Shown: positions 1 through 60,235, counted from the first letter of the stretch. The stretch is 60,235 bases of DNA from a virus (IMGVR_UViG_3300045007_000064:1-60235); one strand, 5' to 3'. Numbers and translations are program-made. Notes: generated by a model from the sequence alone, not told the origin.

Positions 1-2
1 GG

Positions 3-350
3 GTGAGAACGATGCCGACTGACATTCCAGGAACAACGATGAGCTTCATCGCGGTCCTCATCTACGAGACCACTCAGGGGCTTCCTTGGGACGAGGCCGA
101 CGAGATGGTGAAGCAGCAGTACCTGAAGACGGCGATCCACATCATCAATGCCGCCGAGCCTGTCTGGCGCTCTCGTACCTCGGGCGACCGAGACGCGACC
201 GTGGGGACACTTCAATCCCTCGCTCGCATGGCGACCGTCCGCGGCATCCCGATGCTGAAGGAGGCGGAGTCTGAGATGGACCGTGAGCTGGTCGTGCGGA
301 ACTGGATCAATGAGTGCACGGAGCGTTACTCGAAGCTGGGGCGTGTGTGA
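3..350 (+). CDS. hypothetical protein (may be 5'-truncated)
   Basis: 115-aa ORF; stop overlaps the next ATG (TGATG). Confidence 0.7.
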   Translation: MRTMPTDIPGTTMSFIAVLIYETTQGLPWDEADEMVKQQYLKTAIHIINAAEPVWRSRTSGDRDATVGTLQSLARMATVRGIPMLKEAESEMDRELVVRNWINECTERYSKLGRV

Positions 351-592
351 TGATTCTGACGGACGAAATGCGTGCGGCTCTGGAGGCGATGATCCGCTCT
401 GAGCAGGCTCGCGGCGTGGAGCTGAACCAGGATGACCCGGTTGCGCTGGAGGGCATCGAGGAGATTACTCAGATGCTCCTGAAGTGGGAGTTCCAGCAGT
501 TCGAGGCGGGGCGATACAATCGTCTGCTCGCCGTAGTCTGGGACGAGGCCGTTCTCGCAGGGCCGTTGGCGGTGAATCCCTATGACTCCTGA
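350..592 (+). CDS. hypothetical protein
   Basis: ATG at 350 coupled to the upstream stop. Confidence 0.7.
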   Translation: MILTDEMRAALEAMIRSEQARGVELNQDDPVALEGIEEITQMLLKWEFQQFEAGRYNRLLAVVWDEAVLAGPLAVNPYDS

Positions 593-1010
593 CGAGTTCA
601 AGGACAAGCTGGCGGAGGTCATTGGGTTCTCCCGTAAGGTGTCTCGCCGGATGTCAGACGGGTTCATCTCGGTCATGGAGGCAGATGACTCCGAAATCGC
701 GGACGCCGTTATCAAGGCGATCCGCGGGTATCTGACGATCCCGCACAACCATCCGACCCGGGAAATCCGTGACCCGGGGATGTGCCCGGGCTGTGACTCG
801 TACTGGTACTCGCAGAACCACCCGCAGGAGTGGGAGTACATGTACTGCGCCCCGGACGAGTCTCGATGCCCCGAGAGGGAGGGCGGTGGGTACCAGTGCA
901 TCTTCTGGAAAGATCACGAGGGTAATCACACAGTAAGCAGCCCCACCCCGGTCTCCCGCCGACTGAAGGCGGGGCCGTGGGAGAAGAATTTGGAGTCAGA
1001 CAATGGATGA
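582..1010 (+). CDS. hypothetical protein, Cys/His-rich
   Basis: 142-aa ORF overlapping its neighbours; CPGC motif. Confidence 0.7.
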   Translation: MTPDEFKDKLAEVIGFSRKVSRRMSDGFISVMEADDSEIADAVIKAIRGYLTIPHNHPTREIRDPGMCPGCDSYWYSQNHPQEWEYMYCAPDESRCPEREGGGYQCIFWKDHEGNHTVSSPTPVSRRLKAGPWEKNLESDNG

Positions 1011-1329
1011 AATCAAGTGGAGCGATCCGTACCAGATGTTGATGGTGACGGAGGAGATTGAGGGCGCACACCCCAAGCTCGCGAACTATCCGCTGTTGCC
1101 GGAAGACCTGGTAAGCCTGTACGATGACGGTACCTGGGCGAAGGTCGGTCCGGGGATGATGGTCACCGGGTTTGTACTGAGTCCGGAGCAGGTACAAAAG
1201 CTGAAGCCGGTGTGGCTCCAGAGCATGCACCTGAACTACCATCTGATCGGAGACGTGGACCCCGATGAGGTCGAGGCTGACCTGTACGGCGTACCGAAGG
1301 AGGAAGACAATGGCGGATACACCCTCTAG
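1003..1329 (+). CDS. hypothetical protein
   Basis: GGAG RBS; 108 aa. Confidence 0.75.
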   Translation: MDEIKWSDPYQMLMVTEEIEGAHPKLANYPLLPEDLVSLYDDGTWAKVGPGMMVTGFVLSPEQVQKLKPVWLQSMHLNYHLIGDVDPDEVEADLYGVPKEEDNGGYTL

Positions 1330-1756
1330 CACGACCGCACTGACGGTCATCCTGGGCGAATGGCTCTGGCGGAACGAGTCTGTCAACCAGTACGTCCCCT
1401 TCGACTCCCCGTTCCACTGGGACAACCTCGCGGACTCCGCACGCATGCCGTGGTTCTCGCACGCAACTCAGTTGCTGCACGAGACCGGCATCCGCAAGAG
1501 TCAGCGCCAAGCCGAAGAGGAAATCAAGTACTGGCGCTCGAAGTTCGAAGAGGCTCTGTCGGAGCTTCGGACTACCCATGTGAACGTCTACCGCTACACG
1601 GTGGGCCGTGAACCCAGCCCGTACGAGCGTGACCACGTTCGAGAGCTGGTCGCAGGCCCGGACGCGCAGGGGCGCTACCGCTGGGCAGGCGGGCACGCGC
1701 CTACGCAGGCGGAGTTGGACGCCATCGAGGAGAGAAGGAAGGCCAGTCGTGGTTGA
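1310..1756 (+). CDS. hypothetical protein
   Basis: AGGAGG RBS before ATG 1310. Confidence 0.75.
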   Translation: MADTPSSTTALTVILGEWLWRNESVNQYVPFDSPFHWDNLADSARMPWFSHATQLLHETGIRKSQRQAEEEIKYWRSKFEEALSELRTTHVNVYRYTVGREPSPYERDHVRELVAGPDAQGRYRWAGGHAPTQAELDAIEERRKASRG

Positions 1757-1946
1757 CTCGAATTCCGATGTGCTTCTTTTCCTGTTGCGCCGGGTGGAGG
1801 CTATCGAGGCGCGTCAGCGCGATCACGGCTGGCATGACCCCGACTGTCCGGTGCGGCAGACGCAGCTCGCTCAGAAGCGGGTGGACTCGTACCTGTACTC
1901 GCCGCCATGCGACTGCTGGTTGAAGGAGGACCCTGATGGGGACTGA
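1749..1946 (+). CDS. hypothetical protein (HDPDC...CDC, possible metal binding)
   Basis: GTG at 1749 after GAAGGAAGG. Confidence 0.6.
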   Translation: MVDSNSDVLLFLLRRVEAIEARQRDHGWHDPDCPVRQTQLAQKRVDSYLYSPPCDCWLKEDPDGD

Positions 1947-2307
1947 TGAGGAGTGGGTCCCGACGACCCAGAATGTGCATGACGGATTCGCCCTGTCCTA
2001 CGCGAAAGACTACGAGCCATTCAGCGATGACTGGCTCAAGTCCTCGCGCTTCGGACATGAGGCCTTCCATCGGTGGCTGGAGAGGTTTACCGCACGGATT
2101 CGCCATGACGCCTGGCATGAGGGCTACGCCGCGCACATCGACGGCCTGAGCGCATCGGAAGGTCCGGAGGACCCTGATGCGGTACGTCGTCGGAACCGAG
2201 ACGAAGAGCTGGTCGAGAAGATCATGGCTGCTGACCACGCAGGAGAGCATGACAAGGCGGAAGGCTTGGAGGCGCTTCTCTGGTTGAGACGAAACGAGGA
2301 ATCCTAG
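1936..2307 (+). CDS. hypothetical protein
   Basis: AAGGAGG RBS; 123 aa. Confidence 0.75.
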   Translation: MGTDEEWVPTTQNVHDGFALSYAKDYEPFSDDWLKSSRFGHEAFHRWLERFTARIRHDAWHEGYAAHIDGLSASEGPEDPDAVRRRNRDEELVEKIMAADHAGEHDKAEGLEALLWLRRNEES

Positions 2308-2570
2308 TGATCAATTGCCTGTACTGCGGGGAATCTCGGAGTGCAATCCGGGCATCCCAGAAGACGCACCAGCCGATATACTGCGGGGCGGTGGACTACT
2401 TCGGGGAGGTCGAGTGGGAGCGGGATCGACACCGATTCCGCTCGTGGACCGATAATGAGCTGTGGAATATGGGGATTGACCCTCAGTACTACGAGCTGTA
2501 TCGTAGACTCGTGAGTCAGTGGGAGATTGACCCGGCTCATAGCAGATTTCAAGGAGCAAGCAATGAGTGA
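2307..2570 (+). CDS. hypothetical protein (CxxC...C...H)
   Basis: GTG overlapping the upstream TAG. Confidence 0.7.
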   Translation: MINCLYCGESRSAIRASQKTHQPIYCGAVDYFGEVEWERDRHRFRSWTDNELWNMGIDPQYYELYRRLVSQWEIDPAHSRFQGASNE

Positions 2571-2916
2571 CACGCAATGGGAGTACGCCTCCTTCTACTT
2601 CGGCAATGCCGTCTACCCGTCTGACGCAATCTGGCGGACGAATACGGAGACGGGCGAGCGCCAGGTGATGGTGTACGCCACGGTCGGTCGGGAGTCGGTG
2701 GACGAGCTGCGCGAGTGGTGGGAAGAGCACAGGACCGAGCGCACCATCGACCCGCACTACTCGTCCTGGAAGAGCGAAGACAAGGAGTACCACGCCCTGC
2801 GGTACTGGCTGACGTTCCCCGACGACATCGCGGCTCAGGGGGAGTGGGATCGGGACGCCAAGGGCGGCGGTCCCGCCTCGAAGACGGAGTACTCCGAGGG
2901 TACTGCACTGTACTAA
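2563..2916 (+). CDS. hypothetical protein
   Basis: AAGGAG RBS before ATG 2563. Confidence 0.75.
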   Translation: MSDTQWEYASFYFGNAVYPSDAIWRTNTETGERQVMVYATVGRESVDELREWWEEHRTERTIDPHYSSWKSEDKEYHALRYWLTFPDDIAAQGEWDRDAKGGGPASKTEYSEGTALY

Positions 2917-2932
2917 AGGAAGAGTAGGAACC

Positions 2933-3190
2933 GTGTCCCTAAATTTGCTGGAGCCGTTTCTGGAGGAATTTCAGATCGAAGAGGCTCAGGATGACGATGT
3001 GGTACACACTTACTGCCGTACCTGTTATCCGCGCGATGGGGTGATCCAGATTGCCCACTGCGGCAAGGACATCTCAAACGAGCGACCGGTTCGTGGGTGG
3101 GACCCTTCGGAGGAGTGCGCCATGTGTGTCCTGACGAAGGAGCTTCAGGGGAATCTCTGCAAGAGGGGGCATGTACTGTACGGGAAGTAG
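2933..3190 (+). CDS. small Zn-binding protein, loosely DUF3039-like
   Basis: HTYCRTC...AHCGK...CAMC...CKRGH. Confidence 0.6.
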   Translation: MSLNLLEPFLEEFQIEEAQDDDVVHTYCRTCYPRDGVIQIAHCGKDISNERPVRGWDPSEECAMCVLTKELQGNLCKRGHVLYGK

Positions 3191-3668
3191 GTACAATAAG
3201 GTCATTTTACCTTTTGGCCACTGAGAAGTAAATCCTTATTTTGGGTCGCCAAATTGGATTGTTTCGGTCTGAAAAAGATGCGGACGGGCCTTCCGACCCG
3301 CCCCGCACCCTCTCCCCTCTCTGCTCGGTACTGCCTTCCCGCAGCCACCGGTTTCTGTCTCCGGTGCCCAACTGCGGCTGGGTGGAGGGTCCGTTCCCCT
3401 CCCGATACCTACAGTCTACATCATTCCAGTCCAAAGATGCAAGCCTCATCACACAATCAATCGATGTTTGTTTGCCTGCCCAACTCTTGCGCCCTGGCCA
3501 GGGAGGCTAGGCCTACTCATCATCACTCATGTCTATGAACTATCTATGTGTTACTTATATGACACATGAGTTGATGTGTGTTCTATCAAACATCTGAGTG
3601 ATATGACTAGGCCTAGGCTTACACACCTACACACGAGGGCTGGGCGAGGCAGGGGAGGGCTGATCCTA

Positions 3669-3756
3669 GGCCCTGACAGGCCCTCCTGAGGCCCCTCTAG
3701 ACCCCCCCTCTATAGGCCCCTCAGAGACCCCCCCCTCTACGCCCCCCCCCCCCTCG
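3669..3756. repeat. C-run tract with an imperfect tandem repeat (AGGCCCCTC..GACCCCCCCTCTA x2)
   Basis: C runs of 3,3,4,7,4,8,12; repeat units 3689-3713 and 3714-3740. Confidence 0.85.
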
Positions 3757-3810
3757 ATTTGCCTCTATACACGAGTCTGTGCTATGTGCTACACTAGTGA
3801 CAACAAAAGG

Positions 3811-3845
3811 AAGGCCCCGGGAGTCAACACTTCTCCCGGGGCTTT
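3811..3845. terminator. probable bidirectional intrinsic terminator
   Basis: GCCCCGGGAG/CTCCCGGGGC 10-bp stem flanked by A and T runs where the two transcription directions converge. Confidence 0.8.
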
Positions 3846-3853
3846 CGCCAGTC

Positions 3854-4429
3854 CTAGTGGCTGGGCTTTACTCGATTGTTCGGATCGATGCGCGTATACA
3901 CCTTGCTCACGCCAGATTCCGGCAGCTTGTACCCATATCGCGCGAGACGGAAGCGCAGCGCGCCATGCGTCACACCTAGCCGCTTAGCAAGCCGGTACAG
4001 GGTGACACCATCCGTATCGTGTACCTCCCAGAGCAGCGCCGTATAGTCCTCCGCAGCCTGCCGGTTCTCAGTCGAGTTGTGACGGTTCTGCTGGGCGAGC
4101 GGCTGTAGCTCCAGCAAGCGCTGTAGCTTAGCCGGGTCAGGCTCCGCATATACCTTGCGCTCCCGCACGGGCTTAGCCGGGGGATTAGGTACTGGGAAGG
4201 CGGACGGCAGGGGTGGCAGCACCTCATCGAAGGAATCCGCGATCTGCCGCACACGTTCGCGCGTGATCCCGGTCGCCTTACTGATACTGGCCAACGTCCA
4301 GCCTGCACGACGAAGATGCGCCGCATACAGGTTGCGAGTCTCCAGGTCGTCCGCTAGGGTAGAAAACGCGTCCAACACGCCCATAGGCAGGGTTAGTTGC
4401 GTCTTCTTGTATTCAATTTCATCTGTCAT
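3854..4429 (-). CDS. DNA-binding protein with two helix-turn-helix motifs
   Basis: WTLASISKATGITRERVRQI (sigma-region-4-like) and TLYRLAKRLGVTHGALRFRL; RBS ACAAGGAAC. Confidence 0.8.
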   Translation of the reverse strand: MTDEIEYKKTQLTLPMGVLDAFSTLADDLETRNLYAAHLRRAGWTLASISKATGITRERVRQIADSFDEVLPPLPSAFPVPNPPAKPVRERKVYAEPDPAKLQRLLELQPLAQQNRHNSTENRQAAEDYTALLWEVHDTDGVTLYRLAKRLGVTHGALRFRLARYGYKLPESGVSKVYTRIDPNNRVKPSH

Positions 4430-4481
4430 TGCTGGTAGTTCCTTGTACGACTCCCCTAGGGGAGCTGTCCCGCACAGGTCT

Positions 4482-4510
4482 AGCTTAGCACGGTAACGCG
4501 GCGAGCGCAA
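4482..4510 (-). promoter_or_regulatory. SigA-like promoter of the HTH gene
   Basis: TTGCGC-17-TAAGCT. Confidence 0.75.
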
Positions 4511-4526
4511 GTCTTCAACTTACCCG

Positions 4527-4550
4527 CACGCAAGAGGAACAGGGGTAAAC
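4527..4550 (+). promoter_or_regulatory. degenerate copy of the 24-bp intergenic motif
   Basis: CACGCAAGAGGAACAGGGGTAAAC. Confidence 0.5.
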
Positions 4551-4582
4551 GAAAAAGAGACCCGGGTTCCCCGGGCCTCCTT
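4551..4582 (-). terminator. intrinsic terminator
   Basis: GGAGGCCCGGG-GAAC-CCGGGTCTCT-TTTT on the minus strand. Confidence 0.8.
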
Positions 4583-4732
4583 TCAGCGGTGGCGCACGTC
4601 GTGAATGCCCTCGTGGTTGACGTCCAGCTTGCACTTTCCGTCCTGCCCGGGCGAAGCCATGGCGAAGTCGAAGTCCGTCTTCAAGACCTGGACGCCGCAG
4701 CGCTCCGGCTCGGTGGGGTTCTGGCTGTTCAT
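4583..4732 (-). CDS. small hypothetical protein (cassette gene; C..C..H..H)
   Basis: RBS AAGGGAGAGGAACCC; promoter TTGCAT-16-TATACT. Confidence 0.75.
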   Translation of the reverse strand: MNSQNPTEPERCGVQVLKTDFDFAMASPGQDGKCKLDVNHEGIHDVRHR

Positions 4733-4790
4733 CAGGGTTCCTCTCCCTTGTTGGTAGTTCCAGTATACCCTAATTGACCAGGAATGCAAA

Positions 4791-4818
4791 GAAAAAGCCC
4801 CGTTTCCGGGGCGATTTC
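4791..4818 (-). terminator. intrinsic terminator
   Basis: GCCCCG-GAAA-CGGGGC-TTTTT. Confidence 0.85.
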
Positions 4819-5025
4819 TTAGGCGACTGTCCAGGTGCCTCGGTCGGAGGACCAGACGACGACGTGATCCGGGTTGAGGCCCATGTCCTCAAGTTCCGTT
4901 TCCAATTCGAAGATTCGGGCGGATGCACGCTCTTCCGTCTCGACGGTCGCGTCCTCGTCCTGAAGGATGTTCTTCCAGCCCGCGAGGTTGTCCGCGATTT
5001 CGCGCTGCTCTTCGGTAAGTTCCAT
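4819..5025 (-). CDS. small acidic hypothetical protein (cassette gene)
   Basis: RBS GGGAGAGGAACCC; promoter TTGCGC-17-TAAACT. Confidence 0.8.
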   Translation of the reverse strand: MELTEEQREIADNLAGWKNILQDEDATVETEERASARIFELETELEDMGLNPDHVVVWSSDRGTWTVA

Positions 5026-5089
5026 GATCCGGGTTCCTCTCCCTTTGTGATGTCTCTAGTTTACCCAAAGACAATCGAAAGCGCAAGCC

Positions 5090-5176
5090 TCAAACGAAAA
5101 AGACGCTGAGGCCGATCAGGGTTCCCAGGAACCATCCGATAGCGCTGGTCAGGAACCGATACAGATTGTCCGACAT
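5090..5176 (-). CDS. 28-aa hydrophobic peptide MSDNLYRFLTSAIGWFLGTLIGLSVFFV
   Basis: GGGAG RBS right after the upstream stop; too short for the ORF track. Confidence 0.6.
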   Translation of the reverse strand: MSDNLYRFLTSAIGWFLGTLIGLSVFFV

Positions 5177-5178
5177 GA

Positions 5179-5355
5179 TTACTCCCAGTCTCCGAAGTCC
5201 AGCGCGGCCTGCTCGACCGGCTTGCGATTGGCGGCACGCTTAGCGCGCTCATTGGCGGCGATCATGTCCTCACTCTCCCACACCTTAGCGATAGCCTGCT
5301 CAGCCATCCCAAAGCGCCGGAGCGATTCGGTCATTTCCTCGCGGTTGTTTGCCAT
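5179..5355 (-). CDS. 58-aa hypothetical protein (MANNREEMTESL...)
   Basis: leaderless promoter TTGACT-17-TATGAT-6-ATG. Confidence 0.75.
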   Translation of the reverse strand: MANNREEMTESLRRFGMAEQAIAKVWESEDMIAANERAKRAANRKPVEQAALDFGDWE

Positions 5356-5395
5356 ACCTCCATCATACGGGTAATCCGGGATTCAGTCAAGAAAA

Positions 5396-5419
5396 GTTTA
5401 GTGGTCCGACTCTTGCGCG
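5396..5419 (-). promoter_or_regulatory. 24-bp intergenic motif
   Basis: CGCGCAAGAGTCGGACCACTAAAC. Confidence 0.8.
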
Positions 5420-5432
5420 CCGCCAGGGCCGA

Positions 5433-5460
5433 GAAAAGCCCCGGGCGAGCCGGGGCGATT
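5433..5460 (-). terminator. intrinsic terminator
   Basis: GCCCCGG stem followed by TTTTCT. Confidence 0.8.
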
Positions 5461-5461
5461 C

Positions 5462-5674
5462 TCAGATGATGACCTCTTCCATCGTCTTTGTGATGTGTCG
5501 GGTGATGCTCCGACCATTGACGAAGTAGATTTCGCCGGGGAGCCACAGAATAGCCTCACCGTCGTTGGTGCGGGAGACCGTGGCCTCGCTCAGATCGTCC
5601 TGAATCCAGTCCTGGCTCAGCAGACGATCCAGCGTCAGCTCAGTCTGCTCGACCTGCTCATGCGTGTTGGCCAT
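5462..5674 (-). CDS. hypothetical protein (cassette gene)
   Basis: RBS AAGGGAGAGGAACCCGAA; promoter TTGACG-17-TAAGCT. Confidence 0.8.
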   Translation of the reverse strand: MANTHEQVEQTELTLDRLLSQDWIQDDLSEATVSRTNDGEAILWLPGEIYFVNGRSITRHITKTMEEVII

Positions 5675-5707
5675 TTCGGGTTCCTCTCCCTTGGTGATAC
5701 CTACAGC

Positions 5708-6109
5708 TTACACCGCCAGGGGCTTCGCGTCAAACCCGATCCGGAAATCCACGGGGACAACCGGGGCCGTGCGGCAGAAGCGCACGCGAACGGTCGCTTC
5801 CTTCATCAACTCGCTCAGCAGGCGTACCACGTCCGGGATCGTGTTGTCGTGGTCCTGGATCACGGCGGAACCGAACTCCCGGGAGGGCTTGATAGGAACG
5901 TCCACCGCGACCGGCTCGAAGTGCGGGAACGTCGGCACCTGAATGTGCGCGATCCCGGGCTGACCGTCCTGCGTCACGTAGACGAATCCGGCCTTGCGAT
6001 TCCCGTGGAGGCGCGTGGGGACGTGAACGGTCATCCCAGCCTTGACAGCGGCGACAGCGTAGTCACGGATGAACTCGCTTACAGCGTCAGCGGTGACAGT
6101 CTCAGACAT
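5708..6109 (-). CDS. hypothetical protein (cassette gene)
   Basis: same RBS; promoter TTGCAT-17-TAAACT. Confidence 0.8.
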   Translation of the reverse strand: MSETVTADAVSEFIRDYAVAAVKAGMTVHVPTRLHGNRKAGFVYVTQDGQPGIAHIQVPTFPHFEPVAVDVPIKPSREFGSAVIQDHDNTIPDVVRLLSELMKEATVRVRFCRTAPVVPVDFRIGFDAKPLAV

Positions 6110-6257
6110 TTCGGGTTCCTCTCCCTTTGTTGTCTCTAGTTTAGCCTATGTAGGCTCAGGATGCAAGGTATGCGATGTACTGTGCGCCCAGGAACCAGAA
6201 AGCCCCGATGGTGACGACAGTCCAGAAAGCGCGGCGGAAGTTCTTCATGATTACAGT

Positions 6258-6428
6258 TTACGGGTGTCCCTGTTCCCTGTCAAGTGCGGCCTTCTCCTCG
6301 ACCGCCCGCAGCACGTTCATCACGTACGCGCGTTGTTCGTTCTGCTCAACGAAAGTGTTGAGCCGCTTCAGCCCCACGAAAACGAGGGCGATGAATGCCA
6401 GTACCGCGAGACCGATGACGATTTCCAT
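6258..6428 (-). CDS. 56-aa membrane protein (MEIVIGLAVLAFIALVFVGLKR...)
   Basis: leaderless TTGACA-18-TAGAAT-6-ATG; N-terminal TM helix. Confidence 0.75.
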   Translation of the reverse strand: MEIVIGLAVLAFIALVFVGLKRLNTFVEQNEQRAYVMNVLRAVEEKAALDREQGHP

Positions 6429-6444
6429 GTCATCATTCTACAAT

Positions 6445-6552
6445 AGAAAAAACCCCGGTGTCAACCAGAAGAGGATTTAGGTTGACACCGGGGGTACTGC
6501 ACTTCCGTTTAGTTTCACCTTGAGGGGCGTTCACAGGCGTTTCCCTGGGTGT
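6445..6552 (-). ncRNA. candidate small RNA (~105 nt) ending in a 14-bp terminator hairpin
   Basis: promoter TTGCGT(6588-83)-18-TAAGAT(6564-59); perfect stem 6453-66/6480-93 followed by a U tract; no ORF ends before the terminator. Confidence 0.45.
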
Positions 6553-6629
6553 AGCTCTATCTTAGCACACGGCTCGGGGAGAACGCAAGCGTGAATGCGG
6601 CGAGCGCGAGCAGCGCAAGAGTCAGGACA

Positions 6630-7082
6630 CTAAACCGCATGATCCTCGTGCCAGTCCTGCACGACTGTCACGTTAGGATCACCCTCGAACAGCTCCGCGA
6701 ACTGGCCGCGGGTGAGGACGCCGGTAGGCTCATATCCTCGGCTCTCCTGGTACTGGGCAACAGCACGCTCAGTCAGCACCTCGTAAGCTCCGCCAGGCGC
6801 GCTCGCGGCCTCAGCGAAACCCTCAGCCATGAGGCGACGCTGAATGTGGAGGACGGTCAGAGACTTGCGATTCTCATTGCGTCCAGGCTTGCGAGCCTTG
6901 GAGTAGTGAACGGGGTCCGTCTCGCCTGCGCCAACCACGGAATCACGCGCGATCTTAGCCGGGGCAGGTTTGGCTCCCGCAGACTTCGCGCTTGTCTGCT
7001 TCGGCTCCTTCGGCGCAGGGGAGACAGGTTCGGTGTCGGAGGCCTTGGCGTCCGAAAGCTTGGGGGTCTTGTCATCACTCAT
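6630..7082 (-). CDS. peptidoglycan-binding domain protein with a low-complexity N-terminus
   Basis: VLHIQRRLMAEG...TERAVAQYQESRGYEPTG matches the PG_binding_1 pattern; leaderless. Confidence 0.75.
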   Translation of the reverse strand: MSDDKTPKLSDAKASDTEPVSPAPKEPKQTSAKSAGAKPAPAKIARDSVVGAGETDPVHYSKARKPGRNENRKSLTVLHIQRRLMAEGFAEAASAPGGAYEVLTERAVAQYQESRGYEPTGVLTRGQFAELFEGDPNVTVVQDWHEDHAV

Positions 7083-7099
7083 GACACCATTCTACAACA

Positions 7100-7130
7100 G
7101 AAAAGCCCCGGCGACTTTGCCGGGGTCTTT
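7100..7130 (-). terminator. intrinsic terminator
   Basis: ACCCCGGC/GCCGGGGC stem followed by TTTTCT. Confidence 0.8.
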
Positions 7131-7131
7131 C

Positions 7132-7419
7132 TCAGTGAACGGCGATGAACCCGAACTCTCCCAGGTCGTGCGGCTCGTAATGATCGCCGCAGCGCTCGGA
7201 CGGGTTACCAGTCCAGCCGGTCCCATCGCAGCAGTCGAGACGACCGCACGTGTGCCGCGCGTTGGCGTTGTCCTCACAGCCCGCGCACTCATCGCGCGAG
7301 ACGGAGATAACGCCTTCGCCCTTGCACGTGTCACAGGTGCGCGTGGAGAGGTAACCGGCGTCGGTCGTGTAGGTGACGCGGCCCATGCGTCCGCAGGTGG
7401 GGCAGGAGATGATGTCCAT
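7132..7419 (-). CDS. Cys-rich zinc-finger protein (DnaJ-type CxxCxGxG)
   Basis: CPTCGRMG, CDTCKGEG; leaderless TTGACA-17-TAGACT-6-ATG. Confidence 0.75.
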   Translation of the reverse strand: MDIISCPTCGRMGRVTYTTDAGYLSTRTCDTCKGEGVISVSRDECAGCEDNANARHTCGRLDCCDGTGWTGNPSERCGDHYEPHDLGEFGFIAVH

Positions 7420-7450
7420 GACTTCAGTCTACGCTAGCCGGTCGATAGTG

Positions 7451-7639
7451 TCAAGTTCTATGACTGAACACAGCCGACACAATGGCAGTCTGAGTGAGGA
7501 TGATGGCGAGGACCCACAGCAGCGGCTCGATCACACTCAGGGCGATGAGCACGGCGAGCACGAGAGCAGCGACCAGCAGCACGATAGCGATGACCGCGTA
7601 CCACTCAATCTCTCGGATCACCTTCCAAAAGCGTTCCAT
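7451..7639 (-). CDS. small membrane protein
   Basis: long hydrophobic stretch; GGAGGAGG RBS. Confidence 0.75.
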   Translation of the reverse strand: MERFWKVIREIEWYAVIAIVLLVAALVLAVLIALSVIEPLLWVLAIILTQTAIVSAVFSHRT

Positions 7640-7641
7640 GT

Positions 7642-7824
7642 TTAGTCCTCCTCCTCTTGCGTGGGTGGGCTTTGCACGACAACTGAGGCCGTGTTAGCCT
7701 TCACGATGATTTCCTGAGTCACAATGTCCTCAGCCTCGTCCCTGCGGCTGGACGCCCAAAGTAGGGCGAACATGACCCCAAGGATGATGAACGCCCCAAT
7801 TCCCACGATGAGGGCTAGTTCCAT
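7642..7824 (-). CDS. small membrane protein
   Basis: N-terminal TM helix; leaderless TAGACT-6-ATG. Confidence 0.75.
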   Translation of the reverse strand: MELALIVGIGAFIILGVMFALLWASSRRDEAEDIVTQEIIVKANTASVVVQSPPTQEEED

Positions 7825-7840
7825 GACTCTAGTCTAGCAC

Positions 7841-7928
7841 AGAAAGGGCCGCGCTGACAAACAGAGAGAGGGAAGGGAGCCAGCGCGGCCCGACGCGGGG
7901 TGGCGGGCCAGATAGGCACCTCCCGCGT
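7841..7928 (-). ncRNA. candidate two-hairpin sRNA with a 20-nt anti-Shine-Dalgarno loop
   Basis: promoter TTGCGC(7963-58)-17-TAAGCT(7940-35); stem 1 ACGCGGG/CCCGCGU; stem 2 is 13 bp with a G.U that forms only on this strand; loop UCCCUUCCCUCUCUCUGUUU; U tract; no ORF. Confidence 0.7.
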
Positions 7929-7946
7929 ACTTACAGCTTACACGAC

Positions 7947-7975
7947 GAAGGCCCCGGGCGCAAACCCGGGGCCTC
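7947..7975 (-). terminator. terminator whose loop region contains the -35 box of the sRNA promoter
   Basis: GGCCCCGGG-TTTGCG-CCCGGGGCC. Confidence 0.8.
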
Positions 7976-7984
7976 GCGTGCCTG

Positions 7985-8386
7985 CTACCAGGCCGTGATC
8001 GTGACGACGGGGGTGACCGCCTGCCGGGGCGACTGGAACTTGTCGTACAGCTCGGCGTGCGCCAGGCGGACGCCCACCGCCAAGTCGCGCAGCGTGTCGG
8101 CGTTGGCCTCCGACAGCCCTGCCGTCTCGCCGTCCTCGTCCACGTTGCCGGTGAAGATGACGGGGCCGTACACCTTCGCGCCCATGAGCGCCACGACGAG
8201 GTTGACGGAATCGAACTCCTCGCCCTCGGCGTAGAGGAACTCTTCGTTGTGGTAGGACGCGAGGTCCTCCGACCAGTAGATCGGCTCGATCATGCCGCCG
8301 ACCGCGTGGCGGAGGACGGGGTACGACTCGCCCTCGACCGTCAACTCTTCGATGGTGCCGTTCGGGTTGACCTTGATGAAAAGCAT
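7985..8386 (-). CDS. DUF3846-like protein
   Basis: LRHAVGGMIEPI...YHNEEF; RBS AACAGAGAGAAAGGGAAG. Confidence 0.7.
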   Translation of the reverse strand: MLFIKVNPNGTIEELTVEGESYPVLRHAVGGMIEPIYWSEDLASYHNEEFLYAEGEEFDSVNLVVALMGAKVYGPVIFTGNVDEDGETAGLSEANADTLRDLAVGVRLAHAELYDKFQSPRQAVTPVVTITAW

Positions 8387-8432
8387 GTGCTTCCCTTTCT
8401 CTCTGTTGATACCAGTATAGACTATTCCGGGT

Positions 8433-8464
8433 AAAAAGAAAAGCCCCGATTTCTCGGGGCGATT
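8433..8464 (-). terminator. intrinsic terminator
   Basis: GCCCCGA-GAAA-TCGGGGC followed by TTTTCTTTTT. Confidence 0.85.
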
Positions 8465-8468
8465 CTTA

Positions 8469-8657
8469 TCAGACCGTCTCGTCTGCGAACTCGGAGGGGT
8501 CCCAGTCCTCGTCCTCCCAGAGTTCCTCCTGATCCTCGTCTGTCCAGGGTCGAACCTCTTCGGCCTCGTACCCGTCGTATAGCTGAGCCACTATCGCACG
8601 AGCGTGCGCCTCGTCCCGCGCCGTGATGAAATGTCCGTCAACCCAGAAGTCTCGCAT
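8469..8657 (-). CDS. small acidic hypothetical protein
   Basis: 18-nt RBS identical to that of 7985..8386; promoter TTGCAT-17-TATGCT. Confidence 0.8.
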   Translation of the reverse strand: MRDFWVDGHFITARDEAHARAIVAQLYDGYEAEEVRPWTDEDQEELWEDEDWDPSEFADETV

Positions 8658-8736
8658 GAGCTTCCCTTTCTCTCTGTTAGCACCAGCATACACCTATCAG
8701 GTATGCGATGCAAGCTTTCTGTGCTACACTGGACGC

Positions 8737-8925
8737 ATGAGCAAAAAGCATGAGCCGGATGCCGGATTCCGCATCCGCCAGGAACTCCGCAAGGGGAGCC
8801 GTACCAGCCCCCACGACACCAGGCCCAACCGCCAGCGTTCCCGCCAGGATGCAAAGCGAGCCGCGATCCGTGATTCGGATCGCGGTTTTTCTTTGCCCGG
8901 ATGCACGCAAGAGTACGCCCACTAA
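8737..8925 (+). CDS. 62-aa basic protein (MSKKHEPDAGFRIRQELRKGSRTSPH...KRAAIRDS); the only rightward gene in the cassette region
   Basis: leaderless TACACT(8725-30)-6-ATG. Confidence 0.7.
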   Translation: MSKKHEPDAGFRIRQELRKGSRTSPHDTRPNRQRSRQDAKRAAIRDSDRGFSLPGCTQEYAH

Positions 8926-8927
8926 AG
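8904..8927 (+). promoter_or_regulatory. 24-bp intergenic motif
   Basis: CACGCAAGAGTACGCCCACTAAAG. Confidence 0.8.
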
Positions 8928-8937
8928 CCCGAAGGCC

Positions 8938-9147
8938 TTAGTGCCCCTCGGGGTGGTATGCACTGTCGCAGTAGCACGGGGTCTTCCTGACCGGAGCCGA
9001 AGCCGGAGCGGGGTTGAGGTACGCGCTCGACACGTACGTGATATCAGCGAGCGAGTCCACAACGTGCGCGAGCGCGTCCGCCGCGTCGGCCTCACTCATG
9101 GGAGCGTCGGACGTGTCGATCTGGATGGTGATGGTTGCAGTACGCAT
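8938..9147 (-). CDS. hypothetical protein (cassette gene; C-terminal CxC..H..H)
   Basis: RBS AAGGGAGAGGAACCCGAA. Confidence 0.8.
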   Translation of the reverse strand: MRTATITIQIDTSDAPMSEADAADALAHVVDSLADITYVSSAYLNPAPASAPVRKTPCYCDSAYHPEGH

Positions 9148-9205
9148 TTCGGGTTCCTCTCCCTTGTGTTGATATCAGTCTACCCTATGCGGGCGATTGT
9201 GTCAA

Positions 9206-9550
9206 CTAGTACCCCAGCCACGCGTACAGCATGGCGGCGTCCAGGTACTCCGGGAGCGTGTCCCCATCGATGATCTTGTCCCCCAGGCCGTCGATCAGCT
9301 CGGAGACAGTGAACCCGTGGGCGTCGAGAATCTTCTCCACCCGCCACGTCGGGAGCATCCGGCCCACGCGCGTGACCAGGTTGGTGTACTCCGGCGAGCG
9401 CCCCCAGTACATCTCATCGTACCCGTCCGCCTGAGCCTGAGCCGCATCGCTGAGCCTGCCCACCCGCACCTCTTCGCGGGCACCGCTCTGGTGATACGCG
9501 GTGGCGGCGAGGGCAAGCGCCCGACTGGTGGCCTCTTGGTTGCTGTTCAT
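9206..9550 (-). CDS. hypothetical protein
   Basis: leaderless TTGACA-18-TAGGAT-6-ATG. Confidence 0.8.
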   Translation of the reverse strand: MNSNQEATSRALALAATAYHQSGAREEVRVGRLSDAAQAQADGYDEMYWGRSPEYTNLVTRVGRMLPTWRVEKILDAHGFTVSELIDGLGDKIIDGDTLPEYLDAAMLYAWLGY

Positions 9551-9567
9551 ATCTATATCCTACAACA

Positions 9568-9604
9568 GAAAAGCCCCGACTGTCAAGTGACAATCGGGGC
9601 GATT
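9568..9604 (-). terminator. terminator containing the downstream -35 box
   Basis: GCCCCGA stem followed by TTTTCT; TTGACA at 9586-81. Confidence 0.8.
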
Positions 9605-9613
9605 CCGGCGAGG

Positions 9614-9970
9614 TCAGGCGTCGATCAGCTCGGCGGCCTCCGACTTCTCGGCGTTGCTCTTCCGCGTCTCCGCGGCGGCCTTCGCGCGGCGGCGGCGGGC
9701 GAGGTAGTGCCCGTACTCGTCCAGGAGCGCCTGCGAGTAGCGACCGCGGGAGCCGACCGTGATCCCCTTCGCGGCGAGCTTGTCGGCGTTGGCACGCGCC
9801 CACGCGCGGATGTCGGACTCCTGCTGCTCCGCGACCTGGACGCGGACGTTGCCGATGGTCAGGTCCGCACCGGGGGTGATCGCGTCGGCGTCGAGCTTGG
9901 CGGCGAGCGAGCGCAGGTGCTTGGCGAGGTCGGCGTTGGACGTGTGCTTGATGTTGACGGTGGTACGCAT
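9614..9970 (-). CDS. Lsr2-like DNA-binding domain protein
   Basis: IRAWARAN...ITVGSRGRYSQALLDEY resembles the Lsr2 C-terminal RGR AT-hook domain; RBS AAAGGAAA. Confidence 0.75.
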   Translation of the reverse strand: MRTTVNIKHTSNADLAKHLRSLAAKLDADAITPGADLTIGNVRVQVAEQQESDIRAWARANADKLAAKGITVGSRGRYSQALLDEYGHYLARRRRAKAAAETRKSNAEKSEAAELIDA

Positions 9971-10098
9971 TGGTTTCCTTTGTTCGAAGTGATGGACTCT
10001 CTGTCCCTGTAGTAAATACATTACCCCATTCCGAAGGATTGTGTCAAGTCGATCTAAGAAAATCTTTCTTGATTCCGGAAGGCCCGAACCGCTCACGT

Positions 10099-10122
10099 CA
10101 CGCAAGAGTCCGCCCACTAAAC
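10099..10122 (+). promoter_or_regulatory. 24-bp intergenic motif
   Basis: CACGCAAGAGTCCGCCCACTAAAC. Confidence 0.85.
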
Positions 10123-10148
10123 GGAAAAGCCGGGATTTCTCCCGGCTT
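10123..10148 (-). terminator. intrinsic terminator
   Basis: GCCGGGA-GAAA-TCCCGGC followed by TTTT. Confidence 0.8.
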
Positions 10149-10153
10149 CCCGC

Positions 10154-10369
10154 TCAGACCAGCGCGCGACCCTCGCGGCTCATGTCCCACCACGAGAACA
10201 ACCCACCGCGGCTGTTCCGCTTGACTGCCGCCGTGATCGCGGCGTGGTCGTCCCCGTAGCGATCCGTCAACATGTCATGGTCGGAGGGCGAGACGTTGTA
10301 CTTCCGGTACGCCGCACGCTGCGCGTAGGTCAGTTCCCCGTAGGACTCGTCGTAAACCATCTTAGGCAT
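10154..10369 (-). CDS. hypothetical protein (cassette gene)
   Basis: RBS GGGAAAGGGAGG; promoter TTGCGT-17-TATACT. Confidence 0.8.
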   Translation of the reverse strand: MPKMVYDESYGELTYAQRAAYRKYNVSPSDHDMLTDRYGDDHAAITAAVKRNSRGGLFSWWDMSREGRALV

Positions 10370-10408
10370 TGGTGCCTCCCTTTCCCTTTGTTACTTACAG
10401 TATACGGC

Positions 10409-10443
10409 AAAAACGCCCTAGACGCAATGTCTAGGGCGCTTTT
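10409..10443. terminator. terminator with the -35 box in its loop region
   Basis: CGCCCTAGAC/GTCTAGGGCG stem with flanking A and T runs. Confidence 0.8.
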
Positions 10444-10451
10444 GGTTTCGG

Positions 10452-10658
10452 CTAGGGGAGAATCTCCCAGTCCCACTCGTCGTAATCGACGGCCACGGAC
10501 GTGAGCGTGTTGTCGAGGTCGAGGGCCACATAGGACTCATCCCCGATGAACGTCTCATCCCGGACGATCCCGACCAGAACGGACGGCGGCACGCCCTCGG
10601 CGCGCTTGCCGTAGTTGTCCTTGGCGGTGGCCTTGACGTGCTTTCCGATGTTGCTCAT
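10452..10658 (-). CDS. hypothetical protein (cassette gene)
   Basis: RBS GGGAAAGGGAGA. Confidence 0.8.
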   Translation of the reverse strand: MSNIGKHVKATAKDNYGKRAEGVPPSVLVGIVRDETFIGDESYVALDLDNTLTSVAVDYDEWDWEILP

Positions 10659-10733
10659 GGTTTCTCCCTTTCCCTGGAGTTATTACTATGAGCATACAAC
10701 AAAAACGCCCCGGATACAACCGGGGCGAGTTTG

Positions 10734-10826
10734 TTAGAGCATCGGCTCGCGGTGGGGGTTGTCCCTCCCCATCTGCGAGAGCATGAGCGCGAGGGTGATA
10801 ACCCCGGCGATGAGTGCGGCGATCAC
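10734..10826 (-). CDS. 30-aa membrane peptide MIAALIAGVITLALMLSQMGRDNPHREPML
   Basis: GTGA overlap with the upstream stop; followed by a terminator at 10700-10730. Confidence 0.55.
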   Translation of the reverse strand: MIAALIAGVITLALMLSQMGRDNPHREPML

Positions 10827-11200
10827 AGCGCCGCCACAATCGCCTGGATCGTGGCATCGCTCGGAATCTGCACGAACTTGTACGGCACCTTCGCGACGCA
10901 CTTCTCGTACGCCTCCGGGAAGGCCGACTTCATGAGGTCGTAGTCCGGCTTGGTCGCGTGCCGGAGGGAGGACAGCGAGGCGATGACCTGACCGCGCACG
11001 ACGATCTGTTCCTCGTCTCCCATCTCGGCGCGCAGCTCGGCTTCCAGCACCTTGCGCGTGCGCTCGGCGGCAGCGCCCGCGCGCTCGATGGTCTTGAGTT
11101 CTCCGATGCGCTTGACCTTCGCGAGCAGGTCGGCATCGTTGGTGACGTTGAGTCCGGGCTTGGTGTTCTTGTTCCGGCGCTGGGCGGTGGTGGTGGCCAT
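10823..11200 (-). CDS. hypothetical coiled-coil protein
   Basis: GAGGA RBS; promoter TTGACA-17-TAAGCT (11282-11254); alternative start 11212. Confidence 0.75.
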   Translation of the reverse strand: MATTTAQRRNKNTKPGLNVTNDADLLAKVKRIGELKTIERAGAAAERTRKVLEAELRAEMGDEEQIVVRGQVIASLSSLRHATKPDYDLMKSAFPEAYEKCVAKVPYKFVQIPSDATIQAIVAAL

Positions 11201-11302
11201 GAGAATCCTCATTCTCTAGTGGGAGTCCCCTTGTGGTGTGTCCCTGTACCTATAGCTTAGGGCATGTTCCCGCTAGTGTCAAGTCCCCCGCTCCCGGAGT
11301 CG

Positions 11303-11326
11303 AACGTAAGCATAATGGCACTAAAC
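11303..11326 (+). promoter_or_regulatory. 24-bp intergenic motif
   Basis: AACGTAAGCATAATGGCACTAAAC. Confidence 0.8.
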
Positions 11327-11366
11327 GGGCAGAGAAAAGCCCCCGCTGACCAGACGGGGGCGAATC

Positions 11367-11678
11367 TCAAAACGCCTCGTGAACCTCCGCGTCCAGCAGT
11401 CCAGCCGAGCGGGCGTAGACGCCGCGCTCCTTGGCCCAGGCGACCAGCTCCTTGTTCCGCGTGTTGCGGAAGGCCCCGAGGCCCTCAGGGGCGTCCTTGA
11501 CGCCGACGAGGGTTCCATCCGGCAGGGTGGCCTGCATGTAGCTGAGGTTCATGCCCGGGCGGACCCGGCGAGCGTTGGTGTCGTAGACGAGACCGGTGAG
11601 CCAGCGAACCTTGGTGACCTTGCCACCAGCGGCGATGAGTGCTGCGAGGGTCATGTAAACGGCGGGTGCAACGAACAT
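11367..11678 (-). CDS. hypothetical protein with a weak Lsr2-like C-terminus
   Basis: KELVAWAKERGVYARSAGLLDAEVHEAF; lacks the RGR motif. Confidence 0.65.
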   Translation of the reverse strand: MFVAPAVYMTLAALIAAGGKVTKVRWLTGLVYDTNARRVRPGMNLSYMQATLPDGTLVGVKDAPEGLGAFRNTRNKELVAWAKERGVYARSAGLLDAEVHEAF

Positions 11679-11777
11679 GATGTTCTCATTTCTCTTTTGA
11701 GTTACCAGGGCCGGTGTTTCCGACTAAGAACAATATACCAGGGTTCCAGGCATTGTGTCAACTTAAATACGAGAAAG

Positions 11778-11801
11778 ATTTAGTGCCTATATGCTTACGT
11801 G
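11778..11801 (-). promoter_or_regulatory. 24-bp intergenic motif
   Basis: CACGTAAGCATATAGGCACTAAAT. Confidence 0.8.
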
Positions 11802-11815
11802 TCCCCCGGAGGGGG

Positions 11816-12037
11816 TCACTCGAAAATGACCTTGCCCTTGGCCACCGCTTGCCTCCACTCGGCAGTGCCAGGGTCTAGTACCTCGCCCGTACGCGTGTTG
11901 ATTAGGGCTTCCGGCGCGTGTCCCGCGTCCGCTTGCGCGATGAGCGCGGCGCGATTGACCTTATTCAGGCGCATGCCACGGCCTATCAGTACGCCGACCA
12001 CGACGCACACGATGCCGAAAGCGATGAGCACAACCAT
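11816..12037 (-). CDS. small membrane protein
   Basis: N-terminal TM helix; leaderless TAAGCT-6-ATG. Confidence 0.75.
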   Translation of the reverse strand: MVVLIAFGIVCVVVGVLIGRGMRLNKVNRAALIAQADAGHAPEALINTRTGEVLDPGTAEWRQAVAKGKVIFE

Positions 12038-12055
12038 ATGTCTAGCTTACCAGAC

Positions 12056-12670
12056 TTAGGCGAGGTCGGCAACGTTGTACGAGTCGAACGCGCCCGCTCC
12101 CCAGTAGCGCCGCCGCCACACGACCCACGTCACGGCCTGCACGACCGCGGGGGACAGCGGCATGCCGTACTCACGCGAGAGGATGACGGACGCGCGGCGA
12201 TACTTGTCCGCGATTTCGTCATAGCGCTTGCGCGACAGCTTAGGCACATCGTTGGTCACCGAACGATCGTTGTGTGCCAGGCAGTACGCGTGCCTGTCAA
12301 TCGTCACGCCCTCCGCGCCGCCCGTAATGATGCTCAGGTAGAAGTTGTTGACCTTGAGACCGCCGAGCGCGTCGATAGTGCCCTCCGCAATGATCCGGCG
12401 AGCTTTCGCGAGGTTCGCACTGAGGTAGCCGGAGTCGAGGGTCCCACCGGACGCGAACATGCGCGCCGCGAGGTTGACGTTGTTCCCCCAGGAGTTGAGG
12501 GGAGACAGCGCGGCGAGCACACCGGCAGTCACGTGCACCGGGAGCGAGTGCTTAGCGGCGAACGCCTCAGCGATGAGACGAGCGTCCGCGTACCACGCGA
12601 TACCCTCAGCGATGAGGTCGGCGTCCGCAGAGCGGAAGACTGCCGTGATGTTGCGAGTGTGAAGAGCCAT
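12056..12670 (-). CDS. conserved phage protein, possible HhH-GPD glycosylase-like fold
   Basis: AALSP..W..N, LGGLKVNNF, VTIDRHA, VQAVTWVVWR; RBS GGGAAAGGGA; promoter TTGCAT-17-TAAGCT. Confidence 0.7.
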   Translation of the reverse strand: MALHTRNITAVFRSADADLIAEGIAWYADARLIAEAFAAKHSLPVHVTAGVLAALSPLNSWGNNVNLAARMFASGGTLDSGYLSANLAKARRIIAEGTIDALGGLKVNNFYLSIITGGAEGVTIDRHAYCLAHNDRSVTNDVPKLSRKRYDEIADKYRRASVILSREYGMPLSPAVVQAVTWVVWRRRYWGAGAFDSYNVADLA

Positions 12671-12780
12671 TGTGGATTCCCTTTCCCTTGGTGGCTGATA
12701 TCTACAGCTTACACCATGACGGGGGAGGATGCAAACCCTAATCCGAAACTAGTTCAAACCCGTATCCGCAATGCTCGTAC

Positions 12781-12804
12781 GTTTAGTGGCTAGACTCTTA
12801 CGTG
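12781..12804 (-). promoter_or_regulatory. 24-bp intergenic motif
   Basis: CACGTAAGAGTCTAGCCACTAAAC. Confidence 0.85.
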
Positions 12805-12849
12805 CTCCGGGCAGCAGAAAAGGCGACCCGCGTAGGGCCGCCCTTTCTG

Positions 12850-13182
12850 TCACGCGAACGGGTTGTAGATTGCTCCGGGATTTCCGCTGATCCGGCGAAG
12901 TTCCGCTTCGCGCTCGCGTGCGACCCGCGCGAAGTTCTCCCCGTACAGCTCTCGCTCCGGCTCTCCCGCGGCGATGTTGCGCTGAAGCTCCCGACGTGCG
13001 TTGTAGAGTGCTCCACTCATGACCCCGCCGATCACGTTGACCAGCGTGTGAGCCTCAGCGACCACGCGCCGCCTGTACTCGAACGGAACCTGAATAAGTT
13101 CCTTCGCCTGCGCGGGATGAATCCCGACACCGTATCCGCCCGCGTCGATGCTGGCCTGAAGTTCTGCGTCCGTATATTCCAT
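12850..13182 (-). CDS. hypothetical protein (cassette gene)
   Basis: RBS GGGAAAGGGAG; terminator at 12816-12848. Confidence 0.8.
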   Translation of the reverse strand: MEYTDAELQASIDAGGYGVGIHPAQAKELIQVPFEYRRRVVAEAHTLVNVIGGVMSGALYNARRELQRNIAAGEPERELYGENFARVAREREAELRRISGNPGAIYNPFA

Positions 13183-13268
13183 GATGCTCCCTTTCCCGGA
13201 GGTTGTATGTCCAGCATACACCATAGACACAGAAAAAGCGACCCGCATTACGCGGGCCGCTCATTCTG

Positions 13269-13676
13269 TCAGTCGTCCAGCCCCGTGAGGGTCGTCTCCC
13301 GACCGAAGGTCTCGAAGTACAGCTCCCGGGCGCGAACCCACTCGTCGGGGTCGTCCCACTCGCCATCGGACTCGATGCGGAAGTCCGGGGACTCCTCCCG
13401 GATGCGCAGGAGCGCGGCGCACACCACCACGTCATACGGCTCCCGGCCCGTCTTGCAGAAGTCCGAACCGCCCGACGCCGAGACCGAGAACGTCTCGTAG
13501 TCCTCGCCGTCCGCAGCCCAGCCGTTGAAACGGACCTCATCCGGCGTGAGGATCGGCTTGCCCTCACCGAGTCCATCCCCGATCTTGACGGCGGACCCCT
13601 CGATGATCTTGGCGATGTCCTCGATGACTTCGTTGCTCAGGATGGGCGTGCCCTCCCAATAGTGCGAGTATCCCAC
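13269..13676 (-). CDS. conserved phage hypothetical protein (MGYxHYW...FNG...FCKT.R.PYD)
   Basis: RBS GGAAAGGGAG; terminator at 13232-13262. Confidence 0.8.
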   Translation of the reverse strand: MGYSHYWEGTPILSNEVIEDIAKIIEGSAVKIGDGLGEGKPILTPDEVRFNGWAADGEDYETFSVSASGGSDFCKTGREPYDVVVCAALLRIREESPDFRIESDGEWDDPDEWVRARELYFETFGRETTLTGLDD

Positions 13677-13737
13677 GATGTTCTCCCTTTCCGGAGGTTG
13701 TTTGTTGATTACAGCTTACAGGAATGACAGCGAAGTG

Positions 13738-14112
13738 TCAAGCCTGCCGCTCGACGGCGAGAACTTCCACGGCCTCGAACCGGGCCTCCGAATCGGCATC
13801 CGTGGACGGGACGAACCAGCCCGCGCGGGTGCCGCGTGACTTGACGACACCGCTGCGCCCATCCACGAGGGTGATCTTGTCCCCCGCAGCGATGGTCAGG
13901 TGCCGCGCCATGATCCGCGCGTGCTCCCGGTGCAGCTCGGCGGTGTCGTAGTCCAGCCGATCCTGCGCGTTGTTGCGCTCGGTGCGGAGGTCCAGGTACT
14001 CATTCCCGGAAGCGGCACCACCGCTCTCCAGGTACTCCGTCATGGCCGACAGGGCGTCACTCACGCGCGCCTCCGACTCAGCGACCCTGATCCGCAGTTC
14101 TGCGTAGCTCAT
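13738..14112 (-). CDS. hypothetical protein (coiled coil plus SH3-like tail)
   Basis: RBS GGAAAGGGAAG. Confidence 0.8.
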   Translation of the reverse strand: MSYAELRIRVAESEARVSDALSAMTEYLESGGAASGNEYLDLRTERNNAQDRLDYDTAELHREHARIMARHLTIAAGDKITLVDGRSGVVKSRGTRAGWFVPSTDADSEARFEAVEVLAVERQA

Positions 14113-14188
14113 GTCTTCCCTTTCCGTGTGGCTGATATGGCCAGCTTACCACACATCGGAGCTAATGGGAAGTACCCTGCGCATCGGA

Positions 14189-14212
14189 GTTTAGTGCCAG
14201 TATGCTTACGTG
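14189..14212 (-). promoter_or_regulatory. 24-bp intergenic motif
   Basis: CACGTAAGCATACTGGCACTAAAC. Confidence 0.85.
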
Positions 14213-14221
14213 ATCGGCACA

Positions 14222-14414
14222 GCCAAGTGCCCCGGGCGTCCGTGTCAGAGACTTCCCGGGGCTGAATGGGACACCCACGCGCTCCGGCGTGGCATTCCTT
14301 GGTGACGTTTTTGCTACTCGCATGTGCACTGCGTTTTCGGGGCCGTCTCCCCCACACCCCAGTCCGAAGACTGGACGCACTAGGCCTAAGTGGTTTATCC
14401 TCCCCTAGTGGAGT
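14222..14414 (-). ncRNA. candidate structured ncRNA (~190 nt)
   Basis: promoter TTGCGG-17-TAAGCT (14449-14421); CACUAGG/CCUAGUG stem, C(UUCG)G hairpin 14359-74, GGGG/CCCC and CCACGC/GCGUGG stems, terminal GCCCCGGG stem. Confidence 0.6.
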
Positions 14415-14432
14415 ACTTACAGCTTACCGCAC

Positions 14433-14831
14433 TTAGGCCGAAACCGCAAGGGCGAAATCGAGGGCGTCCGAAGCGAACGCCTCCCGGGCGGCAGCATCCC
14501 CGAGGACGTAATCGTCCTCAAATCGGGAGGGGAACTCATCCGCGAAGTCGGAGAGTGCCACGGCAGGATCGAGGTCGTCCAGGCGACCGTGAACGGCGGC
14601 GAAGATGAGCCGGTACGCGCGGGGCTTGATGACCTCGAACAGTCCTTCGGACTCGTCGGGGCGGATCAGCCGCACCGCGTTGCAGATCAACTCGCACATG
14701 CCACGCATGTACTCGTCGTAATCCGGCTCCGGGAGGTCGGTCTCACCCGCCCAACCCTCGGCGGCGGCTTGGATGATGAGCTTGCCGCACGGGTCGAATG
14801 CGTGGACAAACTTGACCTTGGTAACGCTCAT
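14433..14831 (-). CDS. acidic hypothetical protein
   Basis: RBS GGGAAAGGGAG; TAAGCT promoter. Confidence 0.8.
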   Translation of the reverse strand: MSVTKVKFVHAFDPCGKLIIQAAAEGWAGETDLPEPDYDEYMRGMCELICNAVRLIRPDESEGLFEVIKPRAYRLIFAAVHGRLDDLDPAVALSDFADEFPSRFEDDYVLGDAAAREAFASDALDFALAVSA

Positions 14832-14891
14832 GATGCTCCCTTTCCCAAAGCTCTGTTGTTACCTACAGCTTACAGCACCCGAACCGCATTG

Positions 14892-15197
14892 TCAATGCAA
14901 GTCCTCGTACAGCCCGGCCACCTTCCGCAGCGCGAGCTTGGCATCCTCCACACGCTGATACTGCGAGGCGTACGGGTAGGCCTCCGTCCGGAGGTCGGTG
15001 TACGCCGCGTCGAGTTCCGCCATAGCGGCATCGAACTTGGCGGCATCGACCTTCGGGCCGACCGGCACGCCGTGGTCGCTCGCGTACTCCAGGATCGCGT
15101 ACTCATCGAAGTCGTCGTAGTCCTCGAACTCCACGATGACCGAATTGGTCAGGTCGGTGATCGAACCATCACCCGTGTTGACAACGTAAGTGCTCAT
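14892..15197 (-). CDS. acidic hypothetical protein
   Basis: RBS GAAAGGGAAA; TTGACA-17-TAAGCT. Confidence 0.8.
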   Translation of the reverse strand: MSTYVVNTGDGSITDLTNSVIVEFEDYDDFDEYAILEYASDHGVPVGPKVDAAKFDAAMAELDAAYTDLRTEAYPYASQYQRVEDAKLALRKVAGLYEDLH

Positions 15198-15226
15198 GAG
15201 ATTTCCCTTTCTCGAATACCTACAGC

Positions 15227-15418
15227 TTACCGCACGTCGGCAGGCTTGTCAACTGGCCACATGAACTCGTGCGCGTTGTCCGGGGTGATGCCGAACAGGT
15301 TGAGCATGTCAGCGGTGTTGTCCTCGGCGGGGCGCTCCGAAGCGACCGCACCCGCCATGACGGCGCAGAAAGCCGCACCGACCGCACAGGCGATGATCCC
15401 CAGGGTGATGATGTCCAT
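15227..15418 (-). CDS. small membrane protein
   Basis: N-terminal TM helix; starts 2 nt after the upstream stop. Confidence 0.7.
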   Translation of the reverse strand: MDIITLGIIACAVGAAFCAVMAGAVASERPAEDNTADMLNLFGITPDNAHEFMWPVDKPADVR

Positions 15419-15420
15419 GC

Positions 15421-15837
15421 TCAGGCCCCGTAGTCGAGACGGATGCCGCCGCCCAGGATGCCGACCGCACGCCCGAACTCTGGGAGGGCCGCCGCGGCCT
15501 CCCCGGCGAAGCACACGGCATCGAACTCCTCGAACGGCGAGTCACCCCAGCTCATGCCGCCGAAGGTCAGGAAGTACAGGGCATCGTTGCCGGGAATCTC
15601 CCACGACGCGACATACGGGTCTCCGAGGCGGGAGTCGTCGATGAACTTGACGCCCTCCACGATGGAAGCGATGAGGTCGTCCACGGCGGTCTCTTCGTCC
15701 TCGAAGAATCCTGCCGCGTCGATGTCATCGAGCTTCGCGGCGATCTGGTCACGGAAAGACTCCACAACCGCGCGAACGTCCTCGATGCTCTTGCTCTTCT
15801 CGGCAGTCAGTCCGCCGCCGATGTATGATGCGCCCAT
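15421..15837 (-). CDS. acidic hypothetical protein
   Basis: RBS GAAAGGGAGG. Confidence 0.8.
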   Translation of the reverse strand: MGASYIGGGLTAEKSKSIEDVRAVVESFRDQIAAKLDDIDAAGFFEDEETAVDDLIASIVEGVKFIDDSRLGDPYVASWEIPGNDALYFLTFGGMSWGDSPFEEFDAVCFAGEAAAALPEFGRAVGILGGGIRLDYGA

Positions 15838-15946
15838 TTGGGGCCTCCCTTTCTCTCTTACGCCTAGCTTACACCGCATCCGCATCAGAGTCAAATGCAC
15901 CTTACCGGCATATCCTCCGAACATGCGCGTATCGGGCATACGGCAT

Positions 15947-15970
15947 CACGCAAGAGGACTGGCACTAAAC
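15947..15970 (+). promoter_or_regulatory. 24-bp intergenic motif
   Basis: CACGCAAGAGGACTGGCACTAAAC. Confidence 0.85.
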
Positions 15971-16081
15971 AAAGAGGGGCCGGATTTCTCCGACCCCTCA
16001 CTAGGATTATTTTTCAACTAAATTTAGGTAAGATGGGTGGGTACCCACTAGGGCGGCGCGCGTGTCATGTCCGCATCCTGC

Positions 16082-16336
16082 CTAGTCGATGAACCGCTCG
16101 CGAACGCGCTGCGGCCCGTACTCGATCCACCAGGCCAGCGTGTGCGACTCGCCGGGGACCGCTTCGTGGTCCTCCCACGCCTCATCGGCATCGTCACCGC
16201 GCGACAGGTGCCACCACGGCGCGATGTTGTCGGGGTCGTCCTCGTACGAGGAATTGACCTCCACGAAAAGCGGGCACGGCTCCCCGTCTTCGTTGTGACC
16301 GGCGCAGAGGATGTAATCCGGCTCTTTGAGTGACAT
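16082..16336 (-). CDS. hypothetical protein (C..H..C...H)
   Basis: RBS CAGGGAAAGGGA; TTGACA-17-TAAGGT. Confidence 0.8.
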   Translation of the reverse strand: MSLKEPDYILCAGHNEDGEPCPLFVEVNSSYEDDPDNIAPWWHLSRGDDADEAWEDHEAVPGESHTLAWWIEYGPQRVRERFID

Positions 16337-16368
16337 GTGATTCCCTTTCCCTGGAATGTACTACCACC

Positions 16369-16848
16369 TTACCGCACGTTGGCCAGCGTGTCAACCTTGC
16401 GGTACGTGATGACGTGCGCGGGGTTGTACTTGGTCGGGTCGCACTTGTAGCAGGACCGATTGTTGCGCGGCTTGCGCCAGAATCGGTAGGTGGACACGTG
16501 ACCCGCGGGGCACGTTCCGACCCACGGCGCGGCTTCCGCTCGCAGGTTCGGCGCGTCGGTGGTGGCGGCGGTGGGGTTGGCTCCCAGCCGCAGGGCGATG
16601 ATCTTCCACGCGCGTCCGTGTCCCGCGGTGGGACCGGCAAGTGCGTGTGCAACCTCGTGACGAATGGTGTCCATCACCTGTTCGGCGGTACTCGCCTTGG
16701 TCATCGGACGCGAGAGCGTGATCGTCTTGTCCCGGTAGTTGCACGATCCCAGACGCTGAACGGCATTGTCCCAGCGGAACTTCCACTCCAGCGGCAGGTT
16801 TGCGGCCATGACTCCCAGCGCCATGACGCGGGCCTCTTCAAGATTCAT
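16369..16848 (-). CDS. SprT-like zinc metalloprotease
   Basis: LGSC...ITLS...IRHEVAHAL...GHGRAWK and a C-terminal C..H/CxxC finger; RBS GAGGGAAGGGAACCC. Confidence 0.85.
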   Translation of the reverse strand: MNLEEARVMALGVMAANLPLEWKFRWDNAVQRLGSCNYRDKTITLSRPMTKASTAEQVMDTIRHEVAHALAGPTAGHGRAWKIIALRLGANPTAATTDAPNLRAEAAPWVGTCPAGHVSTYRFWRKPRNNRSCYKCDPTKYNPAHVITYRKVDTLANVR

Positions 16849-16912
16849 CGGGTTCCCTTCCCTCGTGTGATACCAGCATACCCTATCCGCACCGCATCTG
16901 CAAGCTGGAATC

Positions 16913-16936
16913 CGCGCAAGAGTCCTGCCACTAAAC
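16913..16936 (+). promoter_or_regulatory. 24-bp intergenic motif
   Basis: CGCGCAAGAGTCCTGCCACTAAAC. Confidence 0.85.
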
Positions 16937-16940
16937 GGAG

Positions 16941-16992
16941 AAACCCCCGGAGCGCGCGGGGGAAAGGGGAAAGGGAGGCGCGCCCCGGGGGT
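16941..16992 (-). terminator. 15-bp hairpin with a 20-nt anti-SD loop CUCCCUUUCCCCUUUCCCCC
   Basis: stem 16978-92/16943-57 with one G.U on the minus strand, just after the stop of 17006..17353. Confidence 0.75.
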
Positions 16993-17005
16993 GGTTTGTG
17001 TGCGC

Positions 17006-17353
17006 TTAGCGCTGGAAGTCGAGGTCGTAGATTTCGACCTCGCGGGCGTTCTCGACCAGGCGCAGGATCGCGGCCCAGTTGGTCTTGCCCTTCTGACCGG
17101 TGACGTACCAGTTCTCGCCTGTCTCGCGCGGGTTCTCGGTCCGCATCGCGAGGTACTGATACGTGGTCCGCCCGCTGCCGGGGAACTTGGCCTCGATGAG
17201 GACCTTACTGCCGGGTTCCGGCTCATCGTACTTCGATGCTGAAGCCTCGGCCTCAGCGATCCGGGCGAGGACCAGCTCACGCTCGGCGGCGAGACGGTCG
17301 GCTTCAGCGCGCAGCTCAGCCGCGCGGCTCTTGGTGGATCGGATGCTTGCCAT
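17006..17353 (-). CDS. hypothetical protein
   Basis: leaderless TTGACA-18-TAGGAT-6-ATG. Confidence 0.8.
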   Translation of the reverse strand: MASIRSTKSRAAELRAEADRLAAERELVLARIAEAEASASKYDEPEPGSKVLIEAKFPGSGRTTYQYLAMRTENPRETGENWYVTGQKGKTNWAAILRLVENAREVEIYDLDFQR

Positions 17354-17362
17354 GATGTAATC

Positions 17363-17590
17363 CTACTCTCTCGGCGGGCTGGTTGTCAAGCCCGCTCGCC
17401 ACGATTTCCGGTAGAAATCGCGCGGTTCGTTGTGGTTCGGGTAATCCTCGCTCGCGAGCAGAGAATCCAGGTAGTAGATACCGGCATCGGTAAGCCACTC
17501 CCCATCGATGAGCGGTACGTCCTCTTCGGCATGCCGGATGTCCCCGATCACGCCCGCTTTGAGCGCGACCAGGGGCACCTCATCCGGCAT
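17363..17590 (-). CDS. hypothetical protein
   Basis: TGATG coupling with the upstream gene. Confidence 0.7.
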   Translation of the reverse strand: MPDEVPLVALKAGVIGDIRHAEEDVPLIDGEWLTDAGIYYLDSLLASEDYPNHNEPRDFYRKSWRAGLTTSPPRE

Positions 17591-17916
17591 CACTGGCTCA
17601 GGTCCGTCCAGTCGCGGCGGTAGCCGATCCGGAACCGACTCTGCCAGCGCTCCATCGGCTCGCCCTTGACGATGTAGGTGCCGTCCTTGCGGAGCGTGAT
17701 CGTCTTGATGGGACCGTCCGGGTCCGGCTCGTACGTCTTCTCGCCGTCGTCACCCCAGGCGTGCCCCGGCGTGACCACGGTCACCTTGTCGGCCTGCACG
17801 TCCAGCTCGCGCCCGTTGCGGCGCACGGCGATGACCGTGTACGCGCGGTGCAGTCCACCGAGCGCGGTGGAGTAGGTGGCACCCGTGCCGACCTCGATCT
17901 GAGTTTCAGTGTCCAT
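17590..17916 (-). CDS. hypothetical protein
   Basis: RBS CAGGGAAAGGGAG; TTGCAA-17-TAAGCT. Confidence 0.8.
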   Translation of the reverse strand: MDTETQIEVGTGATYSTALGGLHRAYTVIAVRRNGRELDVQADKVTVVTPGHAWGDDGEKTYEPDPDGPIKTITLRKDGTYIVKGEPMERWQSRFRIGYRRDWTDLSQ

Positions 17917-17949
17917 CTGTCTCCCTTTCCCTGGAGTGTTGACTACAGC

Positions 17950-18111
17950 TTACCGCATTGCCTCGCGATTTGCAAGCATGCGTTGCTTGACCTGCGCGTC
18001 AGTCGGCGCAGTCCATCCATGGAACCCCACCGCACGATGCCACAGGATCGAGTGCTCGTGCTTGCCCGCGCCGCACCAGGTGCAGCCATACGGGTTGAGG
18101 TAGACGTTCAT
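17950..18111 (-). CDS. 53-aa CxxC...H protein
   Basis: leaderless TTGACA-17-TACACT-6-ATG. Confidence 0.75.
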   Translation of the reverse strand: MNVYLNPYGCTWCGAGKHEHSILWHRAVGFHGWTAPTDAQVKQRMLANREAMR

Positions 18112-18155
18112 GACTCCAGTGTACGGCATCCGCATCCGCATGTCAAATCGGACCG

Positions 18156-18179
18156 CACGCAAGAGTCCGGGCACTAAAC
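18156..18179 (+). promoter_or_regulatory. 24-bp intergenic motif
   Basis: CACGCAAGAGTCCGGGCACTAAAC. Confidence 0.85.
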
Positions 18180-18218
18180 CCAAATGCCCCGCATCCGCAG
18201 ATACGAGGCATTTAGGTG

Positions 18219-18247
18219 TTGACTTTTGGATTTCGTTGCCCTATACT
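18219..18247 (+). promoter_or_regulatory. near-consensus rightward promoter facing leftward genes
   Basis: TTGACT-17-TATACT followed by a CAGGGAAAG leader but no start codon. Confidence 0.65.
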
Positions 18248-18286
18248 AGAGATATCAGCAAGAACAACTACACAGGGAAAGCGGGA

Positions 18287-18505
18287 TCAGGTCCGAACGG
18301 CGGCGGCGGTGATCCCCTGGAAGCGGAAGTTCCGGACCGCGGCGAACGCATCGGCGGCGTTCAAACCGGTGAGGTCCTTGTCCTTCTTCTCCTTCCGGTC
18401 ATAGACCGTGAGGACGGTTCCATCCGGGGCCTTGACGCTCCAGGAGGTCGAGTCGGACAGGGGCTTGCTGGTTCGGCGGTCCTTACCGCTTCCGTTCACT
18501 GACAT
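18287..18505 (-). CDS. hypothetical protein
   Basis: leaderless TACGGT-6-ATG. Confidence 0.7.
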   Translation of the reverse strand: MSVNGSGKDRRTSKPLSDSTSWSVKAPDGTVLTVYDRKEKKDKDLTGLNAADAFAAVRNFRFQGITAAAVRT

Positions 18506-18517
18506 GGCTCTACCGTA

Positions 18518-18712
18518 TCAGGCTTGCGGTTCGGTGTCAAGCGAGTGGGTGAACTTCTCGTCATCGTACTCGACGTACTGCTCACCGTACTCATTCTTGA
18601 CGGTCACACGGATAACGTCTCCGGTGTCGTCCACGCCGACCAGCTCGCCGGTCAGGCTGATAGCCTTCTCGCCGTTGTCTCGGCGGGTCACGGTTACCTT
18701 AGTCTGAGTCAT
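18518..18712 (-). CDS. hypothetical protein
   Basis: leaderless TAGGAT-6-ATG. Confidence 0.75.
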   Translation of the reverse strand: MTQTKVTVTRRDNGEKAISLTGELVGVDDTGDVIRVTVKNEYGEQYVEYDDEKFTHSLDTEPQA

Positions 18713-18724
18713 CCCGGTATCCTA

Positions 18725-18973
18725 TCAGGCCTTGAGTGCTTTGTCTACCGCGGTTAGACACTTGCGGCACACAACGGTTACGGTCTCGCCGTCTAGCACT
18801 ACACCGAACGGTCGCCAACTCACCGTGCCGTCTCCCCCTTGAACTTCACCCGCGGTTGCCTTACAGGCCCCGCATCGTGCCGTCTCATTCAGGCCGTATA
18901 CCGGCAGGCCTGCGGTTTCCAGTAGTCGTACATCTCGTGCCGTTTCGAGATAGTGTACCTCAATATGTCTCAT
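18725..18973 (-). CDS. zinc-ribbon protein (CGAC...CRKC)
   Basis: leaderless TAGGGT-6-ATG. Confidence 0.75.
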   Translation of the reverse strand: MRHIEVHYLETARDVRLLETAGLPVYGLNETARCGACKATAGEVQGGDGTVSWRPFGVVLDGETVTVVCRKCLTAVDKALKA

Positions 18974-19006
18974 ACGGTTACCCTATCAGACATTTCGCTG
19001 CGTGAT

Positions 19007-19780
19007 TTACGGTTCTACGCGCAGGCCGGTTTCTTCGAGGTTCTGGAGTGCCGGGTAGGTAATCTCGCCACGGTTGCGAACCTCGCCGGTTTCCCGTGCG
19101 AACGCGCCGAACGCGCTCTTGAACACGCCGTCCCGCTTGCCACGGTTGAACAGGCCGTCCTTGCCTCGACCGGTTGGCATCCACTCGGGCCGCACGGTTC
19201 CCAGTGCCGTCTGTACGGTTTCGACCGCACGCGCTACGGTCTTGCCGTTCGAGTCGAAGTAGCTCATCCGCACGGTTACGGTTTCACCCGCGGTTACCTT
19301 CCGGGCCGGTCGCGGTCGCACGAATCCGAGTACGTCCGTGCCGTACCGCACCCGTTCGTGTACGCCGTCTGCGAGCTGGATGCCCTGAGGCTTGCCACTG
19401 AAGGTCTGACCCTCCACGGTTCGGAAGCTTCCGTCCGCACGGAGTTCGGTTACCACGCCGACATGCGGTTGACGGTCCCACTCGCCGGGGTCCGCGCTGA
19501 AGTTGAAGAACACGATATCGCCTACCCGCGGCTTACGGTACAGACGGTTCCGGGTTGTGTAGTAGGCCAGGGCCGCAACGGTTGACTGGAATGAGACTTC
19601 CGGCGCGGTTCCGAACGCATCGGTGAGGATACGGTTGACGAACGAGCCGTTCCATTCCGTGCCCTCGTATGTCCGCGGGCTGAATGCGCTCCGCTTCTCG
19701 GGCTGTGCGTGGTAGCCAACCTGCCGTTGTGCGGCCTCGACAATCTTCGCCGGTAGCGCTCGCCGCATCCTACGGTTCAT
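19007..19780 (-). CDS. CHAP-domain protein lacking the catalytic Cys, with a degenerate PG-binding C-terminus
   Basis: IVEAAQRQVG...WNGSFV...GDIVFF...PHVGVV...TVEGQT. Confidence 0.75.
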   Translation of the reverse strand: MNRRMRRALPAKIVEAAQRQVGYHAQPEKRSAFSPRTYEGTEWNGSFVNRILTDAFGTAPEVSFQSTVAALAYYTTRNRLYRKPRVGDIVFFNFSADPGEWDRQPHVGVVTELRADGSFRTVEGQTFSGKPQGIQLADGVHERVRYGTDVLGFVRPRPARKVTAGETVTVRMSYFDSNGKTVARAVETVQTALGTVRPEWMPTGRGKDGLFNRGKRDGVFKSAFGAFARETGEVRNRGEITYPALQNLEETGLRVEP

Positions 19781-19952
19781 TGAAGCTGTCCTTCCACATC
19801 TTGGTCAGCACGGTTACAGCCGCGTCATCCTGAGTCTCACCCTGGATGGCGAGAATGGTCTCGCTGAAGTCTAGCAGGGATTTAACCTCCGTGCTGTTGA
19901 ACCTCTCACGGTTCGCTTGCCGGATCAGGGCGCGGGCGAACTCAGGCTTCAT
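19770..19952 (-). CDS. hypothetical protein
   Basis: leaderless TTGACA-18-TAGAAT-6-ATG. Confidence 0.75.
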   Translation of the reverse strand: MKPEFARALIRQANRERFNSTEVKSLLDFSETILAIQGETQDDAAVTVLTKMWKDSFNEP

Positions 19953-20115
19953 CCGTGGATTCTACCGTACGAGCGGTTTCGCTGTCAAGGACTCGCTGGA
20001 GGTCACCCCAGAGTGCTCGGAGGTTGACCAGCTCGGCGCGGGTAGACGCGGTTGCCGCGGCGCGCTCAATGCTGTGCTGCATTTCGCGCAGACGGTTCAG
20101 GTTCTCACTGCTCAT
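19942..20115 (-). CDS. 57-aa helical protein (MSSENLNRLREMQ...)
   Basis: GAGGTG RBS; fills the gap between neighbours. Confidence 0.65.
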   Translation of the reverse strand: MSSENLNRLREMQHSIERAAATASTRAELVNLRALWGDLQRVLDSETARTVESTDEA

Positions 20116-21010
20116 CCTCGATCACCTCCGCCTCAACGGTTTCGGCCTCGCCCGCCTCAACGTCCGCAACGTGCTGGAGAATCTTGGCCCGTTCCATCTG
20201 GCCCTTGCGTAGCTTCTCCAGACGCTTACGGATTTCCTCGGCGTTTTCGTTGACGGTTACCTCAACCTTAGTCTCAACCTCAATGGCTCCGCGGTTGCCG
20301 GTACGGTCCAGCAGCGAGTTGGCTGCACCGAGTCGGACGGATTCACTCTCCGCGGTTGCCGCTAGCTCTTCGAGAATGGCGGCGGCTGCGGGAGCGGCAG
20401 ACTGTAGACGGTTGCGAGTTAGCTGGGCCGCGCTGATCTGGATCGCCGGGGATCGACCCGCGCGCCGTGCGTGGAGTCGGCACATGCCCGCGGTATCGGT
20501 TGAGCCGTCCGACCACTGCCAGCATCGGGTACCGTCAGCCTTGACGGTTGAGCATCGGGTCGGTACATTTACCAGACGGGTTTGGTACAGATCGGCGTCC
20601 GGTCCGAGTGCGCGCATCTCGTCCTGCTGGCGCATGTAGGTGCGCGTGACCTTGAGAACCCACGTCGGTGCGAGGGAGGTGGAGTCCTCCGCGAGCAGGA
20701 GGCGAAGGCCGGAGAGATAGTCGGAGTTGTAATCTTCCGGGTCTTCGAGTAGCTTGGTCTTGGAGAGTGCCTGAGCGGCAGCTAGCATTTCCGCACTCAC
20801 TACCTGAATGTAGCCGGTCGGCATTCCATCGGTATCAAAGACTACGTTCCACTGAGCCTTATTCTGCTTGATGACTCGGCGGTTCTCGTAGGTGTCCTCT
20901 ACCACACCTCGTTCGATTTCTTCGAGGCCCCATTCAGACAGGTTCGGCAGTAGGCCCGGGGGAGCTTCGATCTGTAGCTCGGCGGGTTCGCCTGACTCGA
21001 TTTCCTTCAT
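20105..21010 (-). CDS. putative terminase small subunit-like protein
   Basis: HGGxSTG-type C..C..C..H module (RCSTVKADGTRC...CRLH) plus ESVRLGAANSLLDRTG and a coiled-coil tail. Confidence 0.55.
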   Translation of the reverse strand: MKEIESGEPAELQIEAPPGLLPNLSEWGLEEIERGVVEDTYENRRVIKQNKAQWNVVFDTDGMPTGYIQVVSAEMLAAAQALSKTKLLEDPEDYNSDYLSGLRLLLAEDSTSLAPTWVLKVTRTYMRQQDEMRALGPDADLYQTRLVNVPTRCSTVKADGTRCWQWSDGSTDTAGMCRLHARRAGRSPAIQISAAQLTRNRLQSAAPAAAAILEELAATAESESVRLGAANSLLDRTGNRGAIEVETKVEVTVNENAEEIRKRLEKLRKGQMERAKILQHVADVEAGEAETVEAEVIEDEQ

Positions 21011-21241
21011 TGTACAATTCCTAAGAAGTATGAACGTAGTTGCTCAGCAAACCATTTACTGAGGCAGAAACCACTACAATTCCCGGTTTAGGGAGCTTTG
21101 CAGCATCTCATTCTACGCTCTATTATACATCTCTTAGGATTGGTGATCAGACGGTCCCGTAACGCTCCATAATCACCTTGGCCCACTCCACGAGGTCTTC
21201 CGGTCGCTGACCTGACGGTTGCGTGGTATTTGACGGCTGCG

Positions 21242-21445
21242 TTATCGCCAGAGGTCGTACTCACCTCGGCGGATGCGCCGCTGAATCTCTCGCTCGATCA
21301 GTCTGCCGAGCAACCGCGTCCGAGAGTCCTTACGCCGGAGCCGTGCCACGCCCACACCGTAGTCCGATAGGGACTTGTCGGTCAGCTTTCGCAGGACCGG
21401 CACGGTTGACCGGACGACCACGGCGGTTGTCCTACGGATTCTCAT
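21242..21445 (-). CDS. small basic protein
   Basis: GAGGAG RBS. Confidence 0.65.
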   Translation of the reverse strand: MRIRRTTAVVVRSTVPVLRKLTDKSLSDYGVGVARLRRKDSRTRLLGRLIEREIQRRIRRGEYDLWR

Positions 21446-21629
21446 TGAACTCCTCGAAATCCGGCTGGTGATTCTGGTCGCGGTCGGTGTCGTGGGTCAC
21501 GCGCTTGGTGCCCTGCACGGCGGTCGGCGGGATGATCCGCTGTCCTCCCGGAGCGTTCTTCGGAATGTTCAGCCCCAGCGACTCCCAGAGGGTCATCCCC
21601 GGCTTCTTGTACGGATGCGGATCAGCCAC
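21432..21629 (-). CDS. hypothetical protein
   Basis: GTG overlapping the upstream gene. Confidence 0.6.
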   Translation of the reverse strand: MADPHPYKKPGMTLWESLGLNIPKNAPGGQRIIPPTAVQGTKRVTHDTDRDQNHQPDFEEFNENP

Positions 21630-22089
21630 GGTTGAACTCCAACTTCTCCACCGAGTAGTACTCGTCACGGACGGTTGCCGATTTCCACTCCTCGAATTCC
21701 AGAGGGGTCTTCAGGGAGAGGGTCGGCTTGCCCATGTAGTCCGAAGGCTCCAGACCCTTCTCAGCCAGAGCACTCCACGCGAGGAGTCGCTGAGCGTGTG
21801 CCTCCTGCTTGACCTGGTTCTCGCGGTCGGTCTTCAGCATGTACTCGACGTACTTGCCGGGGTAGTCGTTGAGGCGGTCCGCTTCGGCCTGAGCCTCCTC
21901 CTCGGAGCGGAAGAACCCCTTATTGGTCTCCACCTTCTCGTCCCAATCGGGACGGTAGTGCCCCGAGTCATACGACCAGTTGTAGACCAGCACCCAGATC
22001 GGAGCCTCGACCAGCTCGCGAATCTTCTCCAGGGTCATCTTTCCCGGGACGGTGGGCCAGTCCTTGTGACCGAACTCGTTGTCACTCAT
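21622..22089 (-). CDS. hypothetical protein
   Basis: 155-aa ORF from ATG 22089. Confidence 0.75.
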   Translation of the reverse strand: MSDNEFGHKDWPTVPGKMTLEKIRELVEAPIWVLVYNWSYDSGHYRPDWDEKVETNKGFFRSEEEAQAEADRLNDYPGKYVEYMLKTDRENQVKQEAHAQRLLAWSALAEKGLEPSDYMGKPTLSLKTPLEFEEWKSATVRDEYYSVEKLEFNRG

Positions 22090-22207
22090 CGCGACCCGCC
22101 GTAATGAGCGTGTCGGTTCCGAGGAACACACCCTCCTCGTACCGGAAGATCAGGATGGTGACCGCACCCGAGGGTGTCGGGGTGGTGGTCTTCACTCGTC
22201 TGTTCAT
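22082..22207 (-). CDS. 41-aa hypothetical protein (MNRRVKTTTP...)
   Basis: leaderless TTGCAA-17-TAGGCT-6-ATG. Confidence 0.65.
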   Translation of the reverse strand: MNRRVKTTTPTPSGAVTILIFRYEEGVFLGTDTLITAGRDE

Positions 22208-22216
22208 GTCTCTAGC

Positions 22217-22459
22217 CTACCCCATCCGCTCCAGATTTGCAAGCCGTTCGAGGACCTTCTGTGCGGAATCCAGAGTGTCGGTGTCCGTAACGTACACCCA
22301 GTCCAGTGACACATAGCCACCGTCATACGCACGCTTGTCGAGGACACGGGATACCGCTTGCTGGTACAGGTCCGGGGCGTCGGTCGTATCCCACGCACGA
22401 GCGGCTGCCACCGCTGTACGAAGATCGACCAAGACGACGTTCTCTCGTGACCGGATCAT
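22217..22459 (-). CDS. hypothetical protein
   Basis: start uncertain. Confidence 0.6.
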   Translation of the reverse strand: MIRSRENVVLVDLRTAVAAARAWDTTDAPDLYQQAVSRVLDKRAYDGGYVSLDWVYVTDTDTLDSAQKVLERLANLERMG

Positions 22460-22484
22460 CAGTCGATCAACTCCAGCGAGGGGG

Positions 22485-22859
22485 TCACGATGCGCTCTCC
22501 CAGGGGACGAACTCGTGGACGAGCGTACCTGCGTGCCTGTTGAACATGTACTCGACCTGGGGAGCATCAACCTGCTCTGCGAGCGCGGACGGGCTGGTGA
22601 AGTCCACCTGGTACCAGCACCCTCTGTTGTTTAGGGCAAGGTAGATCAACCCCCGAGCGAAGAAGTACAGCCCCGGGGTGGTAGGGATCGGTCGATCCAA
22701 GACCTCGAACTCCCAGTCCTCGTCACGGAAGAACCCGAACTTGCTCTCCAGCGCTCCGGAGTCGTAGGCGTGCGTCACCGTGAACTCCGCGGTGTCCTGG
22801 TTCTTCCGGCACGTCGCACGAACGCGGTCGCCGGTCCTGATCTTCGTCTGATCCGTCAT
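22485..22859 (-). CDS. hypothetical protein
   Basis: leaderless TTGACT-17-TAAGCT-6-ATG. Confidence 0.8.
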   Translation of the reverse strand: MTDQTKIRTGDRVRATCRKNQDTAEFTVTHAYDSGALESKFGFFRDEDWEFEVLDRPIPTTPGLYFFARGLIYLALNNRGCWYQVDFTSPSALAEQVDAPQVEYMFNRHAGTLVHEFVPWESAS

Positions 22860-22868
22860 AGCTCCAGC

Positions 22869-23060
22869 TTACCCTTCTGACGGATAGAAGTCAATCCCCT
22901 CTTCGTAGAACTCAGCCGTCAGCCCGTCACAGGTGAACAGCTTGATCGACACCGGTCCGAAGGTCTCGAAGAACTCGTCCGGAGCCTCCTTGCAGACCTT
23001 CTCGTATGCGTCATTCAGCTCGGCGGCAAATCGCGCGAGCATCGGATTGACGGTTGCCAT
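22869..23060 (-). CDS. small acidic protein
   Basis: AGGAGAAG RBS. Confidence 0.75.
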   Translation of the reverse strand: MATVNPMLARFAAELNDAYEKVCKEAPDEFFETFGPVSIKLFTCDGLTAEFYEEGIDFYPSEG

Positions 23061-23069
23061 TATCTTCTC

Positions 23070-23174
23070 CTACTTCTCGGGTGGACGCGCTGGACACCAG
23101 CTCTTATGCTCTTGAGCGGCGTACGGTCCGAGTCGAGGCAGTCCTAGTGGGCCGCATCGGCAATTGGATGCCAT
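23070..23174 (-). CDS. 34-aa peptide MASNCRCGPLGLPRLGPYAAQEHKSWCPARPPEK
   Basis: strong RBS AAGGAGAAG; CxC..H..C. Confidence 0.55.
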   Translation of the reverse strand: MASNCRCGPLGLPRLGPYAAQEHKSWCPARPPEK

Positions 23175-23243
23175 GTTCTTCTCCTTGTTTGGTCGTCCCG
23201 GGGGCTAGGCGGTGCGGGACAGATGCGTGCCAGCCCCCGGATT

Positions 23244-24989
23244 CTAGAGGCCTGACGCAGACGCCAATGTCCGCACGCAGGCTTGGCCAATGATCCGAGA
23301 GGCGGACGAGATGTCATCGGGATCAACGTCTACGACCTCCATTCCTCGGATGATACTCGTGTTCTGTCCACGAAGCTGCAACCAGACTACTGCAACCCCG
23401 GCCTTTTCACAAGCCTGAATCCAGCGAGCGGTTGCCTTCACCTGGTCGATTCCCGGTCCGGTTTTGAATTCACCATCGGAAATCACGAACAGCAGACGCG
23501 CGCCCTCACCTTGCAGTAGGTTCAACTCCCCGTCCAGCGCCCGGAAGCCGCCGTCGAAGTCTTCGTAGGCACCCATACCGTCCCATACGCGAACTTCACT
23601 CAGTCGCTCCCCAGACCGGAGGCCCGGGACGACATTCTTGCCGAAGTACACCTGAGCGGCGGTTGCCTCCGCTACTCGATACACCGCATCCGAGATGATC
23701 CACACCGCCGAGCCGATCCCCGGCTGTACACGCTTCATCGACCCGGAGGTGTCCGTCATGATGCCCACGGTCAGCGTCGGCTCCTCGGTTTCCAACCAGC
23801 GCCGTCTCTTGAACGGTCGGAATGGTGTCGGGGATGCACCCGCCCAGATTGCCGCGTCCCGGCGCATCGCCTCGCCACCGTGCAGGCGTCCAGGCGGAAT
23901 GTCGGACAGGTACTCGTCAAGCTCCCGGTCCCGGTAGCGCGCCTGATCCAACTCGCGCGCCAACAGCACCGCCGCGTGACGCTCACTCGCAGTGGGCGCA
24001 CGGGACTTCTGTAGCTCGGCGGGTCGGCCTAGACGAGAGCCGAAAACCTGCTCGGCTTTCTTCTCGTTCTGCTCTTTCGTCTCCCGCTCTTCGCGTTGGG
24101 TCTGCGCGTCCAGCTCTTCCTTGATTTCCTGAGCCACCTCGAACACCTCGCTCAGTCCACCCCGTTCGGACCTCTCCAGCGCATCCAAGATAGCCGACAG
24201 CAAATCACCTAGCGAGCCGGGGGACTCCTGGCCTGGCTCACCGCCCAACCCCAAAGCACCAGGCGGGTCCGCGGGCATGAGGTTGTGAAGCTCCCACGCC
24301 AAAGCCACCTGACGGTCCAGGTCCGCGCCGGTATCCGACAGCTTCGCAAACTCCAGGATGATTTCTCGGGCGCGGTCCAGTACAGACGGACTCCACCCGT
24401 TCGCAATCAGCCAGTCCTGGACGCGCACAACGTCCTTCTCCTCGAACACACCGACCCACCAGCGACCCAGGATAAGCTGGCACGCAAAGCGGGGCGATCC
24501 GGTGTATTCATCTGAGCCGTTCATGATGATCGCCCGGGCAGACGTGCGTAGGTATCCACGGTCTCGGGGATTCAGTGCATGCCCCCAGAACTCCACGCGG
24601 GTTTCTTCCAGCATCTCGAACGTATCCCACGCCGGTCCTAGACGTGACACGAACTCCGCCGTCCAGTGCGCGGTCGAGAACCGAGCGTGCATAGCCTCGT
24701 GCATCACCACGCCACCGGCAACCGGATACTTGCTCAACTCCATCCGGTCCGTAAGGTCACCGATCTTTGCCGGTTCCCCTTCCGGGAACACGACCGAGGC
24801 GTTGACGTAGATACGACCCTCGCGAATCGAATACCACGCCACGCCTTCGCCCGTTTCTCCCGGGAACACGTTAGCGTTCAGGGACGCTACACCCGACCAC
24901 TCACGCGCCAAGTCCCGCACACCCAGGGACGTCAACGTCCACTCAACAGGTGTGACGGTACTCGACGCGTTTGCTGGAGCGTGGGCCAC
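23244..24989 (-). CDS. metallopeptidase-like (HExxH) plus vWA domain protein
   Basis: MHEAMH...LEETRVE; MIDAS motif DTSGSM; LFVISDG; start uncertain (TAGTG overlap at 24989). Confidence 0.8.
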   Translation of the reverse strand: MAHAPANASSTVTPVEWTLTSLGVRDLAREWSGVASLNANVFPGETGEGVAWYSIREGRIYVNASVVFPEGEPAKIGDLTDRMELSKYPVAGGVVMHEAMHARFSTAHWTAEFVSRLGPAWDTFEMLEETRVEFWGHALNPRDRGYLRTSARAIIMNGSDEYTGSPRFACQLILGRWWVGVFEEKDVVRVQDWLIANGWSPSVLDRAREIILEFAKLSDTGADLDRQVALAWELHNLMPADPPGALGLGGEPGQESPGSLGDLLSAILDALERSERGGLSEVFEVAQEIKEELDAQTQREERETKEQNEKKAEQVFGSRLGRPAELQKSRAPTASERHAAVLLARELDQARYRDRELDEYLSDIPPGRLHGGEAMRRDAAIWAGASPTPFRPFKRRRWLETEEPTLTVGIMTDTSGSMKRVQPGIGSAVWIISDAVYRVAEATAAQVYFGKNVVPGLRSGERLSEVRVWDGMGAYEDFDGGFRALDGELNLLQGEGARLLFVISDGEFKTGPGIDQVKATARWIQACEKAGVAVVWLQLRGQNTSIIRGMEVVDVDPDDISSASRIIGQACVRTLASASGL

Positions 24990-25300
24990 TAACGGTGCCA
25001 CCCATCTGCGATGAGCTGCTGCGCCCACTCCTCCGCGACCTTCGTCCGCAGCGGCTCGTGGATCAGAGGAACCGTCCGGCGCAGGAACTCCGTTGCCGCC
25101 GCGAGGTCCGAGTCGGACGCCTCTTCCGGCTTCACCGAGTCACCCGGGGCTTCCGTGTAGACGATGGGGTGCACATCCGTTGTCCACTCGTCATGAGACG
25201 CGGGGCACGTCATGATCCGAACCGTCTTGTTCGGGGCAGGACAGCGGCACTGCCCCATCATCACGCCGTGCTTGCAACGCAGAACGAAATGTTCAGCCAT
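24989..25300 (-). CDS. Zn-binding hypothetical protein (CKHG...CRC...C..H)
   Basis: GGAGAAG RBS. Confidence 0.75.
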   Translation of the reverse strand: MAEHFVLRCKHGVMMGQCRCPAPNKTVRIMTCPASHDEWTTDVHPIVYTEAPGDSVKPEEASDSDLAAATEFLRRTVPLIHEPLRTKVAEEWAQQLIADGWHR

Positions 25301-25520
25301 GAGTCTTCTCCACTCCGAACGGGTTGGTGTATGCCTTGAACGCCGCCTTGTACGCAAGCTCCGCGTTCTCCAGGACATCCGACGCGCGCTGGTATTCCAG
25401 CACGGTGTCCTCTCCGCCCACCTCGTGCGCGGCAACGTCGTAACGCTTACGCGCCGCGGAGAGCTTCTGCGCGGCGCGCGTCAGAGCCTGCGACTGGTCG
25501 AGTCCTGGTGTCTTTGTCAT
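25293..25520 (-). CDS. hypothetical protein
   Basis: leaderless TTGACA-17-TAAGCT-6-ATG. Confidence 0.8.
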   Translation of the reverse strand: MTKTPGLDQSQALTRAAQKLSAARKRYDVAAHEVGGEDTVLEYQRASDVLENAELAYKAAFKAYTNPFGVEKTHG

Positions 25521-25529
25521 GTCTCCAGC

Positions 25530-25664
25530 TTACAGGGAGTCTCGTACCTTGTCAAGCGCCTCGTTCCAGGAGGTCGCCGTCTTCCGGTCCCGCTTGGTCT
25601 CGATCACCCACGACACGCCCGCGATAACAGCCAGGCCCACCGCGAAGAACACCCCCGCGATCAC
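25530..25664 (-). CDS. 44-aa membrane protein
   Basis: GTGA overlap; TM helix MIAGVFFAVGLAVIAGVSWVI. Confidence 0.65.
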   Translation of the reverse strand: MIAGVFFAVGLAVIAGVSWVIETKRDRKTATSWNEALDKVRDSL

Positions 25665-25933
25665 GCGAACGGCTCCATCGACGCGAGCAGCCGATTCAGC
25701 AGCTCATCGTCGGCGCGCTCCTCGTTCGAGTTCTCTGCACCCGACTGCGAGTACCAGCGGCGAAGGCGTGCGATGTCCGCGGAACTCAGCGGGACATCCA
25801 CCGTCCGAGGAGGTTGAGCAGCCCTTAGCTTGTCAACCAAAGCACCCTCGGTGTCGGACGGCGACTGAGGGAACTCCTCGTACCAGCGAAGCACCCACGA
25901 GATTTCTTCAGGAGTCAGGTCCATGTTTACCAT
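25661..25933 (-). CDS. hypothetical protein with an internal two-fold repeat
   Basis: leaderless; DLTPEEISWVLRWY vs PLSSADIARLRRWY. Confidence 0.75.
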   Translation of the reverse strand: MVNMDLTPEEISWVLRWYEEFPQSPSDTEGALVDKLRAAQPPRTVDVPLSSADIARLRRWYSQSGAENSNEERADDELLNRLLASMEPFA

Positions 25934-25942
25934 GTAACCAGC

Positions 25943-26242
25943 CTACACCGAAGACGAGTCCCAGTCAAGTCCTGATCCCCTACCGTCCTCATCGACTTCC
26001 GAGCTTTTCACGCTGACGAGCATCCACTCGTTGATCGTGTGCTCCAGCTCCGCGAAGGTCATCCCGCGGATCGCGTTCTCGCCTGCCTCCCCGGCTGCCA
26101 GGGTGAACAGGCGCTTGGCCATGAGTTCCTTGTACCCCGGCTCCATGCCCATGAAGGCGATCACATGCTCAGCAGGCAGGTCTTGGAAGCGCAGAGCCTC
26201 TAGCTCTCCGCCTCCCGGGATGGTGACTCTGACGAGTTCCAT
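25943..26242 (-). CDS. hypothetical protein
   Basis: start uncertain (26242 or 26308). Confidence 0.65.
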   Translation of the reverse strand: MELVRVTIPGGGELEALRFQDLPAEHVIAFMGMEPGYKELMAKRLFTLAAGEAGENAIRGMTFAELEHTINEWMLVSVKSSEVDEDGRGSGLDWDSSSV

Positions 26243-26529
26243 GGGTCCCACCGCACCGTTCCGATGTGGAAGCCGCCCGCACCGCGCGGGCACTTGTAAA
26301 TCTGCCACATCTTTCCTTCACGACCCATTCTACCACCAGCAATGCGAGTGGCCTCTTCCCGCTCCGGGAACAGCGTCTTCGGCTCCCCATCCCGCGAGGT
26401 GCATCCGCACACCGCCCGCACCGGATGCCGCTTGCGCGCCTTCTTCGGCACCTTCTTCGACTCCGGCACCGGCCCGCGCTTACGCCGCTTGCTCTCCCGC
26501 GACTTACGATTCACAGCCACTCGTACCAC
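26200..26529 (-). CDS. basic protein with a C-terminal YxCP...FH motif
   Basis: KTLF..REEA...IYKCPRGAGGFHI. Confidence 0.65.
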   Translation of the reverse strand: MVRVAVNRKSRESKRRKRGPVPESKKVPKKARKRHPVRAVCGCTSRDGEPKTLFPEREEATRIAGGRMGREGKMWQIYKCPRGAGGFHIGTVRWDPWNSSESPSREAES

Positions 26530-26747
26530 TTCCCCTCATGCTCTAGCCGTTCGATACCTGCAAGAAGGCTACCCGCGTCTTTCACGATCCGGTAGTTCCT
26601 CACACGCGCCGCCCTCTGATACCTCATGCAGTCACAGTTTTTGCCGTAGCAGACCTTCTGCCCTCGGACCGGCACGAAGTCCGATCTTAGTGACTGATGG
26701 TCGTCATCACTGTGTCCGCACAAGCATAGGGTATACACCCGAGGCAT
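26511..26747 (-). CDS. CxCGH-x4-H zinc-motif protein
   Basis: CLCGHSDDDH...C...CDC. Confidence 0.7.
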   Translation of the reverse strand: MPRVYTLCLCGHSDDDHQSLRSDFVPVRGQKVCYGKNCDCMRYQRAARVRNYRIVKDAGSLLAGIERLEHEGKWYEWL

Positions 26748-26748
26748 G

Positions 26749-27267
26749 TCAACCGCCTGCCACCATCTGACGGATAGCCTCGCGGCACTCCGCGCAGTGC
26801 AGACGGTTGTCCGGCGTAGAGCGGAACGCCTCGCCACCGCGCTCATTGTACGCGATAGGAATCAGGCGACCGGCTTCCTCCGGAGGACGCTTGCAGTAGA
26901 AGCACCGGATGCCCTCACGCCACTCAGGCTTCAGCCCGCGCGCCATGGAAGACGCGAGACCCTTGGCGAGTGCGTGATCGTGGTCCGGTCCCGTCGTCTT
27001 CTGGATGAACGAGCGGATGTTCGGCATGGTCAGCACCCACTTGAACTCTCCGCACGAGCACGGTACCTTTCCGCTCTGACAGCCAACCTCTCCGATTCCG
27101 AGCGTGTCCACCGGGCGCTCCTCGCCCGACAGATCGAAGTGCGACCCTGCCGAGTGACCACACACGCACACCCGCTGATCCCGGCGAGTCCCCGCCTTCT
27201 TCTTCGTCACATAACGGTCCACGTCGGCCTGCGTGATACCCAGGATCGGATCGATGATTTCAGACAC
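26749..27267 (-). CDS. multi-zinc-motif protein
   Basis: CVCGHSAGSH...C...CSC; CFYC; CAEC. Confidence 0.8.
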   Translation of the reverse strand: MSEIIDPILGITQADVDRYVTKKKAGTRRDQRVCVCGHSAGSHFDLSGEERPVDTLGIGEVGCQSGKVPCSCGEFKWVLTMPNIRSFIQKTTGPDHDHALAKGLASSMARGLKPEWREGIRCFYCKRPPEEAGRLIPIAYNERGGEAFRSTPDNRLHCAECREAIRQMVAGG

Positions 27268-27299
27268 TTTTGGTCTCCTTGTAGTGTATATTGGCTTCC

Positions 27300-27600
27300 A
27301 CTAATCGACTATGCCTACTGAACTTTCCTAGAGCAGCCCCAGAAAGTACTTGGCATATACCTATTTATAGGGTAAGAAGAAAAAATATGCGTTCTACCAA
27401 ACCCCTGTGAGCATAGTGTATTAGTGTATAGTTAATAGTTATATTAGTAAGTCTTACACCAGTTTTCCTCAAAAAGTCAACTGACTATTCCTCACTATGC
27501 GTCCACTGTACCACCACTGTCTGACTATTTCCTGATAGTTATAGTCATAGTCATAGTCGATAGAGAAATTAGTTATAGTCGTACATAGACAATAGTCTCT
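27300..27600. repeat. AT-rich non-coding region with ATAGT(C)/(G)ACTAT repeats
   Basis: about 13 copies in both orientations, including tandem ATAGTC x3 at 27541-58. Confidence 0.85.
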
Positions 27601-27944
27601 CAGCCCTCAGATTCAGACCGTTTGTCAAGTCCCAGAGCACCCTCGAAGACCCGCCCCACGAGCGTTTGCCATAGCGCATACAGGGCCGCAAAACCCGCCA
27701 GGAACCAGTTATACATCGCCAGGTTCAGCAGCACTGACAGGTACGCCACGAGCGCATCCGACGCCGACGACCCGCTCGGCTCCAGTATCAGCCACACCAG
27801 CCCGTACAGCACGGCAAAGCCCACACCAGAAACGAAGGTCACGACCATTGCCCCGACCACCAGACGCTCCGCAAAACGAGCTTTTCGGCCCGCCGCCTCC
27901 GCCCCTGCACGGAAGGTACGCCTGTCCTGGTCACTCAGTGGCAT
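27600..27944 (-). CDS. membrane protein (2 TM)
   Basis: two hydrophobic segments. Confidence 0.75.
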   Translation of the reverse strand: MPLSDQDRRTFRAGAEAAGRKARFAERLVVGAMVVTFVSGVGFAVLYGLVWLILEPSGSSASDALVAYLSVLLNLAMYNWFLAGFAALYALWQTLVGRVFEGALGLDKRSESEG

Positions 27945-28230
27945 AGAAGCCGCCCTCCAGCGTCCAGGTGCCCAGCCAGTCCATGTCTGGCCAGCCGGAA
28001 GGAAGCTCACCGTTGTAGCGGGAGAAGCGCATGCAGTTCGCATCCACGACCTCCCGCAGGGCGGCGGCTACGGCCTCGAAGTCCTCCGAGTACGGCTCGC
28101 ACTTCACGAGAGAGTAGGAGAAGCGCACCGGACTCGCCCACGCCTCCACGACCAGCGTTCCCGGCTTCTCCCCCGCAGACCGGTCAAAATCCGAGAAGGT
28201 AAAGGGGGTCTCAGCGTTAGCCGAAGGCAT
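27931..28230 (-). CDS. hypothetical protein (paralog of 28269..28544)
   Basis: LVVEAW...LGTWTLEGGFY. Confidence 0.7.
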   Translation of the reverse strand: MPSANAETPFTFSDFDRSAGEKPGTLVVEAWASPVRFSYSLVKCEPYSEDFEAVAAALREVVDANCMRFSRYNGELPSGWPDMDWLGTWTLEGGFYATE

Positions 28231-28268
28231 GGAACTCACCGTTCTTCTCCCAGGTCCCCTCCGGGGGG

Positions 28269-28544
28269 CTAAACTGCTGGAACATACCCACCTCCACGGG
28301 TCCAGGTGCCGATGACGGTTCGATCCGTCTCGTCCACCCCTTGCAGATTGAATCTCATAGCGGAAACCACCTCCTGCTCCTGACCGGAGATGTAGTTGGC
28401 GATAGCCTCCTCCACACCCCGGAACTCGAAGTGGAACTCGTAATCCTCCAGGGCTACCCACGCCCCGTTGTTGTCAGCGAACCACGGCTCCACGACCACA
28501 CGGGTTTTCCCCGCCACCACGGCCCCCACGGACATGTACTTCAC
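28269..28544 (-). CDS. hypothetical protein (paralog of 27931..28230)
   Basis: VVVEPW...IGTWTRGGGY. Confidence 0.7.
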   Translation of the reverse strand: MKYMSVGAVVAGKTRVVVEPWFADNNGAWVALEDYEFHFEFRGVEEAIANYISGQEQEVVSAMRFNLQGVDETDRTVIGTWTRGGGYVPAV

Positions 28545-28963
28545 GCCAACAACCCCTCATCCATCAGGCGGAGCTGCCGCTTGAACTCCCACAGAGCTTC
28601 CTTCCACGGGCGACCGCCATCCTGCGCACCCTGGAGCACACTGAGTGCCCAGACGAGGTTACGGTCCTGATCGAACGAGAGGCGGACGCCATACTCGTGA
28701 AGCTTTTCCACGAGGATGCTGCCGATACTCGGCTCCTCCCCCGTCAGCTCCCTCTCCACCATCGTCTCAAACGTCTCCGGCTCCAGGCGCTTGATGAGGT
28801 GTCCGACGATGCACACCGGCACAACCGGGGCGGGAGCGTTCGGCTCATCGGGAGAGTCCCCGTAGTCGAAGTAGACGCAATCCGCCACGGTGTCAGGCGC
28901 AGCCTCCACGATTTCTTCCAGCGCCGAGAGAACCGCAGCGCGGACTTCAGATGTCGAATCCAT
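28541..28963 (-). CDS. hypothetical protein
   Basis: C.Y...P.CIVGH...AQDGG.PW pattern. Confidence 0.75.
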   Translation of the reverse strand: MDSTSEVRAAVLSALEEIVEAAPDTVADCVYFDYGDSPDEPNAPAPVVPVCIVGHLIKRLEPETFETMVERELTGEEPSIGSILVEKLHEYGVRLSFDQDRNLVWALSVLQGAQDGGRPWKEALWEFKRQLRLMDEGLLA

Positions 28964-29291
28964 GAGGAAGTTCCTTTCCGATGATCTGGTGGACCGAGAA
29001 ATCCTTACGGCGAATCACTCGGAGATTGCTGGCCTCACGGGTCAGCCGAAGATCGCCCTCTCGACGCGCCTGCGCAAGAAGCTGGCTGTCTCGGGCGGTG
29101 GTCTGGAAGATGACCTTGACGGCCTCTTCATCCTCCGTTGCCGGGAAGTACGCCTCCGCCACGTAGGGCTGGTAGGTGTACAGGACGGTCCGGGTGCGGC
29201 CCATGTACCGCTGGTTCCGGATGATCGACCAGATAGCCGACACCTTCTCCCGGAACGACAAAGGCTCCGGAACCGTGTTGATCGTTGTCAT
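28947..29291 (-). CDS. hypothetical protein
   Basis: leaderless TTGACA-17-TAAGCT-6-ATG. Confidence 0.8.
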   Translation of the reverse strand: MTTINTVPEPLSFREKVSAIWSIIRNQRYMGRTRTVLYTYQPYVAEAYFPATEDEEAVKVIFQTTARDSQLLAQARREGDLRLTREASNLRVIRRKDFSVHQIIGKELPHGFDI

Positions 29292-29329
29292 ACGACCAGC
29301 TTACAGGTTCCGGAGCCTCATGTCAAGCC

Positions 29330-29617
29330 TCAGATGTCTTCCCAGCGAGACCCGACCGGCTTCCGCTGGAGCTTATCACCTGGCTCGTCCAGCATCATCT
29401 CCGCTTCCGCCAGGGTGTCCACAGAGAAGGTCTTGTACTTCTGCCGCTTGTTCACCACGCGGTACTTGTACTCGACGGGATTGTCGTTGAGGATATCCTC
29501 AATGGCCCCGAGGGTCATCGCCGGATCGTCGTAGTAGCTTCCGCGATGATCTACACCCGTTCCGTCTTCGATTGCCAGACGGATAGCGGCGATTACTTCA
29601 CTCGGATTCTTCGACAC
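29330..29617 (-). CDS. hypothetical protein
   Basis: GGAG RBS before GTG. Confidence 0.7.
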   Translation of the reverse strand: MSKNPSEVIAAIRLAIEDGTGVDHRGSYYDDPAMTLGAIEDILNDNPVEYKYRVVNKRQKYKTFSVDTLAEAEMMLDEPGDKLQRKPVGSRWEDI

Positions 29618-29846
29618 GATTCCACTCTCTCCATCGTCCGACGAGGGTAGACACCCCCATGGCTCCCCGCTTGTACACGACAACGGCGCGAGCCTGCGGG
29701 ATTTCCGCACGCACCTGATCTACGGTCTCCAGCCCGTCATCGAGGGGGAAGATCGCGTAGTGCTGGAAGTTGTCTCCCGCCCACACCTGGGCGTAGTACC
29801 CGACGTGATCCTCGGGCGACCACAGCTTCTCTTCATGTGCACTCAT
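29598..29846 (-). CDS. hypothetical protein
   Basis: leaderless TAGGGT-6-ATG. Confidence 0.75.
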   Translation of the reverse strand: MSAHEEKLWSPEDHVGYYAQVWAGDNFQHYAIFPLDDGLETVDQVRAEIPQARAVVVYKRGAMGVSTLVGRWREWNRVEESE

Positions 29847-29858
29847 AGCCACACCCTA

Positions 29859-30527
29859 TCACACCTCGGCGTCCGAAGCAACCGACCGGCGCGCATTCGC
29901 AGCAGCACGCAGAGCGGCGCGCATCGCGTTCACCTTGTAGGGCGACCAGTCCCGGAGCACTGCTTCCTGGTCATCGTGGTAAGTGTTCATCGCGGCGAGC
30001 ACCTCCGCGTCGGACGGTTCGCCCTGCTCGCGGTCGCTCTCAGCCGAACCCCGAGGGGATGAAACCCCGTGATGGAACCCCTCCGCGTATCCGGCTTCGT
30101 AGTCGTCGGACGGTTCGCCCTGCGGCTCGGGTCCGAGAGGACGAGAAGTGGCCACGTTGAAGTCGGATGATGATCGCTCGGACGCACCGATCCGCTTCGC
30201 AATGTCCATGAGCGGTTCGCCCTGCGGCTCCGATGCCTCGGAACGACGGAGAGCCGCGGCGAGGCGCATCACCATCCCGACAGGCGAGTCAGCCGACCAC
30301 GACCCCTTCTGATCCCAGGAATCGATCAGCGCGTCGGCTTCTTCGAGCAGTTCCTGCGCGTCGGACGGTTCGAACTCAGCCCCCTCAAGCTGCTCAGCGC
30401 GCTCGCTAAGCCACGAGACCGGAATCGCGCTCGCTACATGCCCGTAGTTGTCTAGCGGGTAGTAGACCTTCGGCCCCTCGATCACCGCCTCACGCAATGC
30501 ATCGGCCAAAGTCTTGTCACTCATCAT
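29859..30527 (-). CDS. mosaic protein with (EPQ)GEPSD linker repeats
   Basis: 4 DNA repeats with the core CGGTTCG. Confidence 0.75.
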   Translation of the reverse strand: MMSDKTLADALREAVIEGPKVYYPLDNYGHVASAIPVSWLSERAEQLEGAEFEPSDAQELLEEADALIDSWDQKGSWSADSPVGMVMRLAAALRRSEASEPQGEPLMDIAKRIGASERSSSDFNVATSRPLGPEPQGEPSDDYEAGYAEGFHHGVSSPRGSAESDREQGEPSDAEVLAAMNTYHDDQEAVLRDWSPYKVNAMRAALRAAANARRSVASDAEV

Positions 30528-30738
30528 CGTCTCTTAGGTCCTTGCCACGGGCCTCAGCCTCCCGCTCACGTCGCCGCCGCAGGAGCACTAGCACGCCCTG
30601 CTCTGCCATCGGCATACCGGAGAAGTTCTCGATACCAATCAGGGTACCCGCCAGCATGTCCAGAAGCTCGCTCCGGGTCGGGTCGAGGTCCGCATACATC
30701 CTACGGATTTCTGCCTGACGCGCGGTCAACTTAGTCAC
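30517..30738 (-). CDS. hypothetical protein
   Basis: GAGGAG RBS before GTG. Confidence 0.7.
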   Translation of the reverse strand: MTKLTARQAEIRRMYADLDPTRSELLDMLAGTLIGIENFSGMPMAEQGVLVLLRRRREREAEARGKDLRDDDE

Positions 30739-31072
30739 GAGACTTCTCCTCTTCTGCCAGTTTCCGGATGATCGGAATGGCCTTCTTGACTTGCTTCTTG
30801 GTCCAACCGTGACGTTTACGGTTCTCCTCGTTCCCCCGTTCAAGCTGTTCGAGGAAGTCGGCGTAGTCGCCGCGGACGTGTGCCTCCTGGAGGACGGGAT
30901 TGAACGGATGGGATTGGAGATAGCTCGCGTATGAATACAGCGCCCCTCGCGCAGCCTCCCACTTCTTCCACGCCTCGTCGTCCGATCCCGCTGGCATGGC
31001 GCGATCCATGAGAGAGGCCGCAGCGTAGACGATTCCCGCGGCCTGACGGTACTCACTCTTGTAGTTCGTCAC
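30731..31072 (-). CDS. hypothetical protein
   Basis: GTGA overlap. Confidence 0.7.
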   Translation of the reverse strand: MTNYKSEYRQAAGIVYAAASLMDRAMPAGSDDEAWKKWEAARGALYSYASYLQSHPFNPVLQEAHVRGDYADFLEQLERGNEENRKRHGWTKKQVKKAIPIIRKLAEEEKSRD

Positions 31073-31260
31073 TCTTCCCACTCTCCTGTCTCGGGGTTAC
31101 GGAAGTAGACGACGGCATCTCGTCCGTTCTCCACCTCGCGCACGAAATAGTCCAGAGCCGCCTCCGCATCCGCGAAGGTCTGTCGGACCGGAGCGGTCTG
31201 GCCTATCGGACTGTAGAAAGGCATGGTGCTCTCCACCATGAACGGTCGCCGGAAGCTCAC
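31069..31260 (-). CDS. hypothetical protein
   Basis: GTGA overlap. Confidence 0.65.
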   Translation of the reverse strand: MSFRRPFMVESTMPFYSPIGQTAPVRQTFADAEAALDYFVREVENGRDAVVYFRNPETGEWEE

Positions 31261-31436
31261 TCGTACGCCCCCAAGTCCTGGATGAAGCCGGGACGGGGGT
31301 CAAGCTCCGTACCCGGTCTGCGAGTCGCTGACCGTACAGGAATGCTCCCAGCGGGAGCGTCTGCGTACCCGACGTACGGAAGCGGATCGAGCTTCAGCGT
31401 GCGGACACTCTTCGGTCGTCCATCGTTACGAGACAT
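31257..31436 (-). CDS. hypothetical protein
   Basis: GGGAG RBS. Confidence 0.55.
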   Translation of the reverse strand: MSRNDGRPKSVRTLKLDPLPYVGYADAPAGSIPVRSATRRPGTELDPRPGFIQDLGAYE

Positions 31437-31623
31437 TGAACATCTCCCGCAGCTTGGCGTCCTGAAGCTCGTCACGGGCGGTCTGCAAGAGACCTTCGAT
31501 CACGACCATGCGGAGGATGCTACTCTCTCCCGCGGTATTCCGAGCGGCCAGCGCCTGTCTCTCCAGGAACTCGACAGCCCCTTTCGAGGCGAGGATGGCC
31601 TTCTGGCCTGTCGTCACATGCAT
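31426..31623 (-). CDS. hypothetical protein
   Basis: AGGAGG RBS. Confidence 0.7.
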   Translation of the reverse strand: MHVTTGQKAILASKGAVEFLERQALAARNTAGESSILRMVVIEGLLQTARDELQDAKLREMFNVS

Positions 31624-31631
31624 GACGCCTC

Positions 31632-31862
31632 CTATTCCGCGTACTCGATGGTCAGCCCCTGAGTCGCGTCATCGATCACGTAGACCTGAGGGCGACTCTT
31701 GACCTGAAGGGCCACCGCAACCCCCTCCACGAGGATGTACTCCAGGGTCCCGGCGAGCGTCACCTTCGACTTGTAGTTGGTCTCAGCCATCGTGACGACG
31801 ACAGGCTTCCCCACGAGGGAGAGCAGGACATCGGAGGTCAGGTCCAGTACGTTTTTCTTCAT
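31632..31862 (-). CDS. small beta-rich (Sm/SH3-like) protein
   Basis: leaderless TTGCGC-17-TAGGCT-6-ATG. Confidence 0.75.
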   Translation of the reverse strand: MKKNVLDLTSDVLLSLVGKPVVVTMAETNYKSKVTLAGTLEYILVEGVAVALQVKSRPQVYVIDDATQGLTIEYAE

Positions 31863-31947
31863 GATCCCAGCCTACCCTATCGCCGCGCTGAGCGCAAGTA
31901 GCGCTCGGTGCTCTGTTCGTATCCCATGCGAGGACGCCACAGCGCTC

Positions 31948-32262
31948 TTAGCCACGGGGGTCCTCTTTCTCGCGAGCTTCCTGGTACTTCACGTGCATGT
32001 CACCTCGTACCCCATTCAGGTCGAGGATTTGGTCGTAGATGTTGTCGGCGCGATTCACCATACCCAGCCGAAGCGAGGCATCTCGCTCATCCATGAGCTT
32101 GCCGATCTGCTTGTCCAGCTCCTTCACGACGAAGGCGTACTTCTCGGACTTCGGCGTCTTGGTGACCTTCTTCAGCTCAGGCCACATCTGAAGGAACGTG
32201 TACTGATCCAGGTCCAGCCACTCGTTGAGGACGTTGAAGACCGCTTCCTGTCGCTTGTTCAT
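31948..32262 (-). CDS. hypothetical protein
   Basis: leaderless TTGCGC-17-TAAGCT-6-ATG. Confidence 0.8.
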   Translation of the reverse strand: MNKRQEAVFNVLNEWLDLDQYTFLQMWPELKKVTKTPKSEKYAFVVKELDKQIGKLMDERDASLRLGMVNRADNIYDQILDLNGVRGDMHVKYQEAREKEDPRG

Positions 32263-32280
32263 ATCCTCAGCTTACCGTAT

Positions 32281-32421
32281 TCAGAACGGAAGCGCAAGCA
32301 GCAGGGAGGTGATAGCTCCCAGGAAGCCACCGGCCCCGCCCGCCACGAGCGCGGGGCGCTGGCGGCGGTCGATGAGGTAGGTGACCCCGTAGGCCAGGAG
32401 GGCGAGGGGGATGGCGATCAT
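32281..32421 (-). CDS. 46-aa membrane protein (2 TM)
   Basis: ATGA overlap. Confidence 0.6.
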   Translation of the reverse strand: MIAIPLALLAYGVTYLIDRRQRPALVAGGAGGFLGAITSLLLALPF

Positions 32422-32729
32422 CTGTTGCTCCAGTCGTTCTCTTCGCGGATGAGTCTCCACACAGCGCGGAGTCCGACGACGGCTCCCACTATACCCCATC
32501 CGACACCAACAATCAAGAAGTTGGTGACCATGAAGGTGAAGCCCTCCGCCGCCTTCCCGTCTGCCGTCACAAGATCGAAGACATATCCCGACACCGCAGC
32601 GATGATGAACCACGCGAACGAAGCCACGGCAGGAATGATCATCGGCAACGCGAACTTACCGATGACCAGATTCCCGAACAGGTGGCTGCTGGATTCGTGA
32701 TGGATGAATCCCCGAGGCTTAATATCCAT
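32418..32729 (-). CDS. membrane protein, MEKP-family paralog 6
   Basis: MDIKPRGFIH...LVIGKFALP plus 2 TM. Confidence 0.8.
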   Translation of the reverse strand: MDIKPRGFIHHESSSHLFGNLVIGKFALPMIIPAVASFAWFIIAAVSGYVFDLVTADGKAAEGFTFMVTNFLIVGVGWGIVGAVVGLRAVWRLIREENDWSNR

Positions 32730-33033
32730 CGTAGTTATTCTCTTCGTTCGCGTTCTTGATGTCATCGATCATCCAGGACACGAGGGCGATCAGACCGGCG
32801 AGTGCAGAGACACCCACGAGGCCCAGAAAAGGCCACCCGACCAGTCCCCACCAGTTCGAGTCACCCGTCACGGCGTACATGGCCCCGGAGGCGATGATGA
32901 GCAGCAGGAAGATGAGGCCCACGAGGGCGATGAGCACGCGCGTCGGCATGACGAACTTGCCGATGGCGAACACCCCGGCTTCGTCATACTCTCTGGTCTG
33001 ACGGAAGTGGATGTAGGGGTAGGGCTTGTCCAC
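32719..33033 (-). CDS. membrane protein, MEKP-family paralog 5
   Basis: MDKPYPYIH...FAIGKFVMP plus 2 TM. Confidence 0.8.
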   Translation of the reverse strand: MDKPYPYIHFRQTREYDEAGVFAIGKFVMPTRVLIALVGLIFLLLIIASGAMYAVTGDSNWWGLVGWPFLGLVGVSALAGLIALVSWMIDDIKNANEENNYDGY

Positions 33034-33374
33034 TAGCGAACCTCCGGTCCGTTGATCTTGATTTCTCCGGCGATGTATGAGAAGAACCACACCACGAACC
33101 GGAGAATGAGGATGGTGAAGTAGAAGGCGAGAAGGCCCAGCAACGACCAGGCGGGCCACCACACAGTGCCGCCCGAGAAGAGAGCCAGGAGGACCTGGAG
33201 AATGGCCATGATCCCGACGTAGACAAAAACCAGAACCGCCACCGCCTCAGCACTGATCTGGAACCGACCCATGTGGTAGTACGTCTTGTAGATTTCATGG
33301 CGCTGGTAGGGGTAGTCATGCATCCGACCGGTACCTACACGACTCTTGTGGAAGAATCCCTTGGGCTTTTCCAT
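33033..33374 (-). CDS. membrane protein, MEKP-family paralog 4
   Basis: MEKPKGFFH...HMGRFQIS plus 2 TM. Confidence 0.8.
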   Translation of the reverse strand: MEKPKGFFHKSRVGTGRMHDYPYQRHEIYKTYYHMGRFQISAEAVAVLVFVYVGIMAILQVLLALFSGGTVWWPAWSLLGLLAFYFTILILRFVVWFFSYIAGEIKINGPEVR

Positions 33375-33676
33375 CAGTAGTTGCCTCCTTCGATCTGACG
33401 CTTCGCCTTCAGGATGTCATCCCTGAACTTGATCGCGATAGCCGCGAACAGCCAGAAGACGAAGAACAGACCGATCAACCCGAGGGGCACACCCGCCGCA
33501 AACAGGAAGGCGACGTTCTGCGTGGCGAATGCTGTGATGACCAGCAGGGCCGTCACGATGAGGAACGTGTTGATGATGATGTAGACGGGGATGACCGCCC
33601 GACCGACCATCAGCACCCCGAAGGCGCTGAAGGTTCGGGTCTTGGTGACCTCGATGAACTTGCGTGGCTTTTCCAT
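33374..33676 (-). CDS. membrane protein, MEKP-family paralog 3
   Basis: MEKPRKFIE...LMVGRAVIP plus 2 TM; leaderless promoter. Confidence 0.8.
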   Translation of the reverse strand: MEKPRKFIEVTKTRTFSAFGVLMVGRAVIPVYIIINTFLIVTALLVITAFATQNVAFLFAAGVPLGLIGLFFVFWLFAAIAIKFRDDILKAKRQIEGGNY

Positions 33677-33688
33677 GGTCTCAGCCTA

Positions 33689-34042
33689 TCAGTATCCGTC
33701 TCGGATGTCAAGGTCTCGCTGGGCGTTCTTGAAGTACGCCGCGATCCACCGAAAGAACTTCCCGGCCTGCGTGACCAGAACCACGACCCCGACCAGCACA
33801 AACGAAATACCGAGGAAGAACCACATCGGCATGAAGTCCCAGCCGTATGCCGCGCCGTCCGGATTGATGGGGTGTGTGAACGACCCGACCACCCCGTACC
33901 CAACGAAGCAGGCCAGGGCAATCAGCCAGGTCACGATGAAAACCGCGACAGGAATCTTCACTCGCCCGATGACGAGCAGTCCCGCCTCCCGGTGGTCCGG
34001 ATGGTTATTGGTCCAGTGAATGAACCCGCGAGGCTTCTCCAT
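33689..34042 (-). CDS. membrane protein, MEKP-family paralog 2
   Basis: MEKPRGFIH...LVIGRVKIP plus 2 TM. Confidence 0.8.
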   Translation of the reverse strand: MEKPRGFIHWTNNHPDHREAGLLVIGRVKIPVAVFIVTWLIALACFVGYGVVGSFTHPINPDGAAYGWDFMPMWFFLGISFVLVGVVVLVTQAGKFFRWIAAYFKNAQRDLDIRDGY

Positions 34043-34332
34043 CACAGGTCCTTTCTGTTGACATCCTTGTAGATGTCCGTGAGCACGAAGATTCCGAACG
34101 CCAACGCCACACTGGCGAGAGCCGCCAGGTACAGACCGAAGAACCAGCCGGGGTAGACCAAGAAGGAAGGGTCCTGCGTGTTGATAGCCGCAATGAGAAG
34201 GCCTACGGAGACAACACCACCGATGACCCACGCGATGCCGAAGAACAGCACCGGGATAGCCACACGGCCCACAACCAGAACGTCTCGTCCGGCCCGATGG
34301 TCACCGTGGATGAAAGGCTTGGGCTTTTCCAT
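34042..34332 (-). CDS. membrane protein, MEKP-family paralog 1
   Basis: MEKPKPFIH...LVVGRVAIP plus 2 TM. Confidence 0.8.
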   Translation of the reverse strand: MEKPKPFIHGDHRAGRDVLVVGRVAIPVLFFGIAWVIGGVVSVGLLIAAINTQDPSFLVYPGWFFGLYLAALASVALAFGIFVLTDIYKDVNRKDL

Positions 34333-34952
34333 CACGCCTCCGTTTCCAGAAGGATCGTGCTCGCGAGGCTCTTGGCGACATTCGCGGCGAGGTCTGCGTG
34401 CTTCTGCCAATACTCCTCGTTGTCGTATCCGTCCGCAAGCTCCTGCTCATGCCGCGCGTTGTCCTTGGCCCTATCGAGGGCGGCGAACTTCTCCTCCACC
34501 GTCATCTTCTCCCAGTAGTCCGGGAGCGGAAGGACGACCTCACCGGCCTGCCCCTCGTCGGAGTACCGCATGAAGCCGATAACCGCCCACGAGAGGTCCA
34601 CGATGCCGAACTGCGCCCAGCGGTCGTAGAACGCCGCCTTGTAGCCGACCTGGACGCGAGGAATCCCGCGCTCGTCCACGATGTTCGTGTACATGTCGTG
34701 GTCGGTCAGCTTCCGCGACCAGCCTTCGGGGAGGGTCACGGTGACGAACAGGTCATCACCCGGGACCGGCTCACCCTTGATGATACCCAGCGCCTCAGCC
34801 GCCTCCCAGTCTCCCTTAGCCGGGAGCTTGTCGGAGTTGGCGACCTGTCGCGCCCCCGCAGCCTCCATCTCGGTGATGTAGGTCTCGGAGCCGCCCATCA
34901 GACCGATCAGGTTCAGGAGGGGGTCGCGGTTGGAAGTGTTCTCGATTGCCAT
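34332..34952 (-). CDS. conserved hypothetical protein
   Basis: 206 aa; leaderless TTGACA-17-TAAGCT-6-ATG. Confidence 0.8.
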   Translation of the reverse strand: MAIENTSNRDPLLNLIGLMGGSETYITEMEAAGARQVANSDKLPAKGDWEAAEALGIIKGEPVPGDDLFVTVTLPEGWSRKLTDHDMYTNIVDERGIPRVQVGYKAAFYDRWAQFGIVDLSWAVIGFMRYSDEGQAGEVVLPLPDYWEKMTVEEKFAALDRAKDNARHEQELADGYDNEEYWQKHADLAANVAKSLASTILLETEA

Positions 34953-34961
34953 GTTCTCAGC

Positions 34962-35264
34962 TTATCCGTTCTGTCTCTGCGTGTCAAGGGGTGGGAGAGG
35001 AGTAATCTCCCAGTCGTCCGCGAGGTGCCAGTCGTTGTCGAAGTTCCAGTCCGGGTCCTCGAAGTCCTCGCCGTTTGGAATCTTCTCCACGGAAAAGATA
35101 CGAGGTCCGTGCATGGAATCGAGGAAGACATAGGACACGGTGATATCGAAGTCCCGAGGTCCCAGCCAATCCGACCGGAAGTCCTCCGGCGCGTGCAGAT
35201 GCACCCGGTCTCCTGGTTTCAGGTTCTCGATGAAGCCCAGATTCTCGAAGCCGTAGGCTCTCAT
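34962..35264 (-). CDS. hypothetical protein
   Basis: TAATG coupling. Confidence 0.75.
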   Translation of the reverse strand: MRAYGFENLGFIENLKPGDRVHLHAPEDFRSDWLGPRDFDITVSYVFLDSMHGPRIFSVEKIPNGEDFEDPDWNFDNDWHLADDWEITPLPPLDTQRQNG

Positions 35265-35713
35265 TACAGCTCAATCGCTCCGGAGGCGGTGTTCCGACCG
35301 TCCGTGATCGCAAGCTGCGACCGACGCCAGACGCGCTCCACGGCCTCGGTCTCTCGACGCTGCTCGCGCTCCGCCTTGGCGCGCTTCTCGATGGCAACCC
35401 GGATGTTGCGCCGGTTCCAGTAGCCGCCCTCCTGACGGTAGCCGAGGTAGACCTCGATGTACTGGTCATCGAAGTGATGACCATCCACCTCGGGGCGGTA
35501 GATGAGGGTGAGCTGGTACCAGGACTGGTCGTTGTGCCGACCGCCACGCATCGGACCCTTGATTCGGTCGAGCTTGCCCATGCCGTACAGGTCCAGGTGG
35601 AACTGGATGTACTCGCGCATGTCGAGCTGTTCGGCCTGCTTCTTGGCGATGCGCTCGGCACGCTTCTCGCGACGCTTCTTCCGCTTGTCGATGCTCTTGG
35701 TGTTCATAGCCAT
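35264..35713 (-). CDS. hypothetical protein
   Basis: leaderless TTGACA-17-TAAGTT-6-ATG. Confidence 0.8.
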   Translation of the reverse strand: MAMNTKSIDKRKKRREKRAERIAKKQAEQLDMREYIQFHLDLYGMGKLDRIKGPMRGGRHNDQSWYQLTLIYRPEVDGHHFDDQYIEVYLGYRQEGGYWNRRNIRVAIEKRAKAEREQRRETEAVERVWRRSQLAITDGRNTASGAIEL

Positions 35714-35744
35714 GTCTACAACTTACCCTTTCGTCTGGTAGATG

Positions 35745-36125
35745 TCAAGCTTCGGTGCAGTCTTTGCACGTGCAGTCTTCGAGGGCGGTGTGCTCGCTCG
35801 GCTCACCACCCCCGTACGGGTAGTGAGACAGGACAGCCTTCACCTCCCGCGAAGGCGAGGAGTCCAGCAGGAGGTGGAACTGCTCGTTCCACGCCTCCTC
35901 CGGAGTCTTATCCAGCTCACGGCGAATGTCCTCAGGGATTTCCGCACGCGCAGCCTCGATCATGAGCTGCTGAGGCGGACCCAGCACCATCCTCCGAGGC
36001 TCGGGGGCTTCGAGGTTGGGGTCCACATGGAACCGCCGACTGGTGATGCCGTTCCGGATCGCGAAGCCTACGCCGCCCAGAGTGGCGAAGCCGAAGCCTA
36101 CGATGAGGATGAGTTCGATGATCAT
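35745..36125 (-). CDS. membrane-anchored protein with a C-terminal H..C.C..C motif
   Basis: leaderless; N-terminal TM helix. Confidence 0.75.
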   Translation of the reverse strand: MIIELILIVGFGFATLGGVGFAIRNGITSRRFHVDPNLEAPEPRRMVLGPPQQLMIEAARAEIPEDIRRELDKTPEEAWNEQFHLLLDSSPSREVKAVLSHYPYGGGEPSEHTALEDCTCKDCTEA

Positions 36126-36155
36126 AAGACTAGCCTACACCTTTCTGGCGGCTTG

Positions 36156-36830
36156 TCAAGCCCACTTCTTGTGGCGGCGGTCGAGTTCCATCCAGTAGCG
36201 GACCTCGGCATCCCAGTCTACGCGCTCTTGCTTGCTAGAGAGGATCGGTCGGCGCGCCTGCTCCGCTACGAATTCCAGGTACGCATCAATGAGAGACCAC
36301 GCCTCAATGGACATGGGTCGGCTAGGCCGACGAGTCTCGATTGCGCGGATCGTCTTTACGCCTACGACACCATCCGCTACCAAGCCATAGGCGCGCTGGA
36401 TTTCCGCCACGAGAGCGGGATTGTCGAAGGAGATTTCCGAGGTGTCTGGGATGCGCTCGGCTTCCTTGACAACCTTCGCGCATTCCGGGCAGATGCACCC
36501 CTCCAGAGCCACACGATCTGGGGACTTCATCGAGATAAACTCGCCCCTCCAGGTCTCCACCTGATCGTACTCGCGGCCTGGGATTCGAGCGAGAACGGGG
36601 GTCTGCACTTCCAGAAGCAGAGCGTGGAAAGACCGCAGCCACCACGCCTCGTTCTGCTCAATCTCATCCCGCATTGCCTGGGAGAGAGTGGCTACAGCCT
36701 TGACAGGCTCCGGAGCGCTGCTGATCTTGCGCCGGTAGTTCGACCGGGTGATGAAGACGTGGACGATGCCGGTTATCGTGGCGGCGATGGCCCCAGAACC
36801 GAGAACGCCCGTGAGCAGAGCTTCGATCAC
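36156..36830 (-). CDS. membrane-anchored protein with a CxCxxC motif and a short PG-binding motif
   Basis: N-terminal TM helix; IQRAYGLVADGVVGVKTIRAI. Confidence 0.7.
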   Translation of the reverse strand: MIEALLTGVLGSGAIAATITGIVHVFITRSNYRRKISSAPEPVKAVATLSQAMRDEIEQNEAWWLRSFHALLLEVQTPVLARIPGREYDQVETWRGEFISMKSPDRVALEGCICPECAKVVKEAERIPDTSEISFDNPALVAEIQRAYGLVADGVVGVKTIRAIETRRPSRPMSIEAWSLIDAYLEFVAEQARRPILSSKQERVDWDAEVRYWMELDRRHKKWA

Positions 36831-37030
36831 TTCTGCACCGGCCTCATCTGCCAGAGGTCTGCCGGAAGCTTACTTTCCGGTACGAGGGACCCGTTCGCAT
36901 ACCACTGGCCGATATGCGTACGGATATAGACGACAACGCTCTCAGTGGAGCGGTACGCGTTCTCCTGGTAGTCCGCCATAGAGATGTAGAAGCCGACGTT
37001 CTGAGGCGCGGTGACCTTCTTACGAGGCAT
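36827..37030 (-). CDS. hypothetical protein
   Basis: coupled to its neighbours. Confidence 0.7.
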   Translation of the reverse strand: MPRKKVTAPQNVGFYISMADYQENAYRSTESVVVYIRTHIGQWYANGSLVPESKLPADLWQMRPVQK

Positions 37031-37172
37031 CGTCTCGCAGCCCCTTCAGAGCGGCCTTGGCGATAGCCTCAGACAGTCCCGACTCCATCACGAACCACTC
37101 ATCGTACTCATACTCGCCCATCGCGATGACGGAGTAGTTGCCATTGCTCTCTCGGAGGATTGCGTACTTCAT
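37020..37172 (-). CDS. 50-aa hypothetical protein (MKYAILRESNG...)
   Basis: ATGA overlap. Confidence 0.6.
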   Translation of the reverse strand: MKYAILRESNGNYSVIAMGEYEYDEWFVMESGLSEAIAKAALKGLRDDAS

Positions 37173-37336
37173 CGGCCCTGCTCCGTATCGTAGAGTCGAG
37201 CGAAGACCATCGCAGCTTCGAGCTTCACACGGGAGATACCCTCGTTGCTCAGGTAGATTTCTGCGTCCTTGACGGCCTCATCGGCAAGCTCGGTGGCCCG
37301 CTTCTTCAGCGCCGGGGTGAGGTAGGTCGTTGTCAT
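37169..37336 (-). CDS. 55-aa hypothetical protein (MTTTYLTPAL...)
   Basis: leaderless TTGACA-17-TAGGCT-6-ATG. Confidence 0.7.
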   Translation of the reverse strand: MTTTYLTPALKKRATELADEAVKDAEIYLSNEGISRVKLEAAMVFARLYDTEQGR

Positions 37337-37367
37337 GAGACCAGCCTAGCTCATTCAGATACGAGTG

Positions 37368-37982
37368 TCAAGCCCTGGCTGACTCGGCGGGGACCACGGA
37401 GCGAGCCATGGCCTGGAGGGTACGCATCGAGTGGATCACGTCATCCAGAGCGCGGTGCGCATTCTCGTTCTCGATATAGGGAACCGGGATGTTCACGCCG
37501 TTGAAGAACTGGATGACGGACGAGATATCCATGATCCGGTGATGCATCTGGAATCCGTACACGTCGGACTCGATCAGGTCGCGCCAGCCGTTGAACCGCA
37601 GGAACTCACGGTCGAAGCTAACGGAGTATCCGGCGAACTTGAACGGGATGAGGCCCGCGCCGTACATCTTGGCATCCGCAACGAAGGCCTCCACGATTTC
37701 GCTCATCGGCGTGGTCTCGACATCGGGTGCCAGAAGGTCCTGGAGGAGACGACTCGTGGAGTGCATATCCGTGAGGAATTCCGACTCCTCGATCTGCTGG
37801 ATCGCTTCCTGATAATCGTCGTCGCTCAGGCTAACAATGAAGCTCAGCGGATCAGAAATCTGCTGGAAGTATGCGTCCACGAACAGCCACGCAACTTCGA
37901 TGACATGGTTACCCTCCGGGTCGAGTCCGGTGGTTTCACAGTCGATGATTGCGTACCGGCAGTCGTCTCGGTGGCTTACCAT
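37368..37982 (-). CDS. orn: oligoribonuclease-like DEDDh exonuclease
   Basis: IDCETTGLDP, MH.TS.L, GYSVSFDREFL, HHRIMDISS, HRALDDV. Confidence 0.8.
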   Translation of the reverse strand: MVSHRDDCRYAIIDCETTGLDPEGNHVIEVAWLFVDAYFQQISDPLSFIVSLSDDDYQEAIQQIEESEFLTDMHSTSRLLQDLLAPDVETTPMSEIVEAFVADAKMYGAGLIPFKFAGYSVSFDREFLRFNGWRDLIESDVYGFQMHHRIMDISSVIQFFNGVNIPVPYIENENAHRALDDVIHSMRTLQAMARSVVPAESARA

Positions 37983-38233
37983 TATTCGATTCCTATCACT
38001 ACGGAGGTGTGCTTCACAGCCAAGCCTCCGTCTTCCGGCACCATCAGAAACATCTGACTGCCGACCTTCGGTTCGTTCATTGCTTCGACGGGAATCCACA
38101 TCCCGTCATCGTCTAGCTTTACTCTCTCTACTTCAGAGTGGGGGTCGATATCGTGCCGTTTGCGAAGGCGTCGGAACTTGCCACCATCCTTGGTGAACTC
38201 GTACACGGCTCCGCTTTCAGTCGTAACTCGCAT
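37982..38233 (-). CDS. hypothetical protein
   Basis: GGAGG RBS. Confidence 0.75.
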   Translation of the reverse strand: MRVTTESGAVYEFTKDGGKFRRLRKRHDIDPHSEVERVKLDDDGMWIPVEAMNEPKVGSQMFLMVPEDGGLAVKHTSVVIGIE

Positions 38234-38242
38234 CCTCCGAGT

Positions 38243-38440
38243 CTAGCCCACCAGCACCCCGGGTGCAAGTCCGAGGTAGGTGTTGACCGTGAACCAGACC
38301 GCCACGGCCAAGCACCCGAGGCAGAAGACGAAGCCTACCCAGTGACCGAACGTCTTCTCCTCGATGGCCCGAAGCAGGGACATGAATGCCGTGAAAGCGA
38401 TGACGAGGGTGAGAGCACCCATGAGGATTGCTACGGACAT
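38243..38440 (-). CDS. membrane protein (2 TM)
   Basis: hydrophobic; coupled. Confidence 0.7.
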   Translation of the reverse strand: MSVAILMGALTLVIAFTAFMSLLRAIEEKTFGHWVGFVFCLGCLAVAVWFTVNTYLGLAPGVLVG

Positions 38441-38703
38441 TATCGAGACTCCCTAATGGCGTCGTACCGACGACCGAGCTTGAACAGGTGATAGACGAAC
38501 GGGCTGCTGATCGCGATCAGGAGCAGCAGGAGGGCGGGCTGACTGAAGAACAGCAGCGCAGCCAAGTACCCCAGAAGGTAGAAGAACAGACCTCGGATCA
38601 CATACAAGATAACACCCGCCTCGGCGGCGCGATTGGCGAAGGGATACCAGGCAGCCTCGGAGAAGTCCTCCGAGTACCGGAAAAGACGCAGCGGCTCCAT
38701 CAC
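38440..38703 (-). CDS. membrane protein
   Basis: hydrophobic; coupled. Confidence 0.7.
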   Translation of the reverse strand: MMEPLRLFRYSEDFSEAAWYPFANRAAEAGVILYVIRGLFFYLLGYLAALLFFSQPALLLLLIAISSPFVYHLFKLGRRYDAIRESR

Positions 38704-38948
38704 AGCTCCTGCTTTGCGATGTACCGCTCACGCAGCTTGATCGCGTCTTGATCCGCCAGGTGCGCCTCGAAGTCATCTCGGGCGTTGATCGCCTTCGCCT
38801 TCCGGTTCTCCAGCTCGCGCATCTTCACCTTGTAGGTGCGCTCGTAGTTGGCTTCCTTGGTACGGGTGTTGGTGTAGTGGACGAGGACGCCCGCCGCGAT
38901 CAGAACAACGACGGCGGTAAGTCCCACGACAAACCATAGAGGTGCCAT
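38700..38948 (-). CDS. membrane-anchored coiled-coil protein
   Basis: N-terminal TM helix. Confidence 0.75.
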   Translation of the reverse strand: MAPLWFVVGLTAVVVLIAAGVLVHYTNTRTKEANYERTYKVKMRELENRKAKAINARDDFEAHLADQDAIKLRERYIAKQEL

Positions 38949-38949
38949 G

Positions 38950-39183
38950 TTACAGCCCCAATCTGTGCTTCAGTGCTTGGCCACGCTTCATGAGCGTGGT
39001 GAGATGGTGGTGCATCTCGTGGTCAGTGTAATCCGATTGCAGCTTACGTGCAACCTGTAGCTCGACATCGAAGTTCAGGAGGGAATCGATGTCAGGAACG
39101 CGGATGGCCTCCCATACGACATCGCACCCGGGGCAGTCCCCCGGGTACGACGCGCGAACAGCCGTGTGGTTGTGCGTGCTCAC
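38950..39183 (-). CDS. hypothetical protein (H.H...CPGC)
   Basis: GTGA overlap. Confidence 0.65.
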   Translation of the reverse strand: MSTHNHTAVRASYPGDCPGCDVVWEAIRVPDIDSLLNFDVELQVARKLQSDYTDHEMHHHLTTLMKRGQALKHRLGL

Positions 39184-39410
39184 GTGACCATCGCTCCTTG
39201 AGCGTAGCCCATCCAGATCGCCACGATCCAGCCGATTACGGCACCGATCACGAGAATCGTTGACGTATAGAGGAGGCGGCGGAAGACGATTCGCTCGTGA
39301 GTATCGAACGGATCGTTTACATCCCAGTAAACGGCGGTCACGATGGAGAACCCGATCCCGATCAGGAACGGGAAGATCATCGTCCACCCGAGTGCGCCTG
39401 CCACGTCCAT
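39180..39410 (-). CDS. membrane protein (2 TM)
   Basis: TAATG coupling. Confidence 0.7.
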   Translation of the reverse strand: MDVAGALGWTMIFPFLIGIGFSIVTAVYWDVNDPFDTHERIVFRRLLYTSTILVIGAVIGWIVAIWMGYAQGAMVT

Positions 39411-39811
39411 TACGCCACGGCCTTTCCGGTGCCTGCCCAGAGGATGAGGTTCTGATCCGCGCGCAGCCACGAGTTGCGGTGTCGCGTCTCGAAGGCGAAC
39501 TCCTTCTCCTCCACGAGAATGTCCAGGCTGTCCAGCGCCTCGTCGGCAGCCGCCTCGATCTTGCCGAGGACGTAGTTCTCGATGTCGGTGCCGGAGTAGC
39601 GCATGCCGTAGTAGCCCCGGGCGCGAGCACCCGCGGGCGTGCTGGCGCGGTGCTGGGTCCCGCGGTCGATGATGGTCGCGGGACGACCCTCCGCGGCGAT
39701 GATCGCGGCCAGGCCCTCCGCGACCCGAGAGTCGTCGGCCTGCGCGTCGATGACCCGCTCCGGAGAGTCGGCATCCGTGGTCTCGATGAGGTATCGCATC
39801 TTGTAGTTCAT
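39410..39811 (-). CDS. hypothetical protein
   Basis: leaderless TTGACG-18-TAGGCT-6-ATG. Confidence 0.8.
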   Translation of the reverse strand: MNYKMRYLIETTDADSPERVIDAQADDSRVAEGLAAIIAAEGRPATIIDRGTQHRASTPAGARARGYYGMRYSGTDIENYVLGKIEAAADEALDSLDILVEEKEFAFETRHRNSWLRADQNLILWAGTGKAVA

Positions 39812-39815
39812 GGTG

Positions 39816-40343
39816 TCAGCCTACCATAGACACGGGCTTGCCGTCAAGCATCGGCTTGAAGTCTCCCCAGTCGTATCGGCGGGCAATCTCCAGCGCCACC
39901 ATGGCGTCCTCACCGGCCTTGTGCGGGGTCACCGTCAGCCCCATGCGCTCTGCCATGGCGGCGATGCCGAGCTTGCCCTGCTTGCCGAACTCCCGGCGCG
40001 CGATCCGCAGCGTGTCGAACCAGGGGAAGTGGATTGGCTCCAGGTTCCACATCTCGAACCAGGCATAGAGCTGCTTCTGGTCGATCTTCGCGTCATGCGC
40101 CACGAGCACGGTGTCCGAGGGCAGGGCGAGAAGCCGCGAGTAGAGAGCATCCGGGTTCAGACCCAGGAGGGTCTTGGCGGGGGAGATGTGGTGCCAGCGC
40201 CCGCGCTCCTGCTCACCGCCCTTCTCGGGGTGCAGGCGCAGAACAGCCTGCTCCCAGGTCCCATCCTCGTAGGCGAAGCCGTACGCACAGAGGGAGCCGG
40301 GGATCGCGTTTGCCATCTCGAAGTCGATACCAACCAGGTTCAT
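39816..40343 (-). CDS. DnaQ-like (DEDDh) 3'-5' exonuclease
   Basis: IDFEMAN, VAHDAKID, WFDTLRIAR, HKAGEDA. Confidence 0.85.
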   Translation of the reverse strand: MNLVGIDFEMANAIPGSLCAYGFAYEDGTWEQAVLRLHPEKGGEQERGRWHHISPAKTLLGLNPDALYSRLLALPSDTVLVAHDAKIDQKQLYAWFEMWNLEPIHFPWFDTLRIARREFGKQGKLGIAAMAERMGLTVTPHKAGEDAMVALEIARRYDWGDFKPMLDGKPVSMVG

Positions 40344-40361
40344 ACCCCCAGCCTACACTAC

Positions 40362-40763
40362 TTACTCCGAAGGCGCAAGCTCCACGAGGCGAAGGGGCAG
40401 GAAGTCGTAGGGGAGGTCCTTATACCGGTACGAGCGACCCCCAGTGACGAGCCAGATGGCATCCTCAATACTGGAATCATCGTCCGAGACGTAAAGCTGA
40501 ACGTACATGTCACCGCTCTTGGTGGCATAGATGCCAGCCTGATCCGGGAGCTTCAGCTCTGCTCGTTCGGCAATTTCGATGTCGTACCCTCTCTGAATGA
40601 GACGAGACAGGGAGACCTCACCGGACCCCAGAATATCACTAAGCGCAGGTGTATTAGAGATGAACTTCACTCGGTCAATCAGCACCGTGTCGTTCAGGGT
40701 AAGCCGTACGAGGTCACCCGGCTGTAGCGAGTCGATGACCTTCTTGATGTTCTCGTATTTCAT
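40362..40763 (-). CDS. hypothetical protein
   Basis: GGAG RBS. Confidence 0.75.
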   Translation of the reverse strand: MKYENIKKVIDSLQPGDLVRLTLNDTVLIDRVKFISNTPALSDILGSGEVSLSRLIQRGYDIEIAERAELKLPDQAGIYATKSGDMYVQLYVSDDDSSIEDAIWLVTGGRSYRYKDLPYDFLPLRLVELAPSE

Positions 40764-40778
40764 GTTTTCTCCAAGACT

Positions 40779-40808
40779 AAACCCCCGACCATTTAGGCCG
40801 GGGGCTTA
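40779..40808 (-). terminator. terminator after the surface protein gene
   Basis: CCCCCGG/TCGGGGG stem followed by TTT. Confidence 0.7.
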
Positions 40809-40823
40809 GTTTAGCAGACGCTA

Positions 40824-43220
40824 TTACTCGGCGTCAACCTTACGGCGGCGGGTAGCCAGGTAGATGCCTGCACCAGCCAGGAGGATAGCGATACCGCCGA
40901 TCCAGAGCGGGGTTGCGTCCCCACCCGTCGTGGCGAGGAAGCCCTCACCCTCAGCGATTTCCACCGGAGGCTTAGCAGCCTTCACCGGAGTCTTCGGCTC
41001 GTCCACCGGAGGCGTCACCACAGGCGGCTCCTCGGTCTCGCACTCCAGGGCCGCGATGTCCTCGGCGGTCACCGTGTAGGTGCCCTCCTCGGTTACGGTC
41101 TTGGCGTTCTCGGTGTCCAGGACCCACTCAGCTCCCACGCGGATGTACGGGGTCGTGGTGACCTCGCGGGTGATGTCCAGGACATCCCCCTCCTCGTTGT
41201 CGCAGGTGATGACCGGCTTGGACCACTCACCAGGAACGACCTTCGCGGGAGGCTGTTCGCCTGCACACTCGATGTTCTTGGCCTCGATTTCCTCGGCGGT
41301 CAGGGCACGGGTCTCAGTCTGAGTGGTCGTAACCGACTCACCCTCAACCCACTTGGAACCCTCGCGGACGTACTCGGTGGAGGTTACCTGGCGCGTGATC
41401 TGCACGGTGGAGTCACCGCACTGGTACTCGCTGTCAACCCACGGGGTCTCGGTGATCTTGTTCTCCGGCTGAGGACCGGCGCACTCGATGTCAGCGGCTT
41501 CCTGCTCCGCCTCGGTCAGCGGGCGGGTCTGGTTCTCGGTCGTGGTGACCGTCTCTCCAGCAACCCACTTGCCGTCAACCAGGACGTACGGGGTCACGCT
41601 CTTGGTCCGCGTCTGCGGAACCTCGGTAGCGGTGCACTCGTACTCGCCGTCAACCCACTCGGAGAAGACGATCTTGTCCTCGGGCTGCGGCGGGATGCAG
41701 TCGCTCTCAACCGTAGCCTTGGCGATGCGCTTCCACTCAGACGTTCCCGACTGGAAGACCTCGACCTTGTGGTCACCGGAGTCCTCGGGGAAGGTCAGCT
41801 TGACCGTCTCCGACTTGTTCGGCTCCACAGCGTACGCGCCGTAGAACGTACCGTCCACGTTGACCACGAAGCTCGCGGTTTTGTTGGCCTCGCCGTCCTT
41901 CTGCGGGTTGGTGAGAGTGATGTCAGCCGCACCGCAGACCTTGGTGATGTCCGCCTTGGGGTTCGCAGGAACCTCGACCGGAGGGCAGACCGTAGCGGTG
42001 TCCTCGTGCACGAACGGTGCCGTGCCCGGGTACATCTGCCAGCGGGTGAAGTCCGAAGGCTTGGTGCCAGCGGTGCCAGCCCAGATGTGCGTCTTGCGGA
42101 ACTCCGGCTTGATCTGCGCCGATCCGTCTACGACACGCTTGCCGTCGATGGTCTTGTACTTGGTGTCGATCCAGGGTCCGTTCACGAACTTGCCATACGT
42201 GGCAACCCACTCGGGATCGACGTACACGGTGTCATTGTCGGCACCGCAAACCTCGTTGGCGAGGAGCTTCGGGTACGGAATCTCGGTCAGCGGCGGGGTG
42301 CAGTCCTTGGCCTTGACCACATACAGCTTGTAGTCATGCGGCTCCAGACGGGCATCATCAGCGGGGCTGTTGAGCTTGGTCAGGGAGTCGAAGTAGGCCT
42401 GATCGGCGGCGTCACGAATCCAGTACTTGTCGAACTGGACCTTGTACGGATCACAGCGCTGCTCGGGGACGTAGTTGCAGTCCTTAGAGAGAATCGTCTG
42501 CGGCCAGTCGGCGTTCACGCTCTTGGTCTCCCAGGTCGCGCAGACCTCCTTGACCTCGAACGGCGGGGTCGGAGGAGTCACGGAGCCGGTGTTACAGAAC
42601 TCCCAGCCTCGTTCGTCCACGCCACCCTGGCGGTTGACGTTGTTCTCACCGAAGTGGTAGTTGAACCCGTTGACCTGGACCCACGTCACGCACTGACCGG
42701 GCTGGTAGCCGAGAGCGCTCCACGGGATCGTGGTAGCACCGATGTACGGCTTGCCGGGGTGTCCGTTGTTGCCGTCGATGTGAAGGCTTCCACCTGGACG
42801 GGTGTTGACGTGACCGCCGACCTGGAACGTACCGGAGGTCAGCTTGACACCCTCCGAAGTCAGGATGAACGGTCGATTGGCGTCGTTCGGGTAGTTGCTG
42901 GCGATGCCAGTCTGCACGGTACGAGCCTGAACGGGCGGAGCCTGAGCCTGGGCGTCGGTCGTCTGGACCTCAGCCCGCGGCTCGGCAGGAGCGGGCGTGA
43001 CCTCGGGGGTCTCGACCACTTCAGCGGGGGCGGGAGCGGCGACCTCTTCGGGCACCACAGCTTCCTCCACTGCGGGGGCTTCGGTCGGAGTGACCTCAGC
43101 CTCGGCGGAAACCTCCGGGGCCGGGGTAGCCTCGTCGGTTGCGTACGCCGCACCCGCGCCACCGAAGGCGAGGATCGCGGCGAGCGCGAAGGCAGCGGGT
43201 GCCTTCAGGAATCGCTTCAT
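40824..43220 (-). CDS. sortase-anchored (LPXTG-like LATTG) cell-surface protein
   Basis: signal peptide MKRFLK...AAYA; P/E/A-rich linker; 3 Cys-bounded ~70-aa repeats; LATTGG plus TM plus RRRK. Confidence 0.85.
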   Translation of the reverse strand: MKRFLKAPAAFALAAILAFGGAGAAYATDEATPAPEVSAEAEVTPTEAPAVEEAVVPEEVAAPAPAEVVETPEVTPAPAEPRAEVQTTDAQAQAPPVQARTVQTGIASNYPNDANRPFILTSEGVKLTSGTFQVGGHVNTRPGGSLHIDGNNGHPGKPYIGATTIPWSALGYQPGQCVTWVQVNGFNYHFGENNVNRQGGVDERGWEFCNTGSVTPPTPPFEVKEVCATWETKSVNADWPQTILSKDCNYVPEQRCDPYKVQFDKYWIRDAADQAYFDSLTKLNSPADDARLEPHDYKLYVVKAKDCTPPLTEIPYPKLLANEVCGADNDTVYVDPEWVATYGKFVNGPWIDTKYKTIDGKRVVDGSAQIKPEFRKTHIWAGTAGTKPSDFTRWQMYPGTAPFVHEDTATVCPPVEVPANPKADITKVCGAADITLTNPQKDGEANKTASFVVNVDGTFYGAYAVEPNKSETVKLTFPEDSGDHKVEVFQSGTSEWKRIAKATVESDCIPPQPEDKIVFSEWVDGEYECTATEVPQTRTKSVTPYVLVDGKWVAGETVTTTENQTRPLTEAEQEAADIECAGPQPENKITETPWVDSEYQCGDSTVQITRQVTSTEYVREGSKWVEGESVTTTQTETRALTAEEIEAKNIECAGEQPPAKVVPGEWSKPVITCDNEEGDVLDITREVTTTPYIRVGAEWVLDTENAKTVTEEGTYTVTAEDIAALECETEEPPVVTPPVDEPKTPVKAAKPPVEIAEGEGFLATTGGDATPLWIGGIAILLAGAGIYLATRRRKVDAE

Positions 43221-43295
43221 TGTGTCTCTTTCTGTTGGTTCCGGAACCCCCTCGGCACCGGATACGTCTAACCTAGCGCACTCCGCGCTCGGATG

Positions 43296-43826
43296 TCAAC
43301 CCTTGGAGGGAAACTTTTCGATGAAGGCCTCGTTGCCGAGGTTGCTCAGCTCGGTCTCGCAGGTCTGACGACCGAAGTCAGACACATCCAGCGGGTTGCC
43401 GAGCGTGTCCACGGTGGTGTCCGCCATGGAAGCCTTGACCTGCTCGACACAGGCCTCGAAGGCACGGTCCCGGTCCAGAAGCTCCTGATGCGTCTGCTCG
43501 GTCAGCAGGGATTCCAGGTGGTCGTTGGTGTCCCGCAGCTCCCGGTTCTCACGCAGGAGGTCGTTGTATCGCTCCTGGACCGCCGAGTTCCACTGCTCAT
43601 CGTTGCTCGGAAGCGGCGGGTAGAGAGCGTTGTGGAGCGCGTTTACGCCGAAGAACGCGCCGACGAGGACGACAGCACCGATGAGGACGGACCAGGCGAG
43701 GAATCGCGAGCTTCGAAGACGCTCGTTCTCGTCCATCGCGGCTTCGTACTCCTCGCGATAGCTCTTGCCGAGAGGCGTGTCGGGGGCCGGATTGACGCGG
43801 CGGCTGCGGCGGTTTCCTGTGTTCAT
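43296..43826 (-). CDS. single-pass membrane protein with a coiled coil
   Basis: TM helix FLAWSVLIGAVVLVGAFF; TTGACT-17-TAGTGT-7-ATG. Confidence 0.75.
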   Translation of the reverse strand: MNTGNRRSRRVNPAPDTPLGKSYREEYEAAMDENERLRSSRFLAWSVLIGAVVLVGAFFGVNALHNALYPPLPSNDEQWNSAVQERYNDLLRENRELRDTNDHLESLLTEQTHQELLDRDRAFEACVEQVKASMADTTVDTLGNPLDVSDFGRQTCETELSNLGNEAFIEKFPSKG

Positions 43827-43865
43827 GTCTACGACACTACAGCACTATTAGAGAAGAGTCAAGCC

Positions 43866-44081
43866 CTAGTCTGTATGAATCTCGAACCAGTCGAACCGGA
43901 AGACCCAGCCTCCATCGGTGAGGGACTGTCTCGGCTTGACCCGGGCGGGAATCCCTCGCGACCTGCGCATGTGGTTGATGAGCTTCCGCTTACCGATGGA
44001 GTCGATCAGGTTGGCAGCCACCACCTCCTGATACGCTCTTTTCACCACCCGTGGCTCGGTCTTGGACTGGTATACAGCCAT
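43866..44081 (-). CDS. small basic protein
   Basis: AGGAG RBS. Confidence 0.75.
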   Translation of the reverse strand: MAVYQSKTEPRVVKRAYQEVVAANLIDSIGKRKLINHMRRSRGIPARVKPRQSLTDGGWVFRFDWFEIHTD

Positions 44082-44095
44082 TGGTTTCTCCTGTC

Positions 44096-44150
44096 AAATT
44101 TTGCCCCATACTGGCCCCCAATTATAGGAGACCAGTATAGGGCATAATTT
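44096..44150. promoter_or_regulatory. 19-bp inverted repeat (17/19) flanking a TATAAT
   Basis: arms 44096-114 and 44132-150; ATTATA at 44121-26. Confidence 0.7.
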
Positions 44151-44159
44151 AGAGGACTT

Positions 44160-44630
44160 TCAATCCTCTTCGGCGGTCAGAAGGTTCTTCGGCGGGTACT
44201 CACCGTAGTACTTGGTGTAATCCACCGGATTTATCTTATCCCACATGCGGCCTGGGAGGGCACGCAGGACCCACGTCGCTGCATCAGTGATCGCCACAAC
44301 CGGGTCGGAGATGGTCTTGTCGATCATATGGTCATCGATCTTGCGGACGATGGTCTTCCTCTTGACCGACATCTTCTTGGTCGCGAAGTAAAACATCCCC
44401 TTGAACTCGGTGACCGTCTCCTCTCGGTAGTACAGGCCGACCTTGGGGTAGCTGAGGTCCTTGAACACCCTCCAGTAGTAGCCCTCCGGAAGCGAAGGCA
44501 TACCGGTCTGAGAATCGACCGGGTACAACGAGTGGATGTATCGAAGGTCCGTGTACCCGCTGGATGACGAGTAGTTGACCAGCTCTTCAAAAGCCCTCAG
44601 ATCGTCATGGGTGACTTTGTATTCAGACAT
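44160..44630 (-). CDS. hypothetical protein
   Basis: GGAGAAGG RBS. Confidence 0.75.
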   Translation of the reverse strand: MSEYKVTHDDLRAFEELVNYSSSSGYTDLRYIHSLYPVDSQTGMPSLPEGYYWRVFKDLSYPKVGLYYREETVTEFKGMFYFATKKMSVKRKTIVRKIDDHMIDKTISDPVVAITDAATWVLRALPGRMWDKINPVDYTKYYGEYPPKNLLTAEED

Positions 44631-44649
44631 TACCTTCTCCAGGTGTTTA

Positions 44650-45063
44650 TCACTTTTCGTTTTCTTCGACAGGAACCGGAGGCAGAACCTCCGCCACCTC
44701 CCAGGTGTCAGGCTCCTCGCCCTCCAGCAGGACGCCGGAGAAGTAGGCACCGTCTCGGGACGCGGTGAAGTAGTCCCCCGACAGGGACACTTGATCGAAG
44801 CCCAGCTCTTCCAGACCGGAGACCTTGGTTTCCACGACCCGGGAGGAGTAGACAGAGCTACCCGCCGCCACACCGCCCAGGCCGAAGATAATCAAGCAGA
44901 CAAGAGTGATGGCTGTCCACATGGTGAACATCTCACTCTCCGTCTCGATGTCCCGGAACCTGAAGTGCAACACGAGGCCAACCGCGAGGACGCCAAGAAC
45001 AACTCCGCCCGCCACGTAGAAGCTGGTGTAGTCCCAGCCTGGGTCTTGAATCTCCAGGATCAT
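44650..45063 (-). CDS. membrane protein, DPGW-family paralog
   Basis: MILEIQDPGWDY plus 2 TM. Confidence 0.8.
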   Translation of the reverse strand: MILEIQDPGWDYTSFYVAGGVVLGVLAVGLVLHFRFRDIETESEMFTMWTAITLVCLIIFGLGGVAAGSSVYSSRVVETKVSGLEELGFDQVSLSGDYFTASRDGAYFSGVLLEGEEPDTWEVAEVLPPVPVEENEK

Positions 45064-45800
45064 TACATCTTCTCCTTCAGAGTCGGCATCAGGCGGATGC
45101 CCTTACGGTCCATCACGCCCAGCAGCCCAGGGAACTCGTGCGCCAGGACGGACACAGTGCGAACCGTGTCATGCGCGAAGCACCGCTGCAACTCCTCACG
45201 GATGCGCTCGACAGAAACCTCTTCGACCTTATCCATAACGCTCAGGTTATAGATGGCGGTTCGAAGGTCGGCAGACAGCTTGAAGTCCTTGGTGATCATG
45301 AACCGCAGCGCTCGGAAGACACGCAGGGCGTCCTCCAGAAAGCGGTCACGCGGCTCACCGACAGCTACCAGCAGGCGCTTGCTCAGGTGGAACTGACCGT
45401 CGAACAGGTCGATGATGTTACCGTCCTCGTCCTCCGCCATCGCGTTCACACTGAAGTCGCGGCGGCTCAGGTCATCCTCCAGGGTGCCAGGAACAACCCA
45501 GTCAGGGCGGCGACCGTCCGAGTACGGACCCTCACGCCGAGCCAGCACGAAGTCCGCCGTGATCTTCTCGTTGGGGTGGTCCTTCGGGAACTTGGCCCGG
45601 ATGGTCAGGTACTCCGGGGTTTCCAGGAAGATCGTGAACCCCAGGTCACGCAGATGATCCGCCATGAACGTGTAGGCCTCCTCGATGGAGTTGACGACCT
45701 CAGGATTCACGACCACCGTGTAGTCAAAGTCCTTGACGGGCAGACCCAGCAGGCGGTCGCGCACTGCGCCGCCCACCAGGTACATCTTGATGTCTGTCAT
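45063..45800 (-). CDS. class II tRNA nucleotidyltransferase (CCA-adding/poly(A) polymerase family)
   Basis: YLVGGAVRDRLLG..KDFD, DLSRRDFSVNAMA, EDALRVFRALRF; leaderless. Confidence 0.9.
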   Translation of the reverse strand: MTDIKMYLVGGAVRDRLLGLPVKDFDYTVVVNPEVVNSIEEAYTFMADHLRDLGFTIFLETPEYLTIRAKFPKDHPNEKITADFVLARREGPYSDGRRPDWVVPGTLEDDLSRRDFSVNAMAEDEDGNIIDLFDGQFHLSKRLLVAVGEPRDRFLEDALRVFRALRFMITKDFKLSADLRTAIYNLSVMDKVEEVSVERIREELQRCFAHDTVRTVSVLAHEFPGLLGVMDRKGIRLMPTLKEKM

Positions 45801-45809
45801 GCTTCCAGC

Positions 45810-46580
45810 TTACGAGGTGGTGAGAGGAATGTCAAGCCCAGCCTGGAACTTGGCGAACTGCGCCTCCACGTCCCGCAGACGGTTGCGAGCGTAGGAGGGG
45901 TTGTAGAACACGGCGTCCTTGTCGAACACCTCCCGGTAGAGCGGGATCAGCGGCATATACCGGTCGATGAAGTACTTGGCCTTCGGGTCGTCGTACTCGT
46001 AGTGGTGGTGCAGGGACCCCGCGTTGTCCACGAAATCGCTGAACTTCACAATGCGGCTCGACTCGGACCGCAGGGCGATCTTCTCCACATGCTCCTGATA
46101 CTGCTTGACCTTATCTGCCTTGCTGATACCCTCGGGGAGAATGGGGTTCGAGACGGCATCCACGATAGCCGCCGTGGTGTACCCGAACTTGCTCCCGATG
46201 AAGTTGAACGCTGCGGTCCGAGCCTCCTGCTCGGTCGCACTCCGCGGCACGCCGTCGAAGTCCGCGAACTCGAAGGCGTGATCCTCCACCGTGTCATGGA
46301 GCACAGCCGCGAGATAGGTGTCCACGTCCTTCACGCCGAGGGCGGTCAGACGCAGAGCCACCCGAAGCGGATGCTCGATGTACGGCGGGTTCGGCATCCC
46401 ACCGCGACCACCACGACGAACGTCGGTGCGGTGCAGGTAGCTCGCCACCTGGATCGCATCGTTCAGTCGCTCGGTGTATCGCACCGGGAACCGAAGCTCG
46501 AAGTACGCACGCAGCTTGGCCGCGAGGCTGACGGAATCCAGGTCCTTCAGCGGCTGGTGCTCATTCCGGAAGGTAATCAC
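45810..46580 (-). CDS. RelA/SpoT-family HD hydrolase (small alarmone hydrolase/Mesh1-like)
   Basis: ASYLH...PYIEHPLRVA...AAVLHDTVED...VKFSDFVDN. Confidence 0.85.
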   Translation of the reverse strand: MITFRNEHQPLKDLDSVSLAAKLRAYFELRFPVRYTERLNDAIQVASYLHRTDVRRGGRGGMPNPPYIEHPLRVALRLTALGVKDVDTYLAAVLHDTVEDHAFEFADFDGVPRSATEQEARTAAFNFIGSKFGYTTAAIVDAVSNPILPEGISKADKVKQYQEHVEKIALRSESSRIVKFSDFVDNAGSLHHHYEYDDPKAKYFIDRYMPLIPLYREVFDKDAVFYNPSYARNRLRDVEAQFAKFQAGLDIPLTTS

Positions 46581-46990
46581 TTGACCGGCTCCGTGATGCG
46601 CCAGCGGTCGCCGTCCGCGTGGACGATGGACCCCATAGACCCGTCCTCGGTGATGTAGAAGTCGATCTGACCGTCCGCATCCACCAGAGATACCGCCTTC
46701 TGGCCGTTCTCGTTCAGAGCCTCCAGAATTCGGTCGTCCTGGTGACCGCTGTACGTGACCGATCCGGTGATGCCCGCCGCCGCGGCGGCAACGAGCAGGA
46801 CGACCAGCGTAGCCGCACCCGTACCACCGGCCCAGGTGACCAGGGTCTCCGCCGTATCCCGGCTCGACTGGAACCGGGAGAGCACGGCGAACAGGATCGC
46901 GAGGACGAGAAGCACCGCAGGGGCGATCATGAACATCGAGAACTGGAACCAGTCCCAACCCGGGTCTACAATAGTGATGATTTCTGACAT
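46577..46990 (-). CDS. membrane protein, DPGW-family paralog
   Basis: MSEIITIVDPGWDW plus 2 TM; leaderless. Confidence 0.8.
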   Translation of the reverse strand: MSEIITIVDPGWDWFQFSMFMIAPAVLLVLAILFAVLSRFQSSRDTAETLVTWAGGTGAATLVVLLVAAAAAGITGSVTYSGHQDDRILEALNENGQKAVSLVDADGQIDFYITEDGSMGSIVHADGDRWRITEPVK

Positions 46991-46999
46991 AGCCTCAGC

Positions 47000-47428
47000 C
47001 TACTCCTTCTCCACGTTCATGTCAAGCAACATGATCTGCCATGTCATCTCGGGGTACTCGATGATGACCCCGCGGACATACTGGTTATCCTTGACGGCGG
47101 TGAACTGGTACCTCTCGGACTCGTCCTCGTAGTTGAGGTAGCCCAGCTTCTCAAGCTGGTGCTGTTTCTCGGCCTCGATAGCGGTGGATCGCATGGTTGA
47201 ACTTACGATAGCATTCACCCCCGCCCCCGCGGGGACCGCGCAAGCCGCAATGATAAGCCCGATGAAGGCAGCGTGGCGAAGGCCCCCTGCCACACGACGG
47301 GTGGAGGCCGTGAAGGACAGGAGCCAGACGAGGCCGACCACGACAAAGAGAATCGCCACACCTACCGCGGTCCACTGCCAGCCGATCCAGGACCAGCCCG
47401 GGTCTTCAACAATGATCTTGTCGATCAT
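47000..47428 (-). CDS. membrane protein, DPGW-family paralog
   Basis: MIDKIIVEDPGWSW plus 2 TM. Confidence 0.8.
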   Translation of the reverse strand: MIDKIIVEDPGWSWIGWQWTAVGVAILFVVVGLVWLLSFTASTRRVAGGLRHAAFIGLIIAACAVPAGAGVNAIVSSTMRSTAIEAEKQHQLEKLGYLNYEDESERYQFTAVKDNQYVRGVIIEYPEMTWQIMLLDMNVEKE

Positions 47429-48501
47429 GATTCCTCGTTCTCATATTCTGCGCCGATGCGCTTGTACTTGATGGGGTTGGCGAGTAGCGGCTCAATCGCA
47501 CCCAACGCTGCACCCATTCTGCCGAGGAGAGTGCTCTCCTCCAGGATGACGTACGGAAGCTCATACTTCTCGCAGAAATCGATCCAGTACTGGTCGCTGG
47601 TTTCCCGCTTATCCCCGCCGTAACGGAGCGGGTCAGCCTCGAACGGGATGTTGGAGCGCAGGATGATGTAGAGGTCACTCTTGGTCAGCTTGGCAGCCTC
47701 CAGAAGGGCCTCCGGCACGGTCTCCGGCTCCCAGTTCTCCCAGAACCCGAGGGTCGTAAAGAGGTCGGTGTCCTGGAGCACGAGAGGCGCGAGGACATTC
47801 TCGTACGCGGTTTCCTGGAGGGCCTGTTGACCCTCCCAGATGCTCAGCATCTTCTCGTAGGTGACCTCAGCGCCGACCATCTCCAGGTAGGGGCGTGCCC
47901 ATTCGAAGAGCTTGGTCGTCGGGATGCCGATATCCCAGTAGGCGTCGGAGAGAGCGCGCGTCAAGGTTGTCTTGCCGACGCTTTCCGCTCCGAACATTGT
48001 CACCTTCTTCTGAAGGTAATGACGGAACTCGGGAAGAATCTGATCCCAGCCGCCCTTGGTGAACGGTGCGTTGCGTGCGCTCGTCCCCTTGGTGTAGCGC
48101 GACCAGCGGTCGGGGTCGAAGGGCATGAAGACACCGTTGGCGCGCTTCGCCAGCTCGACACCGTACTGCTCAGATGCCACGATGTAGTCGCCGTCTCGGA
48201 AGCCGTAGCGGTGAAGGTTACCGACCCAGTTGGCCCAGAAGGCATCAGGGGTGTCGCCTGGCTCCTGAGGGGTGTCCTCGTTCTGCCACTCCAGGTGGAA
48301 CCGAGGAGCGCCTTCCAGGAGGTTGAGGTTCAACAGCGCCGCCTCCAGCGCCTTCGCGCGCTCCGTAACCATCGGCTCGCTGGGCTGGGTGTTGAGGAAG
48401 AGGACGACCTCGTTCACGTCCAGGTGCCCCGCGAACTTCACCAGGTCCAGATGGCCGAACGTCGGCGGCAGGGCCGTCATCAGAACATATGCCTGAGTCA
48501 T
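47425..48501 (-). CDS. nadR: NadR-like bifunctional NMN adenylyltransferase / ribosylnicotinamide kinase
   Basis: PPTFGH nucleotidyltransferase motif; P-loop GAESVGKTTL; EWAR; DTDLFTT. Confidence 0.8.
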   Translation of the reverse strand: MTQAYVLMTALPPTFGHLDLVKFAGHLDVNEVVLFLNTQPSEPMVTERAKALEAALLNLNLLEGAPRFHLEWQNEDTPQEPGDTPDAFWANWVGNLHRYGFRDGDYIVASEQYGVELAKRANGVFMPFDPDRWSRYTKGTSARNAPFTKGGWDQILPEFRHYLQKKVTMFGAESVGKTTLTRALSDAYWDIGIPTTKLFEWARPYLEMVGAEVTYEKMLSIWEGQQALQETAYENVLAPLVLQDTDLFTTLGFWENWEPETVPEALLEAAKLTKSDLYIILRSNIPFEADPLRYGGDKRETSDQYWIDFCEKYELPYVILEESTLLGRMGAALGAIEPLLANPIKYKRIGAEYENEES

Positions 48502-49238
48502 TCCCAATCCTTCCCCTGGAATCCAGCCTGGATCGCAGAGCGGGCAGGCTCGGAGAACTCTGCCACGCGCTTGCGGATGGTCGCCTTGATCTGAGCGTGC
48601 TGCTCGGGCCACTTCTTGGTGGTCGGAGGATCGTGCAACTCGTCACCGATACGCACGCCGAGGAGGTCGTCGGTGATGTACCACTCGGTGAGGATTTCAC
48701 CGGAAGCACGCAGCTTCTCGACGTAGTGCTTGAATCCCTCCACGACATGGATGTTGCCGACGAAAACCCACGGGTCACCCTCGATGTCATCGAAGCCCTC
48801 GCCCTTGTGCTCCATGCCTCCCGAGATGGGGAACTGGAAGATCGGCGCGAACTCGTTCGACTTGCCGCTGAACGGACGCCAGTTGAAGAAGATGTACGCC
48901 TCGTTCAGGTTACCCCGGTAGTCGTTGATCTTCAGCAGGATGCCGTCAGACCAGAGCATGATCGTGTGCTGGGGATCGCCGTAATTGCTGGGACCGTGGT
49001 GGACCCAGACGGGGGTGAACCCGGCATCACGGGCGATATCTACCGCCTCCGTGAACGGGATGTTACGGTAGAAGTCACCCCGCAGCATCAGCTCGTCCTT
49101 CTTGCGCTGTGCGCTCTCCTGGAGGAGTAGGAAGCCGAGACCCTGGGTGCCGGGGTCTTCCTTGTAGCTCTTGCCGGTGACCTTCTCCGCCTCCAGAAGG
49201 GGGTCGAAGTGGAGGATGCTGTCGAAGTCTTCGCTCAT
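48498..49238 (-). CDS. hypothetical protein
   Basis: 246 aa; leaderless TTGACG-17-TAAGCT-6-ATG. Confidence 0.8.
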   Translation of the reverse strand: MSEDFDSILHFDPLLEAEKVTGKSYKEDPGTQGLGFLLLQESAQRKKDELMLRGDFYRNIPFTEAVDIARDAGFTPVWVHHGPSNYGDPQHTIMLWSDGILLKINDYRGNLNEAYIFFNWRPFSGKSNEFAPIFQFPISGGMEHKGEGFDDIEGDPWVFVGNIHVVEGFKHYVEKLRASGEILTEWYITDDLLGVRIGDELHDPPTTKKWPEQHAQIKATIRKRVAEFSEPARSAIQAGFQGKDWE

Positions 49239-49247
49239 GGTTACAGC

Positions 49248-49442
49248 TTACTGTACTTTCTCGGATACGTCAAGTCTCCGCCAGTTGTCCAGCGGCTCTG
49301 CATCGGTGATGAACGGCTTCTCGCAGGAGTGCATCACGAGACGCGCATCCGGGGAGAAGTCGAACTGGACACTCCCAGCGGGAGCCTCGTCTACAACTGC
49401 GAGACGAGCGCTCCCGGTGAGAGTCTTAGGTCCGTCAGACAC
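49248..49442 (-). CDS. hypothetical protein
   Basis: GTG overlapping the end of pnuC. Confidence 0.55.
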   Translation of the reverse strand: MSDGPKTLTGSARLAVVDEAPAGSVQFDFSPDARLVMHSCEKPFITDAEPLDNWRRLDVSEKVQ

Positions 49443-50280
49443 CCTTGACCACACGGCCTTCAGAGGGCGGGAGGGTGTCGTAGAGAGCCTTGGTGGCCTC
49501 CACGTCAGCCTCAGCGTAGGCGACCAGCTTGGGATCGAACTGCACGTTGTTGACGGCGACCACCGGGGATTCATCCAGGATGTCCGTACCGGCTTCCTTC
49601 ATCGACTGACGCCACAGGATGTAGCCCGGGATGTTGGCGAAGAAGAAAATGAGCTGCTGGACGGCGGCGAAGGGGGCACCAGCGGTGAAGTAGAGCGTCA
49701 CGCCGACGATGTTGACCGCACCCCAGACGAACCAGGCGAAGAGCACCTTGTTGTCGAGGAGGAACTGAGCGGCGATTGTCAGGACCAGAATGGCAGCGTC
49801 CCAGAAGGCGAACTGTCCACCGAAAGCGGTCGAGATGAAGTACGCACCCGCGTAGGTAGCGGCGGTCGCGAGGATATAGGCAGGAATCCACTTGGCCTGG
49901 AGCTTGTGAACCGGGCGGCTCTTGGCGTCCGGACCCCAGCGGAAGAAGCCGTAGACGAGCTGACCCACCAGGTACGCCGACAGGATCGCGGAAGCGAGCA
50001 GTCCGTACTGGAAGTACGCGATGGCGAACGCGGCGGATGCGGCGAAGCCGAGGGCGTAGGTGAATCGGCGCTGCTTGATGGACAGATAGGTCGCACCGTA
50101 GTTGATGGTCGCACCCGCGACCTCAAACCAGTTCGGTGCGCCGGTCAGCCAGCCCATGCCGTAGGCGAGGGCGAAGGTCAGACCGGAGAGAACGACTGCG
50201 ATCACCGCAGCGATGAAGAAGTCGTTCTTCAGGAAGCGCACCAGACCTGAGGTCGGTGCGGGGAGATAGGGCGTGCTCAC
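49435..50280 (-). CDS. pnuC: PnuC-like nicotinamide riboside transporter
   Basis: multi-TM; YGFFRW, WDAAILVLTIAAQFLLDNK, W..W...N. Confidence 0.85.
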   Translation of the reverse strand: MSTPYLPAPTSGLVRFLKNDFFIAAVIAVVLSGLTFALAYGMGWLTGAPNWFEVAGATINYGATYLSIKQRRFTYALGFAASAAFAIAYFQYGLLASAILSAYLVGQLVYGFFRWGPDAKSRPVHKLQAKWIPAYILATAATYAGAYFISTAFGGQFAFWDAAILVLTIAAQFLLDNKVLFAWFVWGAVNIVGVTLYFTAGAPFAAVQQLIFFFANIPGYILWRQSMKEAGTDILDESPVVAVNNVQFDPKLVAYAEADVEATKALYDTLPPSEGRVVKGV

Positions 50281-50429
50281 TGGAAGGTTCCTTTCAGGAC
50301 GGCAGAAAAGTACTCATGAAGAGCCTCGTACTGCGCTTCACCGATGTACAGATTGTCCACGGTGATCGCCAGCGTCCCGGGTGTCTCCCGCACGGCTAGA
50401 CCGTTGGAGGCTACGAATTCTTTGCTCAT
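50277..50429 (-). CDS. 50-aa hypothetical protein
   Basis: leaderless TTGACG-17-TACGTT-6-ATG; GTGA overlap with pnuC. Confidence 0.65.
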   Translation of the reverse strand: MSKEFVASNGLAVRETPGTLAITVDNLYIGEAQYEALHEYFSAVLKGTFQ

Positions 50430-50450
50430 GCCTCCAACGTAGCAGCTATC

Positions 50451-50633
50451 TTAGCTGCCGTCAAGCCTCGGACCCAAGGTTCCACAGAAGACGCAGACGG
50501 CACGATCCGCACCCACCGCCACCTGGAATCGGTGGAGGGAGCGCGGACCGTTCGGTACGCCCTTATCGCACGGAAGCTGAGTAAAGTTGGCGCTGTTACT
50601 CAGATGTGTGTTGACCATACTAACGTCGGACAT
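50451..50633 (-). CDS. small protein with C..H...CVFC
   Basis: 60-aa ORF. Confidence 0.6.
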   Translation of the reverse strand: MSDVSMVNTHLSNSANFTQLPCDKGVPNGPRSLHRFQVAVGADRAVCVFCGTLGPRLDGS

Positions 50634-50808
50634 GCTGCCCCCAGATTTGAAGAGACTTCAGGGTAATGGACTTCTCGGTAGACTCATCGAGGTAATACGG
50701 CCCTGTTCCGTAGAGAACTACCTCAAAGTCGTCGGGAATACCTGATCCCCGAAGGATTCGAGCGGTAAGATGTCCTTCGTCTACCCAGCGCAGGGCGCGG
50801 TCAGTCAT
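50620..50808 (-). CDS. hypothetical protein
   Basis: coupled ORF. Confidence 0.6.
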   Translation of the reverse strand: MTDRALRWVDEGHLTARILRGSGIPDDFEVVLYGTGPYYLDESTEKSITLKSLQIWGQHVRR

Positions 50809-50989
50809 CGTCCCGCACCCGTACAACGCCGCCGACGAACCAGTTATCCTGCTCGGCCTCGTAGCCGTGCGGGAGGCTGATCTGTGCCGGGTAGTGGCGG
50901 TCGATGGCCTTCTCCGAGGCCTCGTCCGCGTCGTCTGCCTCTACGAAGACGCTACGGTAAAGCGGGGTCTCGAATACAACTTCAAACAT
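50801..50989 (-). CDS. small acidic protein
   Basis: EA.D..EA pattern; GAGGAAG RBS. Confidence 0.7.
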   Translation of the reverse strand: MFEVVFETPLYRSVFVEADDADEASEKAIDRHYPAQISLPHGYEAEQDNWFVGGVVRVRDDD

Positions 50990-51170
50990 TGCCACGGTTC
51001 TTGGCTTCCTCTCGGGCCTTAAGAAGCTTCGCGTCCCAGTACAGCCAGTACGAGGGGACCGTGTACAGCATGAAGAAATCACGCATTCCACGGAAGAAGA
51101 TTCTCTTAATTCGGTTCATAGAAACAACTGTAGCTGATGGATCGGAGCCTGTCAACATACTCACTCCCAT
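50982..51170 (-). CDS. hypothetical protein
   Basis: start uncertain. Confidence 0.55.
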   Translation of the reverse strand: MGVSMLTGSDPSATVVSMNRIKRIFFRGMRDFFMLYTVPSYWLYWDAKLLKAREEAKNRGNV

Positions 51171-52432
51171 CCAGAATCAACGTTCGCCTTAGGCCAGACG
51201 GACCGAATACGGTTCTTCACGGCGTCCGACAGCTCTCGGTCAACAGACGCATTGTGCTTACCGAGAAGCTGACGAACGGACCCATCCGGGGCCAGTTCGA
51301 TATTCGACACCATGTCTTCGCCCTTCATCACGGCAAAGAGAAGAGTCGATCCGTCAGCGGCTTGGTGTCCGTAACCGCTGATGCAGTTATGCATACGATT
51401 ACTCCAGTCGAAAAGCTCCTTCGTGCTCTTCGGGGCGATGATGGAGAACCCGTTATCCTCACCAAGAAACTTCTCAGCCTGCTCCTTGAGCACGATTTCT
51501 CGGTCTGCCGTCTCGATTCTTCTGAAGATACGAGGGGCAACCGTGTCGTGTAGGTCGCGCAGGTCACGGAAACCGACATCTTGCAGCGTTTCCATGTTCC
51601 GGAAACTGTCCCGGAACAACATGGTGAATTCCTCGTCTGGATTTCTGGTTAGTCTCCGGAGCTGAGTCTCGGTGCCTGTACGGAGGAATCTCCGTAGCTC
51701 TCGCAAGCCATCTCTTGTCCTGAAGAGAGAGTCTATGTCTCGTACGGTATCGATCTGAGCCTCAAGAATGCTCACGATCCAGTCCGTAGGAACGATGCCC
51801 TGGAACGTCATGACGATCTGGAGTGCCAACGTCCGCTTCGCGTGAGCACTGCCGTATCGGGAGGGCTGCATACCTGCCAGCGCGCGAGGCACCCCCTTCT
51901 GGAAGTGCTTACCCAAAATCTGCCGAGACAAACCCGTCACCGTCTCGTTTCGGAGAAGGTTAGGGACGCCAGGGGACATCGGGTCGAAGTCGGGAAGTAG
52001 AGGGAACTCCTTCTCGACAAGTGCTTTCATGGACTCGAACCCGAGATGCTTGGCCCCCACGTCCATCAGCTCGACCTCGCGCCGGTAGTACCGAGCGTCG
52101 TCTTGAATCGCGTCGAGGAACAGAGGCAACCTGTTCCGAACTGGCCCCATCTTTGATCTACCAGAACGGCGACCTCTGATGTCCCGAGGCACAATTCGTT
52201 CCTTGGAGTAGACCGCGAGCTTTCCCGTCTTCATCGAGTAAAACTCTACCCTGGTTTCCTGGAATCGGCTCCACGTCTTCCCGTTGTCCTCTCGGACTCC
52301 AGAACTGCGGTCGGAGTGGGCGACCATAAACCCAGAGGGAGTAGTGAAGACAGAACTCCATTTTTCCGGCATATACATCCCTGAGGCGGAAGTGATGCTG
52401 TCAGAGTCCTTCCGGTAGAGCAACATGGTCAT
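51161..52432 (-). CDS. PcfJ-like domain protein
   Basis: PKSTKELFDWSNRMHNCISGY...IEL...VRQLLGKHN. Confidence 0.8.
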   Translation of the reverse strand: MTMLLYRKDSDSITSASGMYMPEKWSSVFTTPSGFMVAHSDRSSGVREDNGKTWSRFQETRVEFYSMKTGKLAVYSKERIVPRDIRGRRSGRSKMGPVRNRLPLFLDAIQDDARYYRREVELMDVGAKHLGFESMKALVEKEFPLLPDFDPMSPGVPNLLRNETVTGLSRQILGKHFQKGVPRALAGMQPSRYGSAHAKRTLALQIVMTFQGIVPTDWIVSILEAQIDTVRDIDSLFRTRDGLRELRRFLRTGTETQLRRLTRNPDEEFTMLFRDSFRNMETLQDVGFRDLRDLHDTVAPRIFRRIETADREIVLKEQAEKFLGEDNGFSIIAPKSTKELFDWSNRMHNCISGYGHQAADGSTLLFAVMKGEDMVSNIELAPDGSVRQLLGKHNASVDRELSDAVKNRIRSVWPKANVDSGWE

Positions 52433-52794
52433 GCGTAGCGCTCGATCCCGTAGTTGGCACCCTTCTTCACGGCAATCCAGGTCGCGGTAACGACACCCTT
52501 GATGAGGTCGCTCTGGCTGATCATCTCCACGAGCGTCTGTCCGAAGAAGGGGTAGTAGGTCCCGGTGTTGACATCCTGGAACCAGAACCGCGCAGCGGAA
52601 CGTCCGCGCTCCAGGGACATGATCTTCAGAGTCGCCTCGAAGGGTTCATTGTCCCGGTAAGTAACGCCAGAGGCGGGGTGCTCCGGTTCTCCGAAGGTGT
52701 ACTCCAGAAGAGCCGGGAACTCTTCGATCTTGTTGCCCACCCACATACGCTTCGTGCCGTAAGGGACTTCCTTGAGGCTATTCTTCTTGGGCAT
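52429..52794 (-). CDS. hypothetical protein
   Basis: GGAGAAG RBS; ATGA overlap. Confidence 0.75.
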   Translation of the reverse strand: MPKKNSLKEVPYGTKRMWVGNKIEEFPALLEYTFGEPEHPASGVTYRDNEPFEATLKIMSLERGRSAARFWFQDVNTGTYYPFFGQTLVEMISQSDLIKGVVTATWIAVKKGANYGIERYA

Positions 52795-52969
52795 TTTCTT
52801 CTCCAGGATGTAGGATGGACATATCAGAATGGTCTTGAATCAAGGGCTTCCCGTCCAGTCCAAGGAGCCGGGGACGGGAAGGGGCCTGGGACCCGAAGTG
52901 GAAAATCTCTTTCCCTGGTGTGTAATACACCGCTCCGGACCCCAGGCCACTTCTCGGGTCTCTGGTCAT
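52778..52969 (-). CDS. hypothetical protein
   Basis: TGATG coupling. Confidence 0.5.
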   Translation of the reverse strand: MTRDPRSGLGSGAVYYTPGKEIFHFGSQAPSRPRLLGLDGKPLIQDHSDMSILHPGEENAQEE

Positions 52970-54519
52970 CAGACGATGTGACCCAGGTTCGCTCGGACCT
53001 CAGCGAAGGTCTGCGTCTTGACGAACTTGCCGTCCTCCCAGACCGTGCGGAGCTGGTCGAACTCGGTGCCCTCGGTCTCGGCTCCGGTGTGCTTCGTCGT
53101 GCTGTCCACGAGGAAGTAGCCGACGCTTCCGTCTTCCTTCTCGTAACCGGCGACCGCAATGCGACCGCGAGCCGACTTCTTGGTACCGTTGTCCGTGGCG
53201 GGGTCCTTGTAGATGTCGATGCCCTTTCCGTTGACCTGAATCCAGGTCGCCTTCATGGCACTCATGAACGTGTCACGGGTCTGGTACTGGTAGGTGAACG
53301 AGCCGACACCGAACACCACGTTGGTGCTGGCGAAGCCCTTGGCCTCCAGACGCTCCATGATCGCCTTGGCGCGGTCGTAGGTGATCGAGTCACCGTAGAT
53401 GACGCCGATGTGCGAGTCCAGAACCTTGTAGCCCTGCTCGGTGACGGTGCCGCCGAAGGTGTCCCACAGCAGCTCCACGACGCCCTTCTTGGAGGCAGAG
53501 CGCCCCGGGGAGGCCATAAGGGACTCTGTGTTGTCACGGTACTGGGAGTGGAATTCCTGGGTCCCCGTCAGGATGTCCACGGGGTCGCCCGAGTCAGGGC
53601 GGATGACGAGCTTGCCGTCACGCGCCATGATCTGATCCTTCAGCTCCGGCAGGACGTTTGTGAGGACGTTCCACAGGTCGTAGCTGTCGGAAACCGCCGA
53701 GAGAATTCCCTTGGGGTTGACGGCGAGCATGCGGCGGAAGTAGCCCAGCTCATCCTCGGGACCGAACGCGGTCGCGACCGAGTGCTCCGTGGCGGGGACC
53801 GATCCGATGACCAGGCCGTCAGCAGGACCGTAGTAGTCCTGCGCGGTCGGGAGAACGTTCAGGTTGTCCGAGCCGGTGAAGCTGAGCGCGTGACCCAGGC
53901 CCGACAGCGCGGCGGCGTGAACGCCAGCCATGCCACGGAAGCTGAAGTCGTGACCCTGCCACTCGACGCCCGCCGTGGAGCCGGTCGTCTTGACCGCGTG
54001 CTCGTCCAGGAGCTTGCGGAAGCGGTCAGCGATGGTGGCGCTCGTTGCGGCCTGCCAGACCTCAGCCGACATCGGGGTCTCGATGTAGTTCGTCAGCCAG
54101 TAGAAGTCCGGGTGGGTGTTCTCGACCGTGAACTTGGGAACACGGAGCGGAACCTTGACGCCCTCGGGGAGCGAGCGGAAGCGGAGCGGCAGGTATCCGA
54201 GACGGTGGAGCGCACGGATGTGCTCGACGCCGACACCCACGGCGATGTCCGGGGTCAGGATGGAGTCGAGGAAGTTCGCGTACTGCTCTGCGACCTCATC
54301 CTCGGTCGCCGCGAAGAACGGCTCCCACTTCTCGGTGATCCACGAGTGGAGGAACGCCTGAAGACCGAAGTGAACGGTCTCCTCCACGCCCTCGATGCGC
54401 GAGCCACGGTCGGTGAAGTTGGAGAGGACGTACTCGGTGCCCTCGGGATACATGTGGATGTGTCCCAGCTTGTAGGCATCGGTCTCGGTGAGAGGACGGA
54501 TTGCGTCGAAGTTGCTCAT
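52969..54519 (-). CDS. NAMPT-like protein (nicotinamide phosphoribosyltransferase or Namat)
   Basis: TDAYKLGH, WLTNYIET, HDFSFRG, SVPATEHSV, VSDSYD, VIRPDSGDP, IYGDSIT, KDPATDNGTKKSARG. Confidence 0.92.
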   Translation of the reverse strand: MSNFDAIRPLTETDAYKLGHIHMYPEGTEYVLSNFTDRGSRIEGVEETVHFGLQAFLHSWITEKWEPFFAATEDEVAEQYANFLDSILTPDIAVGVGVEHIRALHRLGYLPLRFRSLPEGVKVPLRVPKFTVENTHPDFYWLTNYIETPMSAEVWQAATSATIADRFRKLLDEHAVKTTGSTAGVEWQGHDFSFRGMAGVHAAALSGLGHALSFTGSDNLNVLPTAQDYYGPADGLVIGSVPATEHSVATAFGPEDELGYFRRMLAVNPKGILSAVSDSYDLWNVLTNVLPELKDQIMARDGKLVIRPDSGDPVDILTGTQEFHSQYRDNTESLMASPGRSASKKGVVELLWDTFGGTVTEQGYKVLDSHIGVIYGDSITYDRAKAIMERLEAKGFASTNVVFGVGSFTYQYQTRDTFMSAMKATWIQVNGKGIDIYKDPATDNGTKKSARGRIAVAGYEKEDGSVGYFLVDSTTKHTGAETEGTEFDQLRTVWEDGKFVKTQTFAEVRANLGHIV

Positions 54520-54572
54520 GGGAGCCTTTCTGTCGTTGATAGTTTCAGACTACACCCTCGAAGGGAAGCTTG

Positions 54573-54764
54573 TCAAGCCCCGGGAAGACCCATTACCTCG
54601 TCAACGTCGATGCACCCGGCATCGATGAGACGTTCCGCCATGACGACATGCTCAGGTTCGACAGGGTGGTGAATACCCTCCCCGTCCCCGATGAGCACCC
54701 GGGCTACCCGGGTCCGTAGTTGGCGGTAGCCGCTCTGAGTCAGTTCAGACGCTTTGGTTCCCAT
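54573..54764 (-). CDS. hypothetical protein
   Basis: AAGGA RBS. Confidence 0.65.
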   Translation of the reverse strand: MGTKASELTQSGYRQLRTRVARVLIGDGEGIHHPVEPEHVVMAERLIDAGCIDVDEVMGLPGA

Positions 54765-54773
54765 TGTTGTTCC

Positions 54774-54974
54774 TTAATTCCAGATTTCCCACGGCCAGAG
54801 GATTCCGTCCGGGGTCCAACACAGTTCCGACTTACCGCCGAACATGAATCCGCCGCGCTCCGCACACTCATTCAGGTACGGGATGCCCCAGAATACCCAG
54901 ACGAGAACCGCGGTTACGAGGAGAAGTCCCAAGATGACCTTATACCGGTGCTTGCTCCAGAACGAGTCCTTCAT
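54774..54974 (-). CDS. small membrane protein (TM plus C...GG...C)
   Basis: ATGA overlap. Confidence 0.7.
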   Translation of the reverse strand: MKDSFWSKHRYKVILGLLLVTAVLVWVFWGIPYLNECAERGGFMFGGKSELCWTPDGILWPWEIWN

Positions 54975-55870
54975 GGCAGGATTTCCTGGTCGAGATACGG
55001 CACGATCTTGTGGACCTTCAGGCGGGTGCCGACAGGCCAGTCAATGCTGGTGCCCTGGACAACCGAATCCTCCATGAAGTACGAGTCGGTCGTGTGGATC
55101 GTACCGAAGTGCTCCAGAAGAGCATCGATACCCTTCGAGAAAATGCCGTGCGTGACCCAGAGGTCCACGCGGTCCTTCGGGAGACCGGTCGCCTCAGCGA
55201 GGCCGATGAACGTACCGCCGCCGTCACAGATGTCATCCACGACCAGCAGCTTGCCCTCGTCGGGAAGCGCATCGACCATGTGGAATCCGGACAGCTTGCC
55301 GGTCTTCTCGTCTCGGGTCTTGCCCGCCTGGTAGACGGGCACCCCCATGAGGCGCGCGGCGCGGTTGGCTCGGTCGTGTGCGCCCTTGTCCGGAGCGATG
55401 ACACCCACGTAGGTGCTCGGGCGGGTGTCGTGGTAGCCGTCCTGAATCTGGCTCTTGATAAGCCGCTCCACCGGGTAGACGGTGAGGTTGCGCAGGGCAT
55501 CCTCGAAGTAGCCGAGAGCCGCCTCGGAGTGCGGATCGAGGGTGATGGTCTGGTCGGGATTGACCAGCTCACCCAGGAACTCGGAGTAGACGCGAGCGCC
55601 GATGACATCGCCTCGGTCCTGGCGAGCACCAGGAAGGTACGGGAGGATCAGCACGGTCTCCTCGCCGCGAGCGGCGCACAGCTCCGCCCACATGGCGAGC
55701 ATGAAGAGCTGATCGTGCGAGTGTCCCTGGACGATGGCGATCTGGTGGGAGAAGATACCACGAGGGGCCTCGGTCTCCTGGATGTGAACGGCCCCGTCCG
55801 GGAACACGATGGGCTTGAACGGTGCATCGACCATGAAGCCGTTGACGGTCTTGGCGCGGAAGGTGATCAC
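54971..55870 (-). CDS. ribose-phosphate pyrophosphokinase-like protein (Prs or Adps)
   Basis: FPDG, ILPYLPGARQDR, LDPHS, IAPDKGA, VVDDICDGGGTF, VTHGIFS. Confidence 0.9.
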   Translation of the reverse strand: MITFRAKTVNGFMVDAPFKPIVFPDGAVHIQETEAPRGIFSHQIAIVQGHSHDQLFMLAMWAELCAARGEETVLILPYLPGARQDRGDVIGARVYSEFLGELVNPDQTITLDPHSEAALGYFEDALRNLTVYPVERLIKSQIQDGYHDTRPSTYVGVIAPDKGAHDRANRAARLMGVPVYQAGKTRDEKTGKLSGFHMVDALPDEGKLLVVDDICDGGGTFIGLAEATGLPKDRVDLWVTHGIFSKGIDALLEHFGTIHTTDSYFMEDSVVQGTSIDWPVGTRLKVHKIVPYLDQEILP

Positions 55871-56124
55871 GGGGTCTCGTCTTCCTTTGTGGTAGGCGTG
55901 ACGCTGACGATGTTGTTGGTGAGGTTCACGATCAGCTCATTGGTCTGACGGGTGGCGAAGAAGATCAGAACGAAGACGTAGAGGAGTCCCGAATACGCGA
56001 GAATGGAACCGATGGACGAGAACAGCGGAATACCAAAGGCCCCGATGATAATCGCGACAATGGCGGCGAGCGCGATACCCAGAAGAATGTACCGGTCGGT
56101 GTTGGTGATTGCTGGCTTGATCAT
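55867..56124 (-). CDS. membrane protein (2 TM)
   Basis: leaderless TTGACA-17-TAAGCT-6-ATG. Confidence 0.8.
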   Translation of the reverse strand: MIKPAITNTDRYILLGIALAAIVAIIIGAFGIPLFSSIGSILAYSGLLYVFVLIFFATRQTNELIVNLTNNIVSVTPTTKEDETP

Positions 56125-56133
56125 GGTTCTAGC

Positions 56134-56469
56134 TTACTCGTCTTCCTCGTCGGTGTCAAGGCTCTTATGAAGTTCTTCCAGGTCGCGACGGTCGAACTCG
56201 GCATCGAGTCGATCCAGCAGGAGCCGGAGACCGGCAACATCGTCCCGGTCGAAGATGTGGATGCGGTCGAGACCCGCCTTCTCCAGGGTCCAGGCGGTGT
56301 TGATACGCGCCTCGTGACCGATGATCGCCTCCCCGAGGTTGTCTACCTGGGAGAACTGCGGTGCGGTCGGCTTCGTGGCGTACCAGACATCGACAAAGCG
56401 TGGCCGGTTCCCCTCCTCGTCAGGTGTGCCGAAGTACTCGTAGCTCACGTCGATGTAATTGTCTGTCAT
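56134..56469 (-). CDS. acidic hypothetical protein
   Basis: GAGGG RBS. Confidence 0.75.
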   Translation of the reverse strand: MTDNYIDVSYEYFGTPDEEGNRPRFVDVWYATKPTAPQFSQVDNLGEAIIGHEARINTAWTLEKAGLDRIHIFDRDDVAGLRLLLDRLDAEFDRRDLEELHKSLDTDEEDE

Positions 56470-56485
56470 AGTGCTCGCCCTCGTG

Positions 56486-56794
56486 TCAGCGCTGTTCGTC
56501 ATTGTAGTAGTCTCCGATCTGGTAGGACTCAAACGTGCCGTAGGAGACGTACACGTACCCAGTATCGCCGTCCTGGTCCTTGATGTCAAATCGGTAGTCC
56601 TCGTCGTCCGTGTGGATGATCGGGACCTGGGAGATACACATGCCGTCCTTGTTGTATCCGGCACAGATCATCTGAACCCAGGTGCTCTCCGGTTCGATCA
56701 CCTTGTCCGTGATCGTACCCGCGCTGATGGAGGAGCCGCAGCCCGTAAGAAGTACCGCCAAGGCCACGAAGGCAGGGGCGAAGAGTCGTTTCAT
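56486..56794 (-). CDS. lipoprotein
   Basis: signal peptide with lipobox LTGC. Confidence 0.8.
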   Translation of the reverse strand: MKRLFAPAFVALAVLLTGCGSSISAGTITDKVIEPESTWVQMICAGYNKDGMCISQVPIIHTDDEDYRFDIKDQDGDTGYVYVSYGTFESYQIGDYYNDEQR

Positions 56795-56796
56795 GC

Positions 56797-57195
56797 TTAG
56801 GACTCTACGCTGAGAACCCCGCCGTTGTCAAGATACCGGATCACAGGGATGCCCGCTTTCGTGGCCTGACCTGCGGTATGTGTGGCTCCCTTGGACCCAT
56901 CCTTGATGAACGCGAGGCAGACATCGGCTCCAAGATCGACCATAAGCTGGTTCCGGATGAATCCGGCTGCACGGCCCTCGTTCTCCCAATCAGCCGCATG
57001 AGGCTCCTCCACCGCCCAGGAGACTGATCGTGCGATATCTCGGGCCATGCGGTCGGCTCCTCGGGAGGCATCACCATGGACGATGATAATCTCCTCTTGA
57101 ACAGGGCAATTCTCCTTCACCCAGTTGAAAATAGCCAGGTAGATAGCCTCTTTAGATTCCCAGGTCCGAGACCCAGTGATGAGAATCCGCTTCAC
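56797..57195 (-). CDS. YspA/SLOG-family (DUF2493-like) protein
   Basis: RILITGSRTW, IVHGDASRGAD, AGFIRNQLM, GSKGATHT. Confidence 0.85.
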   Translation of the reverse strand: MKRILITGSRTWESKEAIYLAIFNWVKENCPVQEEIIIVHGDASRGADRMARDIARSVSWAVEEPHAADWENEGRAAGFIRNQLMVDLGADVCLAFIKDGSKGATHTAGQATKAGIPVIRYLDNGGVLSVES

Positions 57196-57407
57196 GGGAG
57201 GTCTACTCCCATAACACCGGCAGTCCAGGCACCCTCTAGTTCCTCCATAAACCAATGAGAATTGAAGACCTTGCGGGCCTGTCGTCGGTAGCTCGTCTTG
57301 ACTGGCTCGATGGCCTGCTCCCAGGGAACATCTTCCGCCTGGTGCTCATTCAGGTCAATCTCGTACAGATTACGAGCAAGGGCTTCTTCTCGGATGGAAA
57401 CGTTCAC
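57192..57407 (-). CDS. hypothetical protein
   Basis: GTGA overlaps. Confidence 0.7.
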   Translation of the reverse strand: MNVSIREEALARNLYEIDLNEHQAEDVPWEQAIEPVKTSYRRQARKVFNSHWFMEELEGAWTAGVMGVDLP

Positions 57408-58111
57408 AACTTCTCCCAGGGTGAGGGGTAGGGGAACTTCGACTCTACCAGACTCCGCGTCTTTTTGAAACTGTTCTCGTCGGTGGAAAGGAAGTCCAGC
57501 GGTCCCTTAATCGTATACTGAGAATGGTGCTTCACATCCTCCCTCTGGAGGTGGGGTCCGGAGGGTAGCCGCGAGAGGTTACCGTAGAGCGTACGCCAGA
57601 TAGGCGGGTGATCGTGGTTCAAAACCTCGGATGCCTCGTCCAGAATCCGTAGCATCTCGGTCCCGTTGATCTTCATCGGGATATGCAGCTCATAGTGCAT
57701 CGGGAACTTGATGCCCTGCATGCGGAGGTAGGTCAGTGTGTCCCGGAAGACTTGCTTGCGTGGCGCAGACCTCGGGTCCCCCATCGATTCCCGGATGTGC
57801 TTCTCCAGAGGCTTCCAGAACCAGACGGGGAAAGGGTCTGGCCAGGTGTCCATAACGAAGAAGTCGTCATTCCACACCCAGAAGTCTCCCGGCTCGTACT
57901 CCGCCGCGGTGCGGATGTTGTGAAGACTATTCTGGAATCGATTCTCGTAGGGGTTACCAGGAAGCAGTCTGACCTTATCCAGGTCCACCCAGTCCGGGGC
58001 ACTGCCGATGATCGTCACATCGCCCGGAGGAGCGTACTCGTGGAGGGACCGTAGGCTGAAGCGAAGCTCCTCCGACTCGCCCTCTTTGACGTAGTAGATG
58101 TGGTGGGTCAT
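57404..58111 (-). CDS. Stealth/glycosyltransferase-like protein
   Basis: EELRFSLRSL..YAP...IIG..PDW and WNDDFF; leaderless. Confidence 0.65.
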   Translation of the reverse strand: MTHHIYYVKEGESEELRFSLRSLHEYAPPGDVTIIGSAPDWVDLDKVRLLPGNPYENRFQNSLHNIRTAAEYEPGDFWVWNDDFFVMDTWPDPFPVWFWKPLEKHIRESMGDPRSAPRKQVFRDTLTYLRMQGIKFPMHYELHIPMKINGTEMLRILDEASEVLNHDHPPIWRTLYGNLSRLPSGPHLQREDVKHHSQYTIKGPLDFLSTDENSFKKTRSLVESKFPYPSPWEKL

Positions 58112-58126
58112 GGATTCACCATACCA

Positions 58127-58160
58127 GAAAAGCGGCCCCCTCGGAAGGGGACCGCTTCTC
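58127..58160 (-). terminator. terminator after rIIB
   Basis: GCGGTCCCC/GGGGGCCGC stem followed by TTTTC. Confidence 0.8.
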
Positions 58161-58167
58161 AGGTTGG

Positions 58168-59253
58168 TCAGAGCTTGTAGCCCAGCTCGTTCGCTGCGGC
58201 CTCGAACTCATCGCGGCGACCTGCCGTGATGCGCTTGTTCTTGTAGCGCTTCAGGTTGGTGGTCGGGTCGGCCTTCATCAGAGCCGTGATGAGGGCCTTG
58301 TACTCGTCCTTACGGGAGCCTCCCGTAGCCGCGGGGGCCGGGGTCTCGATCTTCCGCTTGGTGACGTTGACCTTGATCGTCTGAGGAGTGTCCTCCTCAG
58401 CCTCCTCAGCCTCCTCGACCTCCGGCTCAGGCAGGCCCAGCTCGGAGAACGAGATGACCGTCTTGTCCCACTTCTTCTTGTCGGGGTTTTCGCTGAGGAC
58501 GATGTACCGGCAGACGCGAATCTTCCGGTCGTTTTCGTCCAGCGGAACCGAGACCACATCGCGCGGGTTGACCAGCACGTTCAGCAGACGCGGTGCGTTG
58601 CTGCCGAGGTAGTAGGCGGCGTAGCTGTGGTCTCCGACGTGTAGCCCTGTGCTACAGGCCGTACGGCGCTGCGGGTCCACCTTGGAGCGCGGAATCTCCA
58701 CGACCGCACCGACGTGGTTCGGGAGGTGGTCGTACTCGTACTCCACACCGTCCACGATACCGGGACCGGCATGCATGGAGGTGCCGTCTGCACGAACGGC
58801 CTTGTAGAGGACCGCATCGCCGTCCGGAGTGATCTGGAGTCCGTGCTTCTCCACGAAGATGAAGAACTCGTCCTGGCCCTTGACAGACGGGTTGGTGGCT
58901 GCCTTCTCCCAGAACTTGAGCCACGCGGCCCACTCTTCCTCGGGAGCGCCGCTGTCCATCACCGAAATGATGTGCGTGGCCAGGCGGTGCGCAGCGAGGT
59001 CACCGTCGAAGAACAGCTTGGTACCCTTCCGAGACACACGCTCGGAGAGCTTCGTGAGCTTCTTGTAGACAGCCTCGAACGGCGCGACAAGCTCCAGCAG
59101 CTCGTCGTCGGAGAGAGTCTGCGTCGGGAAGAGACCCGCAACGACCTTCTCGAAGTTGTCATCGTCAGAGCCGATGGTGTGCGTTCCTCCGTCAGGGAAG
59201 ATGACAGTCACACCGCTGAATTCAGCGTCAGACGTGATGGTGTAGTATGCCAC
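58168..59253 (-). CDS. rIIB: rIIB-like protein
   Basis: NPS...F.F...ITPDG...YKAV...CSTGLH...VNPRDVVSVP.D...K.RVCRY. Confidence 0.88.
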   Translation of the reverse strand: MAYYTITSDAEFSGVTVIFPDGGTHTIGSDDDNFEKVVAGLFPTQTLSDDELLELVAPFEAVYKKLTKLSERVSRKGTKLFFDGDLAAHRLATHIISVMDSGAPEEEWAAWLKFWEKAATNPSVKGQDEFFIFVEKHGLQITPDGDAVLYKAVRADGTSMHAGPGIVDGVEYEYDHLPNHVGAVVEIPRSKVDPQRRTACSTGLHVGDHSYAAYYLGSNAPRLLNVLVNPRDVVSVPLDENDRKIRVCRYIVLSENPDKKKWDKTVISFSELGLPEPEVEEAEEAEEDTPQTIKVNVTKRKIETPAPAATGGSRKDEYKALITALMKADPTTNLKRYKNKRITAGRRDEFEAAANELGYKL

Positions 59254-59306
59254 GGTGGCAGTTCCTTTCGTCGTTAGTTCTATGGTACAGGTTGCCTGTC
59301 AGAATG

Positions 59307-60233
59307 TCAACCCTTGAGGGCAGCATTCTTGAGGTTGATGTAGTCCACGATAGCCGCAGGTTCGGCGCGCGAACCATCGATGCCGTTGAGTAGGGGGTAG
59401 CGGGTGAACAGGCTCTCACCGATCTTGTTCTTGTTGGGGTCCTTGATCTTGTCGAACGCCTCCTTGACCTCGGGGAGGTACGGGATCAGCCACTCCAGAC
59501 GGTCACGAGTGCTCTGTCCCGTGTCGCGATAGTCCCGGAGCGCCTTCAGCCACTTCTGGGTCGGCTTGTGCTTGATCTTGCTGATATCCGAGTCCATGAG
59601 GGAACGGATGCCGTACGTGGAGTAGAGATTCCGGTCCCGGAGAGCCATAAGCTCCCACTTCGTCGGCGTCTTGATCGTGTCCAGGACGGCCTTCGCCGCG
59701 ACCTTACCGATGGTGGTCTCGGGCGGGAGCAGAGGAAGAACGTCGGTGAGGTCTGTATTCTTGTTGACAAGAATCAGAGCTGCCTTCGCCTCCGTCGCCA
59801 CAAAGGTACCGATTCCGCTGTACTTCGAGGAGTAGTTCGTCTTCGTCGTCATGGACTCACGAACCCACTGCTCCATGCCCCCGGCCTGGTTGCGGAGAAT
59901 GATCACCGCGTCATACTCCTTCTTGATTTCCTCGGGAGTCATGCGAGAGATATCCGCCACGCCGTGGTACGAACTGCGGATAACCTGGAGACGGGTGTCT
60001 CGGGCCTTGTTCGAGTTCTCCTGAGCAATCCGAGCAGCGCGCTGGACGCTCGCTGCGGCCATGAAATCCTCGGCGCTGATGACCACATCAGCGATGTCAC
60101 GGTAGATGCGGTTCAGCCGGTTCAGCGGCTCATTCGTGATGAAGATTTCGTAGCGGTGCTCGCGGGGGTCCGAGAGGCTGTTCAGCCAGTCCCCGACGTA
60201 GGCGTACTCGCTGTGTGCGATCCTCGACCCCGC
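59307..60233 (-). CDS. rIIA: rIIA-like protein, C-terminal part (runs off the window)
   Basis: frame open to the window edge; directly upstream of rIIB. Confidence 0.6.
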   Translation of the reverse strand, partial: AGSRIAHSEYAYVGDWLNSLSDPREHRYEIFITNEPLNRLNRIYRDIADVVISAEDFMAAASVQRAARIAQENSNKARDTRLQVIRSSYHGVADISRMTPEEIKKEYDAVIILRNQAGGMEQWVRESMTTKTNYSSKYSGIGTFVATEAKAALILVNKNTDLTDVLPLLPPETTIGKVAAKAVLDTIKTPTKWELMALRDRNLYSTYGIRSLMDSDISKIKHKPTQKWLKALRDYRDTGQSTRDRLEWLIPYLPEVKEAFDKIKDPNKNKIGESLFTRYPLLNGIDGSRAEPAAIVDYINLKNAALKG

Positions 60234-60235
60234 TT

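Follow-up and report, generated by a model that had tools for sequence, protein, structure and literature searches.

In a large Microbacterium-type phage, a stand-alone RelA/SpoT-type hydrolase and a short class II CCA-type nucleotidyltransferase are encoded side by side and translationally coupled in one operon-like block of the minus strand. The two are best explained as co-expressed, separable enzymes of a phage kit for tRNA 3'-end maintenance and not as an obligate two-step machine, a judgement in which confidence and doubt are evenly balanced. Both enzymes look active as far as their sequences and predicted structures can tell. The stretch of DNA that was analysed, called here the window (60,235 nucleotides), makes up the opening 60 kb of a virus record that is 171 kb long and ~89% complete. 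Its closest isolated relatives are the Microbacterium phages Zooman and Big4 (~190 kb), which share ~80% DNA identity with it across the gene pair. Both kinds of gene have already been described in phages and are annotated in GenBank relatives, where they are named "SpoT-like ppGpp synthesis/degradation protein" and "tRNA nucleotidyltransferase".

Defences of the toxSAS/CapRel type and nucleases acting on tRNA ends halt phages by disabling the tRNA 3' end. It is known that toxSAS enzymes pyrophosphorylate A76 of tRNA, at the CCA end, and that small alarmone hydrolases (SAHs), including those of phages, reverse the effect; on these points the literature cited in an earlier note on this DNA proved correct. 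Either MESH1 or ATfaRel alone restored aminoacylation of toxSAS-modified tRNA, and the same authors draw a parallel between the activity of SAHs and T4 Pnk, with its 3'-phosphatase (Kurata et al. 2021 preprint, 10.1101/2021.04.30.441581). The phage SAHs PbcSpo (Salmonella phage PVP-SE1) and PaSpo (phage SSU5) neutralised all five tested toxSAS in co-expression tests (Jimmy et al. 2020, PMC7229694). The locus described here, together with its relatives located in RNA-repair islands, offers a tractable actinophage system for asking whether an RSH hydrolase heals RNA 3' ends and how a CCA enzyme works without its tRNA-binding half.

The gene block and its two enzymes

The hydrolase gene (45810..46580, minus strand) encodes 256 amino acids and begins with GTG. 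This start overlaps the stop of the small membrane protein gene directly upstream (46577..46990, minus strand; GTGA) and is supported by the homologues, which begin at the same place (MITFR...). The transferase gene (45063..45800, minus strand; 245 amino acids) starts 9 nt past the hydrolase stop with GGAAG in front, and its own stop overlaps the start of the next gene downstream (TAATG). That gene (44650..45063, minus strand) is the third of the DPGW membrane paralogs, the first being the ORF upstream of the hydrolase, for which no Pfam or PHROG family was matched, and the second (47000..47428, minus strand) lying between the first and a NadR-like gene. The latter, a putative NMN adenylyltransferase / ribosylnicotinamide kinase (47425..48612, minus strand; AAA_28; phrog_3462, E 2.9e-38), likely starts at the ATG at 48501. 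A PnuC-like nicotinamide riboside transporter (49435..50280, minus strand) is encoded upstream in the same block, and further upstream stand an NAMPT-like phosphoribosyltransferase gene for NAD+ salvage or reconstitution (52969..54519, minus strand) and a Prs-like gene; together with the first two DPGW paralogs, these upstream genes make up an NAD+ supply island. A consensus scan for promoters and terminators within the block gave counts no higher than those in shuffled sequence, so the operon bounds are drawn from gene overlaps only. The earlier note had placed a RelA/SpoT-type HD hydrolase directly upstream of a class II nucleotidyltransferase, and coordinates, folds and motifs all agree with this.

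When searched by sequence against solved structures, the hydrolase (HD protein) matched only Rel, RelA, SpoT, MESH1, SAHs and one (p)ppApp hydrolase, and its alignment to Rel/RelA spans the HDTVED motif. The Pfam HD_4 profile (PF13328) scored 22.3 bits, under its gathering cut-off of 27.2, and the generic HD profile 22.0 bits, at the cut-off; many members of the family exceed the HD_4 cut-off in precomputed annotation. The AF2 model (pLDDT 93.7) has the RSH hydrolase fold, its best Foldseek matches being the SAH RelH of Corynebacterium, MESH1, SpoT and Rel (target TM 0.63-0.79), with the MESH1-NADPH and MESH1-PAPS complexes also among the best. The H / HD / ED / D-N motifs (H70, H95-D96, E99-D100, D185-N186) are invariant in 49 homologues, as is R59, the conserved arginine ahead of the first histidine. 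The protein is ~70 residues longer than typical SAHs owing to additional N- and C-terminal helices, is ~20% identical to the solved ones, and belongs to a subfamily of actinophages and Actinomycetota. Judged by sequence and model, it is a divergent RSH hydrolase with intact catalytic motifs.

Among known proteins it can be compared to PbcSpo and PaSpo (PMC7229694), which are likewise single-domain, phage-encoded RSH hydrolases with the same motifs and without an adjacent synthetase, and to ATfaRel and MESH1 (10.1101/2021.04.30.441581), which have the same fold and motif set. It differs from known SAHs in its extra length, in its low identity and in an activity that is only predicted. No synthetase domain (PF04607) was found either in the protein or in the 171-kb genome record (~89% complete); the phage lacks the toxSAS-SAH arrangement, in which an SAH gene stands beside a synthetase toxin gene, and the role of antitoxin to a phage-borne toxSAS was rejected for want of a synthetase domain in the record. 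Rejected as well was an origin as the split-off HD domain of a Cca enzyme, since hhalign of the HD family against the Cca of Salmonella phage SSE121 gave a probability of 0.6%.

The transferase is recognised by PolyA_pol (68.5 bits) and by phrog_24229 "tRNA nucleotidyltransferase" (E 9.5e-57), while its scores against the NCBIfam equivalogs are all far under the cut-offs. Class II motifs A-E (GGxVRD/DxD, RRD, D..G, EDxxR..R, R...E) are intact and invariant in 42 homologues. The model (pLDDT 93.7) overlays the first 220-245 residues of CCA-adding enzymes from Bacillus, Planococcus, Aquifex, Thermotoga and human (TM ~0.7 on the query, ~0.45 on the target), which is roughly the first half of enzymes of 340-520 residues, and the phage protein terminates at residue 245. 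The earlier note was right that the transferase has no HD tail of its own; the model covers the N-terminal head and neck only, and by this model the tRNA-binding body and the tail domain are missing too. In the class II enzymes whose structures are solved, the tRNA is held by body and tail domains, and a transferase without them may not recognise tRNA in the usual manner. Proteins of this short type form a large family of 230-270 residues on phage-sized contigs, for which no biochemical characterisation was found in a literature search. With the class II CCA-adding enzymes (PDB 1miv, 6qxn, 4wc2) and phrog_24229 the phage protein shares head, neck and motifs A-E, EDxxR and the flexible loop among them, in contrast to the tRNA-elbow-binding body and tail, which are present in every solved class II enzyme and absent here.

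Distribution of the pair

The two genes are adjacent in five isolated Microbacterium phages, in two of which (Zooman and Big4) a 65-codon ORF separates them, and in the metagenomic contigs L091, L093 and L094 (= L006). Contigs of equal length that recur in both homologue lists suggest that ~12 further short contigs carry both. The upstream order of NadR, membrane gene, hydrolase and transferase is constant in all genomes with the adjacent pair; synteny between NadR and the pair extends to all relatives bearing the pair, this linkage being as tight as that within the pair, and in this lineage the pair is as tightly linked to NadR and PnuC as its members are to each other. NADAR is found just downstream in two relatives. 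The earlier note had proposed co-occurrence across phages as a check, and this was observed in one syntenic lineage of large actinophages, to which the adjacency is confined. Elsewhere the pair is largely missing, and by the measure set in the earlier note strict co-conservation fails: the transferase was present in 1 of 80 HD-seeded IMG/VR loci, itself of the same lineage, and in 0 of 80 bacterial loci, and the hydrolase in 1 of 80 transferase-seeded viral loci, as a weak match 10 kb away, so that 79 of the 80 lack such a hydrolase. On the scale of whole records, a PolyA_pol gene occurs in 5 of 48 HD-bearing viral records and in none of the 10 such records that are at least 90% complete.

Hydrolase homologues of sister clades, on the contigs L086, L088 and L092 (52-57% identity), have diverged as far as the pair-bearing relatives have, and within 8 kb of them there is no transferase and no NAD gene. 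In a quick tree of the hydrolase family the pair-bearing rows cluster and are interleaved with clades lacking the pair, a pattern that fits anything from one to four events in which the adjacency was gained or lost. Outside the lineage, the transferase has its closest homologues in the phages Racecar and Cellulophaga phi17:2, both of which lack an HD_4 gene altogether. A fused HD_4-transferase protein was sought as a Rosetta-stone link and none was found above 448 aa, which is weak evidence. A supposed independent adjacency in PVP-SE1-like phages was also discarded: the "hydrolase" two genes past Cca in SSE121 is PTH2-like, and the SAH-like ORF of that phage sits 30 kb from Cca. The bacterial homologues were set aside as guides to function, being orphan SAHs of Actinomycetota without transferase or repair neighbours. 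Among these Actinomycetota-type loci (L175-L219) a synthetase match within 8 kb was seen only at L203, directly downstream of the hydrolase gene, and that ORF is probably a long RSH.

RNA-repair neighbourhoods and tRNA genes

Same-strand neighbours of the short transferase were clustered in 80 viral loci. The recurrent ones are PNKP, HAD_SAK_2 (the HAD domain that belongs to RNA repair proteins of the "Swiss army knife" type), a calcineurin-type phosphoesterase, a T4 Rnl1-type ligase and the RNA ligase phrog_968. PNKP, HAD_SAK_2 or Metallophos lies within 5 kb of the transferase in 42 of the 80 loci, and after de-replication at 60% identity a healing phosphoesterase is near the transferase in 10 of 24 clusters. 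In HD-seeded control loci, counted separately for each family, PNKP was found in 2 of 80, HAD_SAK_2 in none of 80 and Metallophos in 6 of 80. Set against these controls, the 42 loci mean that the transferase family habitually stands beside a 3'-end phosphoesterase. The transferase homologue of Arthrobacter phage Racecar, for example, adjoins an RNA ligase and a PNK.

For the hydrolase, 48 HD-bearing viral records were searched for RlaP, RtcB and RNA ligase and the closest cases were inspected. The nearest hydrolase relative outside the lineage (L007, 41% identity) lies in the order Metallophos, cREC_REC, RlaP, Metallophos, HD; in L054 and L057 the order is RlaP, a 138-aa ORF, HD_4, and in L073 RNA ligase, a 188-aa ORF, HD_4. 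An RSH hydrolase thus occurs less than 2 kb from an RNA-end enzyme in four independent lineages, comprising 5 of the 48 records and therefore a minority; in two of the four lineages the partner belongs to a different family of RNA 3'-end nucleotidyltransferase, and ~80-90% of the hydrolase-bearing phage records have no RNA-repair neighbour. Taken together, the clusters of transferase, phosphoesterase and ligase and the repair islands of the hydrolase make it plausible that the two enzymes share the task of keeping the 3' ends of tRNAs fit for use. In the looser sense of an RNA-repair theme, the proposal of the earlier note is therefore upheld by the 42 of 80 transferase loci near end-healing phosphoesterases and by the hydrolase relatives in repair islands.

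The tRNA census of the virus record counted 43 tRNA genes at 93-113 kb, 9 of them with an encoded CCA and 34 without, so that the transferase would have housekeeping work to do independently of the hydrolase. For comparison, two-thirds of the genes for tRNAs in M. tuberculosis require CCA addition. By profile search the genome was found to encode an RNA ligase within the tRNA array, matching PF09414 and having a PHA02142 OB domain, and at ~72 kb a metallophosphoesterase of phrog_547; this ligase differs from that of the relatives, whose RNA ligase, PNK and NADAR gave no match to this genome in tblastn. Neither PNKP nor RNA ligase adjoins the transferase in the window. The repair genes are dispersed here, and the transferase has a single phosphoesterase beside it, the RSH-type hydrolase. 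Published phage RNA-repair sets (T4 Pnkp and Rnl1; in jumbo phages RlaP, ligase and CCA enzyme, Iyer et al. 2021, PMC7824862) resemble the clusters of the short transferase family with PNKP, HAD_SAK_2, Metallophos and ligases; they differ from the present genome, which has its ligase and metallophosphoesterase scattered.

Proposed function and rival explanations

All substrates named in what follows, as well as any hand-over between the two enzymes, we infer. As part of a maintenance kit, the transferase would add or rebuild CCA, its first job being the phage's own 34 tRNA genes without encoded CCA, and it would also restore ends trimmed by nucleases. The hydrolase would act as a RelA/SpoT-class 3'-(pyro)phosphohydrolase dependent on Mn, stripping the RSH-type 3'-pyrophosphate from (p)ppGpp, (pp)pApp or tRNA A76 and possibly clearing further 3'-phosphate blocks. 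At an end that is intact and blocked the hydrolase alone would be enough; at one that is both truncated and blocked, hydrolase and then transferase could act in sequence. The earlier note had proposed exactly such a two-step counter-defence, removal of the pyrophosphate followed by re-addition of CCA. Its gene identities hold; its assumption that toxSAS damage calls for CCA re-addition does not, because an SAH alone (MESH1 or ATfaRel) restores blocked tRNA. A two-step repair pair is no more than plausible.

A stricter form of the same idea is a split "heal-and-rebuild" system, in which the hydrolase would take ends that toxSAS or tRNA-end nucleases have left as 3'-PP, 3'-P or cyclic phosphate, turn them into 3'-OH and hand the tRNA to a transferase without tRNA-binding domains of its own. 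We regard it as doubtful; if it were true, healing RNA ends would be the business of phage RSH hydrolases no less than alarmone hydrolysis. Very improbable is the further step in which the two proteins would be obliged to bind each other physically, forming a split counterpart of E. coli-type Cca in which the HD protein would supply end-healing and tRNA binding. The missing body and tail of the transferase and the tight coupling of the two genes speak for it, as do full-length phage and bacterial Cca enzymes that fuse an HD phosphoesterase to the transferase. One of these is gp168 of Salmonella phage SSE121, a multifunctional E. coli-type Cca, which likewise has both a CCA-type transferase and an HD-superfamily phosphohydrolase; in the present phage, however, these are two separate genes and the RelA/SpoT-type HD is unrelated in sequence to the Cca HD (the hhalign probability given above). 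In 79 of 80 loci, moreover, the short transferase has no such hydrolase for company, Zooman and Big4 carry their extra ORF between the genes, and the failure to find a fused form above 448 aa points, if weakly, the same way.

The strongest competitor of the maintenance kit, itself a tentative one and rather improbable, is that the two genes are unrelated neighbours in an inherited order: the hydrolase would degrade only free alarmones, (p)ppGpp and (pp)pApp, against a stringent or abortive growth arrest, which is the alternative that the earlier note named, and the transferase would only mature phage tRNAs. Their adjacency is restricted to one syntenic lineage and missing in sister clades, and the pair is as tightly linked to NadR as within itself, so that synteny alone would explain it, which counts against the kit. 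The 34 of 43 phage tRNA genes in need of CCA would give the transferase sufficient work, the actinobacterial homologues are orphan SAHs without repair neighbours, and jumbo-phage surveys class the two enzymes separately, placing the HD-alarmone enzyme among counter-nucleotide systems and the CCA enzyme with RNA repair. Were the genes to act separately, the locus would be an unremarkable case of two accessory genes that large phages have been recorded to carry. Against such independence, relatives of the hydrolase from independent phages repeatedly have RlaP, metallophosphoesterases or RNA ligase as neighbours, the transferase family is habitually near a 3'-phosphoesterase, and SAHs are known to act on tRNA-PP. 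It is also conceivable, and in our view unlikely, that the hydrolase belongs to an NAD+ module, converting NADP(H) to NAD(H) as a MESH1-like enzyme or clearing another phosphorylated NAD-related nucleotide, in which case the phage would refill NAD+ against NAD-depleting defences. The gene shares its block with the NadR-like, PnuC-like, NAMPT-like and Prs-like genes, NadR, membrane gene and hydrolase are syntenic wherever the pair exists, with NADAR just downstream in two relatives, and MESH1 bound to NADPH or PAPS is among the best fold matches. Nevertheless, the homologues at 52-57% identity have no NAD genes nearby, other hydrolase relatives stand in RNA-repair islands, and no NADPH-specific sequence feature was identified in the protein.

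Returning to the maintenance kit, possible targets on the side of the host can be named. The isolated relatives of the virus grow on Microbacterium foliorum. Of 61 Microbacteriaceae genomes that were sampled, 27 have an additional short ORF with a synthetase domain, which makes targets in the host family plausible, as candidate toxSAS only; five of these 27 ORFs are divergent and ~350 aa long.

Membrane paralogs and NAD+ genes beside the pair

Three paralogous genes for small membrane proteins (44650-45063, 46577-46990 and 47000-47428 of the window, all on the minus strand) are interleaved with the hydrolase and transferase genes and translationally coupled to both enzymes. Each product has an N-terminal DPGW motif and a transmembrane helix, and none of the three matched a Pfam or PHROG family. 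Next to the pair there is an NAD+ supply island (47425-55870, minus strand) which includes Prs-like (54971-55870), NAMPT-like (52969-54519), PnuC-like (49435-50280) and NadR-like (47425-48612) genes. The synteny of NadR with the pair is as tight as that of the hydrolase with the transferase. A YAcAr/YspA-type SLOG domain protein (56797-57255) and a PcfJ-like protein (51161-52432), likewise encoded on the minus strand, flank the NAD+ genes. In relatives a NADAR-domain gene lies downstream of the transferase gene, at a distance of a few genes (9989-10444 in L091 and 9842-10306 in L093, metagenomic contigs with an adjacent pair, and 3855-4367 in L002); no homologue of it was found by tblastn in the present genome record. 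The NADAR-domain gene of phage Cece has been annotated as a "glycosylase".

tRNA array and RNA-repair genes

Outside the window, the genome record (G000:C1) holds an array of 43 tRNA genes in 20 kb (93203-113361), only nine of which encode CCA. An unusual tRNA-His with the anticodon ATG, called by ARAGORN at 110315-110388, may be a miscall. Within the array lies an RNA ligase gene (PF09414 with a PHA02142 OB domain, phrog_968; L276 81-1154, i.e. about 99980-101053, minus strand), separated by approximately 28 kb from a metallophosphoesterase gene (phrog_547; L277 35-706, about 71834-72505, minus strand). Both families adjoin the short transferase in other phages.

Neighbours in other phages

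Among the 80 transferase-seeded IMG/VR loci, an uncharacterised phrog_14949 protein of about 217 aa, commoner beside the short transferase than any named repair enzyme, was encoded within 5 kb of it in 34, and it is similarly close in Cellulophaga phage phi17:2. In L007, an uncultivated-phage locus, a compact RNA-repair island (6431-10673, plus strand) runs in the order Metallophos, cREC_REC, a 141-aa ORF, a 79-aa ORF, RlaP, Metallophos and an RSH-type HD protein (262 aa, 41% identical to the window HD), and is directly followed by the large terminase.
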